Assembly (NCBI GenBank): GCA_965243145.1
Contig: CBDEUB010000002.1
Coordinates: forward strand, 878,354 to 942,353
Source: Bacteriovoracaceae bacterium
GTDB lineage: Bacteria > Bdellovibrionota > Bacteriovoracia > Bacteriovoracales > Bacteriovoracaceae
Direction of reading: 5' to 3'
DNA length: 64,000 nucleotides
Shown: piece after piece, positions 1 through 64,000 of the stretch
Layout: the number at the start of each line of letters is the position of its first letter
Numbering within the stretch: position 1 is the first letter of the stretch
The notes under the pieces: generated by a model
What the model saw: the letters and a program-made list of their open reading frames with translations, nothing else
What the model was told of the DNA's origin: nothing
The model's database searches: none
Program-made: the position numbers and the translations under genes

Positions 1-2
1 CC

Positions 3-236
3 TATCGAGGCGGCAATTGGCCAGGGGAATTGCCAGCAAAATTACAAGTGCCCCATATCCACCACTTTTTTGCCGGTGTCAGTGGGAGCGCGGAAAATCT
101 CATCAACAATGGGGGGCGGGTACTGGGCATCACCGCCACCGGAGACGACTTGCAACAGGCGCGCACCCGCGCTTACGCCGAAGTGGACAAGATTCACTTT
201 GAAGGGGCGCAATGGAGGGGAGACATTGGGCGGTGA
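3..236 (+). CDS. purD: phosphoribosylamine--glycine ligase, C-terminal end (5' part lies outside the window)
   Basis: The frame is open to the window edge. The tail GGRVLGITATGDDLQQARTRAYAEVDKIHFEGAQWRGDIG matches the conserved PurD C-terminus. It lies upstream of purN-L-Q-H-M. Confidence 0.85.
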   Translation, partial: YRGGNWPGELPAKLQVPHIHHFFAGVSGSAENLINNGGRVLGITATGDDLQQARTRAYAEVDKIHFEGAQWRGDIGR

Positions 237-247
237 AGACGGTTGAA

Positions 248-1237
248 TTATTCGCCGTCTTCATCGTCAATATCATCATCCAAGTTTTGGATTCGATGGG
301 AAAATACTTTGTGGAATGCCTCGGCCCTTTCTTGAAACCAGCCGAACAACTGAGGCCAGTTTTCTTCGTTTGTATAATCCATGGAATTATCATTATATTG
401 AACAATCCTGCTGGATTTTGGTAGCTCTTTCCAATCTAAGCTGGCATTTAATTCCGATTCTATCGAGTCTTTTTGTTTACTGAGAGATAGGAAGGCCTGC
501 TTTTCCTTTGATGATCTTATATCGAGGTAACACCTGGCCTTTTCTCTGGATGAATTTAATGCGAGGATTATACGGAAATTTGATTTGCCTATAGAAATAG
601 GATACCGAGACCGAGGCCAAGGTTGTTGAAGGCGAAGATTGGTAGATTTTTTTTTCATATCATCCCGAAATTCCGTCCAAAATTGCTTTCGCAATAATTT
701 TATTCCTGTCACCTCGCTGGCCTCTTTGGCCGATTTTATACTTCTGGCCCAATCATTTGGCCGTGAAATAAGGTTAAATTTGGGAGCAAGTTGAGAGTCG
801 CCTATCTTCCACAATTCTATTTCCAGGCCAAAAAATGCCACATCATCCGAAGTCTTTTCGTTGATCCAATCCAAAGTTTTTCTGTGTTCATCGTCAATTT
901 TTTCAGCAATCCATACAACTGTTTCCGCATCATAACCGGATGCATATGTCAGAAGCTGGCCCAAATGTTTGTGATCTGTTTTTTCAAGTTGGTTTTCAAT
1001 GACGACACAACGATCCGAATCCGAAGAAGTATCTTTTGCCAATATATCTACCTTGAATGACCCCACCGACTGTTCTGTACCTATAATTTCTAACTCTAAT
1101 CCAATTGCCTCCCCGAGCAGAGAGATATTTTTATCTTCGGCCAACCACGGAGTGAAGTCTTGGGCCTCGTCTTCCCAAAAATCTCTAAGGTCAACACGAG
1201 TTAGCTGTCCCAATTCACGGCCAGTTTTTTTATTCAC
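248..1237 (-). CDS. PD-(D/E)XK (NucS-like) nuclease domain protein with DUF4268-type C-terminal domain
   Basis: 329-aa ORF in AT-rich DNA. The nuclease-like core is FKVDILAKD...CVVIENQLEKTDHKHLGQLLTY (D...E-x-K). The C-terminal half (FWTEFRDDMKK..., RYPISIGKSNFRI) resembles DUF4268 proteins. It is convergent with purD. Confidence 0.6.
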   Translation of the reverse strand: MNKKTGRELGQLTRVDLRDFWEDEAQDFTPWLAEDKNISLLGEAIGLELEIIGTEQSVGSFKVDILAKDTSSDSDRCVVIENQLEKTDHKHLGQLLTYASGYDAETVVWIAEKIDDEHRKTLDWINEKTSDDVAFFGLEIELWKIGDSQLAPKFNLISRPNDWARSIKSAKEASEVTGIKLLRKQFWTEFRDDMKKKSTNLRLQQPWPRSRYPISIGKSNFRIILALNSSREKARCYLDIRSSKEKQAFLSLSKQKDSIESELNASLDWKELPKSSRIVQYNDNSMDYTNEENWPQLFGWFQERAEAFHKVFSHRIQNLDDDIDDEDGE

Positions 1238-1536
1238 CTTCTGGCCTCCCGTATAAAAGCAATCTGAACCATAGCTTAGATTATACCAAGCAAAAGGCCA
1301 AAATTATGTTGGAGGAAAATTTGATCCCCCTTTCGAGGATTTAAGAAACCCGCTCGAAAATTCAATTGCCATTAGTATAAACACACTGAGCAAATGAAGT
1401 TTATTTACAAAAAGAGATGCGGAGAGTCTCGATTTTACTGGGCGTAATATGCAATGATAAAAATGGAAAAAGGCCTTTCAAACTTGGTTTGACTTTAATT
1501 TATCGAGATGCTATTTAGAAACTCTCAAGTTGGAAA

Positions 1537-2634
1537 TTGCCCAACCAAAGAACGGACTTATTTGTGATCGACGATTTTTATAAAAGATTTTCTGAAGAAA
1601 CAGAGGAAAAATTAAAATTATTTTCCTACTACCTAAAAGAATGGTTCCCTGTCTTTCTTAAAACTCCAGTAAGACAAATTAGAATTATTGATCTTTTTTG
1701 TGGCCCAGGAAAAGATGAAACGGGAAAAGAAGGGAGTCCCTTTAAAATAATAGAGGTTATGGACAGTTTTAATAGAGAACACAATCAAGATTTTAAATCT
1801 AAAAAAATTGAAATTTTGTTTAATGATAAAAAATTACGCCACATAGAAAAATTAAAACAAGATATTAACAACAATGAAAATATCTCTAAAGAAGTAAAAA
1901 ATATGATCGTTTATAAAAATCGTGAATTTAAAGAATTATTTTCTGAGATAAAGGAAGATTTAAAGACCTCGGCCAATCTTATATTTTTAGATCAATTTGG
2001 CATAAAAGAAGTTACCAAAGATATTTTTAAAAACCTTTTTAAAATACCCAAAACGGATTTTATATTTTTCATCTCTTCCAGTAGCGTGAAAAGATTTTTT
2101 GATCAAGACGAATTTCAAGAAGTGTGGTGGATGAATAGAGAAGATATTAAAAAATCAGAACTAAAAAATATACACCGAATTATTACAGAAGAATATAAAC
2201 AATTGGCCCCACAGGATGCTTATGTTATTCCCTTTACGCTAAAAAAAGAAACGAATATTTATGGCCTTATTTTTTGCTCTAAACACATTCTGGCCGCTGA
2301 CAAGTTTTTACATATTGCATGGAAAGAAAATTTTTTAAATGGGGAAGCAAATTTTGATATTGACGAGGACGAACAGCAACAATTAAGTTTACTAGAGAAA
2401 AAACTAACAAAGATAGAGGCCTTTGAAAATAGACTTGAAAAAGAAATACTTGCAAGAAAAATTACCAATAATATAAACGCTTACAAATTTACTATTTCAA
2501 ACGGATTTCTTCCTAAACACGCAAAAAAAGTTATTATTAAATTAAAAAACGATGACCATATTAAATTTGACGGCCGTTTAACCTTAACTTACAAATCATG
2601 CATAAAGAACCAAAATGGACAGGTTTTTTATTAA
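1537..2634 (+). CDS. tcmP: three-Cys-motif partner protein (TcmP-like), Rossmann/methyltransferase-like
   Basis: 365-aa ORF with an alternative (TTG) start. The N-terminal region is KLKLFSYYLKEWFPVFL...IRIIDLFCGPGKDE, where DLFCGPG resembles SAM-MTase motif I. It lies directly upstream of a Gp37/Gp68 (DUF5131) gene, which is the defining context of TcmP. Confidence 0.6.
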   Translation: MPNQRTDLFVIDDFYKRFSEETEEKLKLFSYYLKEWFPVFLKTPVRQIRIIDLFCGPGKDETGKEGSPFKIIEVMDSFNREHNQDFKSKKIEILFNDKKLRHIEKLKQDINNNENISKEVKNMIVYKNREFKELFSEIKEDLKTSANLIFLDQFGIKEVTKDIFKNLFKIPKTDFIFFISSSSVKRFFDQDEFQEVWWMNREDIKKSELKNIHRIITEEYKQLAPQDAYVIPFTLKKETNIYGLIFCSKHILAADKFLHIAWKENFLNGEANFDIDEDEQQQLSLLEKKLTKIEAFENRLEKEILARKITNNINAYKFTISNGFLPKHAKKVIIKLKNDDHIKFDGRLTLTYKSCIKNQNGQVFY

Positions 2635-2652
2635 CAAGGAGGTCAATGAAAA

Positions 2653-3372
2653 ATGGCAACATTATCAAACATTGAATGGACTGAGGCCACATGGAATCCC
2701 TTAACTGGATGTAATAAGATCAGTCTTGGTTGCAAAAATTGTTATGCGGAAAAAATGTCTTATCGATTGCAAAATATGGGGCAATACAACTATAGAAATG
2801 GATTTCAACTCACTATGCATGAACATGCTCTTGAAATACCTCTAAAATGGATAAGGCCAAGAATTATTTTTGTAAATTCTATGAGTGACTTGTTCCATCA
2901 AGATGTTCCAATTCCCTTTATAAAAAAAGTTTTCAAAGTTATGAACCGCTGTCCCCAACACCAATTCCAGGTTTTGACAAAGAGGGCGGATAGATTAGAA
3001 GAACTCTCTTCAAAATTGAATTGGACACACAATATTTGGATGGGTGTTAGCATAGAAACGCAAGATTATAAGTTTAGAATTGATCACCTTTTAAAAACAA
3101 AGGCCAAAGTGAAATTTTTGTCTCTTGAACCTTTACTTGGGCCACTGCCAAGATTGAAATTAAAAGGGATCGATTGGGTTATTGTTGGCGGGGAATCGGG
3201 AACAAATGCACGCCCCATAAAACCAGATTGGGTCATTCAAATTAAAAACCAATGTGTTAATAAAAAAACTCCTTTCTTTTTCAAGCAATGGGGAGGAGTT
3301 AGAAAACACAAAACTGGACGCCTTTTAGAAGGGCGGACTTGGAATGAAATGCCTGTTTTAATCACCCCATAA
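2653..3372 (+). CDS. DUF5131 / phage Gp37-Gp68 family three-Cys protein
   Basis: The N-terminus NIEWTEATWNPLTGCNKISLGCKNCYAEKM is the family signature (IEWT..TWNP.xGC-x6-C-x2-C). WVIVGGESG and FFFKQWGG are also typical. A GGAGG RBS lies 8 nt upstream. Confidence 0.8.
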   Translation: MATLSNIEWTEATWNPLTGCNKISLGCKNCYAEKMSYRLQNMGQYNYRNGFQLTMHEHALEIPLKWIRPRIIFVNSMSDLFHQDVPIPFIKKVFKVMNRCPQHQFQVLTKRADRLEELSSKLNWTHNIWMGVSIETQDYKFRIDHLLKTKAKVKFLSLEPLLGPLPRLKLKGIDWVIVGGESGTNARPIKPDWVIQIKNQCVNKKTPFFFKQWGGVRKHKTGRLLEGRTWNEMPVLITP

Positions 3373-3382
3373 ATTTGATAAC

Positions 3383-4045
3383 TTGGGAGAACACGCTATA
3401 GTGAACACTCACAATCCAGCTTGTTTTATTCTGGCCTCAGGCCGGGGAGGCCACGCCGAGAATTTGGCCACTCTCTCCCTGGAGCGCGGTTTTGACTTCC
3501 GCGGACTGGTGAGCGACCGCGCCTCCGCTCCGGTGCTCGCGCGCATGCAACGACTCGAAGTTCCCCACTGGTGTGTGCCCTTTCCCGATTCCCAGCAGGG
3601 AACACTGGCGGAACGCCGCCGGAACCACGAGGCCCAAGTTTTGCAAATCGTCCGCGGCCATTCGGCGGGGGCGGGCAAAATTTGGATTTTCTTGGCGGGC
3701 TACAAACGCCTTTTATCGGGCCAATTTTTGCGCGCCTTCTTCGATCCCGATCTCAAGATGTGCCGGGTGGTCAATGTCCACCCCTCCCTACTCCCCCGCT
3801 TTCCCGGCCTCAACGCCTACGCACAAGCACACCGGGCGGGAGTCACCGAGAGTGGCCATACCATTCACTTTGTCGACGAGGGCATGGACACTGGGCCAAT
3901 GATCTCTCAAGAAAAATTCCAAGTCCCCCCCCAGTGCAGTTTGGCCGAGTTTGAGGCCCGAGGTTTGGCCCTGGAATACCGGGCCTATGCCCAGGTCTTC
4001 GAGTCGATTATGAGCGGGCGCTTTCACTGGAAAGGGGGATCATAG
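3383..4045 (+). CDS. purN: phosphoribosylglycinamide formyltransferase
   Basis: Motifs FILASGRGGHAENL and VVNVHPSLLPRFPGLNAYAQAHRAGVTESGHTIHFVDEGMDTGPMISQ. The start codon is uncertain (TTG at 3383 or GTG at 3401). Confidence 0.85.
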   Translation: MGEHAIVNTHNPACFILASGRGGHAENLATLSLERGFDFRGLVSDRASAPVLARMQRLEVPHWCVPFPDSQQGTLAERRRNHEAQVLQIVRGHSAGAGKIWIFLAGYKRLLSGQFLRAFFDPDLKMCRVVNVHPSLLPRFPGLNAYAQAHRAGVTESGHTIHFVDEGMDTGPMISQEKFQVPPQCSLAEFEARGLALEYRAYAQVFESIMSGRFHWKGGS

Positions 4046-7000
4046 TGTCCCAGTGGCCCATCTTGCATCGGTTTGAAGTGTGGCCGCTTTTTGGCGATCG
4101 CCGCCGGGGACGGTTTTATAAAATCATGCTGGAAGAAGGCCCATCAGAAAGCATAAAGGCCAAATTGGCAGAATGCTTCTTTGATCCCCAACAGGAAAAA
4201 CTCCACTGGAGTGACTACCCCTTGCCCGAAAACATTTCCCATGTGGTGGAAGTTGAATACCGCCCGGGAGTGACCGACAACACTGGCCGCCAGGCGGAGG
4301 AAATCCTGTCCCTTTTGCAAATGAAAGGGCGGGTGTATTCGGGGCGTTTAATTTTGTTGGAGGGAGAATCTGAAGGCAAACGCCCGGAAGACTTTGGCAA
4401 CCCCTTGATCGAAAATATCCAAATTGATGAGCGCCACCAATTTGAACGGCGGCGACGCTTTCAAAATATCACGCTGCCACTGGTTCACCGGGAGTGCGCG
4501 CAGGATCGCCACTGCGAAAACTCCGCCATTCCCCTGAATGTGAGCGATACCGAACTGGAAGAATTGTCCCGCCGCGGGTGTCTGGCCTTAAACCTGGAAG
4601 AGATGAAGGCCATCCGCGCCCACTTTGAAGGCCAAAAGGTGGCCAGCGATCGCCGCCGGCGCGGCCTGCCCAAATGGCCCACTCAATTGGAATTGGAAGT
4701 CATCGCCCAAACCTGGTCGGAACATTGCAAGCACAAAATTTTCGCCGCCCAAATCCACTACAGCGAGGGCGAATTTGAGCACTACCGCAAACTAGGGCAA
4801 TGCACAGTCAACGGCCTCTACCCCGAATGGATCAAGCGACTGACCGGAGAAGTGATCGAAGAACGCCAACTCACCTGGGCGCGTTCCGTGTTCAGCGACA
4901 ATGCGGGAGTGGTGCGCTTTGACTCCAACATCGACCTTTGCATTAAAGTTGAAACCCACAACGCCCCCTCGGCCCTCGACCCCTTCGCCGGGGCCTTGAC
5001 CGGCATTTTGGGAGTCAACCGCGACATTTTGGGTTGCGGGATGGGGGCCAGGCCAATCGCCAACACCGATGTCTTTTGCGTGGCCAGTGCAAATCTTCCC
5101 TCGCGCGCCGGTGAAGCATCCCTACCGGCGGGAATCCCCCTGCCGGGGCCATTGCTCCAAGGTGTCCACCGCGGGGTTCAAGAGGGGGGCAATAAGAGCG
5201 GCATCCCCACCGTAGGCGGGGCCATATTCTTTGACGACAACTACGCGGGCAGGCCACTGGTCTTCTGTGGCACTGTGGGAGTGTTGCCTCAAACCCTGCC
5301 CGATGGCCACTTGGGCACTCGCAAAGGCGCACAAAAAGGCGACCTCATCGTCGTCATCGGCGGGGCGGTGGGTGCAGACGGCATCCACGGGGCAACTTTC
5401 AGTTCCCTGGAACTCGGCCCCGACTCCCCCACCTCGGCGGTGCAAATCGGCGACCCCATCACCCAAAAGCGCGTCCACGATTTTTTAATGCAAGCGCGGG
5501 ACGCGTGCCTCTACAACTGCATCACCGACAACGGGGCGGGAGGCCTGTCCAGTTCAGTGGGAGAGATGGCCACCATCACCAACGGGGCACGCCTCGACTT
5601 GGCCGCCTGCCCGCTCAAATATGATGGCCTCGCCCCCTGGGAAATCATGGTTTCCGAGAGCCAGGAGCGCATGACTCTGGCAGTACCCCCGCACTGCTGG
5701 GAAGACTTTTCCCGCTTGGCCAAAGGCCATGGCGTCGCCGCCCACCGTTTGGGAGAGTTTCACGACAGTGGCCGCTTGGAAGTGTACTTTGGAGAAAACC
5801 TAGTGGGCCTTATCGACCTGTCCTTTCTACACCAAGGTGTTCCCACCATGCAACTGACGGCCCTTTGGGATGGCCCCAGGGAGCGCCCGGCCTGGTATCC
5901 CCCGCAGATCAAACCTCCATTGCACCAATCAGACTTAAAAGAGGCCCTGCTGCAAGTTTTGGCCTGTGAAACCGTCGCCAGCAAGGCGGCGTGGATCGAG
6001 CAATACGACCACGAAGTTCAGGCCGCCACCTACACCAAACCCCTGGTGGGCGAAAACCAGCGGGTGCCCGGCGACGGGGCGGTGTTGGGCCTGGCCCCCC
6101 ACGGAGGCGAAGAAAACAACGGCATCGCCCTTGGCCACGGCCTGGCCCCGCGCCTGAGTTTGCACGACCCCTATATCATGGCCCAATACAGTGTGGACGA
6201 GGCGGTTCGCAATGCAGTGGCGGCGGGGGGAGATATAAAAACCCTGTGCCTGTTGGACAACTTCTGTTGGCCCAACCCGGTGGAAAGCGAGAGCAACCCC
6301 GAGGGGGCCTATCACTTGGGCCAACTGGTGCGCGCCTGCCGGGGACTCTACAGCATTGGCCGCGCCTACGGCACCCCACTGGTCAGCGGCAAGGACAGCA
6401 TGAAAAACAATTTTCAAGGGCGCGACCGCTCGGGAAGGCCCCTCAACATGGCCATATTGCCCACCCTGCTGGTCACCGCCATGGCCAAAACCGATGTGCG
6501 CGCCACCACCACTCCCGAATTTCAAAACCCCGGTGATGTGGTCTATTGTCTGGGGGGTGCAGGGGATCAAACCCTACTGGGCAGCGAATTGAGCGAATTG
6601 TTCGACCTCCCCGGCGCATACCTCTCCCCCCTGCCCGATTTGCAGGCCGCCGATCTGGCCCGCAATGTGCGCCTGTACCAAACCTTTCACGCCTCCCTGC
6701 ATGCCGGAGAAATTCAAAGTTGCCACGATGTCAGTGACGGGGGCCTGATCACCGCCCTGTGCGAAGGCCTGTTTGAAGGCGGACTGGGGTTGGAATTGCG
6801 AGGAGAAGTGCGGGGCGCTCTGCCCTCCCTCTTCCACCAAGGCCCCGGACGCCTGGTGGTCAGCGTGGCCCCTTCACAAGTACAAGCCTTTGAACAGCGC
6901 TTTGCCGACCTCCCCAAACAAAAGTGGGGCGTGGTCAGTGACAGCGAAGAAGTGCGCTTGAACTTGCGCGATTTGGACAACGGCAAAACCTGGAACTGGC

Positions 7001-7050
7001 GCTTTCCCGTGCCAGAACTCTATCGGGCCTGGAGGCAAACATGGCCCTAA
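4045..7050 (+). CDS. purL: phosphoribosylformylglycinamidine synthase subunit PurL with PurS-like N-terminal domain
   Basis: 1001 aa. PurL motifs include QTWSEHCKHKIF, VETHNAPSALDPFAGA and GKDSMKN. The first ~120 aa (VEVEYRPGVTDNTGRQAEEIL) look PurS-like. The gene overlaps purN (ATAGTG) and purQ. Confidence 0.9.
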   Translation: MSQWPILHRFEVWPLFGDRRRGRFYKIMLEEGPSESIKAKLAECFFDPQQEKLHWSDYPLPENISHVVEVEYRPGVTDNTGRQAEEILSLLQMKGRVYSGRLILLEGESEGKRPEDFGNPLIENIQIDERHQFERRRRFQNITLPLVHRECAQDRHCENSAIPLNVSDTELEELSRRGCLALNLEEMKAIRAHFEGQKVASDRRRRGLPKWPTQLELEVIAQTWSEHCKHKIFAAQIHYSEGEFEHYRKLGQCTVNGLYPEWIKRLTGEVIEERQLTWARSVFSDNAGVVRFDSNIDLCIKVETHNAPSALDPFAGALTGILGVNRDILGCGMGARPIANTDVFCVASANLPSRAGEASLPAGIPLPGPLLQGVHRGVQEGGNKSGIPTVGGAIFFDDNYAGRPLVFCGTVGVLPQTLPDGHLGTRKGAQKGDLIVVIGGAVGADGIHGATFSSLELGPDSPTSAVQIGDPITQKRVHDFLMQARDACLYNCITDNGAGGLSSSVGEMATITNGARLDLAACPLKYDGLAPWEIMVSESQERMTLAVPPHCWEDFSRLAKGHGVAAHRLGEFHDSGRLEVYFGENLVGLIDLSFLHQGVPTMQLTALWDGPRERPAWYPPQIKPPLHQSDLKEALLQVLACETVASKAAWIEQYDHEVQAATYTKPLVGENQRVPGDGAVLGLAPHGGEENNGIALGHGLAPRLSLHDPYIMAQYSVDEAVRNAVAAGGDIKTLCLLDNFCWPNPVESESNPEGAYHLGQLVRACRGLYSIGRAYGTPLVSGKDSMKNNFQGRDRSGRPLNMAILPTLLVTAMAKTDVRATTTPEFQNPGDVVYCLGGAGDQTLLGSELSELFDLPGAYLSPLPDLQAADLARNVRLYQTFHASLHAGEIQSCHDVSDGGLITALCEGLFEGGLGLELRGEVRGALPSLFHQGPGRLVVSVAPSQVQAFEQRFADLPKQKWGVVSDSEEVRLNLRDLDNGKTWNWRFPVPELYRAWRQTWP

Positions 7051-7793
7051 AAGGAATCGCCACCCCTCAATTCCTGGTACTCTCCGGCGAGGGCATCAAC
7101 TGCGAGCGGGAAACCGCCGCCGCCCTGGAGCGCGCCGGGGCCAAAGCGCAGATCGTCCCCCTCTCCCGTTTTTTACAGCGGGATTTTCACGCCGGCGATT
7201 ACCAAGGCCTGATTTTACCCGGGGGGTTTAGCTTTGGCGACGAGTTGGGCCCAGGCCAAATCCTGGCGCTCAAAATGCGCCACCTCAAGCAGCGCCTTCT
7301 CGATCATTTTATTATGTTACAAAAACCCATTTTGGGCATCTGCAACGGTTTTCAGGTGCTCACCAAGCTGGGCATTTTACCCGGGGGAACTGGCCACTGT
7401 GGAGAGTTTCAGGCCACACTGGCACCCAATGCGAGCGGGCGCTTTATCAACCGCTGGGTAAAACTGCGCGTCCATCCCGATAGCAATTGCCTGTGGACGC
7501 GGGGAATGGAATCTTTGCGCCTGCCCATCCGCCACGGAGAGGGGCGGTTGGTGCTCAAGCGGGACTCTTACAAAGACTTGGAGAGAAACGGACAGATCCC
7601 CTTGCAATATGTGGAAGAAGTCAACGGCTCCGACTACAATATCGCTGGCCTGTGTGGCCCTTCAGGCCACATTTTGGGACTGATGCCCCACCCGGAAGCG
7701 GCGGCCAGTCCCCACACCTACCCCTCGCGGGAGAATTTGGCACCGGGGCAACAGTTATTTGACAATATGGTGAACACTCTTCAACAATCCTGA
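7041..7793 (+). CDS. purQ: phosphoribosylformylglycinamidine synthase subunit PurQ (glutaminase)
   Basis: Motifs LPGGFSFGDE, ILGICNGFQVLTKLGILPG and MPHPE (a class-I amidotransferase triad context). Confidence 0.9.
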   Translation: MALKGIATPQFLVLSGEGINCERETAAALERAGAKAQIVPLSRFLQRDFHAGDYQGLILPGGFSFGDELGPGQILALKMRHLKQRLLDHFIMLQKPILGICNGFQVLTKLGILPGGTGHCGEFQATLAPNASGRFINRWVKLRVHPDSNCLWTRGMESLRLPIRHGEGRLVLKRDSYKDLERNGQIPLQYVEEVNGSDYNIAGLCGPSGHILGLMPHPEAAASPHTYPSRENLAPGQQLFDNMVNTLQQS

Positions 7794-7804
7794 CGGGAGG
7801 AAAT

Positions 7805-9376
7805 ATGCCAACAATCAAACGCGCGCTATTCAGCACTTACGACAAAAATGGCATCGCGGATTTGGCCCAATGCCTGGCCAGTGCGGGAGTCGAATTGATC
7901 GCCAGCGGGGGCACTGCCACCCACCTGCGCCAGGCGAATCTCGCCATCACCCCGTTAGAAGACATTAGCGGCAATCCTGAGGCCTTCTCTGGCCGAGTGA
8001 AAACTTTGAGCTTTGCCATCGCCGCCAGCTTGCTCTTCCGCCGCCACTCCCCGGCGGATGTAAGCGAGGCCGAGCGCTTAGGGATCGCCCCCATCGACCT
8101 GGTGGTGTGCAACTTTTATCCCTTTAAAGAGGCCATGGAGCGCGGGGCGGAGTGGGAAGAATTGATCGAGTTTATCGACATCGGAGGGCCAACACTCCTG
8201 CGGGCGGCGGCCAAAAACCACCGGGCGGTCACAGTCCTGTGCCACTCAGGCCAATACGCCGACTTTCAAAAACTCTTCACCGAGAGCGGAGGAAGCACTG
8301 AAGAGGGCGCGCGCCGGGCGTGGGCCATAGAGGCCTTCCAGTACAGCGCCGACTACGAAGAAAGCATCGCCTTTCACCTGGCCGAACGCTCATCGGATTC
8401 CAGCGAAGATTCTCCCCAAGGATGGATGCCTTTACGCTATGGAGAGAACCCCCACCAACGCGCCTGGGTAGTGCCCCAGAGTGATGCCGCCACCCTGGCC
8501 AACATTGTGCCCTTGCAGGGCAAGGCCCTAAGCTACAACAATTTTTTGGACGCCGACGCCGCCTGGAGGTGTGTTAGCGATTTGGGCCTGGTGGCCCGCG
8601 CGAACGGAGGGCCTCACACTCACGCCGCCGTGGTGGCCAAACACTGCAACCCCTGCGGGGCGGCCCTGGCCTCTTCTCCCGTCGATGCCCTGGAATCGGC
8701 CTGGGCGGGCGATCCCATGTCCGCTTTCGGTTCCATCGTCGCCCTCAACTGCGCGGTGGACGAAGCGGCCGCCACCTGGATTTGTGAACGCTTTGTAGAA
8801 GTGGTTTTGGCACCTAATTTTTCCCCCGGCGCGCGCGAACTTCTCAAGGCAAAAAAAAACCTGCGCCTGCTGCCGCTCAAACCCTGTGACAACTCCAGTG
8901 CCATATTCCTCTCCAGAAGCATTGACGGCGGCCAACTGGTGCAGGAAGAAGACGCGGGGTTTGAGGAAGAATTGCGCTGGGTGGCCCGCCAAACTGCGGC
9001 CGACACTCCCGAGGTTTTATTCCGCTTTGGCCTAGCGGCAGTCAAACACCTGCGCAGCAACGCCATCGCCCTGGTGGCGCAAACTGAGCGCGGAATCCAA
9101 ATGGTGGGGGCGGGCATGGGCAACCCCAACCGCCTGGCCAGTCTCGAACAGGCCGCCGCCAAGGCCCGTCAAAATGGATGGGACGACCTGAGTGCGACTG
9201 TTTTGATCAGTGACGCTTTTTTTCCCTTTCAAGACAGCATCGAACTGGCCCACCAGTACGGCATTAAAACCATTGTCCAACCCGGCGGAGGCCGGCGCGA
9301 AAGCGAAGTGATCGAGTGTTGCGACAAACTCGGCATCGCCATGGCCCTCACTGGCCGCCGTCACTTCCGCCACTAA
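7805..9376 (+). CDS. purH: bifunctional AICAR transformylase / IMP cyclohydrolase
   Basis: N-terminus KRALFSTYDKNGIADLAQCLASAGVELIASGGTA. The C-terminus VQPGG..RESEVIECCDKLGIAMALTGRRHFRH is canonical PurH. Confidence 0.95.
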   Translation: MPTIKRALFSTYDKNGIADLAQCLASAGVELIASGGTATHLRQANLAITPLEDISGNPEAFSGRVKTLSFAIAASLLFRRHSPADVSEAERLGIAPIDLVVCNFYPFKEAMERGAEWEELIEFIDIGGPTLLRAAAKNHRAVTVLCHSGQYADFQKLFTESGGSTEEGARRAWAIEAFQYSADYEESIAFHLAERSSDSSEDSPQGWMPLRYGENPHQRAWVVPQSDAATLANIVPLQGKALSYNNFLDADAAWRCVSDLGLVARANGGPHTHAAVVAKHCNPCGAALASSPVDALESAWAGDPMSAFGSIVALNCAVDEAAATWICERFVEVVLAPNFSPGARELLKAKKNLRLLPLKPCDNSSAIFLSRSIDGGQLVQEEDAGFEEELRWVARQTAADTPEVLFRFGLAAVKHLRSNAIALVAQTERGIQMVGAGMGNPNRLASLEQAAAKARQNGWDDLSATVLISDAFFPFQDSIELAHQYGIKTIVQPGGGRRESEVIECCDKLGIAMALTGRRHFRH

Positions 9377-9392
9377 CTAAGGGAAAATCACC

Positions 9393-18600: not shown

Positions 18601-19968
18601 TCACTCGCCGTCCTTCTGCAAAGCGAGGTTTTCAAAAGTGGTGTATTCCCCCACCCAGGCCAGTTTGGCCGTGCCGGTTTCGCCGCCGCGATTCTTGCCC
18701 ACAATAATTTCGGCGACATTGGGTTCCTTGGTTTCGGGGTTGTAGTATTCGTCCCGGTAGACAAACATCACTACATCGGCATCCTGTTCGATCGCTCCCG
18801 AATCCCGCAAATCGGAAGTGTTGGGGCGTTTGTTGGGCCGCGCTTCCACCGCGCGGTTGAGTTGGGAGAGGGCCAAAATGGGGCAGTCAAGCTCTTTGGC
18901 CAAGGTTTTCAGGCCGCGGGAGATCTCCGAAATTTGCTGCTCGCGGGAGATTTCTTTGCCACCCTGCCGGTAGTGGCCCATCAACTGAAGATAATCGACC
19001 ACCACCAACCCCAGGCCATATTCGGTTTGCAATTTGCGGCACTGGGATTGAATGTCCAACAGGGTGCTATCGCCTGAGTCGTTGATAAAAATGGGGTATT
19101 CGGACAACTTTTGAATGGCGTGGCCTATGTGGCGCAAATCATTGGGTAGAAAATTTTTGGTGCGGATGCGTTTGGAATCCACTTTGGCCTGCCCGGAGAG
19201 CATCCGCATACTGAGTTCCTGGGCGGTCATCTCCAGAGAAAATATGGCCACAGGTTGATTGTGAAGTTGGCAGGCGTGAGTGGCCATATTGAGGGCCAGG
19301 GAAGTTTTCCCCATCGCCGGCCTGGCCGCCAAAATCACCAACTGGCCGGCCTGCATTCCCAAAAGCAATTTGTCCAGGTCTTGATAGCCGGTGGAAACCC
19401 CTTGGATTTCCCCTGGGGCGCGACTGCTGTCCTCCAACTCCTTCATGTTTTCTTTGAGGCAAAAACTGAGTTTGACCATTCGGCCCGACTTGGCCTGGTT
19501 GACCAGCCCAAAAAAGGCCCCTTCGACTTCTTTGACAAAATCCTCGATGGGGCCTTGAAAATTCATGCCCATTTCGGTCACCCGCATGGAAGTGCGCAAA
19601 ATTTCCCGCATCGAAGAGTGGCCCTTGAGGGTTTCGGCGTAGGCCCGCACATTGGCCGCAGAAATGTGGTCTTCGTACAATTGGCCGAGGGCCGAGTCTC
19701 CCCCCACTTCCTCCAGTTTGCCGTACTGTTTAAGCCGCGATGAAACGGTAACATAGTCGATGGGTTGATTGGCGGTGGCCAAATCGGCAATGGCATCAAA
19801 AATCATGCCGTATTGAGGATGGAAAAAATCTTCACCCCTGATTTTGAGATCGGAAATTTCCCCCAGGCAGTCGCCGTCGAGCATTAGGCAACTCAACAGG
19901 GATTTTTCGGACAGCAGGTCGTGGGGAAATTGGCGGACTTTTTTGGAGGAGGAATCTTGTGTTGTCAC
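18601..19968 (-). CDS. dnaB: replicative DNA helicase
   Basis: Motifs FPHDLLSEKSLLSCLML, ILAARPAMGKTSLALN, VVDYLQLM and SQLNRAVE. Confidence 0.95.
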   Translation of the reverse strand: MTTQDSSSKKVRQFPHDLLSEKSLLSCLMLDGDCLGEISDLKIRGEDFFHPQYGMIFDAIADLATANQPIDYVTVSSRLKQYGKLEEVGGDSALGQLYEDHISAANVRAYAETLKGHSSMREILRTSMRVTEMGMNFQGPIEDFVKEVEGAFFGLVNQAKSGRMVKLSFCLKENMKELEDSSRAPGEIQGVSTGYQDLDKLLLGMQAGQLVILAARPAMGKTSLALNMATHACQLHNQPVAIFSLEMTAQELSMRMLSGQAKVDSKRIRTKNFLPNDLRHIGHAIQKLSEYPIFINDSGDSTLLDIQSQCRKLQTEYGLGLVVVDYLQLMGHYRQGGKEISREQQISEISRGLKTLAKELDCPILALSQLNRAVEARPNKRPNTSDLRDSGAIEQDADVVMFVYRDEYYNPETKEPNVAEIIVGKNRGGETGTAKLAWVGEYTTFENLALQKDGE

Positions 19969-19982
19969 CTCTGGCCCAGGCC

Positions 19983-20624
19983 TTAACTATCTTCTGGTAG
20001 TGAACCGTCGGCCAGCACTTCTTCCCCGCCTTCCGCTACGGCCGCGCTCTCTCCATCCGGTACTTCCCCTGCCTCAACATCCGGGGAAACTTCCGCCGCT
20101 GCGGCCTCTTTTTTCTTTTCCCGTTCTTTTTCCTCGCGGCGCAGTTTGGCCTGCTTTTTCAGTTCTTCGGCCTGTTGGGGGTCTCTTTCAATTTTGACGG
20201 TAAAAAGCGCTTCCACTTCCTTGGCAAACAACTTGACTTTGACCTGGTAAGTGCCCAGGGACTTGATCGGGCGATCGCAGGACAGTAAACGGCGCTCCAC
20301 TTCAATCTCCCTTTTGGCCAATTCTTTGGAGAGTTCGTTGGTGGTGACCGCCCCGAACAGTTTTCCCGAAACCCCCGCTTTGCGGGTGAGTTCAATGGCC
20401 AGGCCGTCCAACTGTTCTTTGACCGCTTCGGCGGCACTCTTCTCAGTGGCAACTTTGCGGGCCAACATTTTCTCGACATGCTTGAGTTGGGCCATATTGC
20501 CCCGATCGGCGATGATGGCCTTCCCCCCGGGAATGAGAAAATTGCGGGCGTGGCCCGGCCTGACATTGACGATTTCGCCCACATTGCCCAGGGTGGGGAC
20601 TTTTTCAGTAAGGATCACTTGCAT
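19983..20624 (-). CDS. rplI: 50S ribosomal protein L9 with ~65-aa charged C-terminal extension
   Basis: MQVILTEKVPTLGNVGEIVNVRPGHARNFLIPGGKA is canonical L9. The length is 213 aa against a usual ~150 aa. Confidence 0.9.
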   Translation of the reverse strand: MQVILTEKVPTLGNVGEIVNVRPGHARNFLIPGGKAIIADRGNMAQLKHVEKMLARKVATEKSAAEAVKEQLDGLAIELTRKAGVSGKLFGAVTTNELSKELAKREIEVERRLLSCDRPIKSLGTYQVKVKLFAKEVEALFTVKIERDPQQAEELKKQAKLRREEKEREKKKEAAAAEVSPDVEAGEVPDGESAAVAEGGEEVLADGSLPEDS

Positions 20625-20667
20625 GGAATGCTCTCCCTTTATTGTGGTTTTTCATTTGAACTTTAAT

Positions 20668-21771
20668 TTATCCTTGATTCGGTTTTTTCTTTAAAAATCC
20701 CCTGAGATTTAACCAGGCATCAAAAACCCCCAGGATGGCGAGCCAAACCTGGGCCAAAGCGACGGTGAGAACCAACAACAAACTTTTGAGGATGCCCACC
20801 AACTTAAAGTGGTTGAGAAAATCCAGAAAAACTCCAAACCCTTGAAAAAAATAAAACACTCCGGTGAGTCCCAACAGGACATGGCCGAGCAGGCGAATCC
20901 CGCCGTCTTCCAGGTGGAAACCCAACAAACTGGTGCCCAGGCCAAAGGCCAGGGGATAGAGCAGATAATCGGAAGTTCTAAAGCGAACCAGATCGAGGGA
21001 AGAATAGGAATAGGCCACCCGGTGGCCCCACAGAAAGAAATTCCTCATCACCAGGAAAAAACACAGCCAAAAGGCGACGAAGGGAACCACGGTAATGTAG
21101 ATCGGCCCCATATTGTAGAGGTAGTCCAAAAATATCTGGGGATCGAATTGCTCCCCCTGGGGCAATTGGGCCAAACTGGCCTCGACCACATTCTGGAGGT
21201 ATCCCTGAACACCCCCCTCCAACAAGAGTTCACACCCCAGAACGGTGGCCCACAAAAAGGCCATCAAGCTGGTGCCGGTGTAGATAATGCAGCGGATGGG
21301 GGGAATATCACAACGGATAAACAGGGAGATGGCGTAGGCGTACACAATGGACAGGGTGTAGGCAATGGCCACCACGCTCTGGGCGGGTACGGCGAACGCC
21401 CCCAGAGTGAGCAAAATCAGCAGGCCAGCGGCCCACTTCAAGGTTTTGATATTGCCGTAGATCAAGAAGGCCAAGCTCAGGGGAACCGGGGCCAAAAAGG
21501 AGAGCAGGCCAAAATACTGGCCAATGCCGAACACCCGATCAAACCCCAAATGGGTCAGGGCCAAAGACATTAAAATGAGCAAAAAGAAGCGCCCGCGATC
21601 CCGCCTGATCCACGCCCCGTCGTCACTTTTATACGCCTTTTGGAAGGCCTCCAGTTTGCGCAATACCTCTTCGCGCCGCAACTTTTCGCGCTTCAGGTGC
21701 TCTAATTCAGCTTCGGCGGAGGCCTTGGAAGGCGCTTTATCGGGGGTTTCGGGAGTCTCTTTTGTGGCCAT
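20668..21771 (-). CDS. polytopic membrane protein, DUF2232 (YybS-like) by context
   Basis: The start was chosen at MATKETPE (21771), just downstream of the rpsF-rpsR stop. There are multiple TM helices. Its position between rps genes and rplI-dnaB mirrors yybS in Firmicutes. Confidence 0.5.
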   Translation of the reverse strand: MATKETPETPDKAPSKASAEAELEHLKREKLRREEVLRKLEAFQKAYKSDDGAWIRRDRGRFFLLILMSLALTHLGFDRVFGIGQYFGLLSFLAPVPLSLAFLIYGNIKTLKWAAGLLILLTLGAFAVPAQSVVAIAYTLSIVYAYAISLFIRCDIPPIRCIIYTGTSLMAFLWATVLGCELLLEGGVQGYLQNVVEASLAQLPQGEQFDPQIFLDYLYNMGPIYITVVPFVAFWLCFFLVMRNFFLWGHRVAYSYSSLDLVRFRTSDYLLYPLAFGLGTSLLGFHLEDGGIRLLGHVLLGLTGVFYFFQGFGVFLDFLNHFKLVGILKSLLLVLTVALAQVWLAILGVFDAWLNLRGFLKKKPNQG

Positions 21772-21779
21772 AGGATAAA

Positions 21780-22403
21780 CTACCTCTTGTAGGCCACTCG
21801 GTTGCTCATGTGCCCGACAATGCCTATTTGGCGGGCGCGCTTGATGGCGGTGGTGGCGAAGCGCTGGTGTTTGGTGGAAACCCCTGTCACCCGCGCCGGA
21901 GAAATTTTGCCAAACTCGTTGATGAGCCAGGTAAAAGTGTCGGGGTCTTTCCAGTCGGCGCAAATATTGTTGGCGCGAAAATAACAGGTCTTGCGCCGGG
22001 CGAATTTGCGCGGGTTGGGGCCTTCCCCGTCCTCTCCGTCAATTTTGGTGACGCTTCCGTGGTATTGCTTGGAAAAGGGCGTTTTGTAGGCCTTCACCAG
22101 GGCCTCGCGCTGGGCCTTGTCCCCGCGGACAACCAACAGGTGGCGCAGGTGATCTTCGTTGATTTTGAAACGGCGGGCGAGTTCCCTGTTGCAGCGGTTG
22201 TTGGCGCAAAAGAGAAAGTACAAAAAGTGCCCGTTGGCCACTCCCCTGCGGGTGGGGTGGGCCAAAGTTAAACGCCCCCAATCGTCTTCGATAAAGATTT
22301 CACCCTCAAAAGATTTGACGGTGTCGGTGACGATTTGCTTGATCGCCGCCAAGCGGGCCTCGTCCAAGTCCGCTTTGGCCACCAGAGACAATTCATAAAT
22401 CAT
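21780..22403 (-). CDS. rpsF-rpsR: fused 30S ribosomal proteins S6 (N-terminal) and S18 (C-terminal)
   Basis: One uninterrupted 207-aa ORF. The S6-like part is MIYELSLVAKADLDE...EDDWGRLTLAHP...HFLYFLF...HLRHLLV. The S18-like part is RRKTCYF...DWKDPDTFTWLINEFGKISPARVTGVSTKHQRFATTAIKRARQIGIV. Confidence 0.8.
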   Translation of the reverse strand: MIYELSLVAKADLDEARLAAIKQIVTDTVKSFEGEIFIEDDWGRLTLAHPTRRGVANGHFLYFLFCANNRCNRELARRFKINEDHLRHLLVVRGDKAQREALVKAYKTPFSKQYHGSVTKIDGEDGEGPNPRKFARRKTCYFRANNICADWKDPDTFTWLINEFGKISPARVTGVSTKHQRFATTAIKRARQIGIVGHMSNRVAYKR

Positions 22404-22434
22404 AAGTCAACCCCTCGGTCTTTTGGCCCTCTGC

Positions 22435-23700
22435 TTACGCAGGGGCGAGATTGCACAAAGAGGACAAGCTAGCACTTTTGGCGTGGGATGCAAAGCCGGG
22501 CGGGGGGCAAATTCTCACCAAATTGAGGGGTTTGGCCCCGTTCCTGTAGGGGATTTTGGCCAAAGTGCCCAACTTGGCCACTTTAAGGGGCCGGTTTTGC
22601 AAATCGGTCATGCCTTCCAGGGGAAATCGCTGCATGTCGCCATAAAAAGGGAGCAACTCGACCCAATCTCCCTCGGCAAGGTTGGAGCGCACTTCGAGGG
22701 TGAGGTGTCTCCCCGGCAAGGCCTCCAAGGCCACTGCTCCCAGGCGGTATTCTTTATGCTTTGAGTCGTCAACCGCTATCGAGCTTTCCCCCGCCGGCGC
22801 GGCCAAACTTCCGCTGCAATAACCGCGGTGGGGGAGTTTTTCCAGTTCCGCCGCCAAAGACTCCCAGGGGCCAGGGGCAAGGATGCCATCGCGGTAGAGG
22901 TCGAGGGCCTGGCGGTACACTTTGGTGACAGTCCCCAAATAGTGCTGGGACTTCATCCGCCCCTCCACTTTTAAACTGCCGATCCCCGCCCGGATAAAAT
23001 CCCCCAGCAATTCCAGTCCGCGCAAATCCTTGGAAGACATAAAAGTCGTTCCCTCGGCCACTAGCTGGCCTGGGAATTGGGGCGACTTGAGGTTGTACTC
23101 AAAGCGGCAACTGTGGGCGCAACCCCCGCGGTTGGAATCCCGCCCCTGGGTATAATTGGAGATGACACAGTGGCCAGAATAGGCCGTGCACAAGCTCCCG
23201 TGGACAAACATCTCCAGCTCAATACCGCAACTCCGGCGCAGGTGGGCCGCCTCGGCCAGGGACACTTCCCGCCCCAGGATGATGCGCTCCACTCCCGCCC
23301 CCTTCCACCAGGAGGCCGCCAACGAGTTGAGGCAACTGGCCTGGGTGGAGAGGTGAATGGGCAACGAACTGTGGGCCTTGGCGGTCTCGATCACCCCCAA
23401 GTCGCTGGCGATGACGGCATCGGTGCCGATACTCTCCAAAAAGCGCAAAAAGTCGGGCAATTCCCCCAACTCGTCGTCGTGTAAAAAGCTGTTGAGGACG
23501 ACATACACTTTGGCGTGGTGGGCGTGGGCAAACGACACTCCTTGACGCAATTCATACTCAGAAAAATTGTCCGAGGCCGAGCGCAGGCCAAATTTTTGCC
23601 CCCCCAAATAGACCGCATCGGCCCCGTACAAAACCGCCACCTTCAACTTTTCCAGGGAGCCGGCGGGAATCAATAACTCGGGAATGGGTGCGCTCATCAA
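22435..23700 (-). CDS. peptidase U32 family protein
   Basis: Motifs ELLIPAGSLEKLKVAVLYGADAVYLGG, LEMFVHGSLCTAYSGHCVISNY and RDSNRGGCAHSCR. Confidence 0.85.
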   Translation of the reverse strand: MMSAPIPELLIPAGSLEKLKVAVLYGADAVYLGGQKFGLRSASDNFSEYELRQGVSFAHAHHAKVYVVLNSFLHDDELGELPDFLRFLESIGTDAVIASDLGVIETAKAHSSLPIHLSTQASCLNSLAASWWKGAGVERIILGREVSLAEAAHLRRSCGIELEMFVHGSLCTAYSGHCVISNYTQGRDSNRGGCAHSCRFEYNLKSPQFPGQLVAEGTTFMSSKDLRGLELLGDFIRAGIGSLKVEGRMKSQHYLGTVTKVYRQALDLYRDGILAPGPWESLAAELEKLPHRGYCSGSLAAPAGESSIAVDDSKHKEYRLGAVALEALPGRHLTLEVRSNLAEGDWVELLPFYGDMQRFPLEGMTDLQNRPLKVAKLGTLAKIPYRNGAKPLNLVRICPPPGFASHAKSASLSSLCNLAPA

Positions 23701-23721
23701 AATGCTCTATAATAAAGGGGA

Positions 23722-24867
23722 ATGAAAATATTAAGGCCCATCGCTTTGCTCTCGTTTTTGGCCCTATTGATGGGGGGATTGTATTGGCCCTTATCCCGCC
23801 TGTCCAACCCCGTGCAAACCGGCACCCCCCTGCCCTATGTTTTGCGCGCCAACTACGCCGGCGAGGCCCGCCGGGCGGAAAAGAGCAATATTTTGCTGGT
23901 AGGGGATCGCCTGGGGGCCAAACTGGCCCCGTTTCTGGACGCCCTGGTGCGGGAGACGCAAGGCCGGTTGGCCGAACCCCTCACCGTCTACAACTGGGCC
24001 AGGGAGGGGGAGGGCCTGCACCGCACACTCGCCAAAATCAAATCCCTACGGCGCATGCCCGAGGTGATCATCTACCACGGCGGCAGTCAAGAATTTTTTG
24101 AACAGCGCCTGATGCCACAATTCTACCCTGCGATTCTCTCCAACTACCAGGCCCATCAAAACCCGAAGAATCGCGAACTCATAAAATCTTGGGGCCAATT
24201 ATCAAAATTTATTTATACTCCCCACCCTCGCGTCCAATTGAAGCAGACCTATTCCCCACTGAGCAAGGCCCGCCCCCACCAACAAAACCAGCGCATGATG
24301 GAACTGACCTACCTCACCTTTAGCGCCGAATACCGCGAATTTGTCGAGGGCCTCAAACGGCGACGGGCCAAGGTGATCGTCATTCCCCCCGCCCACAACC
24401 TGGATGTCGCTCCCCGGGCCACATGCCAAAATTCCTCCACCGGGGAACAGAGGGAGCGCATTGAGGCCATAGTCGAACACATCCGCGGCGGGCGCGCCCC
24501 CGCCGCCATCCCCCAACTGCAAGACATTCTGTCCCGTTCCCATGGCAATGCCCTGGCCTATTACTGGCTCGGGCAGGCACTCAAACATACAGGCCACTTC
24601 AAAGATGCCAAATCGCTGCTCTACCGGGCGATGCTGTTCGACTGTTGGCCATTCCGGGGCAATATGATTTTTAACCGCATCCAAACCCAACTGGCCGAGC
24701 AAGGCCAATTCCAGGTGATCGATTTCAACCGCCTGGTCAACCGGAAATTCGGCCAGCGGGATTCTTCCCAAACGCTCTTTGCCGACGACATTTTTCCGCG
24801 GGACATTTTTTACCGCCAACTGGTTCAAGGCCTTATCAAGAAAGTGGAGAATATCCTCAAAATTTAA
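23722..24867 (+). CDS. hypothetical exported protein
   Basis: Signal/TM sequence MKILRPIALLSFLALLMGGL. The C-terminal segment is TPR-like (AYYWLGQALKHTGHFKDAKSLLYRA). No confident family. Confidence 0.5.
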   Translation: MKILRPIALLSFLALLMGGLYWPLSRLSNPVQTGTPLPYVLRANYAGEARRAEKSNILLVGDRLGAKLAPFLDALVRETQGRLAEPLTVYNWAREGEGLHRTLAKIKSLRRMPEVIIYHGGSQEFFEQRLMPQFYPAILSNYQAHQNPKNRELIKSWGQLSKFIYTPHPRVQLKQTYSPLSKARPHQQNQRMMELTYLTFSAEYREFVEGLKRRRAKVIVIPPAHNLDVAPRATCQNSSTGEQRERIEAIVEHIRGGRAPAAIPQLQDILSRSHGNALAYYWLGQALKHTGHFKDAKSLLYRAMLFDCWPFRGNMIFNRIQTQLAEQGQFQVIDFNRLVNRKFGQRDSSQTLFADDIFPRDIFYRQLVQGLIKKVENILKI

Positions 24868-24881
24868 CAGCGAGGTTTAAC

Positions 24882-25397
24882 ATGAACGAGATCGACACCA
24901 CCAAGACAGAAGTCAACACGGAAAAGAGCAGGGAAATAACCACCTTTCACCTCAAGGCCGGGGAATTGCTCTTTTCGACGGGAGAGGAGAACACCAGTCT
25001 CTTTTTCGTGCAATCGGGGAAACTGCTCACTTTCGTCAACGACAAAACCAGAATCACCCCACTGGCCTACATAGAAAAGGGGCAGTACCTGGGGGAAATG
25101 AGTTTTTTCGACGGGATGCCCTGTTCGGCCAATGTCATTTGTGTGGAGGATTGCATCCTCTTCAAAGTCTGCTTTGCCCACCTGGAACAAGAGTGCCCCC
25201 GCTGGCTCATCACCATCGCCAACAGCATCAGCTCCAAATTGAGAAAGGCGGGAGAACTGATCCGCCAAAAAGGCATCCGCCGAAAAAATGTCCAAGGAGT
25301 TGCTCCCTTGAGCATTGACGACCAAAGATTTTATTACCAGGCGCTGCTCACACACCAGGAACAATACCCACGGGGACGCCAACACGAAGAAGGTTAG
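24882..25397 (+). CDS. cyclic-nucleotide-binding domain protein
   Basis: FFVQSGKLL...YLGEMSFFDGMPCSANVICVEDCILFKV is a typical cNMP-binding beta-roll. Confidence 0.7.
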   Translation: MNEIDTTKTEVNTEKSREITTFHLKAGELLFSTGEENTSLFFVQSGKLLTFVNDKTRITPLAYIEKGQYLGEMSFFDGMPCSANVICVEDCILFKVCFAHLEQECPRWLITIANSISSKLRKAGELIRQKGIRRKNVQGVAPLSIDDQRFYYQALLTHQEQYPRGRQHEEG

Positions 25398-26533
25398 CCG
25401 TGTCCCCCGGCCATAAAAGGCCGTTGCCAGTCGAGTTCTTTGACGGTATTTTCCCCTTCCGCCAATCGGTTGAAATAATCCTGCGCACACTGCAAGACCT
25501 CCCCCGCACCAGCGCTTTCAAAGAGGGCCTGCCGAAACTGGGCGGCACCGGGAAACCCGGCCACCAACCAGGCCACCAGCTTTCTGAGGGCGACAAAAGT
25601 GTGGCGCTGTCCGCGGGCCAATGCAGCGGGGCCATCCCAGTTTTCCAAGAGCTGGGCATAGGCGCGAGTAACTTCCCAGTAGTCCAGGGGGCCAAAGGGC
25701 GAGGCCTCTCCCTCGGCCAAAAAACTCTCCAAAAAAATAAAGGGAGAGCGCAGGCACCCCCGCCCCAACATGAGGGCCTGGCAACTGGTGTCCCCTAGGC
25801 GTCGGCGCGCTTGGTGGGGCGAGTGCAAATCGCCGTTGCCCACGACGGGAAGGGGCGACTCCTGGGCCAAATCTTCGATCAAACGCCAGTCCGCCTGGCC
25901 ACGATAGGCCTGGGCGCGGGTGCGCCCGTGAATGGCGACAAATTCGATGCCCTCGGCACGGGCAATGCCGATCACCTGGTGGGCGTTGATGGAACAATCG
26001 TCCCAACCGGTGCGGATTTTAATGCTCAGGGGAACCCGCAAGGCCTTTTTTATGCGGGTAAAAAAGCGCCCCAACTGGGAGGTGTCTTTTAGCAATGCAG
26101 AGCCGGCCCCCTTGGTGACCACTTTCCTCACCGGACAACCCATGTTGATGTCAATAAAAGAGGGGCCAAATTCCTGGGCCACCTGCGCCGCTCGGGCCAT
26201 GGCGTCGGCACACTCTCCAAAAAGTTGGATGCCCACCCTTTCCTCCCGCGGATGGAGGCGCAACATGCGCCGGGTTCTCTCTGCCCCATAGTTGATCCCG
26301 TGGCAAGAGATCAATTCGCTGACGCCGCCGCCGCAACCCAACTCCTGCATGAGCAGGCGAAAAGGTGCCGCACAGATCGCCGACATGGGGGCCAAAATCA
26401 GGGGCGAGGCAAAGGGCAACGCCCCCAGGGTGACTGGCCGCCGCCGCTCTTTGATCCGGTCGATCTTGCCCTGCAACTGAGGCGAAAAAAGGCCCAGGGG
26501 GGTTGTTTTTTTCATGCTGTCCTTCTCGCTCAA
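25394..26533 (-). CDS. dus: tRNA-dihydrouridine synthase
   Basis: Motifs LILAPMSAICAAPFR, IDINMGCPVRKVVTKGAGSALL and VAIHGRTRAQAY. Confidence 0.88.
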   Translation of the reverse strand: MSEKDSMKKTTPLGLFSPQLQGKIDRIKERRRPVTLGALPFASPLILAPMSAICAAPFRLLMQELGCGGGVSELISCHGINYGAERTRRMLRLHPREERVGIQLFGECADAMARAAQVAQEFGPSFIDINMGCPVRKVVTKGAGSALLKDTSQLGRFFTRIKKALRVPLSIKIRTGWDDCSINAHQVIGIARAEGIEFVAIHGRTRAQAYRGQADWRLIEDLAQESPLPVVGNGDLHSPHQARRRLGDTSCQALMLGRGCLRSPFIFLESFLAEGEASPFGPLDYWEVTRAYAQLLENWDGPAALARGQRHTFVALRKLVAWLVAGFPGAAQFRQALFESAGAGEVLQCAQDYFNRLAEGENTVKELDWQRPFMAGGHG

Positions 26534-26593
26534 GGCCGCCAGGGCGTCAATACGGGCCTCTTTTTCTAGGAATCTGCGAAGTTTATATGCAAA

Positions 26594-26654
26594 TTTCTTT
26601 ACATATAGATTTTTATATGTAAAAATTTTCGTGTTTCTTTACATATAGATTTTT
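26594..26654. repeat. two 21-bp direct repeats (tttctttacatatagattttt), 40 bp apart, in the dus/ffh divergent intergenic region
   Basis: Exact copies at 26594-26614 and 26634-26654. The first overlaps the palindrome TACATATAgatttttTATATGTA. Confidence 0.8.
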
Positions 26655-26782
26655 TTACATAGGAAAGAAAAGCTGAATTTTTGACCTGATCACACCTCAA
26701 TAAAAACTAGACTCTTCTCCCCGCATCCCCTATTATGCGTCAATCGCCCACCCGCAAGGCCACGAACCGCAAGGGGTTTGCC

Positions 26783-28249
26783 ATGTTCGACTCACTGAGT
26801 GAAAAATTTGCCCACGCCTTTAGGGCATTGCAAGGCAATAACAAAATTTCACCCTCCAATATTGAGGCCACCCTCAAGGAAATCCGCGGGTCGCTCCTGG
26901 AGGCCGATGTCAATTTTCGGGTGGTGAAGGAGTTTACCGCCGCCGTCCGCGAAAGGGCCATGGGGGAGGAAGTTCTCCAGGGAGTCAGTCCCGGGGAACA
27001 ATTTATCAAAATTGTCCAGGACGAGTTGGCGCGGGTCATGGGGCAGGCCCACCAAGGTCTCGACCTCGACCGCCCCAAACCCCTTCCCATTTTGGTGGTG
27101 GGCCTCAACGGACAGGGCAAAACCACCTTTGCCGCCAAACTGGCCCTGCACCTCAAAGAGAAGCACAAGCAATCGGTTCTCCTCGTCCCCGCCGACACTT
27201 TCAGGCCGGCCGCCAAAGAACAATTGGCCACCCTGGCGGAAAAAGTGGGGGTCGATTTTTTCGACAGCAATCTGGCACACCACCCCCGCCACATTGCCGC
27301 CGTGGCCATGGGCCAGGCCAAGCGCGAACACCGGGACATAGTGATCATCGATACTGCTGGCCGCCTGCATGTGGATGACGGGTTGATGAAACAAATGGTG
27401 GAAATCAAGCGCGCGGTGGCCAGTTATGGCCCCGAAGTTCTGATGGTGGCGGACGCCATGACTGGCCAGGAGGCGGTCACCGTGGCCAAACACTTCCATG
27501 CAGCAGTGCAGTTGAACGGCGTGGCCCTGTCCAAAATGGACTCCGACGCCCGCGGTGGAGCGGCCCTCTCCATCCGCCATGTCACCGGCGTCCCCATCAA
27601 ATACCTCTCCACCGGCGAAAAAATGCAGGATTTGGAACTCTTCCACCCCGACCGCCTGGCCGGCCGCATTTTGGACAAGGGGGATGTGGTTTCCCTGGTG
27701 GAAAAGGCCCAAGCGGCCATCGACGAGCGCGAAGCAGACAACATGATGAAGCGCATAGAAAAGGGCCAATTCAGCGTGGAAGACCTGATGAAGCAAATGG
27801 ATATTATGAAGGGGCTGGGTAACCTGTCCTCGGTGCTCAAAATGTTGCCGGGGATGGGAGGGGCCTTGCGCAAATTGGGTGACTTAACCCCTGCCGACAA
27901 CGAAATCAAGCGCATCCGGGTGCTCATCGACTCCATGACTTACACAGAGCGAAAAAACTATAAAATCATCAAATCTTCCCGTATGGAACGCATTGCCAAA
28001 GGCTCTGGCCACGACTTGAAGACGGTGCGCAACTTTCTCGATAATTTTGGCCAAATGGAAAAAGTGATGGGAAGTATCAAACACATTATGCGTGGCGGAG
28101 GGCCAACCAGTTTGGCCAACCTGTACCGGGGAATCAAAAGTGGCAAGGGAGGGGGCAAGAAGAGCAAAGTTGGCCCCCAACTCGCCGGAGTTCCCAAACG
28201 CAAAAAAGGCAAGGGCCGCGGCCCCTGGGGCGGAGGGTTTTTCCGCTGA
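26783..28249 (+). CDS. ffh: signal recognition particle protein
   Basis: MFDSLSEKFAHAFRAL is the canonical start, so the 26735 ORF start is probably too early. Other motifs are GLNGQGKTTFAAKLA, DTAGR and the M-domain MLPGMG. Confidence 0.95.
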   Translation: MFDSLSEKFAHAFRALQGNNKISPSNIEATLKEIRGSLLEADVNFRVVKEFTAAVRERAMGEEVLQGVSPGEQFIKIVQDELARVMGQAHQGLDLDRPKPLPILVVGLNGQGKTTFAAKLALHLKEKHKQSVLLVPADTFRPAAKEQLATLAEKVGVDFFDSNLAHHPRHIAAVAMGQAKREHRDIVIIDTAGRLHVDDGLMKQMVEIKRAVASYGPEVLMVADAMTGQEAVTVAKHFHAAVQLNGVALSKMDSDARGGAALSIRHVTGVPIKYLSTGEKMQDLELFHPDRLAGRILDKGDVVSLVEKAQAAIDEREADNMMKRIEKGQFSVEDLMKQMDIMKGLGNLSSVLKMLPGMGGALRKLGDLTPADNEIKRIRVLIDSMTYTERKNYKIIKSSRMERIAKGSGHDLKTVRNFLDNFGQMEKVMGSIKHIMRGGGPTSLANLYRGIKSGKGGGKKSKVGPQLAGVPKRKKGKGRGPWGGGFFR

Positions 28250-28337
28250 ACTGCGAGAGGATGTGAAGTGTGAGCGACGACTTGACTTCTGGGGAAATGA
28301 AAACTATTCTGGGCAACATTCAAACGGGAGTTTTGAT

Positions 28338-28586
28338 ATGGTAGTCATTCGATTGGCCAGAGGGGGTAGGGCGCGCCGGCCCGTGTACACCATTGTGGCG
28401 GCCGATTCTCGCTGTCCCCGGGACGGGCGTTTTCTCGACCGCCTCGGGCAATATGGCCCCGACTGGCCAAAGGGCAGCGAATTAAAGGGCGTTAAAACCG
28501 AACTGATAAAGAGTTGGGTGGGCAAGGGTGCCATCATAAGCGATACGGTTCGCTCTTTGCTCAAAAGGAATCAAATCCAACTCTAG
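28338..28586 (+). CDS. rpsP: 30S ribosomal protein S16
   Basis: MVVIRLARGGRARRPVYTIVAADSRCPRDGRFLDRLGQY. Confidence 0.93.
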   Translation: MVVIRLARGGRARRPVYTIVAADSRCPRDGRFLDRLGQYGPDWPKGSELKGVKTELIKSWVGKGAIISDTVRSLLKRNQIQL

Positions 28587-28624
28587 GCCGTCACATTTCT
28601 GCAACTCAAACGAGTGAGGGGCCA

Positions 28625-28867
28625 ATGGGCGAACTGGGCAAATTGATCGAATATTTGGCGAAGTCTCTAGTGGACAACCCCGACGAAGTTGAAGTCAGGG
28701 AAATTACCGGAGAGCAAACCACCGTCGTTGAACTCAAAGTCAACAAGGGCGACCTGGGCAAAGTCATCGGCAAGCAAGGGCGTATGGCCAAGGCCATGCG
28801 AACCCTCCTCAGCGCCATTTCCACCAAGCTCAAAAAGCGCGCCGTTCTGGAAATTATCGAACAATAA
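28625..28867 (+). CDS. KH-domain RNA-binding protein (UPF0109/YlqC-like)
   Basis: LIEYLAKSLVDNPDEVEV...DLGKVIGKQGRMAKAMRTLL. It occupies the position after rpsP. Confidence 0.85.
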   Translation: MGELGKLIEYLAKSLVDNPDEVEVREITGEQTTVVELKVNKGDLGKVIGKQGRMAKAMRTLLSAISTKLKKRAVLEIIEQ

Positions 28868-28877
28868 GGAGAAACCC

Positions 28878-29483
28878 GTGACCCCACTGCGGAAACTGGC
28901 CGTCGCTTTGATTCTCATGTGGCCAGTGTGGGCCACCTACGCTGCGGTTTTCCTGGTAGATGAAAACGGCCGGCCGCGCTGCCGGATGGGCCAGATGGAA
29001 GCGGCCAACTTTCCCGCTGTACACTTACAAGAAGCGGACGGCATCGAATATTTGCGGGAGTGCGATCAAAACGACGCCCTCTACGCCGGCATGGTGCTCG
29101 ATCTTAAGGCCACTTCAAAGTCGATTCTAGCGGCGGAAATTCCGAGTGGCCTAGGCCTCATCCTTTCCCGCGGTTCTACTCTGATCATTCCACTGGTGCC
29201 GGGATGCCTGGCGGGCCTGCTCGGAAGCGGCGGGATGCTCCACCGTATCGTCGGCAAATGGCCAGCGGAAATCGCCCTTTTGGCGGGAACCGCCGGCGGT
29301 TCCCTGTGGGGCGTGGCCCTCTACGACAACCTCTTTCCCCCCGCCACCTCCACCACCGCCAAAGCGGTCAGGCGCACCTCCCTCAAACGGCTGGGCCTTT
29401 TTACCCTGGCCGGACTGGGGTTCAATGTTCTGTGCCGTAAAGTTTCGGTGGGGAGAGGCGGGGAACCACCACCGGAGTCATAG
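28878..29483 (+). CDS. hypothetical membrane protein
   Basis: A GTG start after the KH gene gives VTPLRKLAVALILMWPVWA... with several hydrophobic segments. The longer 28689 start overlaps the KH gene out of frame. Confidence 0.4.
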   Translation: MTPLRKLAVALILMWPVWATYAAVFLVDENGRPRCRMGQMEAANFPAVHLQEADGIEYLRECDQNDALYAGMVLDLKATSKSILAAEIPSGLGLILSRGSTLIIPLVPGCLAGLLGSGGMLHRIVGKWPAEIALLAGTAGGSLWGVALYDNLFPPATSTTAKAVRRTSLKRLGLFTLAGLGFNVLCRKVSVGRGGEPPPES

Positions 29484-29611
29484 AAAAAAGGCAACTGGCG
29501 GCCTTAAAGAACCTGCGGGTTTCAAATAAAAGGAAACTCTACCAGTTGCGTGATCACCTCCCATTATAGGCCCCCCACTGGAAAAATTCAAGGGGCCTTA
29601 CAGAAAAACCT

Positions 29612-29995
29612 CTACGGCAAACAAACCCAATCCCACAGGCCCGGTTCCCAAAAAGAGAATCCGAAAAGGTCTTCTATCAGAATCCACCCCTTAATGTCCC
29701 GGTCGTCCCTCGACTGAACCAATAACCACAAATTCGGCGTTTTACCGCAACAAAACTTCTCGACAAAATGCACCATGATCTCAAAATGTTCCCCCAGAGG
29801 AACGCTCCCCACTTCCTCTCCCCGTATCCACCCGAAATATCCGGCGACGGGGGCCTTGCTATAGAGCACCAGTTGCGTCTTGGCCTTGGCCACAAGTTCC
29901 GAACAATCCACCGGAGATTCCACTTGGCCCAGTGAGTGCACCACCAAAAAGGGCAGACAAAAAATAAAAAAGACTGGCCACCTGTTCTTCATCAC
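29612..29995 (-). CDS. hypothetical exported protein
   Basis: Signal peptide MMKNRWPVFFIFCLPFLVVHSLGQ. No family recognised. Confidence 0.5.
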   Translation of the reverse strand: MMKNRWPVFFIFCLPFLVVHSLGQVESPVDCSELVAKAKTQLVLYSKAPVAGYFGWIRGEEVGSVPLGEHFEIMVHFVEKFCCGKTPNLWLLVQSRDDRDIKGWILIEDLFGFSFWEPGLWDWVCLP

Positions 29996-30025
29996 AACCT
30001 CCTTGCAATGTTGCCCATATTCGCA

Positions 30026-30787
30026 TTAGCGCAAATACTTGTCCAGGCGCAAAGTTTTGCCCTTCCACTGGGCATTGACCGAGGGGTGCAAGGGGGGCGA
30101 GAAGGGGCCGCGCTTGACCACCACAAAAGGGCAGCGCTCCCACAACTTGAGAAAAGACGCAGAAGCGTCATCTTCGTCTGCGGGGCCGAGCAACTGCTTT
30201 AACATTTCCATTTCCTTGCGTCCGCGGGCGGAGTGCTTGCGGCCGAGAGAGGGGTACATGGGGTCGTAGAAGATGCGATCAAAGGGAATGTCGCAAAAGG
30301 CCCCGGCACTCTCTCCAAAGGCCAGGTGAAATCGGCCCCCCGCCCACAAGGCGTCGGGATGGCCCGACTGCCGCCAACGCTCCAGGGCATCCCACAAAAG
30401 GGCAAAGATCAGCGGGTGGCGCTCAGTGGCGTAGACTTCCTGCCGCCAGTACAAGAGCAACAGGGCATCCCGCGCTGTGCCTAAACTGGCATCCAAAATT
30501 TTACAAGTGTGATCCCTGTCCAATCCCAGCGCTTTTCCCAGGGGGGTTTTGCGCACGATGGGCGCGCGCTTTTGCCAGCGCTCCCACTCCGCCGCAAAAT
30601 TGGGCCGCCACAGGCCCTCCCGGTGGGCCAAATAGGGGCCGTCTTGCGTCCACCACAAATGGCCAGATTTTGGCCCCGCATCTGAAATGTGCCCCCGCCA
30701 ATCTACACCCTCCAAAGATGGAAGCTGTGGCCCATCCGCGGAAGGCGGCCAGGGGGTTTGGGGGGCGCGGTAGACAGTGCACAACAT
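30026..30787 (-). CDS. rsmJ: class I SAM-dependent rRNA methyltransferase, RsmJ (YhiQ)-like
   Basis: KILDASLGTARDALLL, FYDPMYP and KEMEMLKQLLGPADED...VVVKRGPFSPPL match the RsmJ pattern. Only the C-terminal 253 aa of the 615-aa ORF are used. The remainder is antisense to gcvP. Confidence 0.6.
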   Translation of the reverse strand: MLCTVYRAPQTPWPPSADGPQLPSLEGVDWRGHISDAGPKSGHLWWTQDGPYLAHREGLWRPNFAAEWERWQKRAPIVRKTPLGKALGLDRDHTCKILDASLGTARDALLLLYWRQEVYATERHPLIFALLWDALERWRQSGHPDALWAGGRFHLAFGESAGAFCDIPFDRIFYDPMYPSLGRKHSARGRKEMEMLKQLLGPADEDDASASFLKLWERCPFVVVKRGPFSPPLHPSVNAQWKGKTLRLDKYLR

Positions 30788-30856
30788 TCGGCGAAGATAG
30801 TCATGCCTTCGCCAAAAGGCCAGGGGCGTGGTAAAAAAACCATCGGAGATATTCCC

Positions 30857-33850
30857 ATGCCCACAGTGCCCACCCAAGAACTGAAAAAAGATTATATCTC
30901 CCTCACAGAGGGGGAGATTCGCCACATGCTGGAAACTGTGGGGGCCAATTCCCTGGAAGAATTGTTTGCCCACATTCCCGCAGACTTGCGCTTTTCCTCG
31001 CCCCCTTCGGTGTGTTCCCACTTGCCCCGGCCACAACTGCTCTCCCACCTGCAAGACCTGGCCAACAAGAATCGACTCAAAAGCTGTTTTATCGGCGATG
31101 CCCTCAAGTGGTACAGCGTCCACCCCATCGTCTCCTTCGTTTCTGGCGTGCGCGGCCTGTCCACCGCCTACACTCCCTACCAACCAGAGCGCTGCCAGGG
31201 AACCCTCAAAAGTTTGTGGATGTACAGTTCGGCGCTTTCCCAGTTGACCGGTTTTGAGGCGATCAACGCCAGTTTTTACGAGCGCTCGACTTGTCTCTTT
31301 GAAGCGGCCAACACCGCCTTGCGGATCAAAAAAAGGGCCACCACCGTCTTGCTCTCGGAGGGGTTGCATCCCCAAGACTTGGAAGTGATGCAAACTCTGG
31401 CGGCACACACCCCCATGCGCTTGGAGACTTTCCCCCTGGATGCCCGCACAGGCCAGAGTGACCTGACGGTACTCAATGGCAAATTGGAACAGTTGGGGGA
31501 AGAGGTGGCGGCGCTGATCTACCCCCACAGCAATTGCCTGGGCCTTTTGGAGGATGTCCACCGCCTCACCGACACCGTTCACCAGCACGGTGCACTGGCG
31601 ATCGCCGTGGTCGACCCCATGTTGCTGGGGCCAGGGGGGTTGGTTCCACCCTCGCAGTACGGTGAAAAAGGGGCCGATATGCTGGTGGGAGAAGGCCAAC
31701 ACCTGGCGATTGGGCCACATTTTGGCGGCCCCGGACTGGGGGTTTTTGGCATCCGTTTCAACTCGCAAAACCGCACCGCCATCCGCGCCACCGCTGGCCG
31801 CTTCGTGGGCAAGGCCACAGATGCGCAGGGGCGCGAGTGCCTGTGCATGGTGCTCTCCACCCGGGAACAACACATCCGGCGGGAAAAAGCGACCTCCAAC
31901 ATTTGTTCCAACCAGAGTTTTTTGGCCACCCTGGCGGGGGCCTCCTTACTGGCGCGAGGGGATCGCGGCCTAGGAGAAGTCTTGGAAAAATCCCGGGTGA
32001 GAACTCTGGAGGTGGCCACGGTTATACAATCCCTGGATGGCCTCGACCTGGCCTTTCCCCACACGCCCTTTTTTAACGAGTTGTGCTTGAGTTACCGGGG
32101 CGACCTCACCCAACTCTTGCAAAGGGCCTCAATCCAGGGAATCCAACTGGGTGTCGATGTGAGCGAACGAGTCCCCGCGCCGGGGAATTACTTGCTGCTC
32201 TTTTTTAACGATGCCCAAACCGACGGCGACATTGAAAAACTCAAAACTTTTTTGGCCAGTGAACTGGGAAACGGCCAGGGCCAAGAGCAAACCTCTCCCG
32301 TCATTCCTCCGCACCTGTTGCGCCGTGAAGAGATTGGCCTGCCCTCATTTGCCGAGTCGGAATTGCAAACATTTTATAGCGAATTGGGAGAGCAAAATGT
32401 CAGCCCCGACGACCACATTTACCCCCTGGGAAGTTGTACTATGAAGTACAACCCCCTGATCAACGATTGGGCCGCCAGTCTGGAAGGGTTTACCCGGCCG
32501 CACCCCCAAGCGCCGGAAGAAGATGTGCAGGGGTGTTTGGAAATTCTCTATTACATTCAGGAGTATTTTAAGGCCATCACAGGACTTTCCGCCGTGGCCA
32601 CAGGGCCGGTGGCCGGTGCCCAGGGGGAATTGGTGGGGCTTAAAATGTTTCAGGCCTACCACCGCGATCGGGGAAACGCAGACAAAAAAAAGCTGATCCT
32701 CATCCCTCGCAGTGCCCACGGAACCAACCCCGCCACCGCCACCATGGCGGGATTCACTCCCGGCAAGACAGGAGAGGCCGCGGCGGGACTGCTCTTTGTC
32801 GATGCCGATGAGTCCGGGCAAATCGACCTCCGGCAATTCCACACCCTGATGGACGAACACGGGGAGCGGGTGGCGGGCATGATGATCACCAACCCCAACA
32901 CCGCCGGCATTTTTGAAAACCATTTCAAAGAAGTGGCCGATCGCCTGCACGCGGTGGACGCCCTGGTGTATATGGACGGGGCCAATATGAACGCTATCGC
33001 AGGCCAAGTTAATCTGGCCGCCATGGGAGTGGATGCCGTCCACAACAACCTCCACAAAACCTGGAGTATTCCCCACGGCGGCGGCGGCCCCGGCGATGCC
33101 ATCGTCGCCGTCAGTGACAAGCTGGCCGACTACCTTCCCGGGCGGCAAATCGTGCGCGAAGAGGGGGGGGCCTTTCGCTCCCACACCCCCGACAAATCCA
33201 TCGGCGACTTCCACCGCCACTGGGGCAATTTCTCCCACAAGGTGCGCGCCTACACCTACCTGCGCGCCCTGGGAGATGGGGGCATTCGCCGCATGAGCGC
33301 CATTGCCGTTCTCTCGGCCCGCTACTTGCTGGAAAAACTCAAAGGCGTCTACCCCATTCTCCCCGCCGGCGGCGGCCACATCCCGCGCATGCACGAATTT
33401 ATCATCACCATGAACCCGGCCATCTGGGACAAACTCGCTGATGCGGGCCTCTCCAAAGCGCAGGGCATGTTGCAAATCGGAAAACTCTTTTTGGACTTTG
33501 GGCCACACACTCCCACCGTGGCCTTCCCCGAACCCCACGGTTTTATGATCGAACCCACCGAATCTTTTGATCTGGCCGAACTCGACCGCTTTGCCGAAAC
33601 CCTGCGGGCGGTGGCCAAAATCCTGGTGGAAACCCCCTCTGTGCTGAACACCGCCCCCCACTTTACCCCGGTGGGCAAAATCGACGAAGTGGCGGCCAAC
33701 AAAAACCTGGTGCTCTCCGGGCCAATTCCCTCTCTGGGGGAAGTGCTCCCCAACCGCATCCCCCCCGAGCAACTCAAAACCATGCCCTTGGGCCACATTT
33801 TCGAGAAAATGCTAAGAAGCAGTCTTAAAAGTGGCCCTCGGCCAAGCTAG
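30857..33850 (+). CDS. gcvP: glycine dehydrogenase (decarboxylating), single chain with subunit-1-like then subunit-2-like halves
   Basis: The start MPTVPTQELKKDYISLTEGEIRHMLETVGANSLEELFAHIP is gcvPA-like. The mid region LLRREEIGLPSFAESELQTFYSELGEQN...YPLGSCTMKYNP is gcvPB-like. The PLP region is NLHKTWSIPHGGGGPG. Confidence 0.92.
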   Translation: MPTVPTQELKKDYISLTEGEIRHMLETVGANSLEELFAHIPADLRFSSPPSVCSHLPRPQLLSHLQDLANKNRLKSCFIGDALKWYSVHPIVSFVSGVRGLSTAYTPYQPERCQGTLKSLWMYSSALSQLTGFEAINASFYERSTCLFEAANTALRIKKRATTVLLSEGLHPQDLEVMQTLAAHTPMRLETFPLDARTGQSDLTVLNGKLEQLGEEVAALIYPHSNCLGLLEDVHRLTDTVHQHGALAIAVVDPMLLGPGGLVPPSQYGEKGADMLVGEGQHLAIGPHFGGPGLGVFGIRFNSQNRTAIRATAGRFVGKATDAQGRECLCMVLSTREQHIRREKATSNICSNQSFLATLAGASLLARGDRGLGEVLEKSRVRTLEVATVIQSLDGLDLAFPHTPFFNELCLSYRGDLTQLLQRASIQGIQLGVDVSERVPAPGNYLLLFFNDAQTDGDIEKLKTFLASELGNGQGQEQTSPVIPPHLLRREEIGLPSFAESELQTFYSELGEQNVSPDDHIYPLGSCTMKYNPLINDWAASLEGFTRPHPQAPEEDVQGCLEILYYIQEYFKAITGLSAVATGPVAGAQGELVGLKMFQAYHRDRGNADKKKLILIPRSAHGTNPATATMAGFTPGKTGEAAAGLLFVDADESGQIDLRQFHTLMDEHGERVAGMMITNPNTAGIFENHFKEVADRLHAVDALVYMDGANMNAIAGQVNLAAMGVDAVHNNLHKTWSIPHGGGGPGDAIVAVSDKLADYLPGRQIVREEGGAFRSHTPDKSIGDFHRHWGNFSHKVRAYTYLRALGDGGIRRMSAIAVLSARYLLEKLKGVYPILPAGGGHIPRMHEFIITMNPAIWDKLADAGLSKAQGMLQIGKLFLDFGPHTPTVAFPEPHGFMIEPTESFDLAELDRFAETLRAVAKILVETPSVLNTAPHFTPVGKIDEVAANKNLVLSGPIPSLGEVLPNRIPPEQLKTMPLGHIFEKMLRSSLKSGPRPS

Positions 33851-33899
33851 TCAAGACAATGGGGAGGCAATCGGGCCAAACTGGCCCCACTTTCAATGT

Positions 33900-33984
33900 G
33901 CCGAAGTGGCGGAATGGTAGACGCAGCGGATTCAAAATCCGCCGGCCACTGGCCATGGGGGTTCAAGTCCCTTCTTCGGCACCA
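33900..33984 (+). tRNA. tRNA-Leu (anticodon CAA), CCA encoded
   Basis: The acceptor is GCCGAAG/CTTCGGC. The anticodon stem-loop is GCGGA-TTCAAAA-TCCGC. There is a long variable arm and a T-loop TTCAAGT. Confidence 0.9.
33968..33984 (+). repeat. attL core (within tRNA-Leu 3' end)
   Basis: Exact 17-bp match to 60523-60539. Confidence 0.8.
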
Positions 33985-34060
33985 ATAACGCATAAAATCA
34001 TTTATAAACCATTGATTTTATTAAATTTTTTGCGGCGTTCTGACCCCCTGAAAAATGGCC

Positions 34061-34079
34061 ATGGGCTAAATTTGGGCTA
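34061..34079 (+). repeat. 19-bp direct repeat ATGGGCTAAATTTGGGCTA (copy 1), possible integrase arm site
   Basis: Exact second copy at 60361-60379. Both lie just inside the island ends. Confidence 0.6.
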
Positions 34080-34081
34080 CT

Positions 34082-35176
34082 TTATTTTACCAGCGACAGG
34101 CCTAAAGCATTGCCACTAGCATTAAACTGCACTGTCTCCGCTATATTTTGCATAAAACTGGGATGGAGGGCCGCATACTTTTTAGCAGTCATTTCCACCG
34201 AGGTATGCCCAAGAATTTTAGAGAGAGCGAAGATGTCCCCACCCGCCATCACAAAATTGGAAGCGTAGGTCGTCCTCAAGTCGTGAAAGCGGATTCTCGG
34301 CACTTCGGCCCACTCTATGGCCTTTTTAAAGTGGCGATCCGATAAATGGTTCTCATCAATCAGTCCGCCATTTTCCAGAGCAAACACAAAGCAGGGATGC
34401 CTTTTGTTACGGGAGAGCTTCTCCAAGACTTCCCACGCCGAGGCATTGAGCGGAATATGCCGAATCAACCCCGTTTTGGTGGTGTCTTTTAGGCCGTAGC
34501 GGTCTTTGATTCTGGAAATCTCAATCCGCCTCTCGGAGAGGTTTACCTTGTCCCAACACAGGCCCACCAATTCTCCCCGGCGCATCCCCGTATTGAGAGC
34601 AACCACAAACAAGGGATAAAAAGGACTATCCACATTGGCCGACAAAAATTGCTTAACCTCGTGGAACTGCCAATAAGTTAAACTTCTCGGCGTTCCCTTG
34701 ATTTTTCTCATGCTTTTGAGGGGGTTGCGAACCAAGTAATCCAATTCAACGGCACTATTGAGGATTTGCTTTATCAAAGTTAGCATCCAATTGAGCCTAC
34801 GCGAACCAAGCCCATTTTTGCGGCAATGGTTGAGCACCTTTTGAACTAAAATTTGGTCGATTCTCTCAAGTTGGTTACTCTTGAAATTGGGCCTAAGGTA
34901 CTTTGTATAGGCCCTCTGATAATCCTCTAGCGTTCTGATGGCCAATCCTTGGTTTTGCTTCATTTCAAGCCACAATTTGAAAAAGGACTCAAAATCTATG
35001 GATTGAATGTGGGCAATACCCAAAGCCTCTTTCTTTTGCTGCTCAAGTGCAAAAGATGTTTTCCACTTGAGCGCATCCGATTTTCTCTTAAAAGTTCTGC
35101 TAATGGCCTTGCCATTAACATAAACTTTTTCTCGATAGCTGGTGACTTTACCAGCTTTGTTTCTGATCGTTTCCAT
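34082..35176 (-). CDS. int: tyrosine-type site-specific integrase
   Basis: The C-terminal catalytic region is RRGELVGLCWDKV...HDLRTTYASNFVMAGGDIFALSKILGHTSVEMTAKKYAAL (R...HxLR...H...Y). The start was chosen at METIRNK. The ORF is open up to 35290. Confidence 0.9.
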   Translation of the reverse strand: METIRNKAGKVTSYREKVYVNGKAISRTFKRKSDALKWKTSFALEQQKKEALGIAHIQSIDFESFFKLWLEMKQNQGLAIRTLEDYQRAYTKYLRPNFKSNQLERIDQILVQKVLNHCRKNGLGSRRLNWMLTLIKQILNSAVELDYLVRNPLKSMRKIKGTPRSLTYWQFHEVKQFLSANVDSPFYPLFVVALNTGMRRGELVGLCWDKVNLSERRIEISRIKDRYGLKDTTKTGLIRHIPLNASAWEVLEKLSRNKRHPCFVFALENGGLIDENHLSDRHFKKAIEWAEVPRIRFHDLRTTYASNFVMAGGDIFALSKILGHTSVEMTAKKYAALHPSFMQNIAETVQFNASGNALGLSLVK

Positions 35177-35378
35177 GTTCGTCTCCTGAGTTAGAGAAGC
35201 AAACATGGCACTGTGGCCTAATTTTAGAATGTCAAAAAGCGTCTCCTCTTGCGAGGACAAGTCTTCTATTTTCGCAAAAAGAAGACGCAATCAATGTAAC
35301 TCGTGCCGTGTTTGCCGTCAATAAAAATTGCTAAAATTTGCGAGAAAATTGCGGAAAAATTCCGCTAAAAAGATGGGC

Positions 35379-35564
35379 CTAATGGCACATTTCGACGGTG
35401 TGTTTTTGAATCCACTCTTTGAGGTCACACTCTCGAAACCTCACCAAATTGCCCACTTTGATATAGGGGATGGCCCTTCTAAAAATGGCACTGCGAAGCC
35501 AACTCACTTTTACATTGAGGAATTTGGCGGCATCATCGACGGTCATTAGAGTTTGATTATCCAT
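35379..35564 (-). CDS. xis: excisionase / AlpA-type helix-turn-helix protein
   Basis: 61 aa: LMTVDDAAKFLNVKVSWLRSAIFRRAIPYIKVGNLVRFRECDLKEWI. Confidence 0.8.
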   Translation of the reverse strand: MDNQTLMTVDDAAKFLNVKVSWLRSAIFRRAIPYIKVGNLVRFRECDLKEWIQKHTVEMCH

Positions 35565-35687
35565 GTTATAAACTCCTTTTTGGGCCTAGATTTGGCCATG
35601 GTTATTCCCAGCGTTGATCTCAAATCCCCCATTGCTCTGGGTAGCGGTGGGGCATTATTAAATTTTGGAAACGGATTAAATTTGAGT

Positions 35688-35930
35688 TTATTCAGATAAC
35701 TGTTTGATAATTTTTTTTAATTTGGCCGAATCTTTTTTTAAGATCGAGACTTCAAAAAAAAGCAATCCAAAAGAATAAGTCATGCCAGAAGTCAAACTCA
35801 CGACTAATTCTTGATCCACATTTTGGCCTAATTGTGCTTCTATAGCGATTCCTTCACTGTCTTTATCGTAGTAGGCGCGGATTGTGTTGGGGCCTTGTCT
35901 ACTGTTTTTTGTGTCTGATAATTTGCACAC
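35688..35930 (-). CDS. hypothetical protein
   Basis: 80-aa ORF in the AT-rich island. No motif recognised. Confidence 0.35.
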   Translation of the reverse strand: MCKLSDTKNSRQGPNTIRAYYDKDSEGIAIEAQLGQNVDQELVVSLTSGMTYSFGLLFFEVSILKKDSAKLKKIIKQLSE

Positions 35931-36063
35931 AATGCCCCTTTCAAAAAACTCTCGGATTTCTTTGCTACTTTTACTCGCTAAATACTCTTAAAATTGCTCA
36001 TATTGATCTTTATCAACCAGTTCCCCCAGTTTTTTTAAAGGAGTAACAGCAATTTTTCTCCTT

Positions 36064-36720
36064 TTAGGCATTACAGTTCTGTGGAGATAGTATCTTCCCC
36101 ATATCTTCGATTCTCTTTTGATAGAGAATATCGATCAGGGCCATAGTATCGGCCCGCTCTGTCTTTCCCTTGTGAGGTTCAAATAAATCCTCTATAGAAA
36201 CCATCAAATGTTCCAACTCTTCCTTTGTGGAGCAAATTGCCGTTACTGCCTCTAGGTAACTGTAGGGAGGGCAAAAAATCCCGGTTTCAAACAAACTCAC
36301 GATTTTAGACAACCTCGCTCCCTTGGGATAAGAAACGCCCAGGATTCCCGTTTTTTTCAGTGCGGAAAGCCTCTTGCCTAATTGTTCAGGCGACAATTGG
36401 CCTCTCTGCCGAATATCTTTTAAAAAATTGGCAATGAGAGATACGATGGATTCGGATTTTTTTTCTACTATGTGATATGAAGCAAAAATATTATCTCTTA
36501 TAAACGCATCTAAATCTTGAATAATGACATCAAAATATCTTCTCCCTTCGTTCAAAAATTGAAGCGACAAGTTGTTGGCGGCCACAACTGCCGAATGTCC
36601 ATCTTCCTCTAAATATGCTCCCACTAAAAAGGCCGTTTCATAGCGGTTGTCATCAATTAAAACTTTGAGTCCAGTTCTATTATTTTCAGTTTTCATAAAC
36701 GATTTCTCCTTTGTTGTCAC
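36064..36720 (-). CDS. hypothetical protein with internal HTH-like segment
   Basis: 218 aa. It is the last gene of three overlapping genes (ATGA-type overlap at 36720). The HTH-like segment is ARLSKIVSLFETG. Confidence 0.5.
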   Translation of the reverse strand: MTTKEKSFMKTENNRTGLKVLIDDNRYETAFLVGAYLEEDGHSAVVAANNLSLQFLNEGRRYFDVIIQDLDAFIRDNIFASYHIVEKKSESIVSLIANFLKDIRQRGQLSPEQLGKRLSALKKTGILGVSYPKGARLSKIVSLFETGIFCPPYSYLEAVTAICSTKEELEHLMVSIEDLFEPHKGKTERADTMALIDILYQKRIEDMGKILSPQNCNA

Positions 36721-37022
36721 TAGCTTTTGCTGTGTTTTATTTGTGCTATTACATCGAGCGGACTAACATTAAAATGCCTACATAATTTATCGAACTCAGA
36801 AAATCTTATATCTTCCAGGCCTCGCTCTATGCGAGAAATTTGACTTTGATCCTTTCCCAAAAGGTAAGCTACAATTCTTTGTGATTGATGGTTTTTTTCT
36901 CTTATGGCCTTTAAAGCTTTTCCGGTTTTAATTTTAAATGCATCATCATTGCTAATCTTTTTTTGAATAAAACACTCTTTAAATGACCGATTCGTAGCTT
37001 CATCATCAATCAGAATTTTCAT
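36720..37022 (-). CDS. XRE-family helix-turn-helix transcriptional regulator
   Basis: KALKAIREKNHQSQRIVAYLLGKDQSQISRIERG. Confidence 0.75.
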   Translation of the reverse strand: MKILIDDEATNRSFKECFIQKKISNDDAFKIKTGKALKAIREKNHQSQRIVAYLLGKDQSQISRIERGLEDIRFSEFDKLCRHFNVSPLDVIAQIKHSKS

Positions 37023-37470
37023 TTTCCTTACCTTTTTTCTTATTTTCCTTTCTTTGCTTTATTGCTTCTTGAAATTTAATCATTGCTTCTTTACTGGCAC
37101 CTGATAAAAATATCTCATGCACTTGATGAATAACTTGAATTTTTGAGGCATTTAAGGCCGGAAAGAAAAATTTTTGATAAGACATCATCCTTTTTTCTTT
37201 GGCCTCTCTATCCTCATTTTTAATCAGAGGGACATATAAAATCGCCTGATTTCCCAACCAAGGAGCGGAGGGCATTGGATAATCTAAGTTACTTTTTTCG
37301 ATGATTTTAAATTTTTCGTGGAGATAATTTTTAATACTGATTCTGTCGGGTGTTTCTACTCCACTAGGATTTTCCTTCTCGATTATCTCTGAGATTATTT
37401 CAATGATGGCAATGACATCTTCGTAAGAATCCACATTGGCCACCCTGCTTTTGTTTGTATTCTTGCCCAT
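37006..37470 (-). CDS. hypothetical protein
   Basis: 154 aa. It is the first gene of the three-gene leftward operon and overlaps the next gene by 17 nt. No family recognised. Confidence 0.5.
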   Translation of the reverse strand: MGKNTNKSRVANVDSYEDVIAIIEIISEIIEKENPSGVETPDRISIKNYLHEKFKIIEKSNLDYPMPSAPWLGNQAILYVPLIKNEDREAKEKRMMSYQKFFFPALNASKIQVIHQVHEIFLSGASKEAMIKFQEAIKQRKENKKKGKENENSD

Positions 37471-37639
37471 ATCTGCTCCTCATTTTATATGAATTTTTAA
37501 GACAATAACATATTTTATATGAAATACAAGAAAAATATTACCTTTCTAACATATTGAAATTATTAGGTTTAATAATATTTTTTGGCATTTAAATAATTTT
37601 CAGGCCTAATGAGGCCGCCCGTATTAAAATACTGATTAA

Positions 37640-38044
37640 ATGAAGAACGAAAGTAATAAAGTTGCTCAAATTGCTATGCCTTTTCGGCAAGTTTTTAGAG
37701 ATTTTTTCAAATCAACTTTATGTAATGACAAAGGTGAAATAACGCAATCAGAAAAAACTAAGCTCGCCAGGTATTTAAAACAATCAGAGTCACAGGTCGA
37801 AAAAATTATTTATTATGGCCTTGGTGGGTTCGACCCTATCGTGGCGATTTTTGAATATTGCTTAAAACGAGAATCAAAAGATGCTGCTAAAGTTTTAAAA
37901 AACACTTTGTTAAATATTAAGAAAAATCACCATTTGTTAGATAAGGCCGATGAAAAATGGCTTTCCATACCTCTTAAAAAAAGAAGATATTACATGGCCG
38001 TTATTGAGGCCGCCGAACTTTTGGAAAAAAAACTTTTGAAATAA
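37640..38044 (+). CDS. hypothetical protein, possible HTH regulator
   Basis: 134 aa, divergent from the 37470 operon across an AT-rich 170-bp spacer. The HTH-like segment is TKLARYLKQSESQVEKIIY. Confidence 0.45.
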   Translation: MKNESNKVAQIAMPFRQVFRDFFKSTLCNDKGEITQSEKTKLARYLKQSESQVEKIIYYGLGGFDPIVAIFEYCLKRESKDAAKVLKNTLLNIKKNHHLLDKADEKWLSIPLKKRRYYMAVIEAAELLEKKLLK

Positions 38045-38167
38045 CTGAAGTCTAATAATAGTTAGCATCAGAACTCTACAAAATAATAAAAACATCTTCT
38101 GGTTTCACCTTCTGAAAAAATGCCTGGAGCACCACCTTTATAGATGGAACTCCAGGCCTGAAGGCCC

Positions 38168-38345
38168 TCAGGAGAGGGCCGGACGAACCTGGTAGCCGAT
38201 CCTTTGGCTGCCGTATTTTGATCTGATTTCCTCGATGGAACTATCGCCCTTGTAATACCCTCGCTTTTCCGATGGCGGGTGAAAGTACCACATTTGCTTT
38301 TTGCGGTTCCAATGGAAACTCGCCTGTTTGAAGGCCTCCTTATGA
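38168..38345 (-). pseudogene. C-terminal fragment of an IS-disrupted phage/plasmid-type J-domain gene
   Basis: It encodes ...(H/N)KEAFKQASFHWNRKKQMWYFHPP...IEEIRSKYGS. It joins in frame to the N-terminal fragment at 41931-42253 when the IS stack is removed. Confidence 0.7.
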
Positions 38346-39373
38346 GAAGCTGTCTTAAAAGTCCATTTTCCTATCAAATCTCCTTAGCATGAGGTGAGTC
38401 ATAGCAATATAAAGAATGGCCTTGCTTGTCTCGGGCAACCTCTCGTAATCCTTGCTGAGTCTCCTGTAGTTGAGTAACCAACCAAAAGTTCTTTCCACAA
38501 TCCAGCGTTTCCGAATAACTTTAAAACCTTTACCCTTATCTTTTCGTAAAACAATATCTATTTTTCTGCCAAAACAATATTTTGCAATTTCGACAAATGC
38601 TCCTCTATAACCTCCATCGGCCCATATAACTTTTAACCTAGAAAATAACCCCTTCATTTTATCCAAAACTAGCAGGCCACCTTCCTTGTCTTGAATACTG
38701 GCCAAGTGGACAACAACCGTCATCAGCAAACCGAGCGTATCTACCAGAATATGGCGTTTTCGGCCTTTAATTCTTTTCCCTCCATCATATCCCCTCTCTT
38801 TCCCGGCCACAGAAGTAGTTTTTACGCTTTGACTGTCGATAATGGCCGCCGATGCTTGCGATTTTTTGCCCACGCTTTTCCTAATCTTTCGCCTCAAATG
38901 ATTGTTAATTTCTTCCCAGAGTCCACGAATACGCCAGTTTCTAAAATAGGTATAAACTGTTTTCCAATGAGGGAATCCTTCGGGGAGATAACGCCAAAGG
39001 CATCCAGTTTTTACGATATAAAAAATTGCGTTGAGAATTTCTTTCAAATCATATTTTCGAGGGCGGCCATACCTCCCCGACTGAGGGATTAGTTTCCTCA
39101 ATCTTTTCCATTGTGCTTTGGTTAAATCAGACGGGTAACCTTTTCTTTGTCGGGATTTTTTTCTGGTTTTTCGCTTTCTCTTTCTGCTTTTTGAGACTTC
39201 TTTTTTAGTCGTTCTTGACACATAAACCTCCGTGGCGTTGCAATTATTGTGCGAAAAAGCAGGCCACAAAGGTTTATGTGTAGGAATATTAGGCCATGTA
39301 AAACAAAGGTTGTAAAATGAATATTTTTAAGTTTTAGGGATTGTGCGCTTAGACGAATGGACTTTTAAGACAG
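38346..39373 (-). mobile_element. IS5-family (IS427/IS1031-like) insertion sequence, 1032 bp; its last 4 bp (CTTC) are displaced to 41927-41930
   Basis: The IRs are GAAGCTGTCTTAAAAGTCCATT (38346-38367) and AATGGACTTTTAAGACAG (39356-39373) plus CTTC. The flanking triplets are TGA (38343-45) and TTA (41931-33), TNA-type with one mismatch. Confidence 0.8.
38355..39269 (-). CDS. IS5-family transposase (DUF4096 N-terminal + DDE domain)
   Basis: YPSDLTKAQWKRLRKLIP...EILNAIFYIVKTGCLWRYLPEGFPHWKTVYTYFRNW, then IIDSQSVKT, VIWADGGY and ERTFGWL. Confidence 0.9.
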   Translation of the reverse strand: MWPAFSHNNCNATEVYVSRTTKKEVSKSRKRKRKTRKKSRQRKGYPSDLTKAQWKRLRKLIPQSGRYGRPRKYDLKEILNAIFYIVKTGCLWRYLPEGFPHWKTVYTYFRNWRIRGLWEEINNHLRRKIRKSVGKKSQASAAIIDSQSVKTTSVAGKERGYDGGKRIKGRKRHILVDTLGLLMTVVVHLASIQDKEGGLLVLDKMKGLFSRLKVIWADGGYRGAFVEIAKYCFGRKIDIVLRKDKGKGFKVIRKRWIVERTFGWLLNYRRLSKDYERLPETSKAILYIAMTHLMLRRFDRKMDF

Positions 39374-39417
39374 AAATAATGGATGACCGCCCTTTTTAAC
39401 CGGGGACTGGTTACCCC

Positions 39418-40503
39418 GGCCTTGTTGCGTAAATGAGGCAGGTTAAAGCGTTGAAATAAGAGGAAAATGCCGGCATCCTATATTTTGGAAAAAAGCAAGG
39501 AGGCCGGCGATGTCAAAGGTAGCATATAAAATCCAAAATTGGAGTCAATATAATCGTGCCCTCATCAATCGAGGCAATATCACCCTATGGTTTAATGAGG
39601 ATGCCATCCAATCCTGGTTTGCTGACACGGAAAGTCGGAAAGGGAGGCCATATTTTTTTAGCGAAACTTGCATCCTCTTATGCCTCACCCTCCGCGCTCG
39701 ATTCAACCTTCCCCTGCGCACCACTCAAGGTTTGATTGAAGGACTCTTTGAACAGTTGGGTTTGGCGCTACCTGTGCCCAGCTATACCCAGCTTTGCCGT
39801 CGCTCCAGCAGTATCAAAATTCCCTCCAAGGCCAAGAATATCCGCAGGCCTATTAATGTTGTGGTGGATTCCACTGGCCTTAAAGTGTACGGGGAAGGGG
39901 AATGGAAAATGAGGATTCATGGGAAATCGAAAAGGCGGACTTGGCGCAAGCTGCATTTGGCAGTGAATCCCCAATCGTTTGAGATAGTGTCGATGGAATT
40001 AACAGAGTCAAATAGAACGGATGGAAAAACGCTTCCGAGTTTGATTAAAGATATTCCCCAAATTAAAGAAGCGTTTGCGGATGCGGCGTATATGTATAGG
40101 GAATGTTTTGAGTCGATAGATGCCAAAGGAGGGAAGGCGATTATTGATTTGCGAGGGGGAACTTCGCTGGCGCGAGCGCCTACGCCAGGTTTGGCACAGA
40201 GGAATAGGATAGTGAGAGAACTTTGGGAGAGTTCGAGTAAGAGGAGTTGGAAGAAGAGAGTGGGTTATCACAGGCGGAGTTTAGTGGAAACCCAGATGTT
40301 CCGCTTTAAAAAGCTGCTAGGGCCTTCGCTGTTGTCGAGGAAGATGGCCACCCAGGTGGCGGAAGCAGAGATAAAGACGATGGTGCTGAATTGTATGACT
40401 CGTCTCGGAATGCCTCGGACTATGGCCATTCCCACTGGATAGCAAAATTTTTCCTTTCCTGTGGGGCCTCCGCAACTCTAATCCCGATTTATGCAACAAG
40501 GCC
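39418..40503 (+). mobile_element. IS5-family, IS903-group insertion sequence (1086 bp)
   Basis: The terminal IRs are GGCCTTGTTGCGTAAAT and GGCCTTGTTGCATAAAT. As I remember it, this is close to the IS903 IR GGCTTTGTTGAATAAAT. A perfect 9-bp TSD GGTTACCCC lies at 39409-39417 and 40504-40512. Confidence 0.9.
39510..40442 (+). CDS. IS903-group DDE transposase
   Basis: 310 aa. YKIQNWSQYNRALINRGNITLWF, VVDSTGLKVYGEGEWK, AYMYRECF and SLVETQMFRFKKL. Confidence 0.9.
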   Translation: MSKVAYKIQNWSQYNRALINRGNITLWFNEDAIQSWFADTESRKGRPYFFSETCILLCLTLRARFNLPLRTTQGLIEGLFEQLGLALPVPSYTQLCRRSSSIKIPSKAKNIRRPINVVVDSTGLKVYGEGEWKMRIHGKSKRRTWRKLHLAVNPQSFEIVSMELTESNRTDGKTLPSLIKDIPQIKEAFADAAYMYRECFESIDAKGGKAIIDLRGGTSLARAPTPGLAQRNRIVRELWESSSKRSWKKRVGYHRRSLVETQMFRFKKLLGPSLLSRKMATQVAEAEIKTMVLNCMTRLGMPRTMAIPTG

Positions 40504-40529
40504 GGTTACCCCATGTAAAAGTCTGAATA

Positions 40530-41672
40530 ATGGACTTTTACAAACCCAAAAGGAGGGCCATCCAAATGAAAAATGTACTTTATGTGGGATTAGATGTCGA
40601 CGACAAGTCTTTTCACGGAGGGGGATTCTGTGAAGCAACAGGAGAAACTTTGGAATTTAAATGCAAGGCAACAAACGCCAAATTACTGGGAAAACTCAAA
40701 AAACTCGAAGGCCAAGGATTTCAGTTGAAAACCTGCCATGAAGCAAGTTACATGGGCAATTCCCTTCACCGCTATTTAATCTCCAAGGGGATCGATAGCA
40801 CGATCATTGCGCCTTCGATGATTCCCGAGTTAGCGAGCGGACGGGTGAAAACCGATCGAGTCGATAGCAACAAACTTGCCAAGTATTTTGCAAAAGGACT
40901 TTTAACGCCCGTTTATATTCCTGACAAAGTTGACGAACAGGCCAGAGACATTATCCGCTCCCGTAGATTTTTTGTTGAGCAACGAAAATCTCTAAAAAAT
41001 CACATTGTATCGACTTTAAAGCGATACGGACTCAAATATAATGAAGGCGGGGAAAACAAGTCATATTGGACAATTTCGCATATGGCGTGGATTCGCAGGG
41101 AAATAAAAACTTTGGACGACTCAGGCAGGATAAATCTGGAATTTCTTCTTGGGCAATGTGAAAGGATGAATGACTGTATTGAGGAATACGATAAAAAAAT
41201 CGAAGAATTGTCGGAACTGAAAAGGTATAAAAAGAAAAAAAATGCTCTTACTTGTTTTAGAGGTATAAGCACTTTTTCTGCAATGGCGTTGATAACGGAG
41301 ATTGGAGATATTGAAAGATTTTCCCACCCATCGAAACTTGTTTCGTACGCTGGCCTGGATGTCAGTGAATACAGTTCTGGTGGAAAGGAAAAGAAATTTG
41401 GAATAACAAAAATGGGGAATCGTTGGATAAGAACGACGATTGTTGAAAGCAGTCAATTCTCGGGGCGGATATGCCAGATAAGCAAAAGATTAAAAGAGGC
41501 CAGGAAAGGCCAATCGAAAGCAATAGTTGCCATTGCGGATAAATGCATGAAGAGACTACGAAAAAAATCTGTAAGACTTCAAAATATGAACAAACATAGC
41601 AATAAAGTGAAAGTTGCCTGTGCAAGAGAGCACCTGTGTTTTGTCTGGGAGGCACTCAACGCAGCGGCCTGA
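40530..41672 (+). CDS. IS110-family transposase, copy 2
   Basis: It differs from copy 1 by two residues (V>I and M>V near the C-terminus). The likely true start is 40566. Confidence 0.92.
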   Translation: MDFYKPKRRAIQMKNVLYVGLDVDDKSFHGGGFCEATGETLEFKCKATNAKLLGKLKKLEGQGFQLKTCHEASYMGNSLHRYLISKGIDSTIIAPSMIPELASGRVKTDRVDSNKLAKYFAKGLLTPVYIPDKVDEQARDIIRSRRFFVEQRKSLKNHIVSTLKRYGLKYNEGGENKSYWTISHMAWIRREIKTLDDSGRINLEFLLGQCERMNDCIEEYDKKIEELSELKRYKKKKNALTCFRGISTFSAMALITEIGDIERFSHPSKLVSYAGLDVSEYSSGGKEKKFGITKMGNRWIRTTIVESSQFSGRICQISKRLKEARKGQSKAIVAIADKCMKRLRKKSVRLQNMNKHSNKVKVACAREHLCFVWEALNAAA

Positions 41673-41924
41673 AATAATATTAACTGATGACAGTTCCGGT
41701 TTAAAGGAGAAGATAAGGATTTTTTGAGAATTTAAGAACCATGATGTGGTGAAACCCTCGGTAAAGAAGCTTGGTTAAAGTTTCCGATCACAGATAGAGG
41801 ATAACACCGCTCGAACCAAGCTTAATGCGTTAACCAGCACGCGAATATGAGGTTGGAAGTCAAAGGAACTCATAAATTTCTTAAAAAAAACGAATTTTCT
41901 TCTTGCCGGGCGGTCATCCATATG
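41673..41924 (+). ncRNA. candidate IS1111-type bridge/seek guide RNA region of copy 2
   Basis: Same as in copy 1. The target-like segment is at 41762-41780 and the stem is at 41767-41776 and 41813-41822. Confidence 0.45.
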
Positions 41925-41930
41925 AGCTTC

Positions 41931-42253
41931 TTAGGGAAGGTGTTGCCAGACACCCACACCCAAGAGCCGCAAACTTCAATGTTGATGCCAGCCAGATGGA
42001 CGATGGCATTGAGTGCCTGATTCAGCGCCTCGCCGTAGTCGCTGAAGTTTTGGTCGCCGTAGATGGTGAGAGGAAACCGCTCTTGTTTCAGTGTCTCAAA
42101 GGCCTCATTGACCGCCTTCATAATGGCCAAACCAGCAGGGTTCACATCGGGGTGATACTTTTTGCAGGCCTTGCGATAGGCACTTTTCACTTCTTCATAA
42201 GTTACTCGTGCCTGGTTGATGGAGAGGATGTTGAGCGAGTCTAGGAGTTTCAT
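41931..42253 (-). pseudogene. N-terminal fragment (J domain) of the IS-disrupted J-domain gene
   Basis: MKLLDSLNILSINQARVTYEEVKSAYRKACKKYHPDVNPAG...CGSWVWVSGNTFP. The ORF then runs into IS sequence (KKLIWMTARQ...). Confidence 0.75.
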
Positions 42254-42276
42254 AACCGTTCCTTTGTTGGAGTTTT

Positions 42277-42332
42277 AGGGCCTCTTATGATGCCCCTTCA
42301 ACCAAAGGGCCGAGGGGCATTATAAGAGGCCT
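42277..42332. repeat. ~20-bp-arm imperfect hairpin in the leader/upstream region of the J-domain gene
   Basis: The arms are AGGGCCTCTTATGATGCCCCT and AGGGGCATTATAAGAGGCCT, about 19 paired positions with a 15-nt loop. They are flanked by CCGTTCC and GGAACGG. Confidence 0.6.
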
Positions 42333-42906
42333 GAGAGAGCGGGAACGGACAGGCCAGCTTGGGCCACACAGCAATTGAATGACAAAAATTCCCATTTTTG
42401 GCGTGAAATTGCGGCCCAAGCGTCTCGGGCCTGGAAGTGAGAGCGAACGGCAACGGAAACAAAGGTGGGTGAGAAAACCGGACGATTCATTATTCTCTCT
42501 ACTTTAGGCCAGGACTGAGGAAGGAGTGGCCACTATCTGCAAAGTTGCAAAAGTCCCGATGTGCCCAAGTGGCCGGCCTTGAGGTAAGCGGCCATAAGGC
42601 GGCAAGACCTGAAAAAAAACGGCCCTTTCCATCGAAAGTGCAAACATGAAAGGACGAGGGGTCGAATCAAGGCGACAAAAGGCCATATCCATGCGGCGGC
42701 AAATATTGAAAGGGCCTGGGTTTGGGGTGGCACATATCTCGCAAGTTAGGACACGACAGAGCAAGTTACTTGGGGCCACAAAAGTTTAAAGTGGTTGATT
42801 TGCCCGTTTGGAAAAAACAGAGGGTATGAGGGCCGCCAACGGGAGAAGCAAGGCCACCAGGGGCATTGTCGCCCCGAGTGGCCTGAGAAAATGGAAGGCC
42901 GCCCTT

Positions 42907-43329
42907 TTACAGGCGGTCTTTCAGGTCACAAGTCCAGTAATACTGGCCTCCGATTTCGGTGAGTTCTTCTTCTGCAACCAGGTCGTCAATGTACTCATTT
43001 TTGGCCTCACGCCACCAAGTGGAGTGTTCTTTCAGGGTGCTGATGACATCAACTTCAAGTGGCCCCACCATGGCGGTTTCCTCGTAAGCACCTTCCATCA
43101 TGTGCTCGAAGAGTTCATCGGTATTGACGCTTTCCATGCCATCCAGTAGGTACTCAAATGTCCAATCAACGCCGTATTCAACTCCATAACCAGGCATGAG
43201 TCTCATTAGGTCATCGCTTCCACAGCGACGGCAGCGGCCACAGGGGCAGCTAGTGTAACAGGTGTAGCAGAACGGGACAGTCGCTTGCATGGCCTTCTCT
43301 TCGAGTTTGGTTTTAATCTCAGCATTCAT
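42907..43329 (-). CDS. hypothetical acidic Cys-rich protein
   Basis: The start is at MNAEIKTK, 7 nt after AGGAGG. The Cys cluster is FCYTCYTSCPCGRCRRCGSDD. No family recognised. Confidence 0.55.
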   Translation of the reverse strand: MNAEIKTKLEEKAMQATVPFCYTCYTSCPCGRCRRCGSDDLMRLMPGYGVEYGVDWTFEYLLDGMESVNTDELFEHMMEGAYEETAMVGPLEVDVISTLKEHSTWWREAKNEYIDDLVAEEELTEIGGQYYWTCDLKDRL

Positions 43330-43530
43330 AGCATTCCTCCTTTGGAATCGGTTTAAGGTTGGGTGCTCTAAAGAGGCCAAAGCGAGCGCAAGTCAAGAAA
43401 AAAATTGGGGGAGACCTTTAGGGGGAACCGATTTTTTTCTTGACTTGATTAAGCGAGCGGCGGCCTAGGCTCAACACCCATTAAACCGATTCAAAATCAG
43501 GAGGAATGTTTGCTCAAAGATTAAAACCAA
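43309..43530. repeat. long imperfect palindrome centred near 43418 (core of an inverted gene duplication)
   Basis: Perfect 17-bp arms CAAGTCAAGAAAAAAAT (43389-43405) and ATTTTTTTCTTGACTTG (43431-43447). The outer arms share GGTTTTAATCT, ATTCCTCCT and GAATCGGTTTAA in mirror order. Confidence 0.8.
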
Positions 43531-43825
43531 ACAGGAAGGCCTTGCTGGACGGCCCCATTGCCACCGTTACACTGCTTCCTTTGGGCCTTTTGCCTTGCTT
43601 ATGCGCAGGACTTTGACACTTGCCCGGTGTGGGTGAATCGGCGGGATAGACTGGAACACCTGATGGAGCATGAAAGGCCCAATACCTCGATGAGAGGAGG
43701 ACAGAAGGAAATGCTCAAACCGCCGCCCGAGTGGGCCACTTGAAGGCGGAGACAGTGCTGCCTATAAGGACTCCTGTGACGGTGTTTAAAGAGGCAAAAG
43801 AGTGGGGAGACGGCCAGTTCATAAG
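43506..43825 (+). pseudogene. decayed inverted paralogue of the 42907-43329 gene
   Basis: It has a mirror-image RBS and ATG (aggaggaATGtttgctcaaagattaaaaccaaac versus aggaggaatgctATGaatgctgagattaaaaccaaac). DNA similarity continues (for example gtgggccacttgaag versus gtggggccacttgaag) but with frameshifts and stops. Confidence 0.5.
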
Positions 43826-43835
43826 GAGCGCACCA

Positions 43836-44153
43836 CTAGGAGATCTTTAACTTCTTGGCCAGGAACTCGCCCATATTCAAATTGAGGCCATGGGCCTGAT
43901 TGTACTCGGCCAACATCCGTTCGACTTTTTCCATCTCAGTGAGCGACTTTTCCTTGATCTTCTCCACATCCTTGGAATTGAGTTTGGCCAGGGCATGGGC
44001 CACCACATCCTTGAACGAGACCTCTCTGCCCCTTTCTTTTTGATTGGCCTCCTCCAGGATTTTGAGCACCTGGTTGAAGGTTTCCCCGTCCTTTCTCGCA
44101 TCCAGGTAAAAGCGCGATGGATACTTTTTTTTGGTGATGACTTCACTCATCAA
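43836..44153 (-). CDS. hypothetical protein (possibly ribbon-helix-helix-like)
   Basis: 105-aa charged protein. No confident family. Confidence 0.4.
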   Translation of the reverse strand: MMSEVITKKKYPSRFYLDARKDGETFNQVLKILEEANQKERGREVSFKDVVAHALAKLNSKDVEKIKEKSLTEMEKVERMLAEYNQAHGLNLNMGEFLAKKLKIS

Positions 44154-44269
44154 ACCTCCTCATGGTTGAATTTTGGGCATTGGTGTCCAGGGAATCTGGC
44201 ACTGTCAAGGCCCAAACTTTTGTATGGTTGCCCAGTTCCCAAGCGGACTGGTCTCTCTGGTTTTTCCAC

Positions 44270-44502
44270 TCCCCAACTCATCCAAGGCCACGGCAATGAG
44301 CGCCCTGGTGGCACGGGGTTCACTTCTACAAATCACCCGTTCTCAAGGCCGCGGCGGTGGTGCTCTCACCAACACAGGCCCAGCTTCTACGGTATTGACA
44401 CCCTCAAGACTGCGGCAATGATGGCCGAAATAGTACACGCCCCACTTCTACGACACTGACGCCCTCAAGACGGCGGCAATGATGACCGATGCGCCACAAA
44501 TT
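44270..44502. repeat. ~3.5 tandem iteron-like repeats of ~61 bp
   Basis: The units carry the shared skeleton CTTCTAC...GAC.CCCTCAAGAC.GCGGCAATGATG (for example 44380-44440 and 44441-44501). They lie in non-coding DNA beside the replication-relaxation gene. Confidence 0.7.
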
Positions 44503-44623
44503 TCACTGATACGGCACTTACTCTCTCCGCCCAGAGATTTAACCGTTCATGCTCCATACTCTCCAAATTGGCCTGTCAGTCTGCCTCTGCGCCCCTGCCA
44601 CCTCACCCAGGTCTGCGGTTACA

Positions 44624-44682
44624 CCCCAAAAAGTGACCCCCGCTGCACAACCTCGTTGGGGAGTGGGGGTCACTTTTTGGGG
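44624..44682. repeat. perfect 18-bp-arm hairpin CCCCAAAAAGTGACCCCC / GGGGGTCACTTTTTGGGG, 23-nt loop
   Basis: Exact complementarity. The arms resemble the MITE subterminal sequence GGGGTCACTTTTCAA. It lies 57 bp downstream of the 44739 stop. Confidence 0.8.
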
Positions 44683-44738
44683 TGGGCAACTAGCGGACAT
44701 CACTGGGGAATTTGACAGGGGCGCAGAGGCATTGTCGA

Positions 44739-45455
44739 TCAATATCGATCCTCTCCTTCTCGAAAAATGGAGAAAAAATCCGTTGTCTCTCCCTTGTAAA
44801 AACAGAGAGTCTTCTCAAAATCAAAACTTTCCATGGAAAATTTGGAGTCTAAAACAATGGCAATATTGTTCTGCACATCCTCACGCATATCCGTCAAATA
44901 ATTTCCATACCCCCGAAAAATATTCTTATGGCGGGTAATAAAAAGAACCCTATCATATTCCCAATTCCGCCTGTAAGCACCAAATTTTCTGATAATTCTC
45001 CCGTAGCTTTTGCGGGTCAGTTCAATTTCCAGGGCCACCTTGATTTTTTTCTCTCCCACCAAAACTGTCATTTCAGCATCGGGGCATAGGCCATAATTTT
45101 GCATTGAACTCAAAATTTTTCCATCCAGGCAAGATGGCCATTTCAACAATTCTCGCAAAACTTGGGCCGTCATCAGGTCGTGGGTAAGATTTTTTTCGTT
45201 GACTCTTTCAGCATAGCGAGAGGAGGAAAACTTGAGTCCCAGGGAAGTCAAAAACAGGTATTTACTATTTCCTTTCATTAAAACACTTTTGATAAATCCA
45301 TGTTTTTCCAACTTTCTTATCTTTTCTCTCAAAATGGAACAATTGATTTCTCTGTGATAGAGTTCTTGAAGTTCCTTGACATTGAGGATTTTCCATTCTC
45401 CAAGAATATTGATAATATCCAGGTAAGGGCCATAGGGAATAAAATCGTTTTTCAT
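44739..45455 (-). CDS. replication-relaxation family protein (plasmid-type)
   Basis: N-terminal winged-helix-like region (ILNVKELQELY...KLEKHGFIK). Also NLTHDLMTAQVL, PDAEM and VALEIELTRKS, which resemble the Replic_Relax family. Confidence 0.55.
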   Translation of the reverse strand: MKNDFIPYGPYLDIINILGEWKILNVKELQELYHREINCSILREKIRKLEKHGFIKSVLMKGNSKYLFLTSLGLKFSSSRYAERVNEKNLTHDLMTAQVLRELLKWPSCLDGKILSSMQNYGLCPDAEMTVLVGEKKIKVALEIELTRKSYGRIIRKFGAYRRNWEYDRVLFITRHKNIFRGYGNYLTDMREDVQNNIAIVLDSKFSMESFDFEKTLCFYKGETTDFFSIFREGEDRY

Positions 45456-45747
45456 AAAAAACTACCTCCTCTTTCAGCTATGAAATTTTTACAAAGCTGG
45501 GCCTTGATTTTTTGTTTTGGTTACCAGTTTAAGCTAGAATCCACTTCGTGGACGGTGAAATAAAGCAGCGGCCAGAGGGCCGCGAGAGATGACAAGCACC
45601 GGGGACAAACAAAAAAACGGCGACTCGGTTAAAACGAAGTCCAGAAGTACCGGATCGTGCGCCACAATCGGCGAGATGAGCACGCAACTATAGGAGAAAT
45701 ACCAAAGTCAAGGCCTCGTCAGCACAAATTGCAAGGGGAAAATAATG

Positions 45748-46050
45748 TTAAAAAAATACAAAGAATAAACCAAGCACTAAAAATAAATAACCAAGAATAT
45801 ACAAGTAAATCGTACTCTGGTTCATAAATTTTATTCCAAAAGAAAAAAAATGTCTCTTTTTAAAAACAGATATTTTTGAAATGAGCAACAATGAAAAACC
45901 CAGCGTAGAAATCCCTATTCCCAAAATATGAGATTTGTTATCTTCAAAAAATTCATACAAAATCGCTGCGACTAATATAATCCAAACAATACCAAATAGT
46001 ATTGTCCATATCTTTCCAATTACTGATTTGTGATAAAAGTCATAATCCAA
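45748..46050 (-). CDS. small 3-TM membrane protein, candidate immunity protein for the orphan Rhs-CT
   Basis: 100 aa and highly hydrophobic. It lies immediately downstream of the orphan toxin tip. Confidence 0.5.
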   Translation of the reverse strand: MDYDFYHKSVIGKIWTILFGIVWIILVAAILYEFFEDNKSHILGIGISTLGFSLLLISKISVFKKRHFFSFGIKFMNQSTIYLYILGYLFLVLGLFFVFF

Positions 46051-46065
46051 ATTACAAATCTCGAC

Positions 46066-47166
46066 TTAAAGAACACATTGTGGCCCTTCTTGTTCATTTC
46101 CAATTAGTTTATCAAACTCTTCATCAGTAAATGTGCCAAAAAGTATAAAAGGAGAATTGATTATTTCTAGAGTTAAAATCTCAAATTTTCCTGTTCTTCT
46201 ATTTCTTCTTGAACAAGTAAAAGTAGTAGGAAAAGCAGTTCTAGTGCAAAAAACGACTTCTCCTGTAGGATCTGTAAAGTTTAAAGGGTTATTCCTAACA
46301 TATCTATAGAGGTTAAAGTCCCCTCCATCAATTCCAATCGGATCTTCCGAAATAAACTTCCCCACATTGGGATCGTAGTACCGAGCACGGTAGAAATAGA
46401 GTCCCGTTTCAGGATCGAGTTCTCGTCCTGTAAAAGCGTAGGGGTTTTCCAGATAATTCGTACTTGAAGGCGTGATCTCGCTTCCATCTTTGTCGTAGAT
46501 AGTGGTATTACCAAAAGCATCGTAGACATAGCGCTGAACAACGACACCTTCAAAGTCTGTAATCTCGGTGATATTGCCGAGTCTGTCTCGGTGAAAATAA
46601 AACTCCTGCCTAGAATAGTTGGCGTTCGTGTAGGGACTTGTCGGACGCTCCATCCGCACGGGTTCGTCTACGCTATTGCTGTGGACAAATTTGGCGCGAA
46701 AGAAATTGTCTTCGTCGTATTCCAAATAAATATTGTCTCTGTCATAGACATAGCGGACAATATTTCCATCGACATTTTTTTCAATTCTTCGGTCGAGAGC
46801 ATCGTATTTATAAGTAATAGTGGAAGTGGGGTCGGTGTCTTCACTGGCGCGCTTTAAAACCTGAATCAGTCTATTTTTATAATCCCATTGGTATTCAGTG
46901 ATCTGGTTATTCGCTTGCGAGATTTTTTTGCTAAGGTTGCCATTTTTGTCGTAAGTGTAATTAAAATCCCCGTCCCACAAAATCCGGTTGTTGGCATCCG
47001 AATAGGAATATGCCGTTGAGAGAGTCCCGTTCCTGTCTTCGGTAATAGCGTTTCGGTTCCCAGTGGATTCGTAAGCTAATTGGTTAAGTTTATCTAAAAA
47101 TGCCCTGCTAGCAAAATTAGCAACAGTGGTTTTTAATTTATAAAAATCGTCGAGTCGAGTGATCAT
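46066..47166 (-). CDS. orphan Rhs/YD-repeat C-terminal cassette with alternative toxin tip
   Basis: Residues ~30-300 are nearly identical to the C-terminal core of the main Rhs gene. They end in YRYVRNNPLNFTDPTGE and are followed by a distinct 63-aa tail. The gene overlaps the upstream gene by ATGA. Confidence 0.8.
   Translation of the reverse strand: MITRLDDFYKLKTTVANFASRAFLDKLNQLAYESTGNRNAITEDRNGTLSTAYSYSDANNRILWDGDFNYTYDKNGNLSKKISQANNQITEYQWDYKNRLIQVLKRASEDTDPTSTITYKYDALDRRIEKNVDGNIVRYVYDRDNIYLEYDEDNFFRAKFVHSNSVDEPVRMERPTSPYTNANYSRQEFYFHRDRLGNITEITDFEGVVVQRYVYDAFGNTTIYDKDGSEITPSSTNYLENPYAFTGRELDPETGLYFYRARYYDPNVGKFISEDPIGIDGGDFNLYRYVRNNPLNFTDPTGEVVFCTRTAFPTTFTCSRRNRRTGKFEILTLEIINSPFILFGTFTDEEFDKLIGNEQEGPQCVL
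46291..47074. repeat. 784-bp repeat (copy in orphan cassette), ~95% identical by eye to 47949-48732
   Basis: Collinear match at a constant offset of 1658 bp. Confidence 0.85.
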
Positions 47167-47672
47167 GTTTCAAACCTTTTGCAATTTTTTCTAAATAGTA
47201 CCATAGCTTGACAAAAAATAAAGTACCCTAATTGTAGATATAAAAATATTGAAAATCCAATACCAATTTTTTTTTCGAAATCATCAAAATAGTAAAGATT
47301 TTCTTTGGTAGTAAATAAAAATATAAATTGAAAAATAAACATTAAAATATTATAAACAAGAAGAAGCAAAGTGGTTCTAAAGACTATTATCATTAAACCC
47401 AAAAGAAATCCTAAAAAAAAATAAGTATTTATTTTTTTCAAAAAAAGGAATGTAAAAGAAGCAAGAGAGTAAAGCCATATCATAACTGGATCAAAGTAGT
47501 TTATAGAGCTTTCTAAGGATTGTTCATTTCTGTCAAACGGATTAGTGATCCAAAGGAAACACAATAGCCCTAAAATACCTAAAATAATGTTTAATGTTAA
47601 TTTTTTTTTAAAAGCTCTATAGCTAAGAATGCCATAAAAATCTATAAATAGTTTATAAAAACATCTCTTCAT
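47163..47672 (-). CDS. polytopic membrane protein, candidate immunity protein for the main Rhs toxin
   Basis: 169 aa with ~5 TM segments. It lies 22 bp downstream of the Rhs stop. Confidence 0.5.
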   Translation of the reverse strand: MKRCFYKLFIDFYGILSYRAFKKKLTLNIILGILGLLCFLWITNPFDRNEQSLESSINYFDPVMIWLYSLASFTFLFLKKINTYFFLGFLLGLMIIVFRTTLLLLVYNILMFIFQFIFLFTTKENLYYFDDFEKKIGIGFSIFLYLQLGYFIFCQAMVLFRKNCKRFET

Positions 47673-47693
47673 TTTTATTGCAACCTCAAAAGA

Positions 47694-50600
47694 CTAACTA
47701 TTTTCTCTTAATTCACGTTTTAAATCCTCTACTTCATCATCAGGTATTGGGTCTACTCCTTCCTCATCATCTTCATTACACTTTGGGTTGATTTTACACA
47801 AAGCTCTCTTGCGAAAATTTCTAAGATTTTCTTCTGCCTCTTCTCTCTTTTTTTCAAAATCAATTATATTTCTGAAAAAATCCCCTATACCAACATCAAT
47901 CTTACAAAATCCTTGCAGCCCAAAAGGGTCTACGAAATTCAGAGAATTATTCCCCACATATCTATAGAGGTTAAAATCCCCTCCCTCAAACCCAATCGGG
48001 TCTTCCGAAATAAACTTCCCCGTATTGGGATCATAGTACCGAGCGCGATAAAAGTAGAGTCCCGTCTCGGGATCAAGTTCTCTGCCAGTAAAAGCGTAGG
48101 GGTTTTCCAGATAATTCGTACTTGAAGGCGTGATCTCGCTTCCATCTTTGTCGTAGATGGTGGTATTACCAAAAGCATCGTAGACATAGCGTTGAACAAT
48201 TGCACCTTCAAAGTCTGTAATCTCGGTGATATTGCCGAGTCTGTCTCGGTGAAAATAAAACTCTTGCCTAGAATAATTGGCGTTAGTGTGGGGACTCTCG
48301 GGGCGTTCCATCCTCACGGGTTCGTCGATGTTATTGCTATGAACAAACTTAGCGCGAAAAAAGTTGTCTTCGTCGTATTCCAAATAAATATTGTCTCGGT
48401 CATAGACATAGCGGACAATATTGCCATCGACATTTTTTTCAATTCTTCGGTCGAGAGCATCGTATTTATAAGTAATAGTGGAAGTGGGGTCGGTGTCTTC
48501 ACTGGCGCGCTTTAAAACCTGAATCAGTCTATTTTTATAATCCCATTGGTATTCAGTGATCTGGTTATTCGCTTGCGAGATTTTTTTGCTAAGGTTGCCG
48601 TTTTTGTCATAAGTGTAATTAAAATCCCCGTCCCACAAAATCCGGTTGTTGGCATCCGAATAGGAATATGCCGTTGAGAGAGTCCCGTTCCTGTCTTTGG
48701 TAATAGCGTTTCGGTTCCCAGTGGATTCGTAAATGTATGTATCGCTACCTATACCAACGGGAAGAGTGGCGGAAGTCAGTTGGTTGAGTTTATCGTAGAT
48801 AAATCTTTGAGTTTGGTTGACGGTAATGCCACTTCTCTGATTAGAAACACTGGTGACAAAATCGTTCAAGTTGTATTGATAGTTAAAGGCAGAGAGAGTT
48901 TGAGAGCCTTTGCTATAGCTTAAACTTTTTAGCTGTCCTTCCTTTCCTGGAATATAGGTATAGCTTCCCGTGATGCCGTTGGGGTAGCTTATCCTGATTC
49001 TTCTCTGTCCCCTATCGTAGCGAAAACTCAAATAGCTGGGGTCGTTGTTGGAAGAGTGCCCCATCTTAACCAGGTTGTCGTTTTCATCGTATTCGTAACG
49101 AACTAGCGAAGAGTTAATTTCAGTATCCCCTATTTGAGAGATATTGCCGTTTTGATCGTAGTTGTAAAAAACAGAGATGCTGGGAAGGGAGGTGCTTCCC
49201 TTGGTGGATGTCACGGACAAACGGCCCTGGATGTCGTAGTTAAAAGCATTTTTGGAGTGAGCGTTTTCCGCCAACATGAGATTTCCGGCAGCGTCGTATT
49301 CAAAACTCGCCAGCACATTACCATCCCCATCCATTTCCCTGGTAAGGCGATTGAGGGCATCGTACTGGTAACGGAGCGTCTGCCCGTTCCTGTCCGTCCT
49401 TTCAATGACATTGCCGCCCTCGTCATAGACAAAGGACTCCGAGTTTCCGAGGGAGTCGGTTCTTTGAATAAGTCTGTCCATGGAGTCGTAAGCGAAACTG
49501 GTGTCGTAACTCCTTTGGTTGCGGATAGAGGTTATATCCCCCTTGGAATTGTAGCTAAACGCCACTCTGTAGTTCTTGGCATTATCAAGGTAGATTAGGC
49601 GGTTGTTAAAATAATTGCGAGTGTACGATGTGGTATTCCCCTCGGCATCCGTTTCGCTGATAAGTTGTCCAGCACTGCTATATGTCCTGGTGAGCAATGT
49701 TTGATGGAACCTATCCTTTATGACCGTTTGGTTGCCATTGCTATCGTATTCAAAAAACTGCCCAGTTTGAGAGGCCTCATCCCACACAGATTCCAGCAAG
49801 TACCCTCGGTCGTAAGTCATTTTTATGGCCTGCCCGTTGGGATAAATAACCTTGGAAACATTGCCAAAACGGCCATATTCAAATTGAGTTACTTCACCCT
49901 TGGCATCGGTAATTTTTATGGGTTGATGAAAGTTATCCGTCGGATTGGCCAAGTATTCAAATTTGATCGTCCCAATGCCACTTCTAAAAGAAGTCAGAAT
50001 GTCTCCAAAAAGATTATAAGTATTTTCCAATTCCACATCGCCATTTTCGTTGGTGACTTTGGTTAAATTGTTGTCAGCATCGTATTCAAATTCCCGCATA
50101 CCACCCATGGCGTTGACTTCGCGGGTAAATGCGCCAAATTCGTTGGTTTGGTACTTGGAGGTATTCCCCCTAGCATCGGTTATGGCGTGCATGGAGTCCT
50201 CTTCCACCAAGGCCATAATGGGGTCGCTCAAAGGGCCTTTATCCAAATCCCCTAGTTGATTGGCCTTAGAATTGACTTTGGTTTGAGTGCCATCCTGTCT
50301 GATGGTGCGGATGACGCTACCACGCTTGTCGTAAGCATAAGATTTCGCTCTGCCCAATCGATCCGACTGCGAACTCATAGTCTCATTAGAAGCATAAGTA
50401 AAACTTCTTTCCGTGGCATCAGGGCCTATGATTTTGATTAAATATCCTTCATCGTCGTGCTCCAGGCGGGTGATTCGGCCAAGAGGGTCTCTAATGGTAT
50501 CCACATACCCATCCGCTCCGTGTTCAAAAAAAGTCGATCTTTCGTTAGGGTGGTAAATATACCAAATTTGCCCATTATCTCGATAAATATAGAATGTTTC

Positions 50601-53600
50601 CCTCCCGTAGCGATCCACCTTGGTTTGTAGTACTCCCTGGGCATTAAACCCGTAGCGAACTCCCTCTTTGGTGATTCTCTCAAACCCACCTTGGGGAAAG
50701 TTAAAAGCGCGCAGGGTGGAATAGTCTCCGTCAGGAGAGATATAAGTACCATCAAAGTTGCGGGTAAAAACTTTATAGTTGAAATTGCCAAAAACTAGCA
50801 TGATCTGAGACGAGGTTGCTGAAAGTCTCCCATTTGCCCCATGAAGCCGGTGGAAATCCTGAAACATCCAACCCCGCCCAAATTCCGATTCTGGGGAAAT
50901 ATAGGGAACACTAAAGGGGGTGCGACTGCGGGTAATTGAAGGCGTGGGGTTTTCCGTGGTTGCCACCGCTCCCGCTGCGGTTTGAACCGATATGGCCCGA
51001 TAAACCCCCGTATCAAGCCCCTCTAAATTAAGCGATGTGGCCAAAGTAAAATCTTTAAAATCCCCGCCTTCTACAGCGTCCGCCGTCGAAAAATACACGG
51101 GTTCGGATTCTGTACCCCTAAAGATGATACTCATGCCCAGAACTGGAGGGGGTGGAATAACCATAGTTCCGTCTGGAATCGGAAAGTTTGGCCGTGCCCT
51201 GGTAAAGGAGCGGAACATGAGCGGGTTTTCCAGAGAAAAAATATTTTTGTACCCCATCTTGAAAGCAACACTTTCTCCCAAACTGCGGAACTCCACCAAG
51301 GTGTGTTCTTCCTTGAGTATTCCCGTCGATGGACAAATAATGCTACCAGAACACGAGTTGGCATCCTCAGAGCCGTTGTCTCCCATCATGGTCTCACGGC
51401 CTTCAGGAGTAATCATGGTGGGTGCGTGCCAAGTAGTGGCACGGATGCCCCCGCTAATAGTTTGGATACTGCTTCCGTCTTCAGTCACCTGCCCCAGCCC
51501 CACCTGCTCAAAACCGCCTCGCTCAGAAAGCGAGGTCAGCGCCACAATGGCACCAGGGGGCAGGCCATCCAGGTTGGGGAAGGTAATGGGCACAGGATTG
51601 GCAAAGCGGATATTGACTGGCTGGAGGGTAATCAAAAAATTGGGGCGCAAATCTTCGGGAAGTTCCCTAGGGGCCGATTCCACTGGAACCATGGAAACCG
51701 AAAGAGGGCCAGAGTACATGGTGCCGTCCTGATTCATTGCCGTGTTGGGAGGAATCATCATGCTGGTGCCAATATCAGCATTTTGCACCATGGCCATCTT
51801 GTCGGGTTCAATCATCACCATGCTTTTCGCCTCAACCCTGGGCAACATGTAATCGCGGAAGGGGCGGTTGTGGACATTGGCCACAATTTTAAGACGGCCC
51901 TTAAAATCCCCGTAGGTGCTTCCGTCCTGGGCAGTTACCCCCGAAGCGTCGAGACTGACAATCCTTGCCCCTGCAGGAATATTGGAAAGGGTAAACCTCC
52001 CCTGAGCATCACTGACGGCCACCTGAGAAGACCCCTCCACGCTAACCTTTACTCCTGCCAAGGGAATGGTAAGGCCCTTATCCATGGCCGTGCCGTCGAG
52101 AACCCTGGAAGAAAGGGTGGTGGGTTGGTTGGGTGCTGGTGCTTGAACGGTGATGGTGACTTCTTGAGAAGCAGATTCCTTGCCATCAGTGACAATAAAG
52201 GCCACCTTGTGACTCCCCACTTGAGAGGGCGAAGGTTCAAAGCGAAACTCGCGGGTGGTATCGCTAAATTTGGCGTTTAAAGGAAGGTTTCTAGCAAAGT
52301 AAGAGAGCTTGTCGCTTGCATCTTTATCACTGCCAGAAATCTTGAAACGCAATTCCGTTCCCACTTGCAAGACCTGGGGAGAGGTAATCGCTACAAGTGT
52401 GGGGGCCTGGTTTATCTCGCCAGTGACAGTAATGCTAACTTCATCGGCCGTGCTAGTAAGTTTTCCATCACTTACAGTCAAACTCACCTTGTAAGTTCCG
52501 TCCCGATCGACGATCAAACTGGGAGTCGCCAAATCAGCATCGGCCAAGCGGACATTGCTCAACATCGGCCGAGCAACAATCTGCCAGGCATAACTGAGTT
52601 TATCACCCTCTGGGTCACTGGAATTTTCCCCATTCAAGGTCACCAAATCCCCGGAAATAGCACTGAGGTCGTCCCCTGCGTTGGCAACGGGGGCCGTATT
52701 ACGGCGCATAATATCAATGGTCACCATAGAAACGGTATCGGAATCCCTATGGCCATCGTTTGCCTTATAGGAAAAGAGCACTTGTCCTATAAAATCCATA
52801 GCGGGGGTAAAAGTACAGGTAAGACCTGCCGTTCCCTGAAGGCAGTCTGATAGCGTTCCCGAAGTAGGTGCGTTCATCAAAGTATAAGTCAACGGGTCGT
52901 TTTCCTCATCGGTGGCACCATTCAAAGTAAAGTGCAAGGGAGTGTTTTGCGTTCCCTGAAAGGCCTGATCTCCCACCATGACTGGAGGGGTGTTGGTTTC
53001 CATGACAGTTATACTCTGTGCCTCGGTCTGGTGAGACAGTCCCGCATTGTCGGTGACTTTGAGAATAACTGTGTAGCTTCCAGCAGTGTCAAAAGTGCGC
53101 TGTTGGGTTTCACCTATAAGAGTGGTGCCATCGTCAAAAATCCACTCGTAAGAAACAATTGTGCCATCTGAGTCACTAGAACCCGAACCATCAAAATTCA
53201 CCGTCAAAGGTGCCTCTCCCTGGGTAGGCGAATAAACAAAACTGGCCATGGGAGTTCCCGCACCCCTTTCCACTGTGAGAAAAATCTGTTTGCGAGAAAT
53301 GGCATCATCGTCGTCGGTGACGGCGAGAAGCACTCTTTGCGTTCCAGCGGTTTGAAACACTTTATTCAGCGAACTTTGAGTGGAAGTTGTGCCGTCAGGG
53401 AATGTCCACAAATAAGAGGCAATACTTCCGTCGGGGTCGTTGGATGCTGAGGCATCCAGATTGACTGTCAAAGGTGCTTCTCCCGAAAGAGCGGAGGCAT
53501 CAATTTTAGCGCGAGGTGGGCGGTTAAACTCGCTGGGAGTTAAACAGCGTCCCGATTTGAATGCGCCTTGAAATCGGGTGTATTTGGCCAACTGGCAGCC

Positions 53601-54401
53601 CTTGGCATCAATAAAGAGCTTAGATTCGGCCAAGGCCATAGCAAGGTTTTGGGCCGAAAAGAGATTGCCGGCATCAATGTGGATATTTTCTGCCTTAAAG
53701 CGGACTTTCGAGGAAAGGACAATCCTGGCGGGAAACCCCGTTGCCGATGAGACAAGCCTGACTTCCTTGGCATCAACCAGGGTTTTATGGCCAAAATGAA
53801 TAATGCCGGAACTTGTTATTTCTAAATTGGGAGCATAAAAGCTCGCACCTCGGCCTATTTCAACGGAAGAAAGTGCGTCGTCTCTGAGGGAGGAAGTTAT
53901 TTTAAATGTCTCTTTGGCCTCACCTCTTACCCCTTTGCTTAAAACGATGTTTCGGCCAGAGAGTTCTGCGTTTTGCACCTTGAAAAAGGTTTGCCCCCCG
54001 ATGAAGACTTCTCCACGGGATGAGACAATATCCACGCGGCCTTTGGATTTAAAAATGTTATTGGCCCTGATAGTGCTTCCAGCATGGCCATCGAGGCAAA
54101 TATTGTCGGCGGTGTGGGTGTAACCCCATCTTAGAGAGAGTTCACAAGGGGAGTGCACAACGACATTGGCCCCAGAGAGGGCAAAGCGGATACTCAAATT
54201 TTTATACTGTCCATTTTCCAGTCCGTAATTTTGGGCGTAGGTGGCGAGGTCTTGAGCGTTGCGGGCAATAAAGGGTTCATCCGCACAGGTGATGGCCGCA
54301 TCGTAGTCGGTTTTGGGGACGCAAAAGGGTGCTTGGGCGCGAGATGGCCATACCCAGACAAAAACGACAAAAAGGAACAGGGTTTTGATTTTTGTTTGCA
54401 T
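47694..54401 (-). CDS. giant Rhs/YD-repeat polymorphic toxin with signal peptide, PKD and Ig/cadherin-like domains
   Basis: 2235 aa with signal peptide MQTKIKTLFLFVVFVWVWPSRAQA. The PKD units are GEAPLTVNLDASASNDPDGSIASYLWTFPDGT and GEAPLTVNFDGSGSSDSDGTIVSYEWIFDDGT. There is a carboxypeptidase-regulatory-like GVKVSVEG...DAQGRFTLSNIPAG. Dozens of YD repeats are present. The core ends PYAFTGRELDPETGLYFYRARYYDP...DPFGL and is followed by a 73-aa tail. Confidence 0.9.
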   Translation of the reverse strand: MQTKIKTLFLFVVFVWVWPSRAQAPFCVPKTDYDAAITCADEPFIARNAQDLATYAQNYGLENGQYKNLSIRFALSGANVVVHSPCELSLRWGYTHTADNICLDGHAGSTIRANNIFKSKGRVDIVSSRGEVFIGGQTFFKVQNAELSGRNIVLSKGVRGEAKETFKITSSLRDDALSSVEIGRGASFYAPNLEITSSGIIHFGHKTLVDAKEVRLVSSATGFPARIVLSSKVRFKAENIHIDAGNLFSAQNLAMALAESKLFIDAKGCQLAKYTRFQGAFKSGRCLTPSEFNRPPRAKIDASALSGEAPLTVNLDASASNDPDGSIASYLWTFPDGTTSTQSSLNKVFQTAGTQRVLLAVTDDDDAISRKQIFLTVERGAGTPMASFVYSPTQGEAPLTVNFDGSGSSDSDGTIVSYEWIFDDGTTLIGETQQRTFDTAGSYTVILKVTDNAGLSHQTEAQSITVMETNTPPVMVGDQAFQGTQNTPLHFTLNGATDEENDPLTYTLMNAPTSGTLSDCLQGTAGLTCTFTPAMDFIGQVLFSYKANDGHRDSDTVSMVTIDIMRRNTAPVANAGDDLSAISGDLVTLNGENSSDPEGDKLSYAWQIVARPMLSNVRLADADLATPSLIVDRDGTYKVSLTVSDGKLTSTADEVSITVTGEINQAPTLVAITSPQVLQVGTELRFKISGSDKDASDKLSYFARNLPLNAKFSDTTREFRFEPSPSQVGSHKVAFIVTDGKESASQEVTITVQAPAPNQPTTLSSRVLDGTAMDKGLTIPLAGVKVSVEGSSQVAVSDAQGRFTLSNIPAGARIVSLDASGVTAQDGSTYGDFKGRLKIVANVHNRPFRDYMLPRVEAKSMVMIEPDKMAMVQNADIGTSMMIPPNTAMNQDGTMYSGPLSVSMVPVESAPRELPEDLRPNFLITLQPVNIRFANPVPITFPNLDGLPPGAIVALTSLSERGGFEQVGLGQVTEDGSSIQTISGGIRATTWHAPTMITPEGRETMMGDNGSEDANSCSGSIICPSTGILKEEHTLVEFRSLGESVAFKMGYKNIFSLENPLMFRSFTRARPNFPIPDGTMVIPPPPVLGMSIIFRGTESEPVYFSTADAVEGGDFKDFTLATSLNLEGLDTGVYRAISVQTAAGAVATTENPTPSITRSRTPFSVPYISPESEFGRGWMFQDFHRLHGANGRLSATSSQIMLVFGNFNYKVFTRNFDGTYISPDGDYSTLRAFNFPQGGFERITKEGVRYGFNAQGVLQTKVDRYGRETFYIYRDNGQIWYIYHPNERSTFFEHGADGYVDTIRDPLGRITRLEHDDEGYLIKIIGPDATERSFTYASNETMSSQSDRLGRAKSYAYDKRGSVIRTIRQDGTQTKVNSKANQLGDLDKGPLSDPIMALVEEDSMHAITDARGNTSKYQTNEFGAFTREVNAMGGMREFEYDADNNLTKVTNENGDVELENTYNLFGDILTSFRSGIGTIKFEYLANPTDNFHQPIKITDAKGEVTQFEYGRFGNVSKVIYPNGQAIKMTYDRGYLLESVWDEASQTGQFFEYDSNGNQTVIKDRFHQTLLTRTYSSAGQLISETDAEGNTTSYTRNYFNNRLIYLDNAKNYRVAFSYNSKGDITSIRNQRSYDTSFAYDSMDRLIQRTDSLGNSESFVYDEGGNVIERTDRNGQTLRYQYDALNRLTREMDGDGNVLASFEYDAAGNLMLAENAHSKNAFNYDIQGRLSVTSTKGSTSLPSISVFYNYDQNGNISQIGDTEINSSLVRYEYDENDNLVKMGHSSNNDPSYLSFRYDRGQRRIRISYPNGITGSYTYIPGKEGQLKSLSYSKGSQTLSAFNYQYNLNDFVTSVSNQRSGITVNQTQRFIYDKLNQLTSATLPVGIGSDTYIYESTGNRNAITKDRNGTLSTAYSYSDANNRILWDGDFNYTYDKNGNLSKKISQANNQITEYQWDYKNRLIQVLKRASEDTDPTSTITYKYDALDRRIEKNVDGNIVRYVYDRDNIYLEYDEDNFFRAKFVHSNNIDEPVRMERPESPHTNANYSRQEFYFHRDRLGNITEITDFEGAIVQRYVYDAFGNTTIYDKDGSEITPSSTNYLENPYAFTGRELDPETGLYFYRARYYDPNTGKFISEDPIGFEGGDFNLYRYVGNNSLNFVDPFGLQGFCKIDVGIGDFFRNIIDFEKKREEAEENLRNFRKRALCKINPKCNEDDEEGVDPIPDDEVEDLKRELRENS
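47949..48732. repeat. 784-bp repeat (copy in the main Rhs gene)
   Basis: See 46291-47074. Confidence 0.85.
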
Positions 54402-54418
54402 AATTTGCGCCCTCGCTC

Positions 54419-57400
54419 TTATGGTGCCTCAACATCAATAAAGACGGTAAAGACTTCCAGGGAATCGTTTTGGCCATCATTGGCCTTATAGGTAAAAGAA
54501 ATTTCCTCCGTGGTATTGCCGTCGGGGATATAATCGCAAGTGAGATCAGTGCCTCCTTCCAGACAGCCAGAAAGTGTGCCACTGGAAGGAGCACTCACCA
54601 AAGTATAAGTGAGAGAATCCCCTTCTTCGTCTGTGGCCGCCTCCAAAGTAATTGTTTGGGCCATATCTTGTTTGGCCTCCACGCTCTTGCTTGTGTTTAA
54701 AAAGAAGGGTGGGGTTTGATCGGAACGGACAATCATGCGAGTATCTGCCCAAGTATCGGTTTGTTCTAAAAAGTCAGTTCCCGTGTGTTCAAAACGAGAT
54801 ACGAAAGGTATTCCCTTGCTTTCTATACTTTTCTCAATCGTATCTGCATCACTTACAACATTGATCTCCACTTCGGTGTTTTCGAGAGAATCCCTATTCC
54901 CATCATTCGCACGGTAAGCAAATTTAATCGTTCCGGTAAAATCCTGAGGAGGGGTGTAACGACAAGTGAGACTTTCCGTTCCCCCAAGACAATTCTCAAG
55001 TATCCCTTGAGGTGCTGGCATATCTTCAAGAAAGTAAGTTATGGTGTCGCCTTCATTATCCCAAGCGGGCAAAAGATTAAGTGTAGAAACTTTATTTTGC
55101 TCTACCGTAAAAAATTGTCTTCTGGGCATATCAGGTGGATGCCCCAAGGAAGAACGCACCCAAACCAGTTGATCAGTGGAAATATCGTTATCTAAAACAT
55201 CAGTAATAGTAAGAACAACATTATAAACTCCTAGAGAACTAAAAACATGGGTGGAGTCACTCCCTTGTGTCGTTGTTCCATCTCCAAAATCCCATACATA
55301 AGATTTAACTTTGGCCCTAGAAATAGAGTTTTCGGAACTAAATTCCACTGTTTGGGAATTCAAAGGAAATTGAGGAGCAAGGCCAATACGAGGATAGATG
55401 CGAGAAAATCCCCCCACATCAGAATCCTGGAAATCTCCTACAGTTTCGTCATCTCCAACATTGTTTGTGTGCCCCAATCCCAATTGGCCTCGACTATTTT
55501 TTCCCCAACATTTAAGACTTCCTGAAATAAGCAAAGCACAAATGTGATCTAGGCCTGCTACAATATCAATAACCTCATCAGAAAAATTTAATGCCGGCGC
55601 AGTAGTAATAAGTTCATTGTCTCCAAGATGAGATAAGTTGCCAGCATACCCTAATCCCAATTGGCCAAAATTGCTCACACCCCAACAACGAACCGTGCCG
55701 TCATCAAGGAGAGCGCAAGTAAAATATCTTCCAGCAACTACTTTTTTTGCTTTGCGATCAAGGGGAACGGTTATATCTACTGGATCAAAATTTTCATCAT
55801 AGACAACATTTTGGCCATGTCCTAGGCCAAACTGTCCAAAGCCATTATGGCCCCAGCATTGAATCTCACCAGAAGAAAGAAGTCCACAAGCGTGATTGGC
55901 CCCTATCGCTACTTGTTGAACGGGGCCACCTAAAGGAAGTGTTGCGAACGCATCGGGGTGTTCATCATCTCCAATATTTTGATCGTCAAGGCCTGGAACA
56001 AAACCTAAAATTAAGCCTTTGTTGCCCCAACACCTAACCCCACCTCCTTCGAGGATGGCACAAAAAACTTCCCCCTTACCGCTTCCTGCAAGACTTGTAA
56101 CTTTGCCTCCAAGTTCAAGGTAGGGAAGATCTTTAAGACTTGCTCCTGTGCCACCTACATTGGTATAATCTTTTCCATAGCCTAATATACCAGAACCCCC
56201 GAGTCCCCAACATTTCACACGGCCATTTTCAAAGAGAGCACAGGAACTAAATATTTGTGAGGCAATATCTATAACCCTAAGATTAGTTCCAAAGTCGATA
56301 CCTTCCTCGGGAGTAAAATAAATTGAAGAATATCCACGCGGTAAAAAACCCAGTTCTCCGCTAGAACCGAGAGAATTCCAACACCTGACTTTGCCAGCAT
56401 CGGTTAAAGCACAAGTAAAATATCCTCCCAAAGAAAGTTTGACGATTCTCTGATGAATGTCAACATAACCTCTACTAAGAGGCGATTCATCGTCACCTAG
56501 ATTGTTCAACAAACCACGATAACCCAATTGAGAACTAAAATTGTACCCCCAGCAACGAACATTTCCATCAACAGTAATAAGACAGGAGTGATCACGCCCC
56601 GTCGCAATTTGAGCAATGGGAGAACTGAAAGTTGGTGCCTTTAAAGTCACCATCGAAACATTGGAATCAAGTTGGCCATCATTGGCCTTGTAAGAAAACA
56701 TGACATTGCCATTAAAGTCGTTGGGAAAGATATAAGTGCAATAAAACTTATTTTCTCTATCTATACAGCTTAGATTTCCTTGTGATGGCATGGAAACTAG
56801 AGAATAGGATAAGTCATCACCTTCTAAATCTAATGCCGACTTCAATCTAAAAGTAATTGTTTGGCCCTCTCTGAAAACTTGATGTTCCTGAGTTGGTGGC
56901 AGTGTTGGCCCTGTATTATAGGCCACATTGACAGAAACTTTTGAAACTGTACCTCGTACCGGCATTCCATTGTCGTAAGTAAGTACATAGAAATTTTCTA
57001 TTCCCTTAAAACCTTGATCTCCTTGATATTGGAAGAGATTCCCCATTAAGAAGGCCTCTCCATATCGAGCATCATTTAGGATAGTAAAAGAATGAGATTG
57101 TCCCGAATCTGGATCGCTGACCGCAATTTGCCCTGACACTGAACGCATCATGGTGGAGACCTCTAGGGATAAGTCGGCCACAGTGGGTGGCGAATTTGCT
57201 CCAGAAACAGTGGGATTGGAGATAAAATTGATGCGAACAAAGCTACCCACCTCGCCTCGAAGGTTTACTACGATATTATTGTCGGCCGATAAAGAGACAG
57301 GTACAAAAAAACGAGATATACCCTCAGAAAAAAGAGGCGTTGGAAGTCGCACATAATTTAAGCTGAGGGACAAACTCTTTAAATTAACCCCCTCAACGCT

Positions 57401-57901
57401 TAAAAGGTAGTCCCCCGGTGTGGCCGTAAAGGGATGAAAAAAACCAAAACAGCCCAAAACTCCTCCTGAGAGAGCGCAAAGACTGGGGGGAGTAAAAGAT
57501 ATGGGAGTAGAGAGAAGTTCTGTACCTCTTGGCCTTGCCACCGAAAGCACCAAATATTCAGGTTCGCTGATTTGATCGCCATCACTGACTTGTAACTCAA
57601 CGACATAAGTCCCTTCTCTTTCTGCAAAAAAAGACGGCATGGAAGGACTCGGCGTAGAAAGAGTTGCAGCAGAAAGAGGCGGTTTAATCAACAATTTCCA
57701 ACTGTAAATTAAATCGTTATTTTCAGGGTCACTGGAGGCGGTTCCATCGAGTTGAACCGTACTGCCCGCTATAACCGTTGTTGCTGCAGTAGTAATGTTG
57801 GCCATAGGGGCCTGATTGATTGTCTGGGCATTGAGATGGAAGCAAAAGAAAAGCGAATAGAGAAAAAAGAAACGGCTTATCGCCACTTGTTTGTATTTCA
57901 T
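54419..57901 (-). CDS. exported protein with RCC1-repeat beta-propeller, PKD and Ig/cadherin-like domains
   Basis: 1160 aa with a signal peptide. There are six or more CWG-type RCC1 repeats (CWGYNFSSQLGY, CWGHNGFGQFGLG, CWGVSNFGQLGLG, CWGKNSRGQLGLG). The PKD unit is VWDFGDGTT. The gene lies 17 bp upstream of the Rhs gene on the same strand. Confidence 0.85.
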   Translation of the reverse strand: MKYKQVAISRFFFLYSLFFCFHLNAQTINQAPMANITTAATTVIAGSTVQLDGTASSDPENNDLIYSWKLLIKPPLSAATLSTPSPSMPSFFAEREGTYVVELQVSDGDQISEPEYLVLSVARPRGTELLSTPISFTPPSLCALSGGVLGCFGFFHPFTATPGDYLLSVEGVNLKSLSLSLNYVRLPTPLFSEGISRFFVPVSLSADNNIVVNLRGEVGSFVRINFISNPTVSGANSPPTVADLSLEVSTMMRSVSGQIAVSDPDSGQSHSFTILNDARYGEAFLMGNLFQYQGDQGFKGIENFYVLTYDNGMPVRGTVSKVSVNVAYNTGPTLPPTQEHQVFREGQTITFRLKSALDLEGDDLSYSLVSMPSQGNLSCIDRENKFYCTYIFPNDFNGNVMFSYKANDGQLDSNVSMVTLKAPTFSSPIAQIATGRDHSCLITVDGNVRCWGYNFSSQLGYRGLLNNLGDDESPLSRGYVDIHQRIVKLSLGGYFTCALTDAGKVRCWNSLGSSGELGFLPRGYSSIYFTPEEGIDFGTNLRVIDIASQIFSSCALFENGRVKCWGLGGSGILGYGKDYTNVGGTGASLKDLPYLELGGKVTSLAGSGKGEVFCAILEGGGVRCWGNKGLILGFVPGLDDQNIGDDEHPDAFATLPLGGPVQQVAIGANHACGLLSSGEIQCWGHNGFGQFGLGHGQNVVYDENFDPVDITVPLDRKAKKVVAGRYFTCALLDDGTVRCWGVSNFGQLGLGYAGNLSHLGDNELITTAPALNFSDEVIDIVAGLDHICALLISGSLKCWGKNSRGQLGLGHTNNVGDDETVGDFQDSDVGGFSRIYPRIGLAPQFPLNSQTVEFSSENSISRAKVKSYVWDFGDGTTTQGSDSTHVFSSLGVYNVVLTITDVLDNDISTDQLVWVRSSLGHPPDMPRRQFFTVEQNKVSTLNLLPAWDNEGDTITYFLEDMPAPQGILENCLGGTESLTCRYTPPQDFTGTIKFAYRANDGNRDSLENTEVEINVVSDADTIEKSIESKGIPFVSRFEHTGTDFLEQTDTWADTRMIVRSDQTPPFFLNTSKSVEAKQDMAQTITLEAATDEEGDSLTYTLVSAPSSGTLSGCLEGGTDLTCDYIPDGNTTEEISFTYKANDGQNDSLEVFTVFIDVEAP

Positions 57902-58040
57902 AGGCCCCTTCCCTAGTTAAAACCGATTTAATACGCTTTGTTTTTTTTAAACTCTTTAATGCTGGCCATACTTTTTTAAATAAACAACCCTATTTTCAAA
58001 AAAATTTTCATTTTTGAAAATATTTTTTATCTTTAAAAAA

Positions 58041-59732
58041 ATGATGCGATGCTGTTTCAGATTAGACAATTTAATCATTCTGGGTGGCCCAGGTTCAGGT
58101 AAAACCACCATTGCTTTAATTAAGGCCGAAAAAGAAGCAAACTCGTTATTTATTGGGCAAAAAGTTTTGTTTTTAAGTTTTGCTAGGGCAACGGTGTCCA
58201 GAGTGATCGAAGGTGCTACACATTTAATAGACAAAAAATCTTTGAAGTATATTGAAATTAATACCTATCATGGATTCTTTTGGAACATTTTGAGAAGTCA
58301 TGGCTATCTTATCAATAAAAATTATCCTTTTACTATAATGAATGCTGCTAACGAAGCGGTAAGAATGGCAAATATTCCAAAAGAAGAAAGAAAAAAAAGA
58401 CGCAAAGAAATATTTGATACGACAGGGTTTTTAGCATTTGATTTATTCGCCTCTTTGGCCAAAGAGTTAATTTCAAGATCAAAAAAATTAAGAAAAATAA
58501 TTTCAAGGTCATATCCCATAATTATCGTTGATGAATTTCAGGATACAAATATTGAAGAATGGGAAATAATAAAACTATTAAGTGAAGAATCTAAAATTAT
58601 TGCTCTTGCTGACCCAAATCAGAGAATTTATGATTTTAGAGGAGCTGATCCTGCTCGAATAGCTCAATTTATTAAACAGCTAAATCCAGATAATTTTAAT
58701 TTTGAAAACCAAAATAATAGAAGTTTGAATACGGACATAAATATCTTTGGAAACGACCTTCTTACGGGAAAAAATCAACATAATAAGTATAACGATGTCA
58801 AGGTACACTTATATTCTTCCTACGGAAGAAACCGTCACGAAATGTATTCTCTTAAAACAAAAGTGATAGGGGGAATTAAAAGATTGAAAAGTATTCAAGG
58901 ATGGTCAATCGCAGTATTAGTTCCTACAAAGCACCAAATGCTACAGGCATCAAATTATTTTTCTTCTCAATACGATAATCTCCCCCCTATTGAACACGAT
59001 GTTGCCATTGATTCCGAAGGGCCAGAACTCGCAGGATATTTATTTGCAAAGTTATTGGAGCCATTTAATTCGACAAAAGAAATAAAAGAGAAAATTATTA
59101 TTCATCTAATAGATCATCTAAAGGGAAGAAAGGGAAACAATCCTCCTACACAAAATGATTTAAGACTTTCCGCAGCTTTAGAAAATTTCTTGCAAGAAAA
59201 TAAAATAAGAGGCTCTCGAAGAAAACAATTGATTAAGGAAATTGATCAAATTTCTGAAGATAGGGCCAAAGTTAAATTGACAGGCACTCCTTCGGAAGAT
59301 TGGTTGAAAAATTTGAGCTTATTCCATCACGCCAAAGAAGCCCCTCTAGTAGATTTAAGAGAAGATGCAAGATATGTAAGGTTATTGCACAAAGGTTCCC
59401 ATTTAAGGGAGACCTTGAATCAACTGTGGAGAAGGCATGGGTGTTATTACGAAGCAAGTAAGGCTTTTCAGGAAGTGATGCGGCAGGAAAGTTTCTCAAT
59501 TTCCGTTAGGAAAACTTCTGGAATCAATATAATGACCATACATAAATCTAAAGGCAAGCAATTCAATGAGGTGTTTCTTTTTGAAGGATTTCATAGAGGC
59601 AGATTTGTGAGGCAACCAGAAATAGAGAAAAGTATCAACCAATCTAGACTAACTTTAAGAGTAGGTATTACGAGAGCAATGCAAAAGGCTACTATATTAT
59701 CTCCATCAAATAAACCGTGCGAAATACTCTAA
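58041..59732 (+). CDS. UvrD/Rep-family (SF1) helicase-like protein, short form
   Basis: Walker A ILGGPGSGKTT lies ~15 aa from the ATG. Other motifs are IIVDEFQDTN, MTIHKSKGKQFNEVFLF and VGITRAMQKATIL. The ORF is open from 58014. Confidence 0.8.
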   Translation: MMRCCFRLDNLIILGGPGSGKTTIALIKAEKEANSLFIGQKVLFLSFARATVSRVIEGATHLIDKKSLKYIEINTYHGFFWNILRSHGYLINKNYPFTIMNAANEAVRMANIPKEERKKRRKEIFDTTGFLAFDLFASLAKELISRSKKLRKIISRSYPIIIVDEFQDTNIEEWEIIKLLSEESKIIALADPNQRIYDFRGADPARIAQFIKQLNPDNFNFENQNNRSLNTDINIFGNDLLTGKNQHNKYNDVKVHLYSSYGRNRHEMYSLKTKVIGGIKRLKSIQGWSIAVLVPTKHQMLQASNYFSSQYDNLPPIEHDVAIDSEGPELAGYLFAKLLEPFNSTKEIKEKIIIHLIDHLKGRKGNNPPTQNDLRLSAALENFLQENKIRGSRRKQLIKEIDQISEDRAKVKLTGTPSEDWLKNLSLFHHAKEAPLVDLREDARYVRLLHKGSHLRETLNQLWRRHGCYYEASKAFQEVMRQESFSISVRKTSGINIMTIHKSKGKQFNEVFLFEGFHRGRFVRQPEIEKSINQSRLTLRVGITRAMQKATILSPSNKPCEIL

Positions 59733-59857
59733 AAACAATGTTTTAACCAGTAAGCTCGCTATTTTTTCTATTGAAAAAACTGCTCTGTCCTGCCAAATTG
59801 ATACAATCTCAGTAACCATCTCCTGGGAAAAAAGGCCACTTTACGACCTCTGACCTC

Positions 59858-60217
59858 TTACTTAGGCCGTTTGCCTTTGGAAATTCCATTGGCCTTTAAG
59901 GCCTTGAGAATCGTGCTTTTGGCCCATGCGGAGTTTGTGAGTTTGGCGATTTTTTGCATACTGAGGCCGAAATTGAGGTAGAGTTTCCGCAAAATTCTGC
60001 AATTTTCGGCCGGATGATTTAAGAAATGTTCAGTAAAAACAGATAGATAGGTCGTGGAGGTCGAGAGTTTATCCAGCGTTACACCACCTCCACCACTCGT
60101 TATGATGGATGAACTCGTGGCCACCTCTGAGGCCGTGTTACAGTTCCCAGAGGATTTAGCAAAATATAAGTTCGAGGCCCTATGGCCTTCCAAATGGGAA
60201 TGAACACACTTCAACAC
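59858..60217 (-). CDS. hypothetical protein with C-terminal HTH
   Basis: RKLYLNFGLSMQKIAKLTNSAWAKSTILKALKANGI. The true start is uncertain. Confidence 0.35.
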   Translation of the reverse strand: MLKCVHSHLEGHRASNLYFAKSSGNCNTASEVATSSSIITSGGGGVTLDKLSTSTTYLSVFTEHFLNHPAENCRILRKLYLNFGLSMQKIAKLTNSAWAKSTILKALKANGISKGKRPK

Positions 60218-60360
60218 ATCGAATATGGCCTTTCGTGCAAATTGATCCTTATAAACTTAAACTGAAGGGAAACTAACCGATGAACAAAACACAACCAACA
60301 ATCCCACGAATAGATAGGCCAGTCACGCCCGCTGGGAGGTGGTAGATAGGCCATATATTT

Positions 60361-60379
60361 ATGGGCTAAATTTGGGCTA
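60361..60379 (+). repeat. 19-bp direct repeat ATGGGCTAAATTTGGGCTA (copy 2)
   Basis: Exact match to 34061-34079. Confidence 0.6.
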
Positions 60380-60522
60380 ACATAGATGAAAATGGCCCAT
60401 TGAAACTAAAATTAGAACACAGTGCGCATATTTGCTCGGGTTGGTAAAAGGTTAGTAAATTCGATGAGTTGTAATGGTTCTTGACGATGTGTGTTTATCT
60501 GTCGCTGCTATGGCCCATGGCA

Positions 60523-60539
60523 TCCCTTCTTCGGCACCA
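60523..60539 (+). repeat. attR core (duplicated tRNA-Leu 3' end)
   Basis: Exact 17-bp match to 33968-33984. GC-rich DNA resumes after it. Confidence 0.8.
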
Positions 60540-60613
60540 TGCATTATCAACAACATTGACTGCCCCAGGAAGGAAGGGGATGATCGCAGAACACTATTTA
60601 AGGAGGTGGAACA

Positions 60614-61045
60614 ATGACAAAATTTTGGCCATGGGTGGTGTTCTTTTGTGTCTCCCTAGGCATTAACGCCTATACGGAGTGCACAGGTGATGTCAACGAC
60701 CCCATAACTCTATTTGAAATCGGCGACGAAGTTTATGGGCCAGTTCTCAGAGATGGTGGCAAAGTCGTCGGGATCGATGTTGAAGCGGGCATGATCACCG
60801 TCCAATACAAAGGCATTGCCAAGCTCCGCCACCACCCCACCGCACGATGGTCTGTCCGCTGCGGTTGCCTCGGTGGATTTTGCGTCGGAGACAGCGTCGA
60901 ACACCGCTTGCTAACCGGGAGTTCAGTGGTCTGGGCCATAAACTATTCCTACAAAAAACTGATCGTGAGGACATTTTTTCTCAATTCTTTTCAAGACTAC
61001 TACCCCGAAGAACTGAGGCACATCCCCTACATATCCCCTAAATGA
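60614..61045 (+). CDS. hypothetical exported protein
   Basis: Signal peptide MTKFWPWVVFFCVSLGINA. No family recognised. Confidence 0.5.
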   Translation: MTKFWPWVVFFCVSLGINAYTECTGDVNDPITLFEIGDEVYGPVLRDGGKVVGIDVEAGMITVQYKGIAKLRHHPTARWSVRCGCLGGFCVGDSVEHRLLTGSSVVWAINYSYKKLIVRTFFLNSFQDYYPEELRHIPYISPK

Positions 61046-61212
61046 CATGATCGGGGCCGCCCGTTTGGCCCCCGTTCCCAATAAAAACCCTTGACTAAAA
61101 ACCTACAATTTCAACCGTTAGATTTTGCCTGGCCTTAAAACCTGTCGCCGTTGAGCGAAAATGGGACAAACCAACGCTGCCAGAATACTATGGGCCAAAT
61201 CCCAAAGTAGTA

Positions 61213-63399
61213 GTGGAAGACATTTTGGAGATCGTCACCGCCCCCTCCTGTAGCGGCAAGCGATCCGCAGGGCCAACCTACCTGGAATATCAGTCCGCCG
61301 ACGGCGATGCCTGCTGGGTGGATGTACGAAGTGGAACCGTGCGCGGCGTCTCCACCAGCGGAACCTGCACCATTCAAAAACGATGCGCCAACTATATCAA
61401 TGTTGGCCTCACCACGGCCTGGGAGGACATCGCCACCATCACCGTGGTGGAGAAACAGCGGCCAGTGCCTCAGACAATTGGCAGCTCTTCCCTGGAGGTG
61501 GAGCGAAGTTCCTACACCGCCGCGGCCCATCTCGGCGAGTTCACAGAGGTGAAATTTAGAATGAAAAACTCCGGCGCGGCGGCAGTCATTTACTCCATGG
61601 CCTCTGCATCGAACTGGATCATCCCCACCAACACCGTGGGCCAGGTCGGCGGAAATGAAAACGCCATCGCCTCCGTCTCCTTAATGTGCCTGGGCCAAGC
61701 ACCCCAAAAATTGTCGGGAACTCTGAACATCACCGTTGCGGGGGAAACCTCGGCGATCACCATTGCCCTGGACTGTATCAAGAGGACGGAACTTTTAAGC
61801 ATCAGGTCTTGGCCTGCGCCCTCCCCTTACCAAGCGCGGGTGGGGGAAACCGTGGAAAGCGGGTTGCACTTTGGGTGGTATGATGACTATCTCACCAACT
61901 ACGGCAGGGGTTCGGTGGGTTGGGCCATACATTATGAAGCCACCACCAACACTCCCGATGTCACCATCCAAGATCGCAAGGGTACAGTCACAGGGGCAAC
62001 CGATCAGTGGCAAATCTACTTTACTCCCTACTATTACAAAGTCACTCACACTTGCAACACGCCGGGATTCAAAAAGATCGAGTTTACTCTAAAAGTCACC
62101 TTCGAGCGAAGAAATTATGGACACGGCCCAGGCCAGGGAATCGAGGGGCGGGTGAAAAAAGTCCCCTGGCATGTCAACTGCCTGCCCAATGATACCGAGG
62201 CGGCGCGGGTGAGTTTTTACCAAGGCCCCTTGATCTCCGAGCTTCGCTATCACAAAAAGGACAACGGTTGGTCGATCAATCCCTACCACGCCTCCTCTTT
62301 AATCGAGGGCCGCAAAACTTTTGTGGCGGTCAAACTCAAACACACTTCCCCCATCCCCCCCACCTTGATGGCAAGGATTGGCACCACCACCGTCAGGGCC
62401 TTCACCACTCAAAATTCCAGCGATGCGGGAAATTATTATACCGAATACACCTATGAAGTTCCCAAGACTTCGGTTCAATCAAATGGCCGGCTTCTTCTGA
62501 GCATAACTGCCGGAAGTGATTTTTCCTCCCCCCACAACACTATTAACATTCCCTTTAACCAATTTTCCTTCCTTCCCGCCAAACACCTCAAATTCCACTT
62601 TGTCCCCATCCGGCGGCCCAATGATAAAGTGCTGAGCAAGCAATCCATACTGAACGCCGCCAAGAAATACCAATACAAAGAAGTGTTGGAAGATTTTTTG
62701 CCAGTGAGTAGTATCACCATTGGCGTGGACGACGAAATTGTCTCCGACTACGACGGCCTCGAAGGGGATCGGTTCCGACTCATTACAAAGCACCGCTATG
62801 ACCGCGAGGGCAAGGCCAGCGAGACATTTTATTATGGCCTCTACCGCTGTAGAGACAACGGAGTCTCCTGCCTCAACAAAGGCCACAGAGGCTCACTTTC
62901 CGCAGCGTCGGGAGTTGACCGTGGCCTCTATTTCCCCGGGGCCAAGACGGTCGCCCACGAAGCGGGCCATGGCCTAACCCTGGGCCACCCCAACGACCCA
63001 CTCAGTTCGGGTTATTATCCCTACCAATTTGATGCCGATCTCTGGCCCGGAAGGGAGGCCGAACTGCTTTGGGCCAGGCCCAACCACCTCGCAAAAATGT
63101 GCGGGGGAGAAGATGCCGACGAACTGCCCTTTGGCAGAGAGAAAGGGTGGTTGATGAACTTCCGGAGATATTTTGCTTCCGAAAGCAAGGCCGCCTCTGT
63201 TATGTGCCAGTTCCCCGGACACCCCGTTTTTCTCACTGTGTACGAATACAACAGGATGATGGACTACTACCACGATCTGTGGGAGTACGAAGAACTTTCT
63301 CCCAAGTATTGGGCACCGGGAGAGTGTGACTCTGAAAAGAGAAGACGATTTGCCTGCGAATTTTCCCACCGGGGACAAGCGGGCATGCGCCGGCCCTAG
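61213..63399 (+). CDS. zinc metalloprotease-like protein (HExxH...H, metzincin-like spacing)
   Basis: 728 aa with a GTG start. AKTVAHEAGHGLTLGHPND lies near residue 590. The N-terminal ~550 aa are unrecognised. Confidence 0.6.
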   Translation: MEDILEIVTAPSCSGKRSAGPTYLEYQSADGDACWVDVRSGTVRGVSTSGTCTIQKRCANYINVGLTTAWEDIATITVVEKQRPVPQTIGSSSLEVERSSYTAAAHLGEFTEVKFRMKNSGAAAVIYSMASASNWIIPTNTVGQVGGNENAIASVSLMCLGQAPQKLSGTLNITVAGETSAITIALDCIKRTELLSIRSWPAPSPYQARVGETVESGLHFGWYDDYLTNYGRGSVGWAIHYEATTNTPDVTIQDRKGTVTGATDQWQIYFTPYYYKVTHTCNTPGFKKIEFTLKVTFERRNYGHGPGQGIEGRVKKVPWHVNCLPNDTEAARVSFYQGPLISELRYHKKDNGWSINPYHASSLIEGRKTFVAVKLKHTSPIPPTLMARIGTTTVRAFTTQNSSDAGNYYTEYTYEVPKTSVQSNGRLLLSITAGSDFSSPHNTINIPFNQFSFLPAKHLKFHFVPIRRPNDKVLSKQSILNAAKKYQYKEVLEDFLPVSSITIGVDDEIVSDYDGLEGDRFRLITKHRYDREGKASETFYYGLYRCRDNGVSCLNKGHRGSLSAASGVDRGLYFPGAKTVAHEAGHGLTLGHPNDPLSSGYYPYQFDADLWPGREAELLWARPNHLAKMCGGEDADELPFGREKGWLMNFRRYFASESKAASVMCQFPGHPVFLTVYEYNRMMDYYHDLWEYEELSPKYWAPGECDSEKRRRFACEFSHRGQAGMRRP

Positions 63400-63407
63400 G
63401 ACGGCCT

Positions 63408-64000: not shown

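Follow-up and report, generated by a model that had tools for sequence, protein, structure and literature searches.

Near the start of the window, as we call the whole 64,000-nucleotide stretch of DNA that was analyzed, a 3.1-kb block with three genes separates purD from purN. The sequence-only reading of this DNA regarded the three genes as one uncharacterised restriction-modification-type module. The question was therefore whether the block encodes a single new system or something else, and how it came to lie among purine biosynthesis genes.

An AT-rich block within the purine operon

Three open reading frames were found within 237-3382, between the purD stop codon (TGA, 234-236) and purN, and both they and the stop lie where the sequence-only reading had placed them (Table 1). 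The AT-richness that it described was also apparent: the GC content of the block is 35.1% (40.9% in the nuclease gene, 28.4% in the TcmP gene and 36.7% in the DUF5131 gene), in comparison to about 59% in the backbone (59.3% in purN, 59.4% in purL). purD and purN were adjacent in all 26 relatives that have purD, purN and purL, with alignment gaps of about -22 to +103 bp, these empty-site relatives being distant (PurL identity 41-52%). None of the cassette genes was present at the 80 loci of relatives examined. Since the 26 relatives have purD, purN and purL directly adjacent and lack the cassette, the block is an insertion, and the foreign origin suggested earlier agrees with this comparison of the purD-purN junction: the block is horizontally acquired. 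Flanking direct repeats or a mobility gene were looked for around it and none was found.

Table 1. Features of the purD-purL region (positions in the window; a dot marks features without strand).
Feature	Position	Strand	Evidence
purD 3' end (phosphoribosylamine-glycine ligase), left backbone flank	30..236	+	GARS_C PF02843 1.9e-18; TIGR00877 purD 5e-13
Strong hairpin over the convergent purD/nuclease junction	229..268	.	RNA fold -26 kcal/mol, z = -8.06
PDC-S11/'Madara'-type nuclease, 329 aa: NucS-like PD-(D/E)xK N-domain + DUF4268 C-domain	248..1237	-	PADLOC, Pfam and NucS matches
Divergent AT-rich intergenic region, 299 bp, 36% GC	1238..1536	.	Composition; sigma-70-like matches
TcmP long form (PDC-M30A), 365 aa from TTG	1537..2634	+	TIGR04474, PF22560, PDC-M30A, AF2 model
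DUF5131 (Gp37/Gp68) three-Cys protein, 239 aa, radical-SAM-like (PDC-M30B/M41B)	2653..3372	+	PF07505, TIGR04471, PADLOC
purN (GAR formyltransferase), right backbone flank	3383..4045	+	Formyl_trans_N 1.6e-29; TIGR00639 PurN 1.2e-31 (score under the equivalog cut-off)
purL (FGAM synthase subunit, 1001 aa)	4045..7050	+	AIRS, AIRS_C, FGAR-AT_linker; PurL NF002290 1e-125

The hairpin has its left arm over the purD stop codon and its right arm within the final codons of the nuclease gene, and none of 200 shuffled sequences folded equally well. It has no T-run, and it may act as a bidirectional transcription stop. The intergenic region presumably holds the promoters for the nuclease gene and for the tcmP-DUF5131 operon; sigma-70-like sequences on its minus strand (1481-1454 and 1460-1432) are predicted from consensus matches alone. 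On the other side of the block, the start of purN is probably GTG 3401, downstream of GGGAG, and there is a sigma-70-like sequence match at 3375-3402. The purN stop overlaps the start of the next gene, which was taken for purM in the sequence-only reading; its AIRS and AIRS_C domains and the PurL models identified it as purL. It is plausible that the antisense nuclease gene interrupts the co-transcription of purD and purN.

The nuclease and its independence of the neighbouring pair

The nuclease matched the PADLOC model PDC-S11 (PDLC04911) with an E-value of 2.8e-116 (residues 7-318, model positions 3-314 of 318), and two other PDC-S11 models at 1e-114 and 1e-82. The DUF4268 domain named earlier was recovered with 93 bits against a cut-off of 27 (PF14088, E 2.2e-26, residues 182-315, model positions 1-139 of 140), and residues 45-104 gave a weak NucS-like match (NF003270, E 1e-3). 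The D...E-x-K core that had been proposed stood only in its acidic part: across 118 homologs, conservation is 95% or more for D64, E81, N82 and Q83, whereas K86 is not conserved. The core is thus D64 ... E81-N82-Q83, an E-x-Q variant with Gln instead of Lys at the third catalytic position.

Although the nuclease had been considered uncharacterised, recent work has shown that the PDC-S11 family, now renamed Madara, acts alone as a modification-dependent nuclease (bioRxiv 10.64898/2026.09.05.749240). In the same study, Madara of E. coli ECOR34 was described as a type IV-like modification-dependent nuclease, which restricts glucosyl-hmC T4 and spares cytosine-T4, which loses its defence activity upon the D63A substitution, and whose family is active alone when cloned (bioRxiv 10.64898/2026.09.05.749240). 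The same behaviour is seen in MdgA and MdgB, nucleases that also bear DUF4268; purified MdgA degraded T4 DNA far better than T4-GT7 DNA, and its E77A variant was inactive (bioRxiv 10.1101/2025.02.28.640651). The window nuclease resembles Madara in its NucS-like PD-(D/E)xK N-domain followed by a C-terminal DUF4268, in its full-length PDC-S11 match, in the position of the Asp (D64, in comparison to the essential D63 of Madara), and in being encoded by one gene that diverges from a second defence operon within AT-rich DNA. It differs in the phylum of the host and in its neighbour, which is the TcmP pair and not BREX. It is a putative member of Madara through the PADLOC model by which the paper named the family. 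By family membership it would be a modification-dependent type IV-like enzyme, such restriction being known from the cited work on E. coli Madara and on MdgA.

These properties bear on whether the three genes could work as one restriction-modification-like module, in which TcmP and the DUF5131 protein would mark host DNA and the DUF4268 nuclease would cut unmarked or differently marked DNA. The three genes are adjacent, have a common divergent 299-bp promoter region and lie in one AT-rich insert, and in E. coli Madara is likewise divergent to, and co-regulated with, the modification-based system BREX (bioRxiv 10.64898/2026.09.05.749240). However, no PDC-S11/DUF4268 nuclease was found near TcmP at any of 82 other loci (707 kb of flanking DNA, within up to 10 kb), searched with whole-protein, N-domain and C-domain HMMs, for which positive controls scored about 1e-146. 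It was also absent beside two more TcmP/DUF5131 pairs (L166 and L167), so that the association raised in the sequence-only reading did not emerge. The close homologs of the nuclease, P0122 and P0127 (79% and 59% identity), are solitary and located in unrelated neighbourhoods. Moreover, a self-sufficient enzyme that attacks modified rather than unmodified DNA follows a logic opposite to that of a nuclease restrained by a methyltransferase. The units also differ in GC content (41% vs 28% and 37%) and their closest homologs occur in different contexts, which suggests separate origins. Co-occurrence thus largely refutes the single module, which we regard as extremely unlikely, and a classical restriction-modification system was rejected, as the genetic linkage of nuclease and modification fails (0/82 TcmP loci).

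The anti-phage flavour of the block, on the other hand, was well founded: all three proteins matched PADLOC models, with E-values of 1e-113 to 1e-122. The cassette is, in all likelihood, composed of two separate, already catalogued anti-phage-type units and not of one new three-gene restriction system.

TcmP and its radical-SAM-type partner

TcmP was correctly named in the sequence-only reading, scoring 147.1 bits with TIGR04474 (cut-off 53); it also matched PDC-M30A (3.3e-113) and, at residues 276-345, PF22560 (GMT-wHTH winged helix, 2.3e-7). Because P0001, its publicly annotated version, has 356 aa, the start is probably GTG 1564. No Pfam methyltransferase family matched the sequence of TcmP, and a short TcmP gave a weak RsmD match. 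The top Foldseek match of the AF2 model (pLDDT 88.5) was Trm1 (3axs, E 8e-6), followed by class I methyltransferases; there were 101 PDB matches at E <=1e-3, and the best 50 of the 101 were all SAM-dependent enzymes, nearly all methyltransferases. The IIDLFCGPG sequence, previously recognized as SAM-methyltransferase motif I, kept this assignment, as D52, G56 and G58 do not vary among 51 TcmP sequences and the model has a class I fold. In the LDQxG motif Q153 and G155 are invariant and D152 is at least 90% conserved. TcmP is accordingly modelled as a class I SAM-methyltransferase-like Rossmann domain with a C-terminal winged-helix tail.

Motif I (DxFxGxG) is common to TcmP, its best structural match Trm1 (tRNA m2,2G26 methyltransferase) and RsmD (16S rRNA m2G966 methyltransferase), the weak match in sequence; LDQxG presumably resembles their motif IV (DPFG in Trm1, DPPF in RsmD). 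The identity is nevertheless 9-15% and the TM-score 0.4, and a Gln of TcmP takes the place of their Pro. Unlike them, TcmP also possesses an extra N-terminal helix, the winged-helix tail and an obligate radical-SAM-type partner.

This partner, the DUF5131 protein, is encoded 18 bp after tcmP, and a ribosome-binding site of its own (AAGGAGG) precedes the gene by 10 nt. Both its family and its CX6CX2C signature had been predicted properly: PF07505 gave 337.7 bits (cut-off 28.9), and all of 44 DUF5131 sequences preserve C20-x6-C27-x2-C30. Further matches were obtained with TIGR04471 rSAM_mob_pairA (1.9e-26), PDC-M41B (4e-122) and PDC-M30B (1.3e-119). The radical SAM family PF04055 gave no direct match to the DUF5131 protein; in hhalign, DUF5131 aligned with the canonical radical SAM partners of TcmP over 197 columns (E 4.2e-6), with the three Cys in register and likewise the LTK and SLEP motifs. 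For the structural model (pLDDT 76.9, Cys loop <50) the best Foldseek matches were LipA/LIAS, viperin and NifB, all weak (E 9e-3 to 5e-2). RadicalSAM.org classifies DUF5131 as Megacluster-5-2, beside spore photoproduct lyase (PMC9477430). As part of the explanation that we favour, DUF5131 is likely to be a small radical-SAM-type enzyme, similar to spore photoproduct lyase (SPL) and PA0069, with a stretched CX6CX2C cluster motif. The canonical enzymes that stand next to TcmP in place of DUF5131 are homologs of SPL and PA0069/Rv2578c (COG1533-type), but their motif is CX3CX2C, and for DUF5131 the Fe-S cluster and SAM cleavage are predictions from sequence alone. Furthermore, DUF5131 always or often needs TcmP, whereas SPL does not.

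The pairing is strict, as a radical-SAM-type gene adjoins TcmP at each of the 77 TcmP loci with room for one: DUF5131 at 63, a canonical CX3CX2C PF04055 enzyme at 13, and a TcmP/radical-SAM-type fusion (L115:8404-10401) at one. The co-oriented, adjacent genes in the window follow the arrangement of the 63 among these 77 informative loci, and no recurrent third gene was found flanking the TcmP pairs. In gene order, sizes and close spacing the window pair agrees with PDC-M30/PDC-M41, without an essential difference; its TcmP is long (M30A type), yet its DUF5131 scores marginally better on M41B. PDC-M41A is the short TcmP without the winged helix, and PDC-M30 and PDC-M41 are one system with long and short TcmP forms. 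The TcmP family is large (4,409 clusters at 50% identity), and what sets the window pair apart from the usual ones is its uncommon site inside a purine operon. The pair had been called uncharacterised, which is right as to its biochemistry but not as to its recognition, since it is already catalogued among the PADLOC candidates. PDC-M30 and PDC-M41 are 'guilt-by-embedding' candidates only (PMC10855318), and we found neither experimental work on the TcmP/DUF5131 pair in the literature searched nor a solved structure of its sequence relatives.

Possible mechanism and role

The explanation that we consider probable is a small acquired defence islet of two independent units in the purD-purN-purL operon of a bacterium of about 59% GC, probably a relative of Bdellovibrionota. 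The islet would have dropped precisely into this conserved operon, and its two units would be transcribed divergently from the common AT-rich spacer of 299 bp. The first unit (minus strand, 248-1237) would be a single-gene PDC-S11/'Madara'-type enzyme: its EVE-like DUF4268 C-domain is thought to read hypermodified bases of phages, e.g. glucosyl-hydroxymethylcytosine, upon which the NucS-like PD-(D/E)xK N-domain (D64, E81, Q83) would cut the DNA. A partner methyltransferase would be dispensable for such an enzyme, since the unmodified DNA of its host is not attacked. The second unit (plus strand, 1537-3372) would be the obligate TcmP + DUF5131 pair (PDC-M30), in which TcmP, with its SAM-binding, Trm1/RsmD-like fold, may bind a nucleic acid and present a base, on which the Fe-S partner could perform SAM-derived radical chemistry. 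Acting together, the two proteins would modify a base of DNA or RNA or change a modification already there. We infer this SAM-dependent nucleic-acid modification, and likewise the role of the pair in defence; modification alone, by a pair that lacks a nuclease, does not account for defence.

The pair could also be a passenger here, serving mobile elements or phages in self-protection (anti-restriction) or DNA metabolism by modifying or repairing the DNA of the element. DUF5131 occurs in 180 of 50,697 phage genomes, frequently lacking TcmP and located within replication gene blocks, with examples adjoining genes for a primosomal protein, a fragment of DNA pol III alpha or a PAPS-reductase-like protein; some pairs adjoin relaxases and conjugation genes; and the nearest radical SAM relatives include the DNA repair enzyme spore photoproduct lyase (PMC9477430) and PA0069/Rv2578c-type enzymes. 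However, no mobile element surrounds the pair in the window, and the long TcmP is rare in viral contigs (5 loci among 2.9 million of IMG/VR, whereas metagenome contigs contain at least 382). Homologous pairs have neighbours (HipAB, MmeI, Gabija-like OLD+UvrD, TIR-STAND, SIR2-STAND and relaxases) that are overwhelmingly defence genes, and in temperate Gordonia phages the pair belongs to the lysogeny-expressed region of integrase and immunity genes, the usual place of prophage defence genes. We therefore find the passenger role unlikely.

Prokaryotic viperins are radical SAM enzymes in nucleotide-based defence, in which radical SAM enzymes also work in Ophion. By analogy, the partner might alter a free nucleotide and TcmP methylate it, yielding a small-molecule antiviral. 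Of the 50 best structural matches to the DUF5131 model, viperin had the highest TM-score (0.41), but its E-value (0.024) was not significant; the long TcmP has a winged-helix domain, and its nearest relatives, Trm1 and RsmD, target bases within RNA polymers. A free nucleotide as the substrate thus seems very unlikely, and nucleic-acid modification remains our preferred reading.

The apparent new three-gene system in the window hence resolves into two catalogued units, and the locus is a clean case of a defence islet inside a housekeeping operon, which probably left purN-purL dependent on foreign promoters. TcmP is invariably accompanied by a small radical-SAM-type enzyme, DUF5131 or canonical CX3CX2C interchangeably and once fused, and the two proteins, whose substrate is likely to be a nucleic acid, are tractable for biochemical study. 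Tentatively, and with more doubt than confidence, we suggest that TcmP and its partner are a widespread machinery of nucleic-acid modification, so far unrecognised and new in its chemistry, acting in phage defence, which the adjoining nuclease could complement. If true, a Trm1-like protein of methyltransferase fold would hold the base to which a radical-SAM-type enzyme is recruited, and the nuclease of the islet could cover phages that escape via DNA hypermodification, as Madara does for BREX.

Cassette between purD and purN

The ORF list and the base composition upheld the sequence-only reading of three ORFs in an AT-rich block between purD and purN (see the table); however, the gene after purN, taken there for purM, proved to be purL. 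The GC content of the block (237-3382) is 35.1% (nuclease 40.9%, TcmP 28.4%, DUF5131 36.7%), and that of the backbone genes purN and purL is 59.3% and 59.4%, respectively. The public annotation of an identical TcmP (P0001) has 356 aa, and so points to the GTG at 1564 as the start. A very stable hairpin sits exactly on the left insertion boundary: one of its arms includes the stop codon of purD, and the second falls within the codons for the acidic C-terminal tail of the convergent nuclease gene. The hairpin has no T-run and may be a terminator or a relic of insertion. Transcription coming from purD is probably blocked by the convergent nuclease gene and the hairpin, and that of purN-purL probably either continues from tcmP-DUF5131 or starts at a promoter-like site at 3375-3402.

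Features of the window and of the compared loci (L-numbers)
Feature	Position	Strand	Basis or remark
purD 3' end (stop TGA)	234-236	+	ORF list
Hairpin	229-268		-26 kcal/mol, z = -8.06
Nuclease ORF, 329 aa	1237 to 248	-	ORF list
TcmP ORF, 365 aa	1537-2634	+	ORF list
DUF5131 ORF, 239 aa	2653-3372	+	18 bases after TcmP, AAGGAGG site ahead
purN	3383 (probably GTG 3401) to 4045	+	ORF list
purL, 1001 aa		+	start overlaps purN stop; domain/family profile matches
IS110-family transposase ORF, 380 aa	11351-12493	-	
tRNA-Leu(CAA)	33900-33984		
Tyrosine integrase	34082-35290	-	
IS4/IS5-type transposase	38355-39269		
IS4/IS5-type transposase	39510-40442		
IS110-family transposase ORF, 380 aa	40530-41672	+	
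RHS fragment	46066-47166	-	
Giant RHS-repeat/PKD/cadherin-like protein, 2235 aa	47694-54401		
RCC1/PKD repeat protein	54419-57901		
UvrD-like helicase ORF, 572 aa	58014-59732		in 31-36% GC patch
TcmP, wHTH and radical SAM in one ORF, 666 aa	L115:8404-10401		metagenome contig
Short TcmP, 279 aa	L166:9158-9997		PADLOC PDC-M41A
Short TcmP, 279 aa	L167:9161-10000		PADLOC PDC-M41A
Region with long DUF5131, Mycobacterium phage prophi62-2	L169:3501-5632		
DUF5131 frame, Gordonia phage BaxterFox	L170:3501-4229	+	unannotated

The junction was compared by a PurL scan with one genome per species, which reached distant relatives only (41-52% identity), most of them MAGs of Bdellovibrionales, Bacteriovoracaceae and Oligoflexia. 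In all 26 loci with purD, purN and purL, the match to purN came directly after that to purD (gaps between the alignments from about -22 to +103 bp), and none of the three cassette genes was found in any of the 80 loci from these distant relatives. Thus purD-purN-purL is an old, conserved gene order and the cassette a lineage-specific insertion, in agreement with the foreign block originally proposed at this site. Neither direct repeats or att-like duplications flanking the cassette nor a mobility gene were found. A composition scan revealed several other AT-rich islands within the window, suggesting that this genome often takes up AT-rich DNA. Among named homologs, those nearest to the cassette proteins are from Bdellovibrionota MAGs, a hint that the donors belonged to the same broad group as the host.

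Elsewhere in the window, the tRNA-Leu(CAA) gene is followed directly by the tyrosine integrase gene and then by AT-rich DNA up to about 42 kb, an arrangement that suggests a genomic island inserted at the tRNA gene. The two IS110-family ORFs, given their near-identical Pfam scores, probably represent a single insertion sequence present twice; two IS4/IS5-type transposases are also present. The giant RHS-repeat protein adjoins the RCC1/PKD repeat protein in a partly AT-rich region (46066-57901); after it, on the minus strand, comes the RHS fragment, which may be an orphan toxin tip. A second TcmP/DUF5131 pair, suspected from matching ORF sizes at 44.7-47.2 kb, turned out to be a Replic_Relax-like protein and an RHS fragment. 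The UvrD-like ORF may belong to a further acquired defence unit, e.g. a Gabija-like one.

A predicted stand-alone nuclease

All three proposed family assignments exceeded the curated thresholds in profile searches: the nuclease matched DUF4268 (PF14088) with 93 bits (cut-off 27), TcmP matched TIGR04474 with 147 bits (cut-off 53) and the DUF5131 protein matched PF07505 with 338 bits (cut-off 28.9). The nuclease was also matched over its whole length by the PADLOC profile PDC-S11 (2.8e-116). The proposed D...E-x-K core was correct in part: D64 and E81 are conserved among the homologs, but K86 is not, and the third position is the Gln of an E-x-Q variant (E81-N82-Q83).

PDC-S11 was renamed 'Madara' in a September 2026 preprint, in which the gene cloned alone defended against T-even phages and against wild-type T4, which has glucosyl-hmC, whereas cytosine-T4 was not restricted, and the D63A substitution abolished defence (bioRxiv 10.64898/2026.09.05.749240). 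In that paper the protein is described as a NucS-like PD-(D/E)xK nuclease at the N terminus joined to an EVE-like reader domain at the C terminus (bioRxiv 10.64898/2026.09.05.749240). The DUF4268-bearing proteins MdgA and MdgB behaved in the same way; purified MdgA was much more effective in degrading T4 DNA than T4-GT7 DNA, and its E77A variant was inactive (bioRxiv 10.1101/2025.02.28.640651). The window nuclease resembles Madara and MdgA in its architecture, with D64 and E81 at corresponding places, and is predicted to be a PDC-S11/Madara member by the very profile used in the Madara paper. By analogy with these relatives, its DUF4268 domain would read hypermodified phage DNA, which the NucS-like domain would then cut.

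The nuclease, TcmP and DUF5131 genes had been proposed to form one module. We searched all six-frame ORFs of 82 other TcmP loci (80 metagenome contigs and the two closest homologs) with HMMs derived from 118 homologs of the nuclease. The whole-protein HMM gave no match in 707 kb of flanking sequence, nor did separate N-domain and C-domain HMMs match at these loci at E <= 0.1; the positive controls (the window and two further loci, L163 and L164) scored around 1e-146. The nuclease was likewise missing from two further TcmP/DUF5131 pairs (L166 and L167), and its homologs at 79% and 59% identity are solitary, with unrelated genes around them. The single module is therefore not sustained. In addition, a modification-dependent nuclease is logically ill-suited as a restriction arm, since the other genes of the module would modify the host's own DNA. 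On these sequence comparisons, the nuclease would be a defence enzyme of a known kind that works by itself, unlinked to the pair.

TcmP and its radical-SAM-type partner

TcmP belongs to a family of 4,409 clusters (50% identity, E <= 1e-3). As read from the sequence, it carries SAM-methyltransferase motif I (DxFxGxG), in which D52, G56 and G58 are invariant, and the DUF5131 protein carries the three-Cys signature C20-x6-C27-x2-C30, invariant among homologs. The LDQxG motif of TcmP is also conserved (Q153 and G155 invariant, D152 in at least 90%) and resembles the DPFG/DPPF motif IV of Trm1/RsmD-type enzymes. The C-terminal GMT-wHTH domain, a winged helix, spans residues 276-345. Searches of PDB sequences with single proteins and profiles returned nothing for TcmP or DUF5131. 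A structure search with the AlphaFold model of TcmP (pLDDT 88.5, pTM 0.87) gave 101 PDB matches at E <= 1e-3; all of the best 50 of these 101 were SAM-dependent enzymes, almost all class I methyltransferases, led by the tRNA m2,2G methyltransferase Trm1 (3axs, 8e-6). The short TcmP form weakly matches the N2-guanine methyltransferase RsmD.

Among the 82 loci, DUF5131 lies downstream of TcmP in 61 and upstream in two, a canonical CX3CX2C radical SAM protein is next to TcmP in 13, one contains a single fused ORF, and in five the contig ends right after TcmP; a radical-SAM-type partner is thus present at 77/77 informative loci. The canonical partners bear PF04055 and are similar to PA0069, Rv2578c and rSAM_mob_pairB. 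The natural fusion of TcmP, winged helix and canonical radical SAM protein (L115) provides a Rosetta-stone link for the pair. No conserved third gene was found beside the pair at the 82 loci: the top third-gene clusters were antisense shadow ORFs and were discarded, and the genes that truly recur nearby, such as a LexA-like repressor and R-M methyltransferases, do so at no more than 6/82 loci. The PDC-M41A proteins at L166 and L167 are short TcmPs (TIGR04474, 204-210 bits) without the winged helix; hence the PADLOC candidates PDC-M30 and PDC-M41 appear to be two forms of one system.

The DUF5131 protein matched TIGR04471, the radical SAM mobile pair protein A (1.9e-26), and in profile-profile comparison the canonical TcmP partners (E 4.2e-6, 197 columns). 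The alignment places C20, C27 and C30 on CX3CX2C with a three-residue insert, and LTK and SLEP motifs are in common. DUF5131 is listed as Megacluster-5-2 at RadicalSAM.org, beside spore photoproduct lyase (PMC9477430). In its model (pLDDT 76.9) the Cys loop is poorly modelled, and a Foldseek search with this model gave no significant match, the best being lipoyl synthase, viperin and NifB (E around 1e-2). Viperin-like synthesis of a small molecule by the pair seems to us highly improbable. We rather infer a modification of nucleic acid, in which TcmP would bind SAM and DNA or RNA and present a base, and the Fe-S partner would carry out SAM-derived radical chemistry on it, giving a modified base as the product.

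Genomic company and standing of the pair

The closest pairs are neighboured by HipAB, N6/N4 methyltransferases, ResIII, MmeI and T5orf172, by Gabija-like OLD+UvrD, TIR-STAND and SIR2-STAND genes, and also by relaxases and transposases. That the pair serves the self-protection or repair of mobile elements, and not host defence, is a possibility that we consider unlikely.

DUF5131 alone occurs in 180/50,697 phage genomes, in many cases located within replication blocks and extended at the C terminus, while a TcmP-like partner was seen only in temperate Gordonia phages, adjoining the integrase and immunity region. A tblastn search with the window TcmP gave no phage copy, a sensitivity artefact; the idea that phages lack TcmP was dropped, as an HMM identifies gp43 of Gordonia phage Jablanski as a TcmP. 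Viral contigs rarely carry the long TcmP form (5 loci found). In several actinophages a longer DUF5131, annotated 'RNA methyltransferase', lies inside replication genes without TcmP, and in prophi62-2 (L169) the gene is directly ahead of a PAPS-reductase-like gene; these contexts hint that DUF5131 plays a distinct part in the DNA modification of phages. For phage BaxterFox (L170), RefSeq instead has two small minus-strand genes, 40 and 41, both 'hypothetical', across the DUF5131 frame, probably an annotation error.

No functional study was found in the literature on TcmP, DUF5131, Gp37/Gp68 or GMT-wHTH; Ophion is a different radical SAM system. PDC-M30 was predicted in 32/100 P. aeruginosa strains, as a 'guilt-by-embedding' candidate only (PMC10855318). 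Of the initial interpretation, the family assignments and the insertion stand, but the single three-gene module does not. The locus adds a further example to each of two known kinds, a recently validated nuclease family and a catalogued candidate pair. The puzzle of the TcmP/radical-SAM pair, already flagged in PADLOC, is real and worth biochemistry, and it is a general one that extends beyond this window.

Follow-up and report, generated by a model that had tools for sequence, protein, structure and literature searches.

Ribosomal proteins S6 and S18 bind the S15-primed central domain of 16S rRNA only as a pre-formed heterodimer. In a 64,000-nt stretch of DNA from a Bacteriovoracaceae bacterium (GenBank assembly GCA_965243145.1, contig CBDEUB010000002.1; hereafter the window), one reading frame appears to encode both partners, which raises the question of whether this genome truly makes S6 and S18 as a single polypeptide, how widely such a gene is shared, and what a covalent link between two proteins that pair in any case might contribute to the ribosome.

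The gene lies on the minus strand at positions 21780–22403, from an ATG start to a TAG stop at 21780–21782, and encodes a protein of 207 aa (23.8 kDa, pI 9.9). The initial annotation had reported a single uninterrupted ORF, with the strand unstated, and the ORF listing of the window bears this out: the 207-aa frame has no interruption, and its translation is the one quoted there. The N-terminal half matches the Pfam family Ribosomal_S6 (PF01250) across residues 3–91 (56.5 bits, cut-off 27), and bS6 chains match residues 1–103 in PDB sequence searches, while the NCBIfam S6 equivalog (TIGR00166) scores 38.9 bits, slightly under its stricter cut-off of 42.9. The C-terminal half, which had been called S18-like, is given as S18 by Pfam (Ribosomal_S18, PF01084; residues 146–195, 59.2 bits, cut-off 21), by NCBIfam (equivalog TIGR00165; residues 134–198, 60.3 bits, over the 38.75 cut-off), and by PDB sequence searches, in which residues 128–201 match bS18 chains with a best E value of 1e-14. 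Among the PDB matches from sequence search and Foldseek, no chain spans both the S6 and S18 halves, and none comes from a ribosome structure of the Bacteriovoracia clade.

The genome assembly measures 2.85 Mb in 2 contigs and is 96% complete; its second contig is 4207 bp long with 41.6% G+C, compared with 47.7% for the 2.84-Mb chromosome. PF01250 and PF01084 each have one match genome-wide, in both cases the fused ORF, which is therefore the sole S6 and the sole S18. We conclude that rpsF and rpsR are truly fused in frame and that the ORF is the genome's only source of both proteins.

An AlphaFold2 model of the fused chain, built on 106 homologues, has a mean pLDDT of 80 and a pTM of 0.76. The bS6 core (residues 1–94; positions 22122–22403, minus strand) is modelled at a pLDDT of ~90 with strands at residues 2–10, 35–46, 57–66, and 85–94 and helices at 15–31 and 69–81, an order of elements that is the ferredoxin-like beta-alpha-beta-beta-alpha-beta fold of S6. 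A confident helix at residues 96–105 and an extended segment at pLDDT ~80 follow; pLDDT falls below 50 at residues 122–129 only, and the S18 half is predicted with moderate confidence (pLDDT 57–81). When the model was compared with the PDB using Foldseek, each of the best 50 matches listed was a bS6 or bS6m chain. Superposition of the N-terminal half on solved bS6 chains gives a target-normalised TM-score (TMt) of up to 0.93 and an rmsd of 1.2 Å over 93 columns, and the S6 fold aligns to chain 1g1x_A with a TMt of 0.83; the corresponding entry, 1G1X, is the Thermus thermophilus S15-S6-S18-rRNA complex. The longest alignments, of 103–104 columns, are to the Bacteroidia bS6 chains 7jil_k and 9i5v_b. 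Together with the Pfam match, this superposition upholds the S6-like reading of the N-terminal half.

The two halves had been described as joined by a linker of ~35 aa. A region joining them is indeed present, but it is not a neutral tether, since about 25 of its residues are the conserved C-terminal tail of S6. Three parts can be distinguished: the S6 tail, comprising the helix and the motif YKTPFSKxYxGS (residues 95–120; positions 22044–22121, minus strand); an acidic spacer that is variable, predicted to be disordered, and the true junction (residues 121–130, IDGEDGEGPN; positions 22014–22043, minus strand); and the basic N-terminal arm of S18, RKFARRKTCYF, with which the bS18 part begins before passing into the S18 domain (residues 131–207 plus the stop; positions 21780–22013, minus strand). 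In the window protein, junction residues 121–132 read IDGEDGEGPNPR.

Conservation along this region was read from alignments of 21 and 106 fused proteins. In the motif VKAYKTPFSKxYxGS, residues K104, Y106, K107, P109, S111, K112, G116, and S117 are 88–100% conserved, and across the 106 fused homologues P109, S111, and G116 are invariant and K104, K107, K112, and S117 reach at least 93%. The other large fused subclade has a tail that reads YKNPNH... instead. In relatives that keep two genes, S6 stops just past a weaker version of the motif (for example ...VKAYKTPGYNNN, ...YKSPFSNN, and ...YKCPLQKNS, each directly followed by the stop codon), and residues 95–120 are therefore assigned to the C-terminal tail of S6 itself.

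The variable spacer stretch spans 14–26 residues across the 106 homologues, with 37% D+E, and despite this variability it is under purifying selection within the window's genus (pN/pS 0.19–0.27). Among three species of that genus, the junction has zero indels and a pN/pS of 0.17–0.31, against 0.22–0.28 for the S6 core, so the junction is both translated in the S6-S18 frame and constrained. Between the tail and the S18 domain, the window sequence contains no in-frame ATG, GTG, or TTG, and S18 is thus not made separately by ordinary initiation.

The fused gene heads a conserved block with the order rpsF-rpsR-(DUF2232)-rplI-dnaB. Starting 8 nt past its stop is a gene for a 367-aa membrane protein (20668–21771, minus strand), followed by rplI, which encodes bL9 and was assigned by family match (19983–20624, minus strand), and, at the end of the block, by a dnaB-like replicative helicase gene (18601–19968, minus strand), which was recognised by eye and whose positional counterpart in Halobacteriovorax sp. 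GB3 carries the DnaB Pfam domains. The window's membrane protein has no Pfam or NCBIfam match, and the DUF2232 label is taken solely from its positional counterpart in Halobacteriovorax sp. GB3, a DUF2232 (YybS-like) protein (PF09991); a homologue occupies the same position in nearly all relatives. The observation that no ssb gene is present in the cluster stands, the genome's one SSB match lying ~420 kb away. Beyond the block, a 1141-aa ORF on the plus strand (15057–18482) carries a C-terminal region of ~250 residues that resembles formylglycine-generating enzyme/SUMF1 by eye (…RGGGW…).

Upstream, a U32-family (TrhP/UbiU-like) gene (22435–23700, minus strand) has its stop 31 nt before the fused ATG. 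The best NCBIfam likeness of its product is to TrhP, a tRNA U34 hydroxylase, and to UbiU, both far under cut-off, and in Halobacteriovorax sp. GB3 an RNase E/G gene stands in its place. The two genes may be co-transcribed; the sole sigma-70-like match of the region, at 23806–23778, is upstream of the U32-family gene. A Shine-Dalgarno-like (SD-like) GAGGGG was read from the sequence 7 nt upstream of the fused ATG (22411–22416, minus strand), and SD-like cores are enriched genome-wide at −13 to −9 upstream of long ORFs (28.5% versus a 9% background). An Rfam search of the sequence upstream of the fused gene, at E values up to 1, gave no family match and no rpsF leader. Because there is no Rfam match and the intergenic gap is only 31 nt, autoregulation through an S6:S18-responsive leader is apparently absent. 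The only Rfam match within 19500–24000, a viral hairpin at E 0.92, is at chance level and was discarded.

The possibility that the fusion is peculiar to the window genome was not borne out: most of the class Bacteriovoracia shares it. One full-length, stop-free frame is found in 22 of the 24 sampled genomes of the window's GTDB family, and across the class 228 of the 238 species genomes searched gave a match. About 214 of these 228 have a single uninterrupted frame, taken as such from E values of at most 1e-43 for genomes outside the match table, where lone halves in split genomes give 1e-15 to 1e-29; of the 14 set aside, eight were verified as split, the gene is broken at contig ends in two, one has an internal TAA, and three gave weak partial matches. 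A large protein database holds 247 homologues, and all 120 of the 120 matches listed carry both Pfam domains. A tblastn search of GTDB species genomes recovered 408 relatives, named Bacteriovoracaceae, Halobacteriovoraceae, Bacteriovorax, or Halobacteriovorax. The search of relatives that the initial annotation had proposed thus finds the same fusion in over 200 species genomes that were assembled independently, cultured isolates included. The isolates Bacteriovorax sp. DB6_IX, Bacteriovorax sp. BSW11_IV, and Halobacteriovorax sp. CON-3 are among the fused relatives, and for Halobacteriovorax sp. GB3 the GenBank assembly and an independent run encode one and the same fused protein of 207 aa, with the same DUF2232-L9-DnaB neighbours. 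The fusion is therefore an ancient, clade-wide lineage trait of most Bacteriovorax-type predatory bacteria.

Several genomes depart from the common pattern in other ways. The only genome of the order's second family (G025; 0.9 Mb in 4 contigs, 96% complete) encodes a fused S6-S18 at 37% identity (L018, G025:C2:47500-52500, locus positions 2083–2706) with rplI directly downstream and no DUF2232 gene, and looks like a reduced-genome lineage inside Bacteriovoracales. In G153 (L032, G153:C61), a lone in-frame TAA falls within the acidic spacer (locus positions ~1732–1734, minus strand), with no ATG, GTG, or TTG between it and the S18 domain; the TAA may reflect an error in the MAG consensus, a nonsense mutation that arose recently, or a stop that is read through. 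G155 encodes a normal fused gene, for which reason it was rejected as a split genome, and has, on a different contig, a further S6 ORF (L040, G155:C102:1-2244, locus positions 241–807, minus strand; 189 aa) that looks canonical, bears a long basic tail, and may be bin contamination or a paralogue. G225 and G238 were also rejected as split genomes, their genes being broken at contig ends.

Two genes are kept in eight genomes from five genera of the class (G004, G020/G160, G138/G139, G140/G141, and G147); an alternative reading of G140 and G141 as having one long open frame was rejected, each having two ORFs. The S18 proteins of the split genera bear an unusually long, acidic, low-complexity N-terminal extension of 40–60 aa, such as MSEIKKYPKKKEETEYKKPMDRNDRNDRNDGDFDADSGDGEFGGYDVDKDRKMF... 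(L015, L016, L022–L026, L035). In other families of the phylum, used as an outgroup, rpsF and rpsR are adjacent with no ssb between them, and in two of these genomes (G030 and G039) they share one frame with a single stop codon between, so that the loss of one stop would be enough to create a fusion. Most likely, the fusion arose within Bacteriovoracia when neighbouring rpsF and rpsR lost the stop and the short spacer that separated them.

In order to place this event, a tree was built from S6, S18, DUF2232, and L9 (47 rows), rooted on four outgroup genomes. G004 and the G138–G141 group branch at its base, and the other 38 rows form a clade (support 89/95) that includes G020/G160 and G147, whose position inside it the tree does not settle. 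G153 is sister to the fused G006 (support 100/100), and G025, also fused, sits on a very long branch. A single clade of all 34 sampled fused rows, G153 set aside, is not rejected (AU p 0.38). On a tree whose base is poorly resolved, the simplest reading is one early origin in the class that followed the divergence of the basal genera, and the fusion has most likely been kept since.

When 1.84 billion cluster representatives were searched exhaustively with HMMER for S6-S18 chains, further full-length examples emerged at 28–34% identity, and no other lineage showed the breadth of fusion seen in Bacteriovoracia. P0138 groups with G025 and has the clade's S18 signatures, whereas P0164, P0165, P0169, P0170, P0175, P0176, P0185, P0235, and P0248 have canonical S6 and S18 signatures with unrelated linkers. 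Most fusions from other lineages are single sightings; those seen independently more than once are the P0169 type, present in three assemblies (P0169, P0274, and P0165), and P0170, which has a second member, P0273. Like the window protein, these sporadic fusions have S6 before S18 and a length of ~190–230 aa; unlike it, they carry YE[IT]V... and IDYKD signatures, other linkers, and no YKTPFSK, and are 28–31% identical to it. Judged by their sequences, they are probably independent and rare events, some perhaps artefacts. Two further candidates, P0184 and P0203, were not accepted as true fusions, as their out-of-frame-looking, Arg/Gly-rich junctions look like frameshift artefacts, and P0160 (1125 aa, with 20 matches to residues 137–162) is a tandem-repeat ORF matched by chance.

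The S6-S18 fusion appears unstudied. Searches of a limited full-text literature collection, and term searches of Yutin et al. 2012 and Babina et al. 2015, found no description of one, and database names cover it partially, as "30S ribosomal protein S18" or "ribosomal protein S18/ribosomal protein S6".

Taken together, the fused protein is probably a tethered, obligatorily 1:1 S6:S18 module for assembly of the 30S platform, made as one chain from a true fusion. Its partners would be produced strictly 1:1 from one initiation event, and S6-S18 pairing would become intramolecular before docking on the platform. The flexible acidic spacer, at 14–26 residues, would supply slack and reach, and the conserved tail would keep whatever contact or role it has at the end of a free S6. 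We infer that the chain remains uncut in the ribosome and brings a benefit in stoichiometry and assembly; any such advantage would be modest, because two genes serve eight genomes from five genera of the class well.

The main rival is that the product is a polyprotein precursor cut in the acidic spacer, so that mature ribosomes contain separate S6 and S18 and the fusion serves only co-expression. A spacer that is predicted to be disordered and varies in length and sequence would be accessible to a protease, and it is exactly in this region that the split relatives end S6 and begin S18. The spacers of 106 homologues nevertheless have no conserved cleavage motif visible, and across relatives the locus has no protease of its own, the upstream gene being U32/TrhP-like in the window and RNase E/G in Halobacteriovorax sp. 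GB3. Moreover, ribosomal proteins of bacteria are not known to be produced as polyproteins. We therefore regard cleavage of a precursor as unlikely.

It is quite unlikely, too, that the fusion is kept because the tail and linker have a 30S platform function of their own, through contact with the 3′ tail of 16S rRNA or with a clade-specific factor. By analogy with Bacteroidia, YKTPFSKxYxGS and the acidic spacer might form a clade-specific element in the bS6/bS18 groove, beside the 16S 3′ tail, that tunes SD/anti-SD use or binds a lineage-specific factor and is fixed in place by the covalent link. The invariant residues of the linker are consistent with such a role, as is the fact that the longest structural alignments are with Bacteroidia bS6, whose C-terminal helix touches the 16S end (PMC7797042). 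However, the weaker tail motif on the unfused S6 of split relatives indicates that the motif predates the fusion, the other large fused subclade has a different motif, and the genome-wide SD enrichment argues that the anti-SD is not generally occluded.

A dual product, in which the full chain is accompanied by a separate S18 initiated internally in the linker, is very improbable: the spacer codons do include a purine-rich stretch (GGAGAGGACGGGGAAGG), but no in-frame ATG, GTG, or TTG follows it before the RRKTCYF arm. For practical purposes, it can be ruled out that faulty assembly or sequencing produced the single frame by hiding a stop or indel between two ordinary genes, as unrelated metagenome entries such as P0184 and P0203 seem to illustrate. 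The frame recurs in over 200 independent species genomes and also in isolates, one of them in two data sets; the junction is under purifying selection, with no indels among three congeners; and there is no start codon for separate translation of S18.

As an experiment on ribosome assembly that nature has already carried out, the S6-S18 fusion is moderately interesting. Its two partners are the standard textbook example of proteins that have to pair before binding rRNA, and a natural single-chain form tests what the pairing is for. Since the fusion is found in a class with cultured members, comparisons become possible of assembly kinetics, of how stoichiometry is controlled, and of lost leader autoregulation. 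In addition, annotation pipelines name such genes after one partner only, S18 or S6, and marker-gene sets that expect two proteins may therefore miscount them in Bacteriovoracia.

One of the closest known S6/S18 systems is that of Bacteroidia. In the Flavobacterium johnsoniae 70S ribosome (PDB 7JIL), the C-terminal helix of bS6 contacts the last 16S rRNA nucleotides in the bS6/bS18 groove, and Bacteroidia make bS6 and bS18 as two chains, which, with bS21, sequester the anti-SD (PMC7797042). As in Bacteroidia bS6, a helix directly follows the S6 core of the fused chain (predicted here at residues 96–105), a likeness seen at the level of structural alignment. In contrast to Bacteroidia, the genome with the fused chain has ordinary SD enrichment, and a general occlusion of the anti-SD of the Bacteroidia kind was rejected on this ground.

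The rpsF leader is an autoregulatory mRNA structure that responds to the S6:S18 complex (Babina et al. 2015, PMC4647458), and it is this regulatory complex that the fused protein would mimic. Unlike an operon with an rpsF leader, the fused gene has no Rfam leader match upstream and is separated from the U32-family gene by the 31-nt gap.

In the canonical arrangement, the two proteins have separate genes, as in rpsF-priB-rpsR-rplI of Escherichia coli and rpsF-ssbA-rpsR of Bacillus subtilis. The fused gene shares with the canonical bS6:bS18 pair both domains, the order of S6 before S18, and the rplI and dnaB neighbourhood, but it makes one polypeptide from one start codon, neither ssb nor priB separates its halves, and S18 has no start of its own. 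In E. coli, the C-terminus of S6 carries a glutamate tail added by RimK and the N-terminus of S18 is acetylated by RimI; the fused chain is without a free S6 C-terminus and a free S18 N-terminus, and the fusion thus removes the two ends that are modified in model bacteria.

Follow-up and report, generated by a model that had tools for sequence, protein, structure and literature searches.

The 64,000-nucleotide stretch of the Bacteriovoracaceae chromosome analysed here (the window) contains a J-domain gene on a mobile island of ~26.5 kb, delimited by attL and attR, and this gene is split by three different insertion sequences stacked one within another. Each layer could be separated to the base (Table 1), and the best explanation, to which we assign a probability of roughly 0.9, is three successive independent transpositions into one gene of a tRNA-Leu genomic island. 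A preliminary description of the locus had proposed three-deep nesting of an IS903-like element in an IS110/IS1111 element in an IS5-family element within the J-domain gene; our analysis matches it almost letter for letter, and all of its coordinates and length sums hold.

Table 1. Features of the split J-domain gene, its nested insertion sequences and the surrounding island (positions in the window)
Feature	Position	Strand	Remark
Six-junction stack with split J-domain gene	38168-42253		interrupted gene on -
attL, 3' end of tRNA-Leu(CAA), 17-mer	33968-33984	+	
attR, identical 17-mer	60523-60539		
Integrase gene	34082-35290	-	
J-domain gene, 5' part, codons 1-106 + 2 nt	41934-42253	-	start codon at 42253; HPD present; PF00226 E = 2.2e-10
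J-domain gene, 3' part, 175 nt including stop codon	38168-38342	-	
Left triplet TGA	38343-38345	+	unaltered target-duplication copy
Right triplet TTA	41931-41933	+	altered target-duplication copy (TGA expected)
IS5-family main body, 1,028 of 1,032 bp	38346-39373	-	99.6-99.8% identical to two other copies
IS5-family transposase gene	38355-39221	-	GTG start
CTTC, final 4 bp of IS5 right terminal repeat	41927-41930	+	displaced by IS110 insertion; rejoining restores perfect 22-bp repeat
IS1111-type IS110 copy 2	39374-41926	+	2,553 bp with IS903-like insert, 1,458 bp without
Left subterminal inverted repeat ATGGATGACCGCCC	39379-39392	+	5 nt from tip; partner 41908-41921
DEDD transposase gene, 368 aa	40566-41672	+	from ATG behind AGGAGG ribosome-binding site
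254-bp 3' non-coding end	41673-41926	+	predicted seek/bridge RNA
Predicted guide segment 1 TAAAGAAGCT	41762-41771	+	pairs with core AG + CTTCTT, top strand
Predicted guide segment 2 GATCACAG	41786-41793	+	matches ACAG, top strand
IS110 copy 1, intact reference	11097-12554	-	same offset in terminal repeat of 175-bp miniature element
175-bp IS5-type miniature element	12555-12725 + CTTC 11093-11096		TTA/TTA duplication
IS903-group (IS5 family) element, 1,086 bp	39418-40503	+	100% identical to nine other copies
IS903-group transposase gene	39510-40442	+	
Left 9-bp target duplication GGTTACCCC	39409-39417	+	
Right 9-bp target duplication GGTTACCCC	40504-40512	+	

The two flanks of the stack, joined through one triplet, restore an open J-domain reading frame with the junction ...GNTFP(H or N)KEAFKQ.... 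The in-frame reconstruction proposed earlier is thereby upheld, with a product of 165 aa and not the ~167 aa that had been claimed. The empty site was found in the same genome: an intact paralogue (G000:C2:583134-583628) is collinear with both flanks, which abut exactly there, and its junction reads CCC-TCA-TAA on the gene strand. The paralogous protein is 98% identical to that of the rebuilt gene and 99% identical to its 5' part, and only 3 of the 16 differences over 498 nt alter the protein. A homologue search returned 87 proteins, the nearest of which (165-173 aa) share 80, 75 and 72% identity, and full-length homologues span the rebuilt junction without a gap, with P-H/N-K. The J domain, which places the protein among the DnaJ/Hsp40-type co-chaperones, covers residues 8-58, its HPD motif (residues 34-36) is invariant in 36 homologues, and the predicted model superposes on solved J domains at 1.5-2 Å rmsd; a PDB search gave no significant fold match for the C-terminal domain. 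For annotation, the open reading frames 41870-42253 and 38168-38377 are the halves of a single dead gene.

The outermost layer is the IS5-family element. Its main body and the displaced CTTC add up to 1,032 bp, bounded by terminal repeats that match perfectly over 22 bp (GAAGCTGTCTTAAAAGTCCATT), consistent with the earlier placement of IS110 copy 2 inside the right repeat. The transposase is encoded by a single open reading frame with no frameshift and scores 231 bits against NF033580 (cutoff 110), in agreement with the family first suggested, with IS427 a candidate subgroup; it contains PF13340 and PF01609 and belongs to the DUF4096-type branch. Among plasmid-borne relatives, the closest are IS5-family elements from cyanobacteria with ~51% identity, for example ISAcma43-like ones. 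About three copies are present in the genome, and the intact copy at C2:2778936 is flanked by a perfect TAA/TAA duplication.

Within the right repeat of this element lies IS110 copy 2, whose length of 2,553 bp had been broken down as 1458 + 1086 + 9, a sum that we could reproduce. After removal of the insert and one 9-mer, the copy matches copy 1 at 99.3% identity over all 1,458 bp, and seven further copies in the genome at 100%. Both the element and its left flank end in AG, which leaves an ambiguity of 2 nt in the position of its boundaries. The transposase matched PF01548 (3.8e-11), PF02371 (8.9e-17) and NF033542, the model for the IS110 family RNA-guided transposase (187 bits, cutoff 140), which supports the initial IS110/IS1111 assignment; at 368 aa it is longer than the 330-350 aa given for IS1111 types (PMC11187229). 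The subterminal inverted repeats are 14 nt long, 100% complementary and 5 nt from each tip, and their pairing is preserved by compensatory change in a metagenomic relative (L003). The element has 254 bp of non-coding sequence downstream of the gene versus 97 bp upstream of the ATG, and IS1111 types are described as having the longer non-coding region downstream (PMC11187229).

The IS110 element is selective in where it inserts. Eight of its 12 genomic copies lie at ...A(C/T)AG^CTTC-T(A/T)A (^, insertion point), and for most of these an IS5-type terminal repeat can be seen around the site; either end is used in different IS5 copies, and the 175-bp miniature element is occupied as well. A ninth copy lies at CACAG^CTTCTCC. 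About 10 IS5-type repeat ends in the genome are still unoccupied. Flank and element end share only the AG core, and there is no target duplication. Between diverged copies, all differences in the non-coding end are clustered in two short segments. Read as its reverse complement, segment 1 gives AG+CTTCTT in the main type, whose target is AG^CTTCTT; copy 2077461 has AG+GCCCT for the target ^GCCCT, copy 1567000 has AG+GGCCG for ^GGCCG, and L003 has G+CCTCT for ^CCTCT. Segment 2 follows the left flank, going from ACAG through GATAG to GTGgAG. On the left side, the guide matches the IS5 repeat over a short stretch of 4 contiguous nt, the AG core among them. Since guides and targets vary jointly, as two diverged copies and the metagenomic relative show, targeting here is read as the known seekRNA/bridge-RNA mechanism, acting through a predicted guide RNA.

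The consensus fold of this predicted RNA places both guide segments in one internal loop closed by an invariant CCUC/GAGG stem, and the single-sequence fold of the non-coding end has z = -4.7; no matching family was found in Rfam 15. In its segment order (top-strand-pairing 5' of bottom-strand-pairing), as in its subterminal repeats and 3' non-coding region, the element conforms to the IS1111 type, and the seekRNAs of ISEc11, ISPa11 and ISKpn4 (Siddiquee et al. 2024, PMC11187229) have the same order. As in the seekRNAs and the IS621 bridge RNA (Durrant et al. 2024, PMC11208160), guides and targets co-vary and the segments overlap at a core dinucleotide; the core would be AG here, as predicted in silico, versus CT in IS621, and in contrast to those systems the guide for the right side is long, at core + 5-6 nt, and that for the left side short. 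Four guide/target pairs reprogrammed in nature can be listed, three from this genome and one from the metagenomic relative, and the locus offers a clean natural case of an RNA-guided IS1111-type element that uses the ends of other mobile elements as a safe landing site.

The innermost layer is the IS903-like element, located within the left end of IS110 copy 2. The coordinates and perfect 9-bp duplication reported for it hold, and its 17-bp terminal repeats, GGCCTTGTTGCGTAAAT and GGCCTTGTTGCATAAAT, are identical at all but one of the 17 positions. Perfect 9-bp duplications surround 10 of its 13 genomic copies. The transposase, with PF13737 and PF01609, scores 290 bits against the IS903-type model NF033579 (cutoff 140), as expected from the original classification. 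Like IS903 and ISKpn26-type elements, it is about 1.06-1.09 kb long, encodes a single DDE transposase, generates a 9-bp target duplication and has ~17-bp terminal repeats beginning with GGC. Protein identity to the nearest plasmid-borne relatives is only ~43-44%, and we therefore regard it as an unnamed species of the group.

Every junction bears its own transposition signature, each of which recurs at other genomic copies, so the stack is not a product of chance. The observed anatomy, empty site, genome-wide target specificity and guide/target co-variation can be arranged into the following model. The IS5-family element, with a DDE transposase and a 3-bp TNA duplication, first inserted at TGA in codon 108 and split the 165-aa J-domain gene. 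The IS1111-type element, with its DEDD recombinase and 14-bp subterminal repeats, then entered the right terminal repeat of the IS5 element at a specific site 4 bp from its tip (...AAGACAG^CTTC), steered by a predicted guide (seek/bridge) RNA from its own 3' non-coding end, and made no target duplication. This cuts the tip of the IS5 repeat from the remainder and should immobilise that copy. Finally, the IS903-group element would have landed in the left end of IS110, 44 bp from the tip, and produced its 9-bp duplication; it parts the left tip from the transposase gene. The IS110 copy is probably immobilised here as well. Expression of the guide RNA and loss of mobility by the inner layers are presumed in this model, and the order of the last two steps is the likely one, as nesting does not strictly fix the order of both inner events. 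All of this is an ordinary outcome of known transposition mechanisms; it involves no new system and leaves knowledge of those mechanisms unchanged.

The order of the inner events could differ if the IS903-like element had first invaded an IS110 copy at another site, with the resulting 2,553-bp composite later moving as a whole into the IS5 repeat. In such a composite the two tips and the two subterminal repeats are still present, as is the guide region, and the transposase gene is intact; transposase and guide could also be supplied by other intact IS110 copies. However, the genome has no second IS110 copy bearing an IS903-like insert, and the insert places 1.1 kb between the left tip and the transposase gene, which, judging from PMC11208160, should weaken any circle-junction promoter. 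Insertion of the IS903-like element in situ needs fewer assumptions, and movement of the composite is considered unlikely.

All three elements are multi-copy and near-identical genome-wide (about 13 IS903-like, 12 IS110 and 3 IS5 copies), a situation in which assemblers err, and the stack might be a chimeric join of repeat copies. A mis-join would not, however, produce a perfect 9-bp duplication around the IS903-like element, set an IS110 copy at the exact offset that eight other copies use, or yield a 4-bp repeat tip and gene halves that rejoin in frame and collinear with the paralogue. Moreover, the chromosome is one 2.84-Mb contig in which dozens of identical 1-1.5-kb repeats are resolved, implying long-read data. 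The internal consistency of the sequence supports the assembly, and an artefact appears very improbable.

The TNA triplets flanking the IS5-family element differ, as had been noticed before: TGA and TTA are one base off, leaving the target duplication imperfect. The paralogue has a single TCA at this site on the gene strand, equal to TGA on the + strand. Because the paralogue and the three nearest homologues encode His there (TCA on the gene strand), TGA is the ancestral target triplet, and in the right-hand copy the G at 41932 has become T, most likely by point substitution. This base is position +6 of the stretch predicted to pair with the guide, and the change replaces CTTCTG by CTTCTT, which matches the guide; comparison within the genome gives a slight indication (p about 0.01) that guide pairing reaches position +6. 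That guided integration, or repair accompanying it, rewrites a mismatched target base toward the guide is nevertheless a highly doubtful explanation; as a milder alternative, an earlier chance mutation may have turned this repeat end into a better target. It is also very improbable that the J-domain halves do not derive from a simple insertion, either because two IS5 copies at different sites recombined or because the true target was the neighbouring TTA, as the unequal triplets and an empty site in which TTA immediately precedes TGA (CCTTATGAGGG) might suggest. A single paralogous gene contains the counterparts of the two flanks in the same order and with no gap between them, a TTA target would lose one codon whereas the paralogue and all 15 aligned full-length homologues retain the residue between P and K, and a 6-bp duplication would give TTATGA on both sides, which is not seen.

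Nesting of insertion sequences by IS110-family elements has precedent. IS1383 is described as entering the inverted repeats of IS1384 in Pseudomonas putida H (Mueller, Lauf & Herrmann 2001, as cited in PMC11208160), again an IS110-family element targeting the terminal inverted repeat of another insertion sequence; host, sequences and target repeat are different, and a third insertion sequence is nested here. IS4321 and IS5075, of the IS1111 group, are reported from Tn21-family transposons, where they lie in the 38-bp terminal repeats (Partridge & Hall 2003, PMC219399). They share with the present element subterminal inverted repeats, short terminal extensions, the lack of a target duplication, and one fixed position and orientation inside a transposon terminal repeat, but the present element lands 4 bp from the tip in the 22-bp repeat that ends an IS5-family element and the miniature elements derived from it. 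For none of the three insertion sequences did the collections searched contain a close named relative; all three are now defined to the base together with their targets.

The J-domain gene had been described as of a phage/plasmid type, and its distribution agrees with this: relatives occur on 2,697 plasmid records, 2,212 of them predicted to be conjugative, and on 10 phage records, and the protein matches phrog_15863 (E = 2.9e-35). WP_001025387.1, from the E. coli plasmid NZ_CP070064.1 (MOBP relaxase, MPF_T), shares an N-terminal HPD J domain and a conserved ~100-aa C-terminal domain with the protein studied here, at 43% identity. Both genes lie on mobile DNA near maintenance genes, that of E. 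coli on a plasmid and the present one on an integrated island.

The stack, described in the preliminary description as an IS903-like element inside an IS110/IS1111-like element inside an IS5/IS427-like element that splits a J-domain gene, is real and cleanly resolved; that first interpretation is supported, and every layer was resolved on removal. Removal of the innermost element (1,086 bp) together with one of its two identical flanking 9-mers, GGTTACCCC, turned the middle layer into a 1,458-bp element, confirming the arithmetic 2,553 = 1,458 + 1,086 + 9. This restored element shares 99.3% identity with IS110 copy 1, the intact reference in the window, and does not differ at all from seven other copies in the genome (100% identity). 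Taking it out brings ...AATGGACTTTTAAGACAG against CTTC; with CTTC rejoined, the right end and GAAGCTGTCTTAAAAGTCCATT at 38346 form a perfect inverted repeat of 22 bp, giving an IS5-family element of 1,032 bp flanked by TGA and TTA. When the whole stack and one triplet were removed, an open reading frame was obtained on the minus strand; the J-domain protein is therefore rebuilt in frame as proposed, with a length of 165 aa instead of ~167 aa. The 17-bp terminal repeats of the IS903-type element are present but match at 16/17 positions, and the coordinates of IS110 copy 2 hold but its boundaries are not unique, being movable by 2 nt because AG is common to both sides. At window positions 11090-12728, copy 1 is likewise offset by 4 bp within the repeat of a miniature element of IS5 type (175 bp), which has a perfect TTA duplication and whose other end (CTTC-TAA) is unoccupied.

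Features of the stack, its guide segments and the islands (window positions unless prefixed C2, the source chromosome contig; ^, insertion point)
Feature	Position	Description
Outer layer, IS5 family	38346-39373 and 41927-41930	NF033580 IS5 family, 231 bits (cutoff 110); DUF4096 + DDE_Tnp_1; single ORF, GTG start behind GGAGG
Middle layer, IS110 copy 2	39374-41926	NF033542 IS110 family RNA-guided transposase, 187 bits (cutoff 140); PF01548 + PF02371
Innermost layer, IS903 type	39418-40503	NF033579 IS903-type IS5 model, 290 bits (cutoff 140); DDE_Tnp_1_5 (PF13737) + DDE_Tnp_1; perfect 9-bp duplications at 10/13 genomic copies
IS110 copy 1	11097-12554 (-)	
Left-end hairpin of IS110 copy 2	40515-40541	perfect 9-bp stem
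Segment 1, main type	41762-41771	reverse complement AG-CTTCTT(TA); right flank AG^CTTCTT
Segment 2, main type	41786-41793	GATCACAG; left flank ...ACAG (two non-IS5 sites: CACAG, TCACAG)
Segment 1, copy 2077461		reverse complement AG-GCCCT; right flank ^GCCCT
Segment 2, copy 2077461		GAAGATAG; left flank GGATAG
Segment 1, copy 1567000		reverse complement AG-GGCCG; right flank ^GGCCG
Segment 2, copy 1567000		GAAGAAAG; left flank of target not readable, left end of copy truncated
Segment 1, L003 relative (94% protein identity)		reverse complement G-CCTCT; right flank ^CCTCT
Segment 2, L003 relative		GTGGAG; left flank GTGAAG
tRNA-Leu(CAA)	33900-33984	island begins directly after
Tyrosine integrase gene	34082-35290	first gene of island
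17-bp direct repeat of tRNA 3' end	33968-33984 and 60523-60539	island bounds
Second island	C2:580468-588430	adjoins tRNA-Phe(GAA)
Intact J-gene paralogue	C2:583134-583628	in second island

The family labels of the three layers (IS5, IS110/IS1111 and IS903) are supported by curated models above their cutoffs and by hallmarks, and all three elements are unexceptional representatives of known IS families that behave as those families are known to do. The middle element has perfect 14-bp subterminal repeats 5 nt in from each tip, with 97 bp of non-coding DNA 5' of its gene and 254 bp 3' of it. These features are the marks of the IS1111 group (PMC11187229, PMC11208160). Since the two IS5-family transposases share only ~51% (outer) and ~44% (innermost) identity with their closest relatives on plasmids, both elements appear to be unnamed species; the IS110 transposase has named relatives from Bacteriovoracaceae and Halobacteriovorax assemblies. 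Elsewhere in the genome, G000:C2:1352461-1354641 holds a head-to-tail pair of identical IS903-type copies with exactly 9 bp (TATATACTT) between them, which is also the second copy's right-hand duplication, so one copy inserted directly against the other's end. The left end is missing from a diverged IS110 copy (94-96%) at G000:C2:1566908-1568418, with unrelated sequence in its place, and a decayed IS903-type fragment lies ~100 bp upstream of the copy; the arrangement resembles an earlier pile-up of one IS on another.

The rebuilt J protein has 87 homologues (best 80, 75 and 72% identity, 165-173 aa), and full-length homologues align gap-free over the rebuilt junction, G-N-T-x-P-(H/N/S/Y/F)-K. 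An intact paralogue in this genome shares 98% protein identity. The two genes differ at 16 of 498 nt with only 3 amino-acid changes, therefore both copies were under purifying selection until recently. At the paralogous locus the stack flanks, 38115-38346 and 41933-43724, are directly contiguous. The right flank, searched for in 30 related genomes as part of an orthologous empty site, was found only in this genome's paralogous island; the lone weak match among those genomes, in G012, covered ~145 nt at 69% identity (E = 5e-6). The protein consists of a J domain with the invariant HPD motif and a conserved C-terminal domain of ~100 aa, which was modelled confidently (mean pLDDT 83.7); comparison of the model with the PDB gave no significant match outside the J domain. 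Relatives occur in 2,697 plasmid records (2,212 predicted conjugative), one of them adjoining replication and stability genes on an E. coli MOBP plasmid, and in 10 phage records, and phrog_15863 also matches, so the description of this protein as a phage/plasmid type was correct. A 201-aa lipoprotein-like ORF (P0088) at G000:C2:358716-359318 (-) has a C-terminus 90% identical to the J protein's final 40 residues, and its tail is a third remnant of the J gene, joined here to a different gene of the island; its N-terminal part has a 68%-identical relative at C2:573890-574393, close to the intact J gene.

The IS5 insertion must have come first because the split repeat would not have transposed. 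With the last 4 bp of its right repeat cut off, the IS5 copy in the stack should no longer transpose unless precise excision of the IS110 element restores that repeat. The IS903-type insert places 1.1 kb between the left tip of IS110 copy 2 and its gene, yet both tips, the gene and the guide region are intact; the probable outcome is a copy 2 that is weakened in cis and could still be moved in trans. No second IS110::IS903 composite was found elsewhere in the genome, which makes in situ insertion of the IS903-type element as the last event the simplest reading and argues that transfer of a ready-made composite as one unit is unlikely. Repeat-induced mis-assembly of the stack is highly improbable, as repeat mis-joins do not produce matched 9-bp duplications, do not hit the same 4-bp offset as eight other copies, and do not yield gene halves that rejoin in frame and collinear with the paralogue; this internal evidence, read from the assembled sequence, is strong. 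Sister copies match the inner two layers at 100% identity and the IS5 copy at 99.6-99.8%, and the J-gene halves carry no further lesions; all insertion events were therefore recent.

All 12 genomic IS110 copies were oriented and their flanks read. The insertion site of eight is ...A(C/T)AG^CTTC, with TTA next in six and TAA in two, and for most of these eight an IS5-type terminal repeat (...TTTTAAGACAG or ...TTTTCAAACAG) can be recognised around it. Their sites include the left repeat of a different IS5 copy, where the contig begins, and, for copy 1, the repeat of the 175-bp miniature element. One further copy is at CACAG^CTTCTCC, one at CACAG^TTTTTAA, and two diverged copies (94-96% identical) are at unrelated sites, while about ten IS5-type repeat ends are unoccupied. 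Insertion of IS110-family elements into the terminal repeats of other mobile elements, seen also at copy 1, is already published for IS1383 in IS1384 (cited in PMC11208160) and for IS4321/IS5075 in Tn21-type repeats (PMC219399).

When the IS110 copies were aligned, nearly all differences in the 3' non-coding end were confined to two short segments, which are predicted to act as guides. An ENA metagenome contig contributed a relative of the element (L003:2904-4363, 93% identical), which sits at GTGAAG^CCTCTC, a target other than an IS5 repeat, and whose subterminal repeats show a compensatory double change (ACCACCC / GGGTGGT vs ACCGCCC / GGGCGGT). There are thus four distinct guide/target pairs, each with an exact match of 5-8 nt on the right side, and chance does not reasonably explain them. 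In a consensus fold of the four sequences, both segments lie in one internal loop closed by an invariant CCUC/GAGG stem, and a short apical stem is still paired despite two double changes; the single-sequence fold has z = -4.7. Both segments contain the AG core, and the segment pairing with the top strand is 5' of that pairing with the bottom strand. This predicted order is the IS1111 arrangement of Siddiquee et al. (PMC11187229), and the shared AG core follows the overlap rule of Durrant et al. (PMC11208160). There are also segments that match the element's own joined ends: ATATGAG, at about 41846, and ATTTCT, the complement of AG+AAAT, at about 41876. Rfam 15 gave no match over 37000-43500 at a permissive threshold. 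The left-end hairpin, just 5' of the ribosome-binding site, carries AATGGACTTTTA, which reproduces 12 nt of the IS5 terminal repeat adjoining the insertion point; it was rejected as an extra reprogrammable guide because it is unchanged in copy 2077461 and L003, whose targets differ.

The differing triplets around the IS5-family element had been attributed to either a post-insertion mutation or a more complex history, and the former is favoured by the paralogue, whose junction is CCC-TCA-TAA, i.e. TGA on the window + strand. The IS5 target was therefore TGA, with the left triplet unaltered and the right one carrying a G-to-T change at 41932. Other definitions of the target (a TTA target with one codon lost, a 6-bp duplication, or repeats longer by 1 nt) fit worse than TGA with one substitution. 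From the 0.2-0.4% divergence of IS5 copies, we estimate that a chance substitution within the six flanking bases is expected in only ~2% of cases. The changed base is at +6 past the insertion point, within the stretch pairing with segment 1: TGA would give CTTCTG, and TTA gives the guide-matching CTTCTT. T at +6 was found at 6/8 occupied repeat ends and 1/10 unoccupied ones (Fisher p = 0.013, or p = 0.024 when the ends are counted more cautiously), which is a hint, not a result, given the small number of sites and their lack of independence. The simplest account is that a chance substitution made this repeat end a better target, and that it is visible owing to the subsequent arrival of the IS110 element at that end. 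Neat as they are, the nesting of three elements, the empty site within the genome, the naturally occurring variants of guide and target and the coincidence at +6 would not surprise a specialist.

The chromosome holding the window (G000:C2:878354-942353) is 2.84 Mb with 47.7% G+C, and a separate 4.2-kb contig is also present. The stack lies within a low-G+C island (35-50% vs ~58% in its surroundings). In the second, related island, part of which is locus L006, the genes for the integrase and the regulators share 88% identity with window positions 34061-36939, and the two islands differ in the ~1.2-1.7 kb that separates the regulators from the J gene. The window's island also encodes, at 45748-57901, an RHS-repeat protein of 2,235 aa that contains PKD and cadherin-like domains, two small ORFs at very low G+C (24-26%) and a 1,160-aa RCC1-repeat protein, with an orphan RHS C-terminal cassette at 46066-47166.

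What the first reader, a model, noticed from the sequence alone, without database searches (positions are those of the whole stretch)
41673..41926. Candidate bridge/seek guide RNA in the 252-bp 3' non-coding end of the IS, containing a near-copy of the insertion target
Layout of the element:
- The left end has only ~97 bp before the likely start codon.
- The right end has 252 bp after the stop codon.
- 14-bp subterminal IRs (ATGGATGACCGCCC) lie 5 nt from each tip.

Sequence features of the 3' segment:
- It contains TAAAGAAGCTTGGTTAAAG (41762-41780). The target strand reads TAAGAAGCTGTCTTAAAAG, so AAGAAGCT and TTAAA match, spaced by 3 nt and straddling the CT core.
- This segment is embedded in a 10-bp stem (AAGCTTGGTT at 41767-76 and AACCAAGCTT at 41813-22).
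- A second short match, ATATGAG (41845-51), equals the last 7 nt of the right end.

Established knowledge: IS110-family recombinases use an element-encoded guide RNA. As I recall from the 2024 bridge RNA and seekRNA reports, it is placed 3' of the gene in the IS1111 group.

Inference: this region encodes the guide and explains the target specificity. The short matches could be chance.
Basis: partly seen in the sequence, partly recalled or inferred. Interest (0 to 1): 0.68.

Follow-up and report, generated by a model that had tools for sequence, protein, structure and literature searches.

The report
Guide RNA of an IS1111-type element
The non-coding stretch after the transposase gene of this insertion sequence most likely encodes a known kind of guide RNA (seekRNA/bridge RNA) that base-pairs with the insertion site, here the end repeat of another mobile element; this is a new subfamily, not a new mechanism.

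Summary
The window has two copies of a ~1.46-kb IS1111-type element: A at 11097-12556 (-) and B at 39372-41926 (+). B is interrupted by an IS5-family element.

A covariance model built from relatives matches 41731-41882 (+), 126 bits, and 11141-11292 (-), 116 bits. In 82 distinct family RNAs, five helices are 91% paired, against 31-44% when partners are slid. Thirteen pairs show compensatory changes.

Guide segments:
It tracks each element's own right flank (z=17).
- AUAUGAG (41845-51) equals the right-end tip in 61 of 66 elements, across three sequence variants.
- A relative with a 92% identical transposase differs almost only at the two target guides, which match its own flanks.

Wrong in detail:
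- TTAAA lies in a hairpin loop that most relatives share (TTAAAG-like), so it is not a guide.
- The 10-bp stem is not conserved (30% paired, like controls).
- The 8-nt match alone occurs in 18% of shuffles.
- The ~97-bp left end describes copy A, not copy B.

The target is the terminal inverted repeat of an IS5-family element and of a related MITE-like element. No transcript data exist. This is a new member of a known kind.

The parts
39372..41926 (+). Copy B of the IS1111-type element, counting the AG core at both ends. It is interrupted by a nested IS5-family element at 39418-40503.
   Evidence: Subterminal repeats. Alignment to copy A after removing the nested element shows 10 differences in 1431 bp. 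Coordinates checked.
11097..12556 (-). Copy A, the intact element of 1460 bp with both AG cores. The transposase gene is at 11351-12457.
40566..41672 (+). Transposase gene of copy B, 368 aa, a DEDD-type IS110-family enzyme.
   Evidence: PF01548 plus PF02371. NCBIfam NF033542 'IS110 family RNA-guided transposase', 187 bits against a cutoff of 140.
41731..41882 (+). Predicted guide RNA (seekRNA/bridge RNA) of copy B: the extent of the covariance-model match.
   Evidence: Model R1: 125.6 bits, E=2e-26. Helices supported.
11141..11292 (-). The same RNA in copy A. It carries C->A at 11181, which breaks the G-C closing pair of hairpin P4 that is otherwise invariant.
   Evidence: 116.4 bits. That pair is G-C in 77 family RNAs, with one exception.
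41764..41771 (+). 5' target guide AAGAAGCU. It pairs with top-strand AGCTTCTT, that is core AG plus six bases of the right flank.
   Evidence: Direct reading. Family covariation z=17. Replaced in the 92% relative.
41790..41793 (+). 3' target guide ACAG. It equals the last two bases of the left flank plus core AG, so it pairs with the bottom strand.
   Evidence: Flank positions -1 and -2 match in 94% and 87% of elements, against 44-46% expected. CAC is TGG in the relative, which matches that relative's flank.
41746..41810 (+). Helices P1 (41746-51 with 41805-10) and P2 (41756-59 with 41797-800), which close the target-binding loop. A weak P3 (41772-74 with 41784-86) sits between the two guides.
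   Evidence: The third pair of P2 occurs as A-U, U-A, G-C and C-G.
41732..41825 (+). Long-range helix P0: TTAAG (41732-36) with CTTAA (41821-25).
   Evidence: Helix 1 is 95% paired. Relatives show GTAAG/CTTAC and GAAG/CTTC variants.
41827..41842 (+). Hairpin P4, GCGU-UAACCAGC-ACGC. It lies inside the 23-nt block CTTAATGCGTTAACCAGCACGCG, which is almost invariant across the family.
   Evidence: The block is found with at most 5 mismatches in 95 of 117 loci. P4 is 99% paired.
41845..41851 (+). Donor guide AUAUGAG, identical to the right-end tip (41920-26).
   Evidence: RNA 7-mer equals the tip 7-mer in 61 of 66 elements, across the variants ATATGAG, ATACGAG and ATAAAAG.
41908..41926 (+). Right subterminal repeat (41908-21) and right tip ATG plus AG (41922-26).
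39372..39417 (+). Left end of copy B: AG, tip AAATA, subterminal repeat 39379-92, and hairpin GGGG-ACTGGTTA-CCCC at 39402-17.
39356..39371 (+). Inner part of the target of copy B. Together with AG and 41927-31 it forms the 23-bp right terminal repeat of an IS5-family element whose left repeat is at 38345-67.
   Evidence: Perfect 23-bp inverted repeat AGAAGCTGTCTTAAAAGTCCATT.

Best explanation
The 3' non-coding end of this IS1111-type insertion sequence encodes a structured RNA of about 150 nt, made from the transposase strand. The RNA is probably bound by the element's DEDD transposase and tells it where to insert.

Shown by sequence comparison:
- Helix P2 closes a loop that holds two short guides separated by a small hairpin.
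- The 5' guide AAGAAGCU pairs with the top strand of the target: core AG plus CTTCTT to its right.
- The 3' guide ACAG repeats the top strand left of and including the core, so it pairs with the bottom strand.
- Together they specify about 10 bp, ACAGCTTCTT. In this genome that sequence is the outer part of the terminal inverted repeat of an IS5-family element and of a related MITE-like element. Both copies of the element sit there in the same orientation.
- A second module, an almost invariant hairpin followed by AUAUGAG, repeats the right-end tip and tracks it across the family.

Inferred from published IS1111/IS110 work, not shown here:
- The RNA is transcribed and processed from the transposase transcript.
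- It binds the transposase.
- The AUAUGAG module recognises the donor.
- Recombination occurs at the AG core through a circular intermediate.
For: Element type:
- 14-bp subterminal repeats, 7-bp and 3-bp tips, and a long non-coding end 3' of the gene.
- The transposase passes NF033542.

RNA:
- Model R1 hits both copies, on the transposase strand only, and hits 83 places in related loci.
- 91.3% of cells are paired, against 31-44% in slid controls. There are 13 pairs and 186 cells with changes on both sides. None of 500 shuffles reaches the observed values.
- G-U pairs in P0 and P1 fit only the + strand.
- The + strand fold has z=-4.67 and the - strand z=-1.1.

Guides:
- 5' guide against the reverse complement of core plus right flank: 6.55 of 9 matches, null 4.51, z=17, 0 of 2000 permutations reach it.
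- 3' guide against the left flank: z=12.8.
- Within one clade whose scaffolds are nearly identical, at least seven different 5' guides each match their own flank. Examples are L051, L053, L055, L060, L063.
- The relative with a 92% identical transposase (L001-3, L014) differs in the non-coding region almost only at 41762-79 and 41789-91, and fits its own flanks.

Donor guide:
- 61 of 66 identical, including a reversal inside one clade (L071).

Within the window:
- The three unoccupied copies of the repeat each have one mismatch at a guide-contacting position. The two occupied copies have none.
Against: - No transcript or protein-binding data are available.
- No promoter-like or terminator-like site was found on the + strand in 41500-41960.
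- The left guide is only 2 nt plus the core in this element.
- No RNA segment that pairs with the left-end tip was found in the family, so the full two-loop bridge RNA picture is not demonstrated.
- Hairpin P3 is nearly lost in this element and in its closest relative.
- Related sequences are not independent, so the z-scores overstate the number of independent events.
- The model does not match IS5075, and Rfam has no hit. Similarity to characterised seekRNAs is therefore in layout only.
Confidence: 0.87

Rival explanations
1. The conserved 3' end acts only as DNA. It would hold transposase-binding sites near the right end, and the short matches to the target would be chance or leftovers of the insertion site.
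For: - The 8-nt match alone is not significant: 18% of shuffles reach it.
- The P4 loop motif also occurs in the left end on the other strand, as binding sites in inverted repeats would.
- A third copy of the subterminal repeat overlies the start codon.
Against: - Compensatory changes keep five helices.
- G-U pairs work only on the + strand.
- The guides change with the flanks while the scaffold stays the same. A fixed protein-binding site would not behave this way.
Confidence: 0.05
2. The RNA is a target-only seekRNA. It selects the target and the flanks at excision. Both element ends are recognised by the protein through the subterminal repeats, and AUAUGAG is merely part of a terminator-like hairpin (UAUGAG with CUCAUA, 41846-51 with 41869-74).
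For: - No left-end guide was found.
- UAUGAG can pair with CUCAUA, followed by a U-rich run in many relatives.
- The seekRNA paper describes only target matches for IS1111-type elements (PMC11187229).
Against: - AUAUGAG tracks the right-end tip through three variants.
- The proposed hairpin is only 48% paired across the family.
- Durrant et al. report donor-binding nucleotides in IS1111 RNAs (PMC11208160).
Confidence: 0.2
3. One reading: a single near-copy of the target (AAGAAGCT...TTAAA) held in a 10-bp stem is the guide.
For: The stem is perfect in this element. About 0.03 such stems are expected in 254 nt (own estimate).
Against: - The stem is 30% paired in the family, the same as slid controls. 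It is absent in the 92% relative.
- TTAAAG-like loops are kept by most relatives despite unrelated targets.
- Copy A's flank reads TTGAAAAG, not TTAAAAG.
- The stem arises because AAGCTT is its own complement.
Confidence: 0.03

Closest known systems
seekRNA of IS1111-family elements (ISEc11, ISPa11, ISKpn4; Siddiquee et al. 2024, PMC11187229)
   Same: - Encoded in the long non-coding region 3' of the transposase gene.
- The element has subterminal inverted repeats with 7-bp and 3-bp tips.
- Two short target matches, with the top-strand match 5' of the bottom-strand match, overlapping at the insertion point.
- Close relatives are naturally redirected by changes in the guides only.
- No internal promoter is evident.
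   Different: - The transposase is only about 22% identical to IS5075/IS4321 and is longer: 368 aa against 330-350 aa.
- The GL-P----SG motif reads GLDVSEYSSG.
- The RNA sequence is unrelated at the level a covariance model can detect.
- Nothing here has been tested experimentally.
Bridge RNA of IS110-family elements (IS621; Durrant et al. 2024, PMC11208160; Hiraizumi et al. 2024, PMC11208158)
   Same: - A guide loop closed by a helix, with guides for both DNA strands and a shared core dinucleotide (AG here, CT on the other strand).
- A separate segment that matches the donor.
   Different: - The RNA lies in the right end, not the left end.
- The donor part sits in a multi-helix junction rather than a simple internal loop. 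Durrant et al. already noted this for many IS1111 members.
- Only the right-end half of donor recognition could be shown.
[quoted passage not shown]
   Same: An IS1111-type element that targets a fixed position, in one orientation, inside the terminal inverted repeat of another mobile element.
   Different: The host repeat belongs to an IS5-family element and a MITE-like derivative, not to a Tn3-family transposon.

Membership tests
IS110 family, IS1111 group (the element) | DEDD transposase with the PF01548 N-terminal and PF02371 C-terminal domains | tested here: met
   Pfam E=3.5e-11 and 8e-17. NF033542 scores 187 bits against a cutoff of 140.
IS110 family, IS1111 group (the element) | Subterminal inverted repeats of 7-17 bp, set in from the tips | tested here: met
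   14-bp repeats lie 7 bp from the left tip and 3 bp from the right tip, counting one AG.
IS110 family, IS1111 group (the element) | The long non-coding region lies downstream of the transposase gene | tested here: met
   254 bp lie 3' of the gene and about 100 bp lie 5' in the intact copy A.
IS110 family, IS1111 group (the element) | Transposase related over its full length to that of IS1111, and placement in the IS1111 clade | tested here: inconclusive
   Only 22% identity to IS5075/IS4321 over residues 1-297. No tree was built and ISfinder was not available.
IS110 family, IS1111 group (the element) | No target-site duplication beyond the shared core; site-specific and orientation-specific insertion | tested here: met
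   Both copies lie at the same position and orientation in the ...ACAG|CTTCTT... repeat, and only AG is shared.
seekRNA / bridge RNA | Conserved secondary structure in the non-coding end | tested here: met
   91% paired, 13 pairs with compensatory change, 0 of 500 shuffles reach the observed values.
seekRNA / bridge RNA | Guide segments complementary to both strands of the target, changing together with the target | tested here: met
   z=17 for the right flank and z=12.8 for the left flank. Natural reprogramming seen.
seekRNA / bridge RNA | Guide segments for both halves of the donor (the joined ends) | tested here: inconclusive
   The right-end guide is supported: 61 of 66. No left-end guide was found.
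seekRNA / bridge RNA | The RNA is transcribed and co-purifies with the transposase | not testable with these tools
   No expression data. No promoter-like site on the + strand.
seekRNA / bridge RNA | Match to a curated RNA family model | tested here: not met
   No Rfam 15 hit in the region even at E<=10. The library appears to hold no model that covers this subfamily.

The most novel reading that the evidence does not exclude
In this subfamily the donor may be read in a mixed way. The RNA would read only the right-end tip. The left end would be recognised through a hairpin (39402-17) that presents, on the opposite strand, the same loop motif as RNA hairpin P4, together with three copies of the subterminal repeat, one of them over the start codon. 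The transposase would then use one hairpin-binding surface for both RNA and DNA. Alternatively, the left-end hairpin in the mRNA leader could contact the guide RNA to couple translation to guide supply.
Probability: 0.15. Interest if true: 0.6.

Novelty: new member of a known kind. Interest (0 to 1): 0.33.

Why it matters
- It gives an uncurated subfamily of RNA-guided IS1111-type elements, from Bdellovibrionota and diverse sediment and marine metagenomes, with a well-defined RNA scaffold.
- It supplies dozens of natural guide/target pairs, which could be used to derive targeting rules or to choose compact recombinases for engineering.
- It explains why the element sits in the end repeats of another insertion sequence.
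- It adds no new mechanism.

Tried and rejected
- Rfam search at gathering threshold and at E<=10: nothing in the region.
- RNAalifold on a plain MAFFT alignment found only P4, because the helices were misaligned. I set the structure by hand and checked it on a model-based alignment.
- A second seed alignment (A3) was no better and was dropped.
- Look-up of the exact transposase sequence in public assemblies: not on record.
- Search for a left-end guide by 6-8-nt matches to the reverse complement of the left tip: no consistent position. The ATTTCT at 41877-82 is shared only with the closest relative.
- Column-by-column correlation with end positions is dominated by clade effects. CTT at 41821-23 is better explained as part of helix P0 than as a left-end guide.
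- Helices P5 (GAAC/GTTC) and P6 (UAUGAG/CUCAUA): weak, 66% and 48% paired, so not claimed.
- Loop-loop pairing between the left-end hairpin and P4: loop variants on one side are never compensated on the other.
- Model R1 on IS5075: no hit.

Full report
**What is there.** The pattern ATGGATGACCGCCC occurs four times exactly, plus once with 2 mismatches, against 0.6 hits expected. The four exact copies bound two copies of one element.
- Copy A (11097-12556, - strand) is intact.
- Copy B (39372-41926, + strand) is the one in the finding. It carries a nested IS5-family element at 39418-40503 with a 9-bp duplication GGTTACCCC.
- Once the nested element is removed, A and B differ at 10 of 1431 positions. 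Nine differences cluster in the 3' end of the transposase gene and one lies in the non-coding end.
- The gene (40566-41672, 368 aa) has PF01548 and PF02371 and passes NCBIfam NF033542, 'IS110 family RNA-guided transposase'.
- Both ends carry AG: left ...GAC|AG|AAATA-ATGGATGACC, right GGTCATCCAT-ATG|AG|CTTCTT. Relatives have the same ends. AG is therefore the shared core, and the tips are 7 bp and 3 bp beyond the repeats, as described for IS1111-type elements (PMC11187229).

**Checking the observation.**
- The quoted strings are at the quoted places, except that one stem arm is at 41814-23.
- The '97 bp' left end fits copy A only.
- An 8-nt match between the non-coding end and the target occurs in 18% of shuffles, so it proves nothing by itself.
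- The + strand folds unusually well (z=-4.67) and the - strand does not (z=-1.1).
- Rfam has no match.

**Relatives.**
- The transposase has 808 homologues.
- I fetched 37 loci from genomes, mostly Bacteriovoracaceae and other Bdellovibrionota MAGs, and 80 from metagenomes.
- The proteins are mostly 45-65% identical to the query. Even so, the 23-nt block CTTAATGCGTTAACCAGCACGCG lies 3' of the gene in 95 of 117 loci.

**Structure.**
- A covariance model built from 51 sequences with a hand-set structure hits 41731-41882 (+) at 125.6 bits and 11141-11292 (-) at 116.4 bits. Apart from one marginal hit at 12478-12554 (+), 11.4 bits and E=0.39, it hits nothing else in the window.
- It also hits 83 places in the loci.
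- On that alignment the five helices (P0-P4) are 91.3% paired, against 31-44% when partners are slid.
- Thirteen pairs and 186 cells show changes on both sides, and no shuffle reaches the observed values.
- One P2 pair occurs as A-U, U-A, G-C and C-G.
- This alignment was fitted to the structure, which favours it. The slid controls and the number of pair types still argue for real helices.

**Guides.**
- The closest relative (L001-L003, L014; 92% identical protein) sits in different flanks (...TTTGG|AG|GTCGAG...). Its non-coding end differs from the window's almost only at 41762-79 (AAAGAAGCTTGGTTAAAG against CAAACGACCTTGACCCAG) and at 41789-91 (CAC against TGG). Both changes fit its own flanks.
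- Across the family the 5' guide matches the reverse complement of core plus right flank at 6.55 of 9 positions, against a null of 4.51 (z=17, 0 of 2000 permutations).
- The bases before the conserved AG match the left flank at positions -1 and -2 in 94% and 87% of elements (null 44-46%), and at -3 and -4 in about 60% (null 30%). Summed over positions -6 to -1 this gives z=12.8.
- In one clade whose scaffolds are nearly identical, at least seven different guides each match their own flank over 7-9 nt.
- For the window element, AAGAAGCU (41764-71) pairs with AGCTTCTT, and ACAG (41790-93) repeats AC plus AG.

**Donor.**
- AUAUGAG (41845-51) equals the right-end tip.
- RNA and tip are identical in 61 of 66 elements across ATATGAG, ATACGAG and ATAAAAG. 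This includes one element (L071) that reverted in both places within the ATACGAG clade.
- I found no guide for the left-end tip.

- TTAAA lies in the P3 loop. Most relatives have a TTAAAG-like loop there despite unrelated targets.
- The 10-bp stem is 30% paired in the family, no better than controls, and is absent from the 92% relative.

**Target.**
- The motif CTAAGAAGCTGTNTNAAAAGT occurs three more times in the window, against 0.02 expected.
- Copy B lies inside the right 23-bp terminal repeat of an IS5-family element. That element's left repeat is at 38345-67, and its transposase gene at 38355-39269 matches NF033580.
- Copy A lies inside one repeat of a ~190-bp MITE-like element with similar ends.
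- The long similarity of the two left flanks is therefore the host repeat, not RNA recognition.
- Each unoccupied repeat has one mismatch to the 5' guide, at flank position +6 or in the core.
- Targeting the end repeat of another mobile element is known for IS4321/IS5075.

**Comparison with known systems and verdict.**
- The layout, guide order and natural reprogramming match IS1111 seekRNAs (PMC11187229) and the IS1111 bridge RNAs predicted by Durrant et al. (PMC11208160).
- Protein identity to IS5075/IS4321 is about 22%, and the RNA model does not hit IS5075.
- This is a distinct, uncurated subfamily working by a known mechanism.
- Transcription, protein binding and catalysis are inferred, not shown.

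Noticed in passing
38345-41931: Three mobile elements are nested. An IS5-family element (ends at 38345-67 and at 39356-71 plus 41927-31) carries IS1111-type copy B in its right repeat. Copy B in turn carries a second, different IS5-family element (39418-40503, 9-bp duplication GGTTACCCC).
   Followed up: yes
11092-11098 plus 12557-12726: A ~190-bp MITE-like element has 24-bp inverted repeats (one mismatch) resembling those of the IS5-family element at 38345. Copy A is inserted in its left repeat.
   Followed up: partly
39402-39417 (copy A: about 12511-12526): The left end has a hairpin GGGG-ACTGGTTA-CCCC. Its loop is the reverse complement of the P4 loop UAACCAG of the guide RNA. Stems covary across the family (14 stem types, 42 of 69 left ends). 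Loop variants are never compensated between the two hairpins, so it looks like the same motif on opposite strands rather than a pairing partner. The nested IS5-family element inserted at the 3' end of this hairpin (the 9-bp duplication is its 3' half).
   Followed up: partly
40556-40564: A third copy of the subterminal repeat, in right-end orientation (GGCCATCCA), overlies the ribosome-binding site and start codon. In 57 of 69 family left ends it is within one mismatch of the reverse complement of the left repeat, and it changes together with it. It could be a binding site for autoregulation, or it could pair with the left repeat in read-through transcripts to block translation.
   Followed up: partly
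11181 (- strand): The guide RNA of copy A has C->A at the closing G-C pair of hairpin P4. This is the only exception among 78 family sequences. The intact element may therefore have a weakened RNA, while interrupted copy B keeps the consensus RNA.
   Followed up: partly
41602-41653 and 11370-11421: Nine of the ten differences between copies A and B fall within 52 bp of the transposase 3' end and are mostly synonymous. In this stretch copy B resembles the 92% relative. This suggests gene conversion with another variant.
   Followed up: no
33812-33832, next to tRNA 33900-33981: A solitary copy of the IS5-type end repeat (CTAAGAAGCAGTCTTAAAAGT) lies about 70 bp upstream of a tRNA gene. No partner repeat was found between 30000 and 38000.
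   Followed up: partly
L001-L003, L014 (contig CBDCDT010000002.1): Four copies of the 92% relative share left flanks in pairs and right flanks in different pairs. In two copies a 13-bp segment GTCRAGAATATAG sits between the right end and a GTTTTRC motif. This suggests rearrangements between copies.
   Followed up: no
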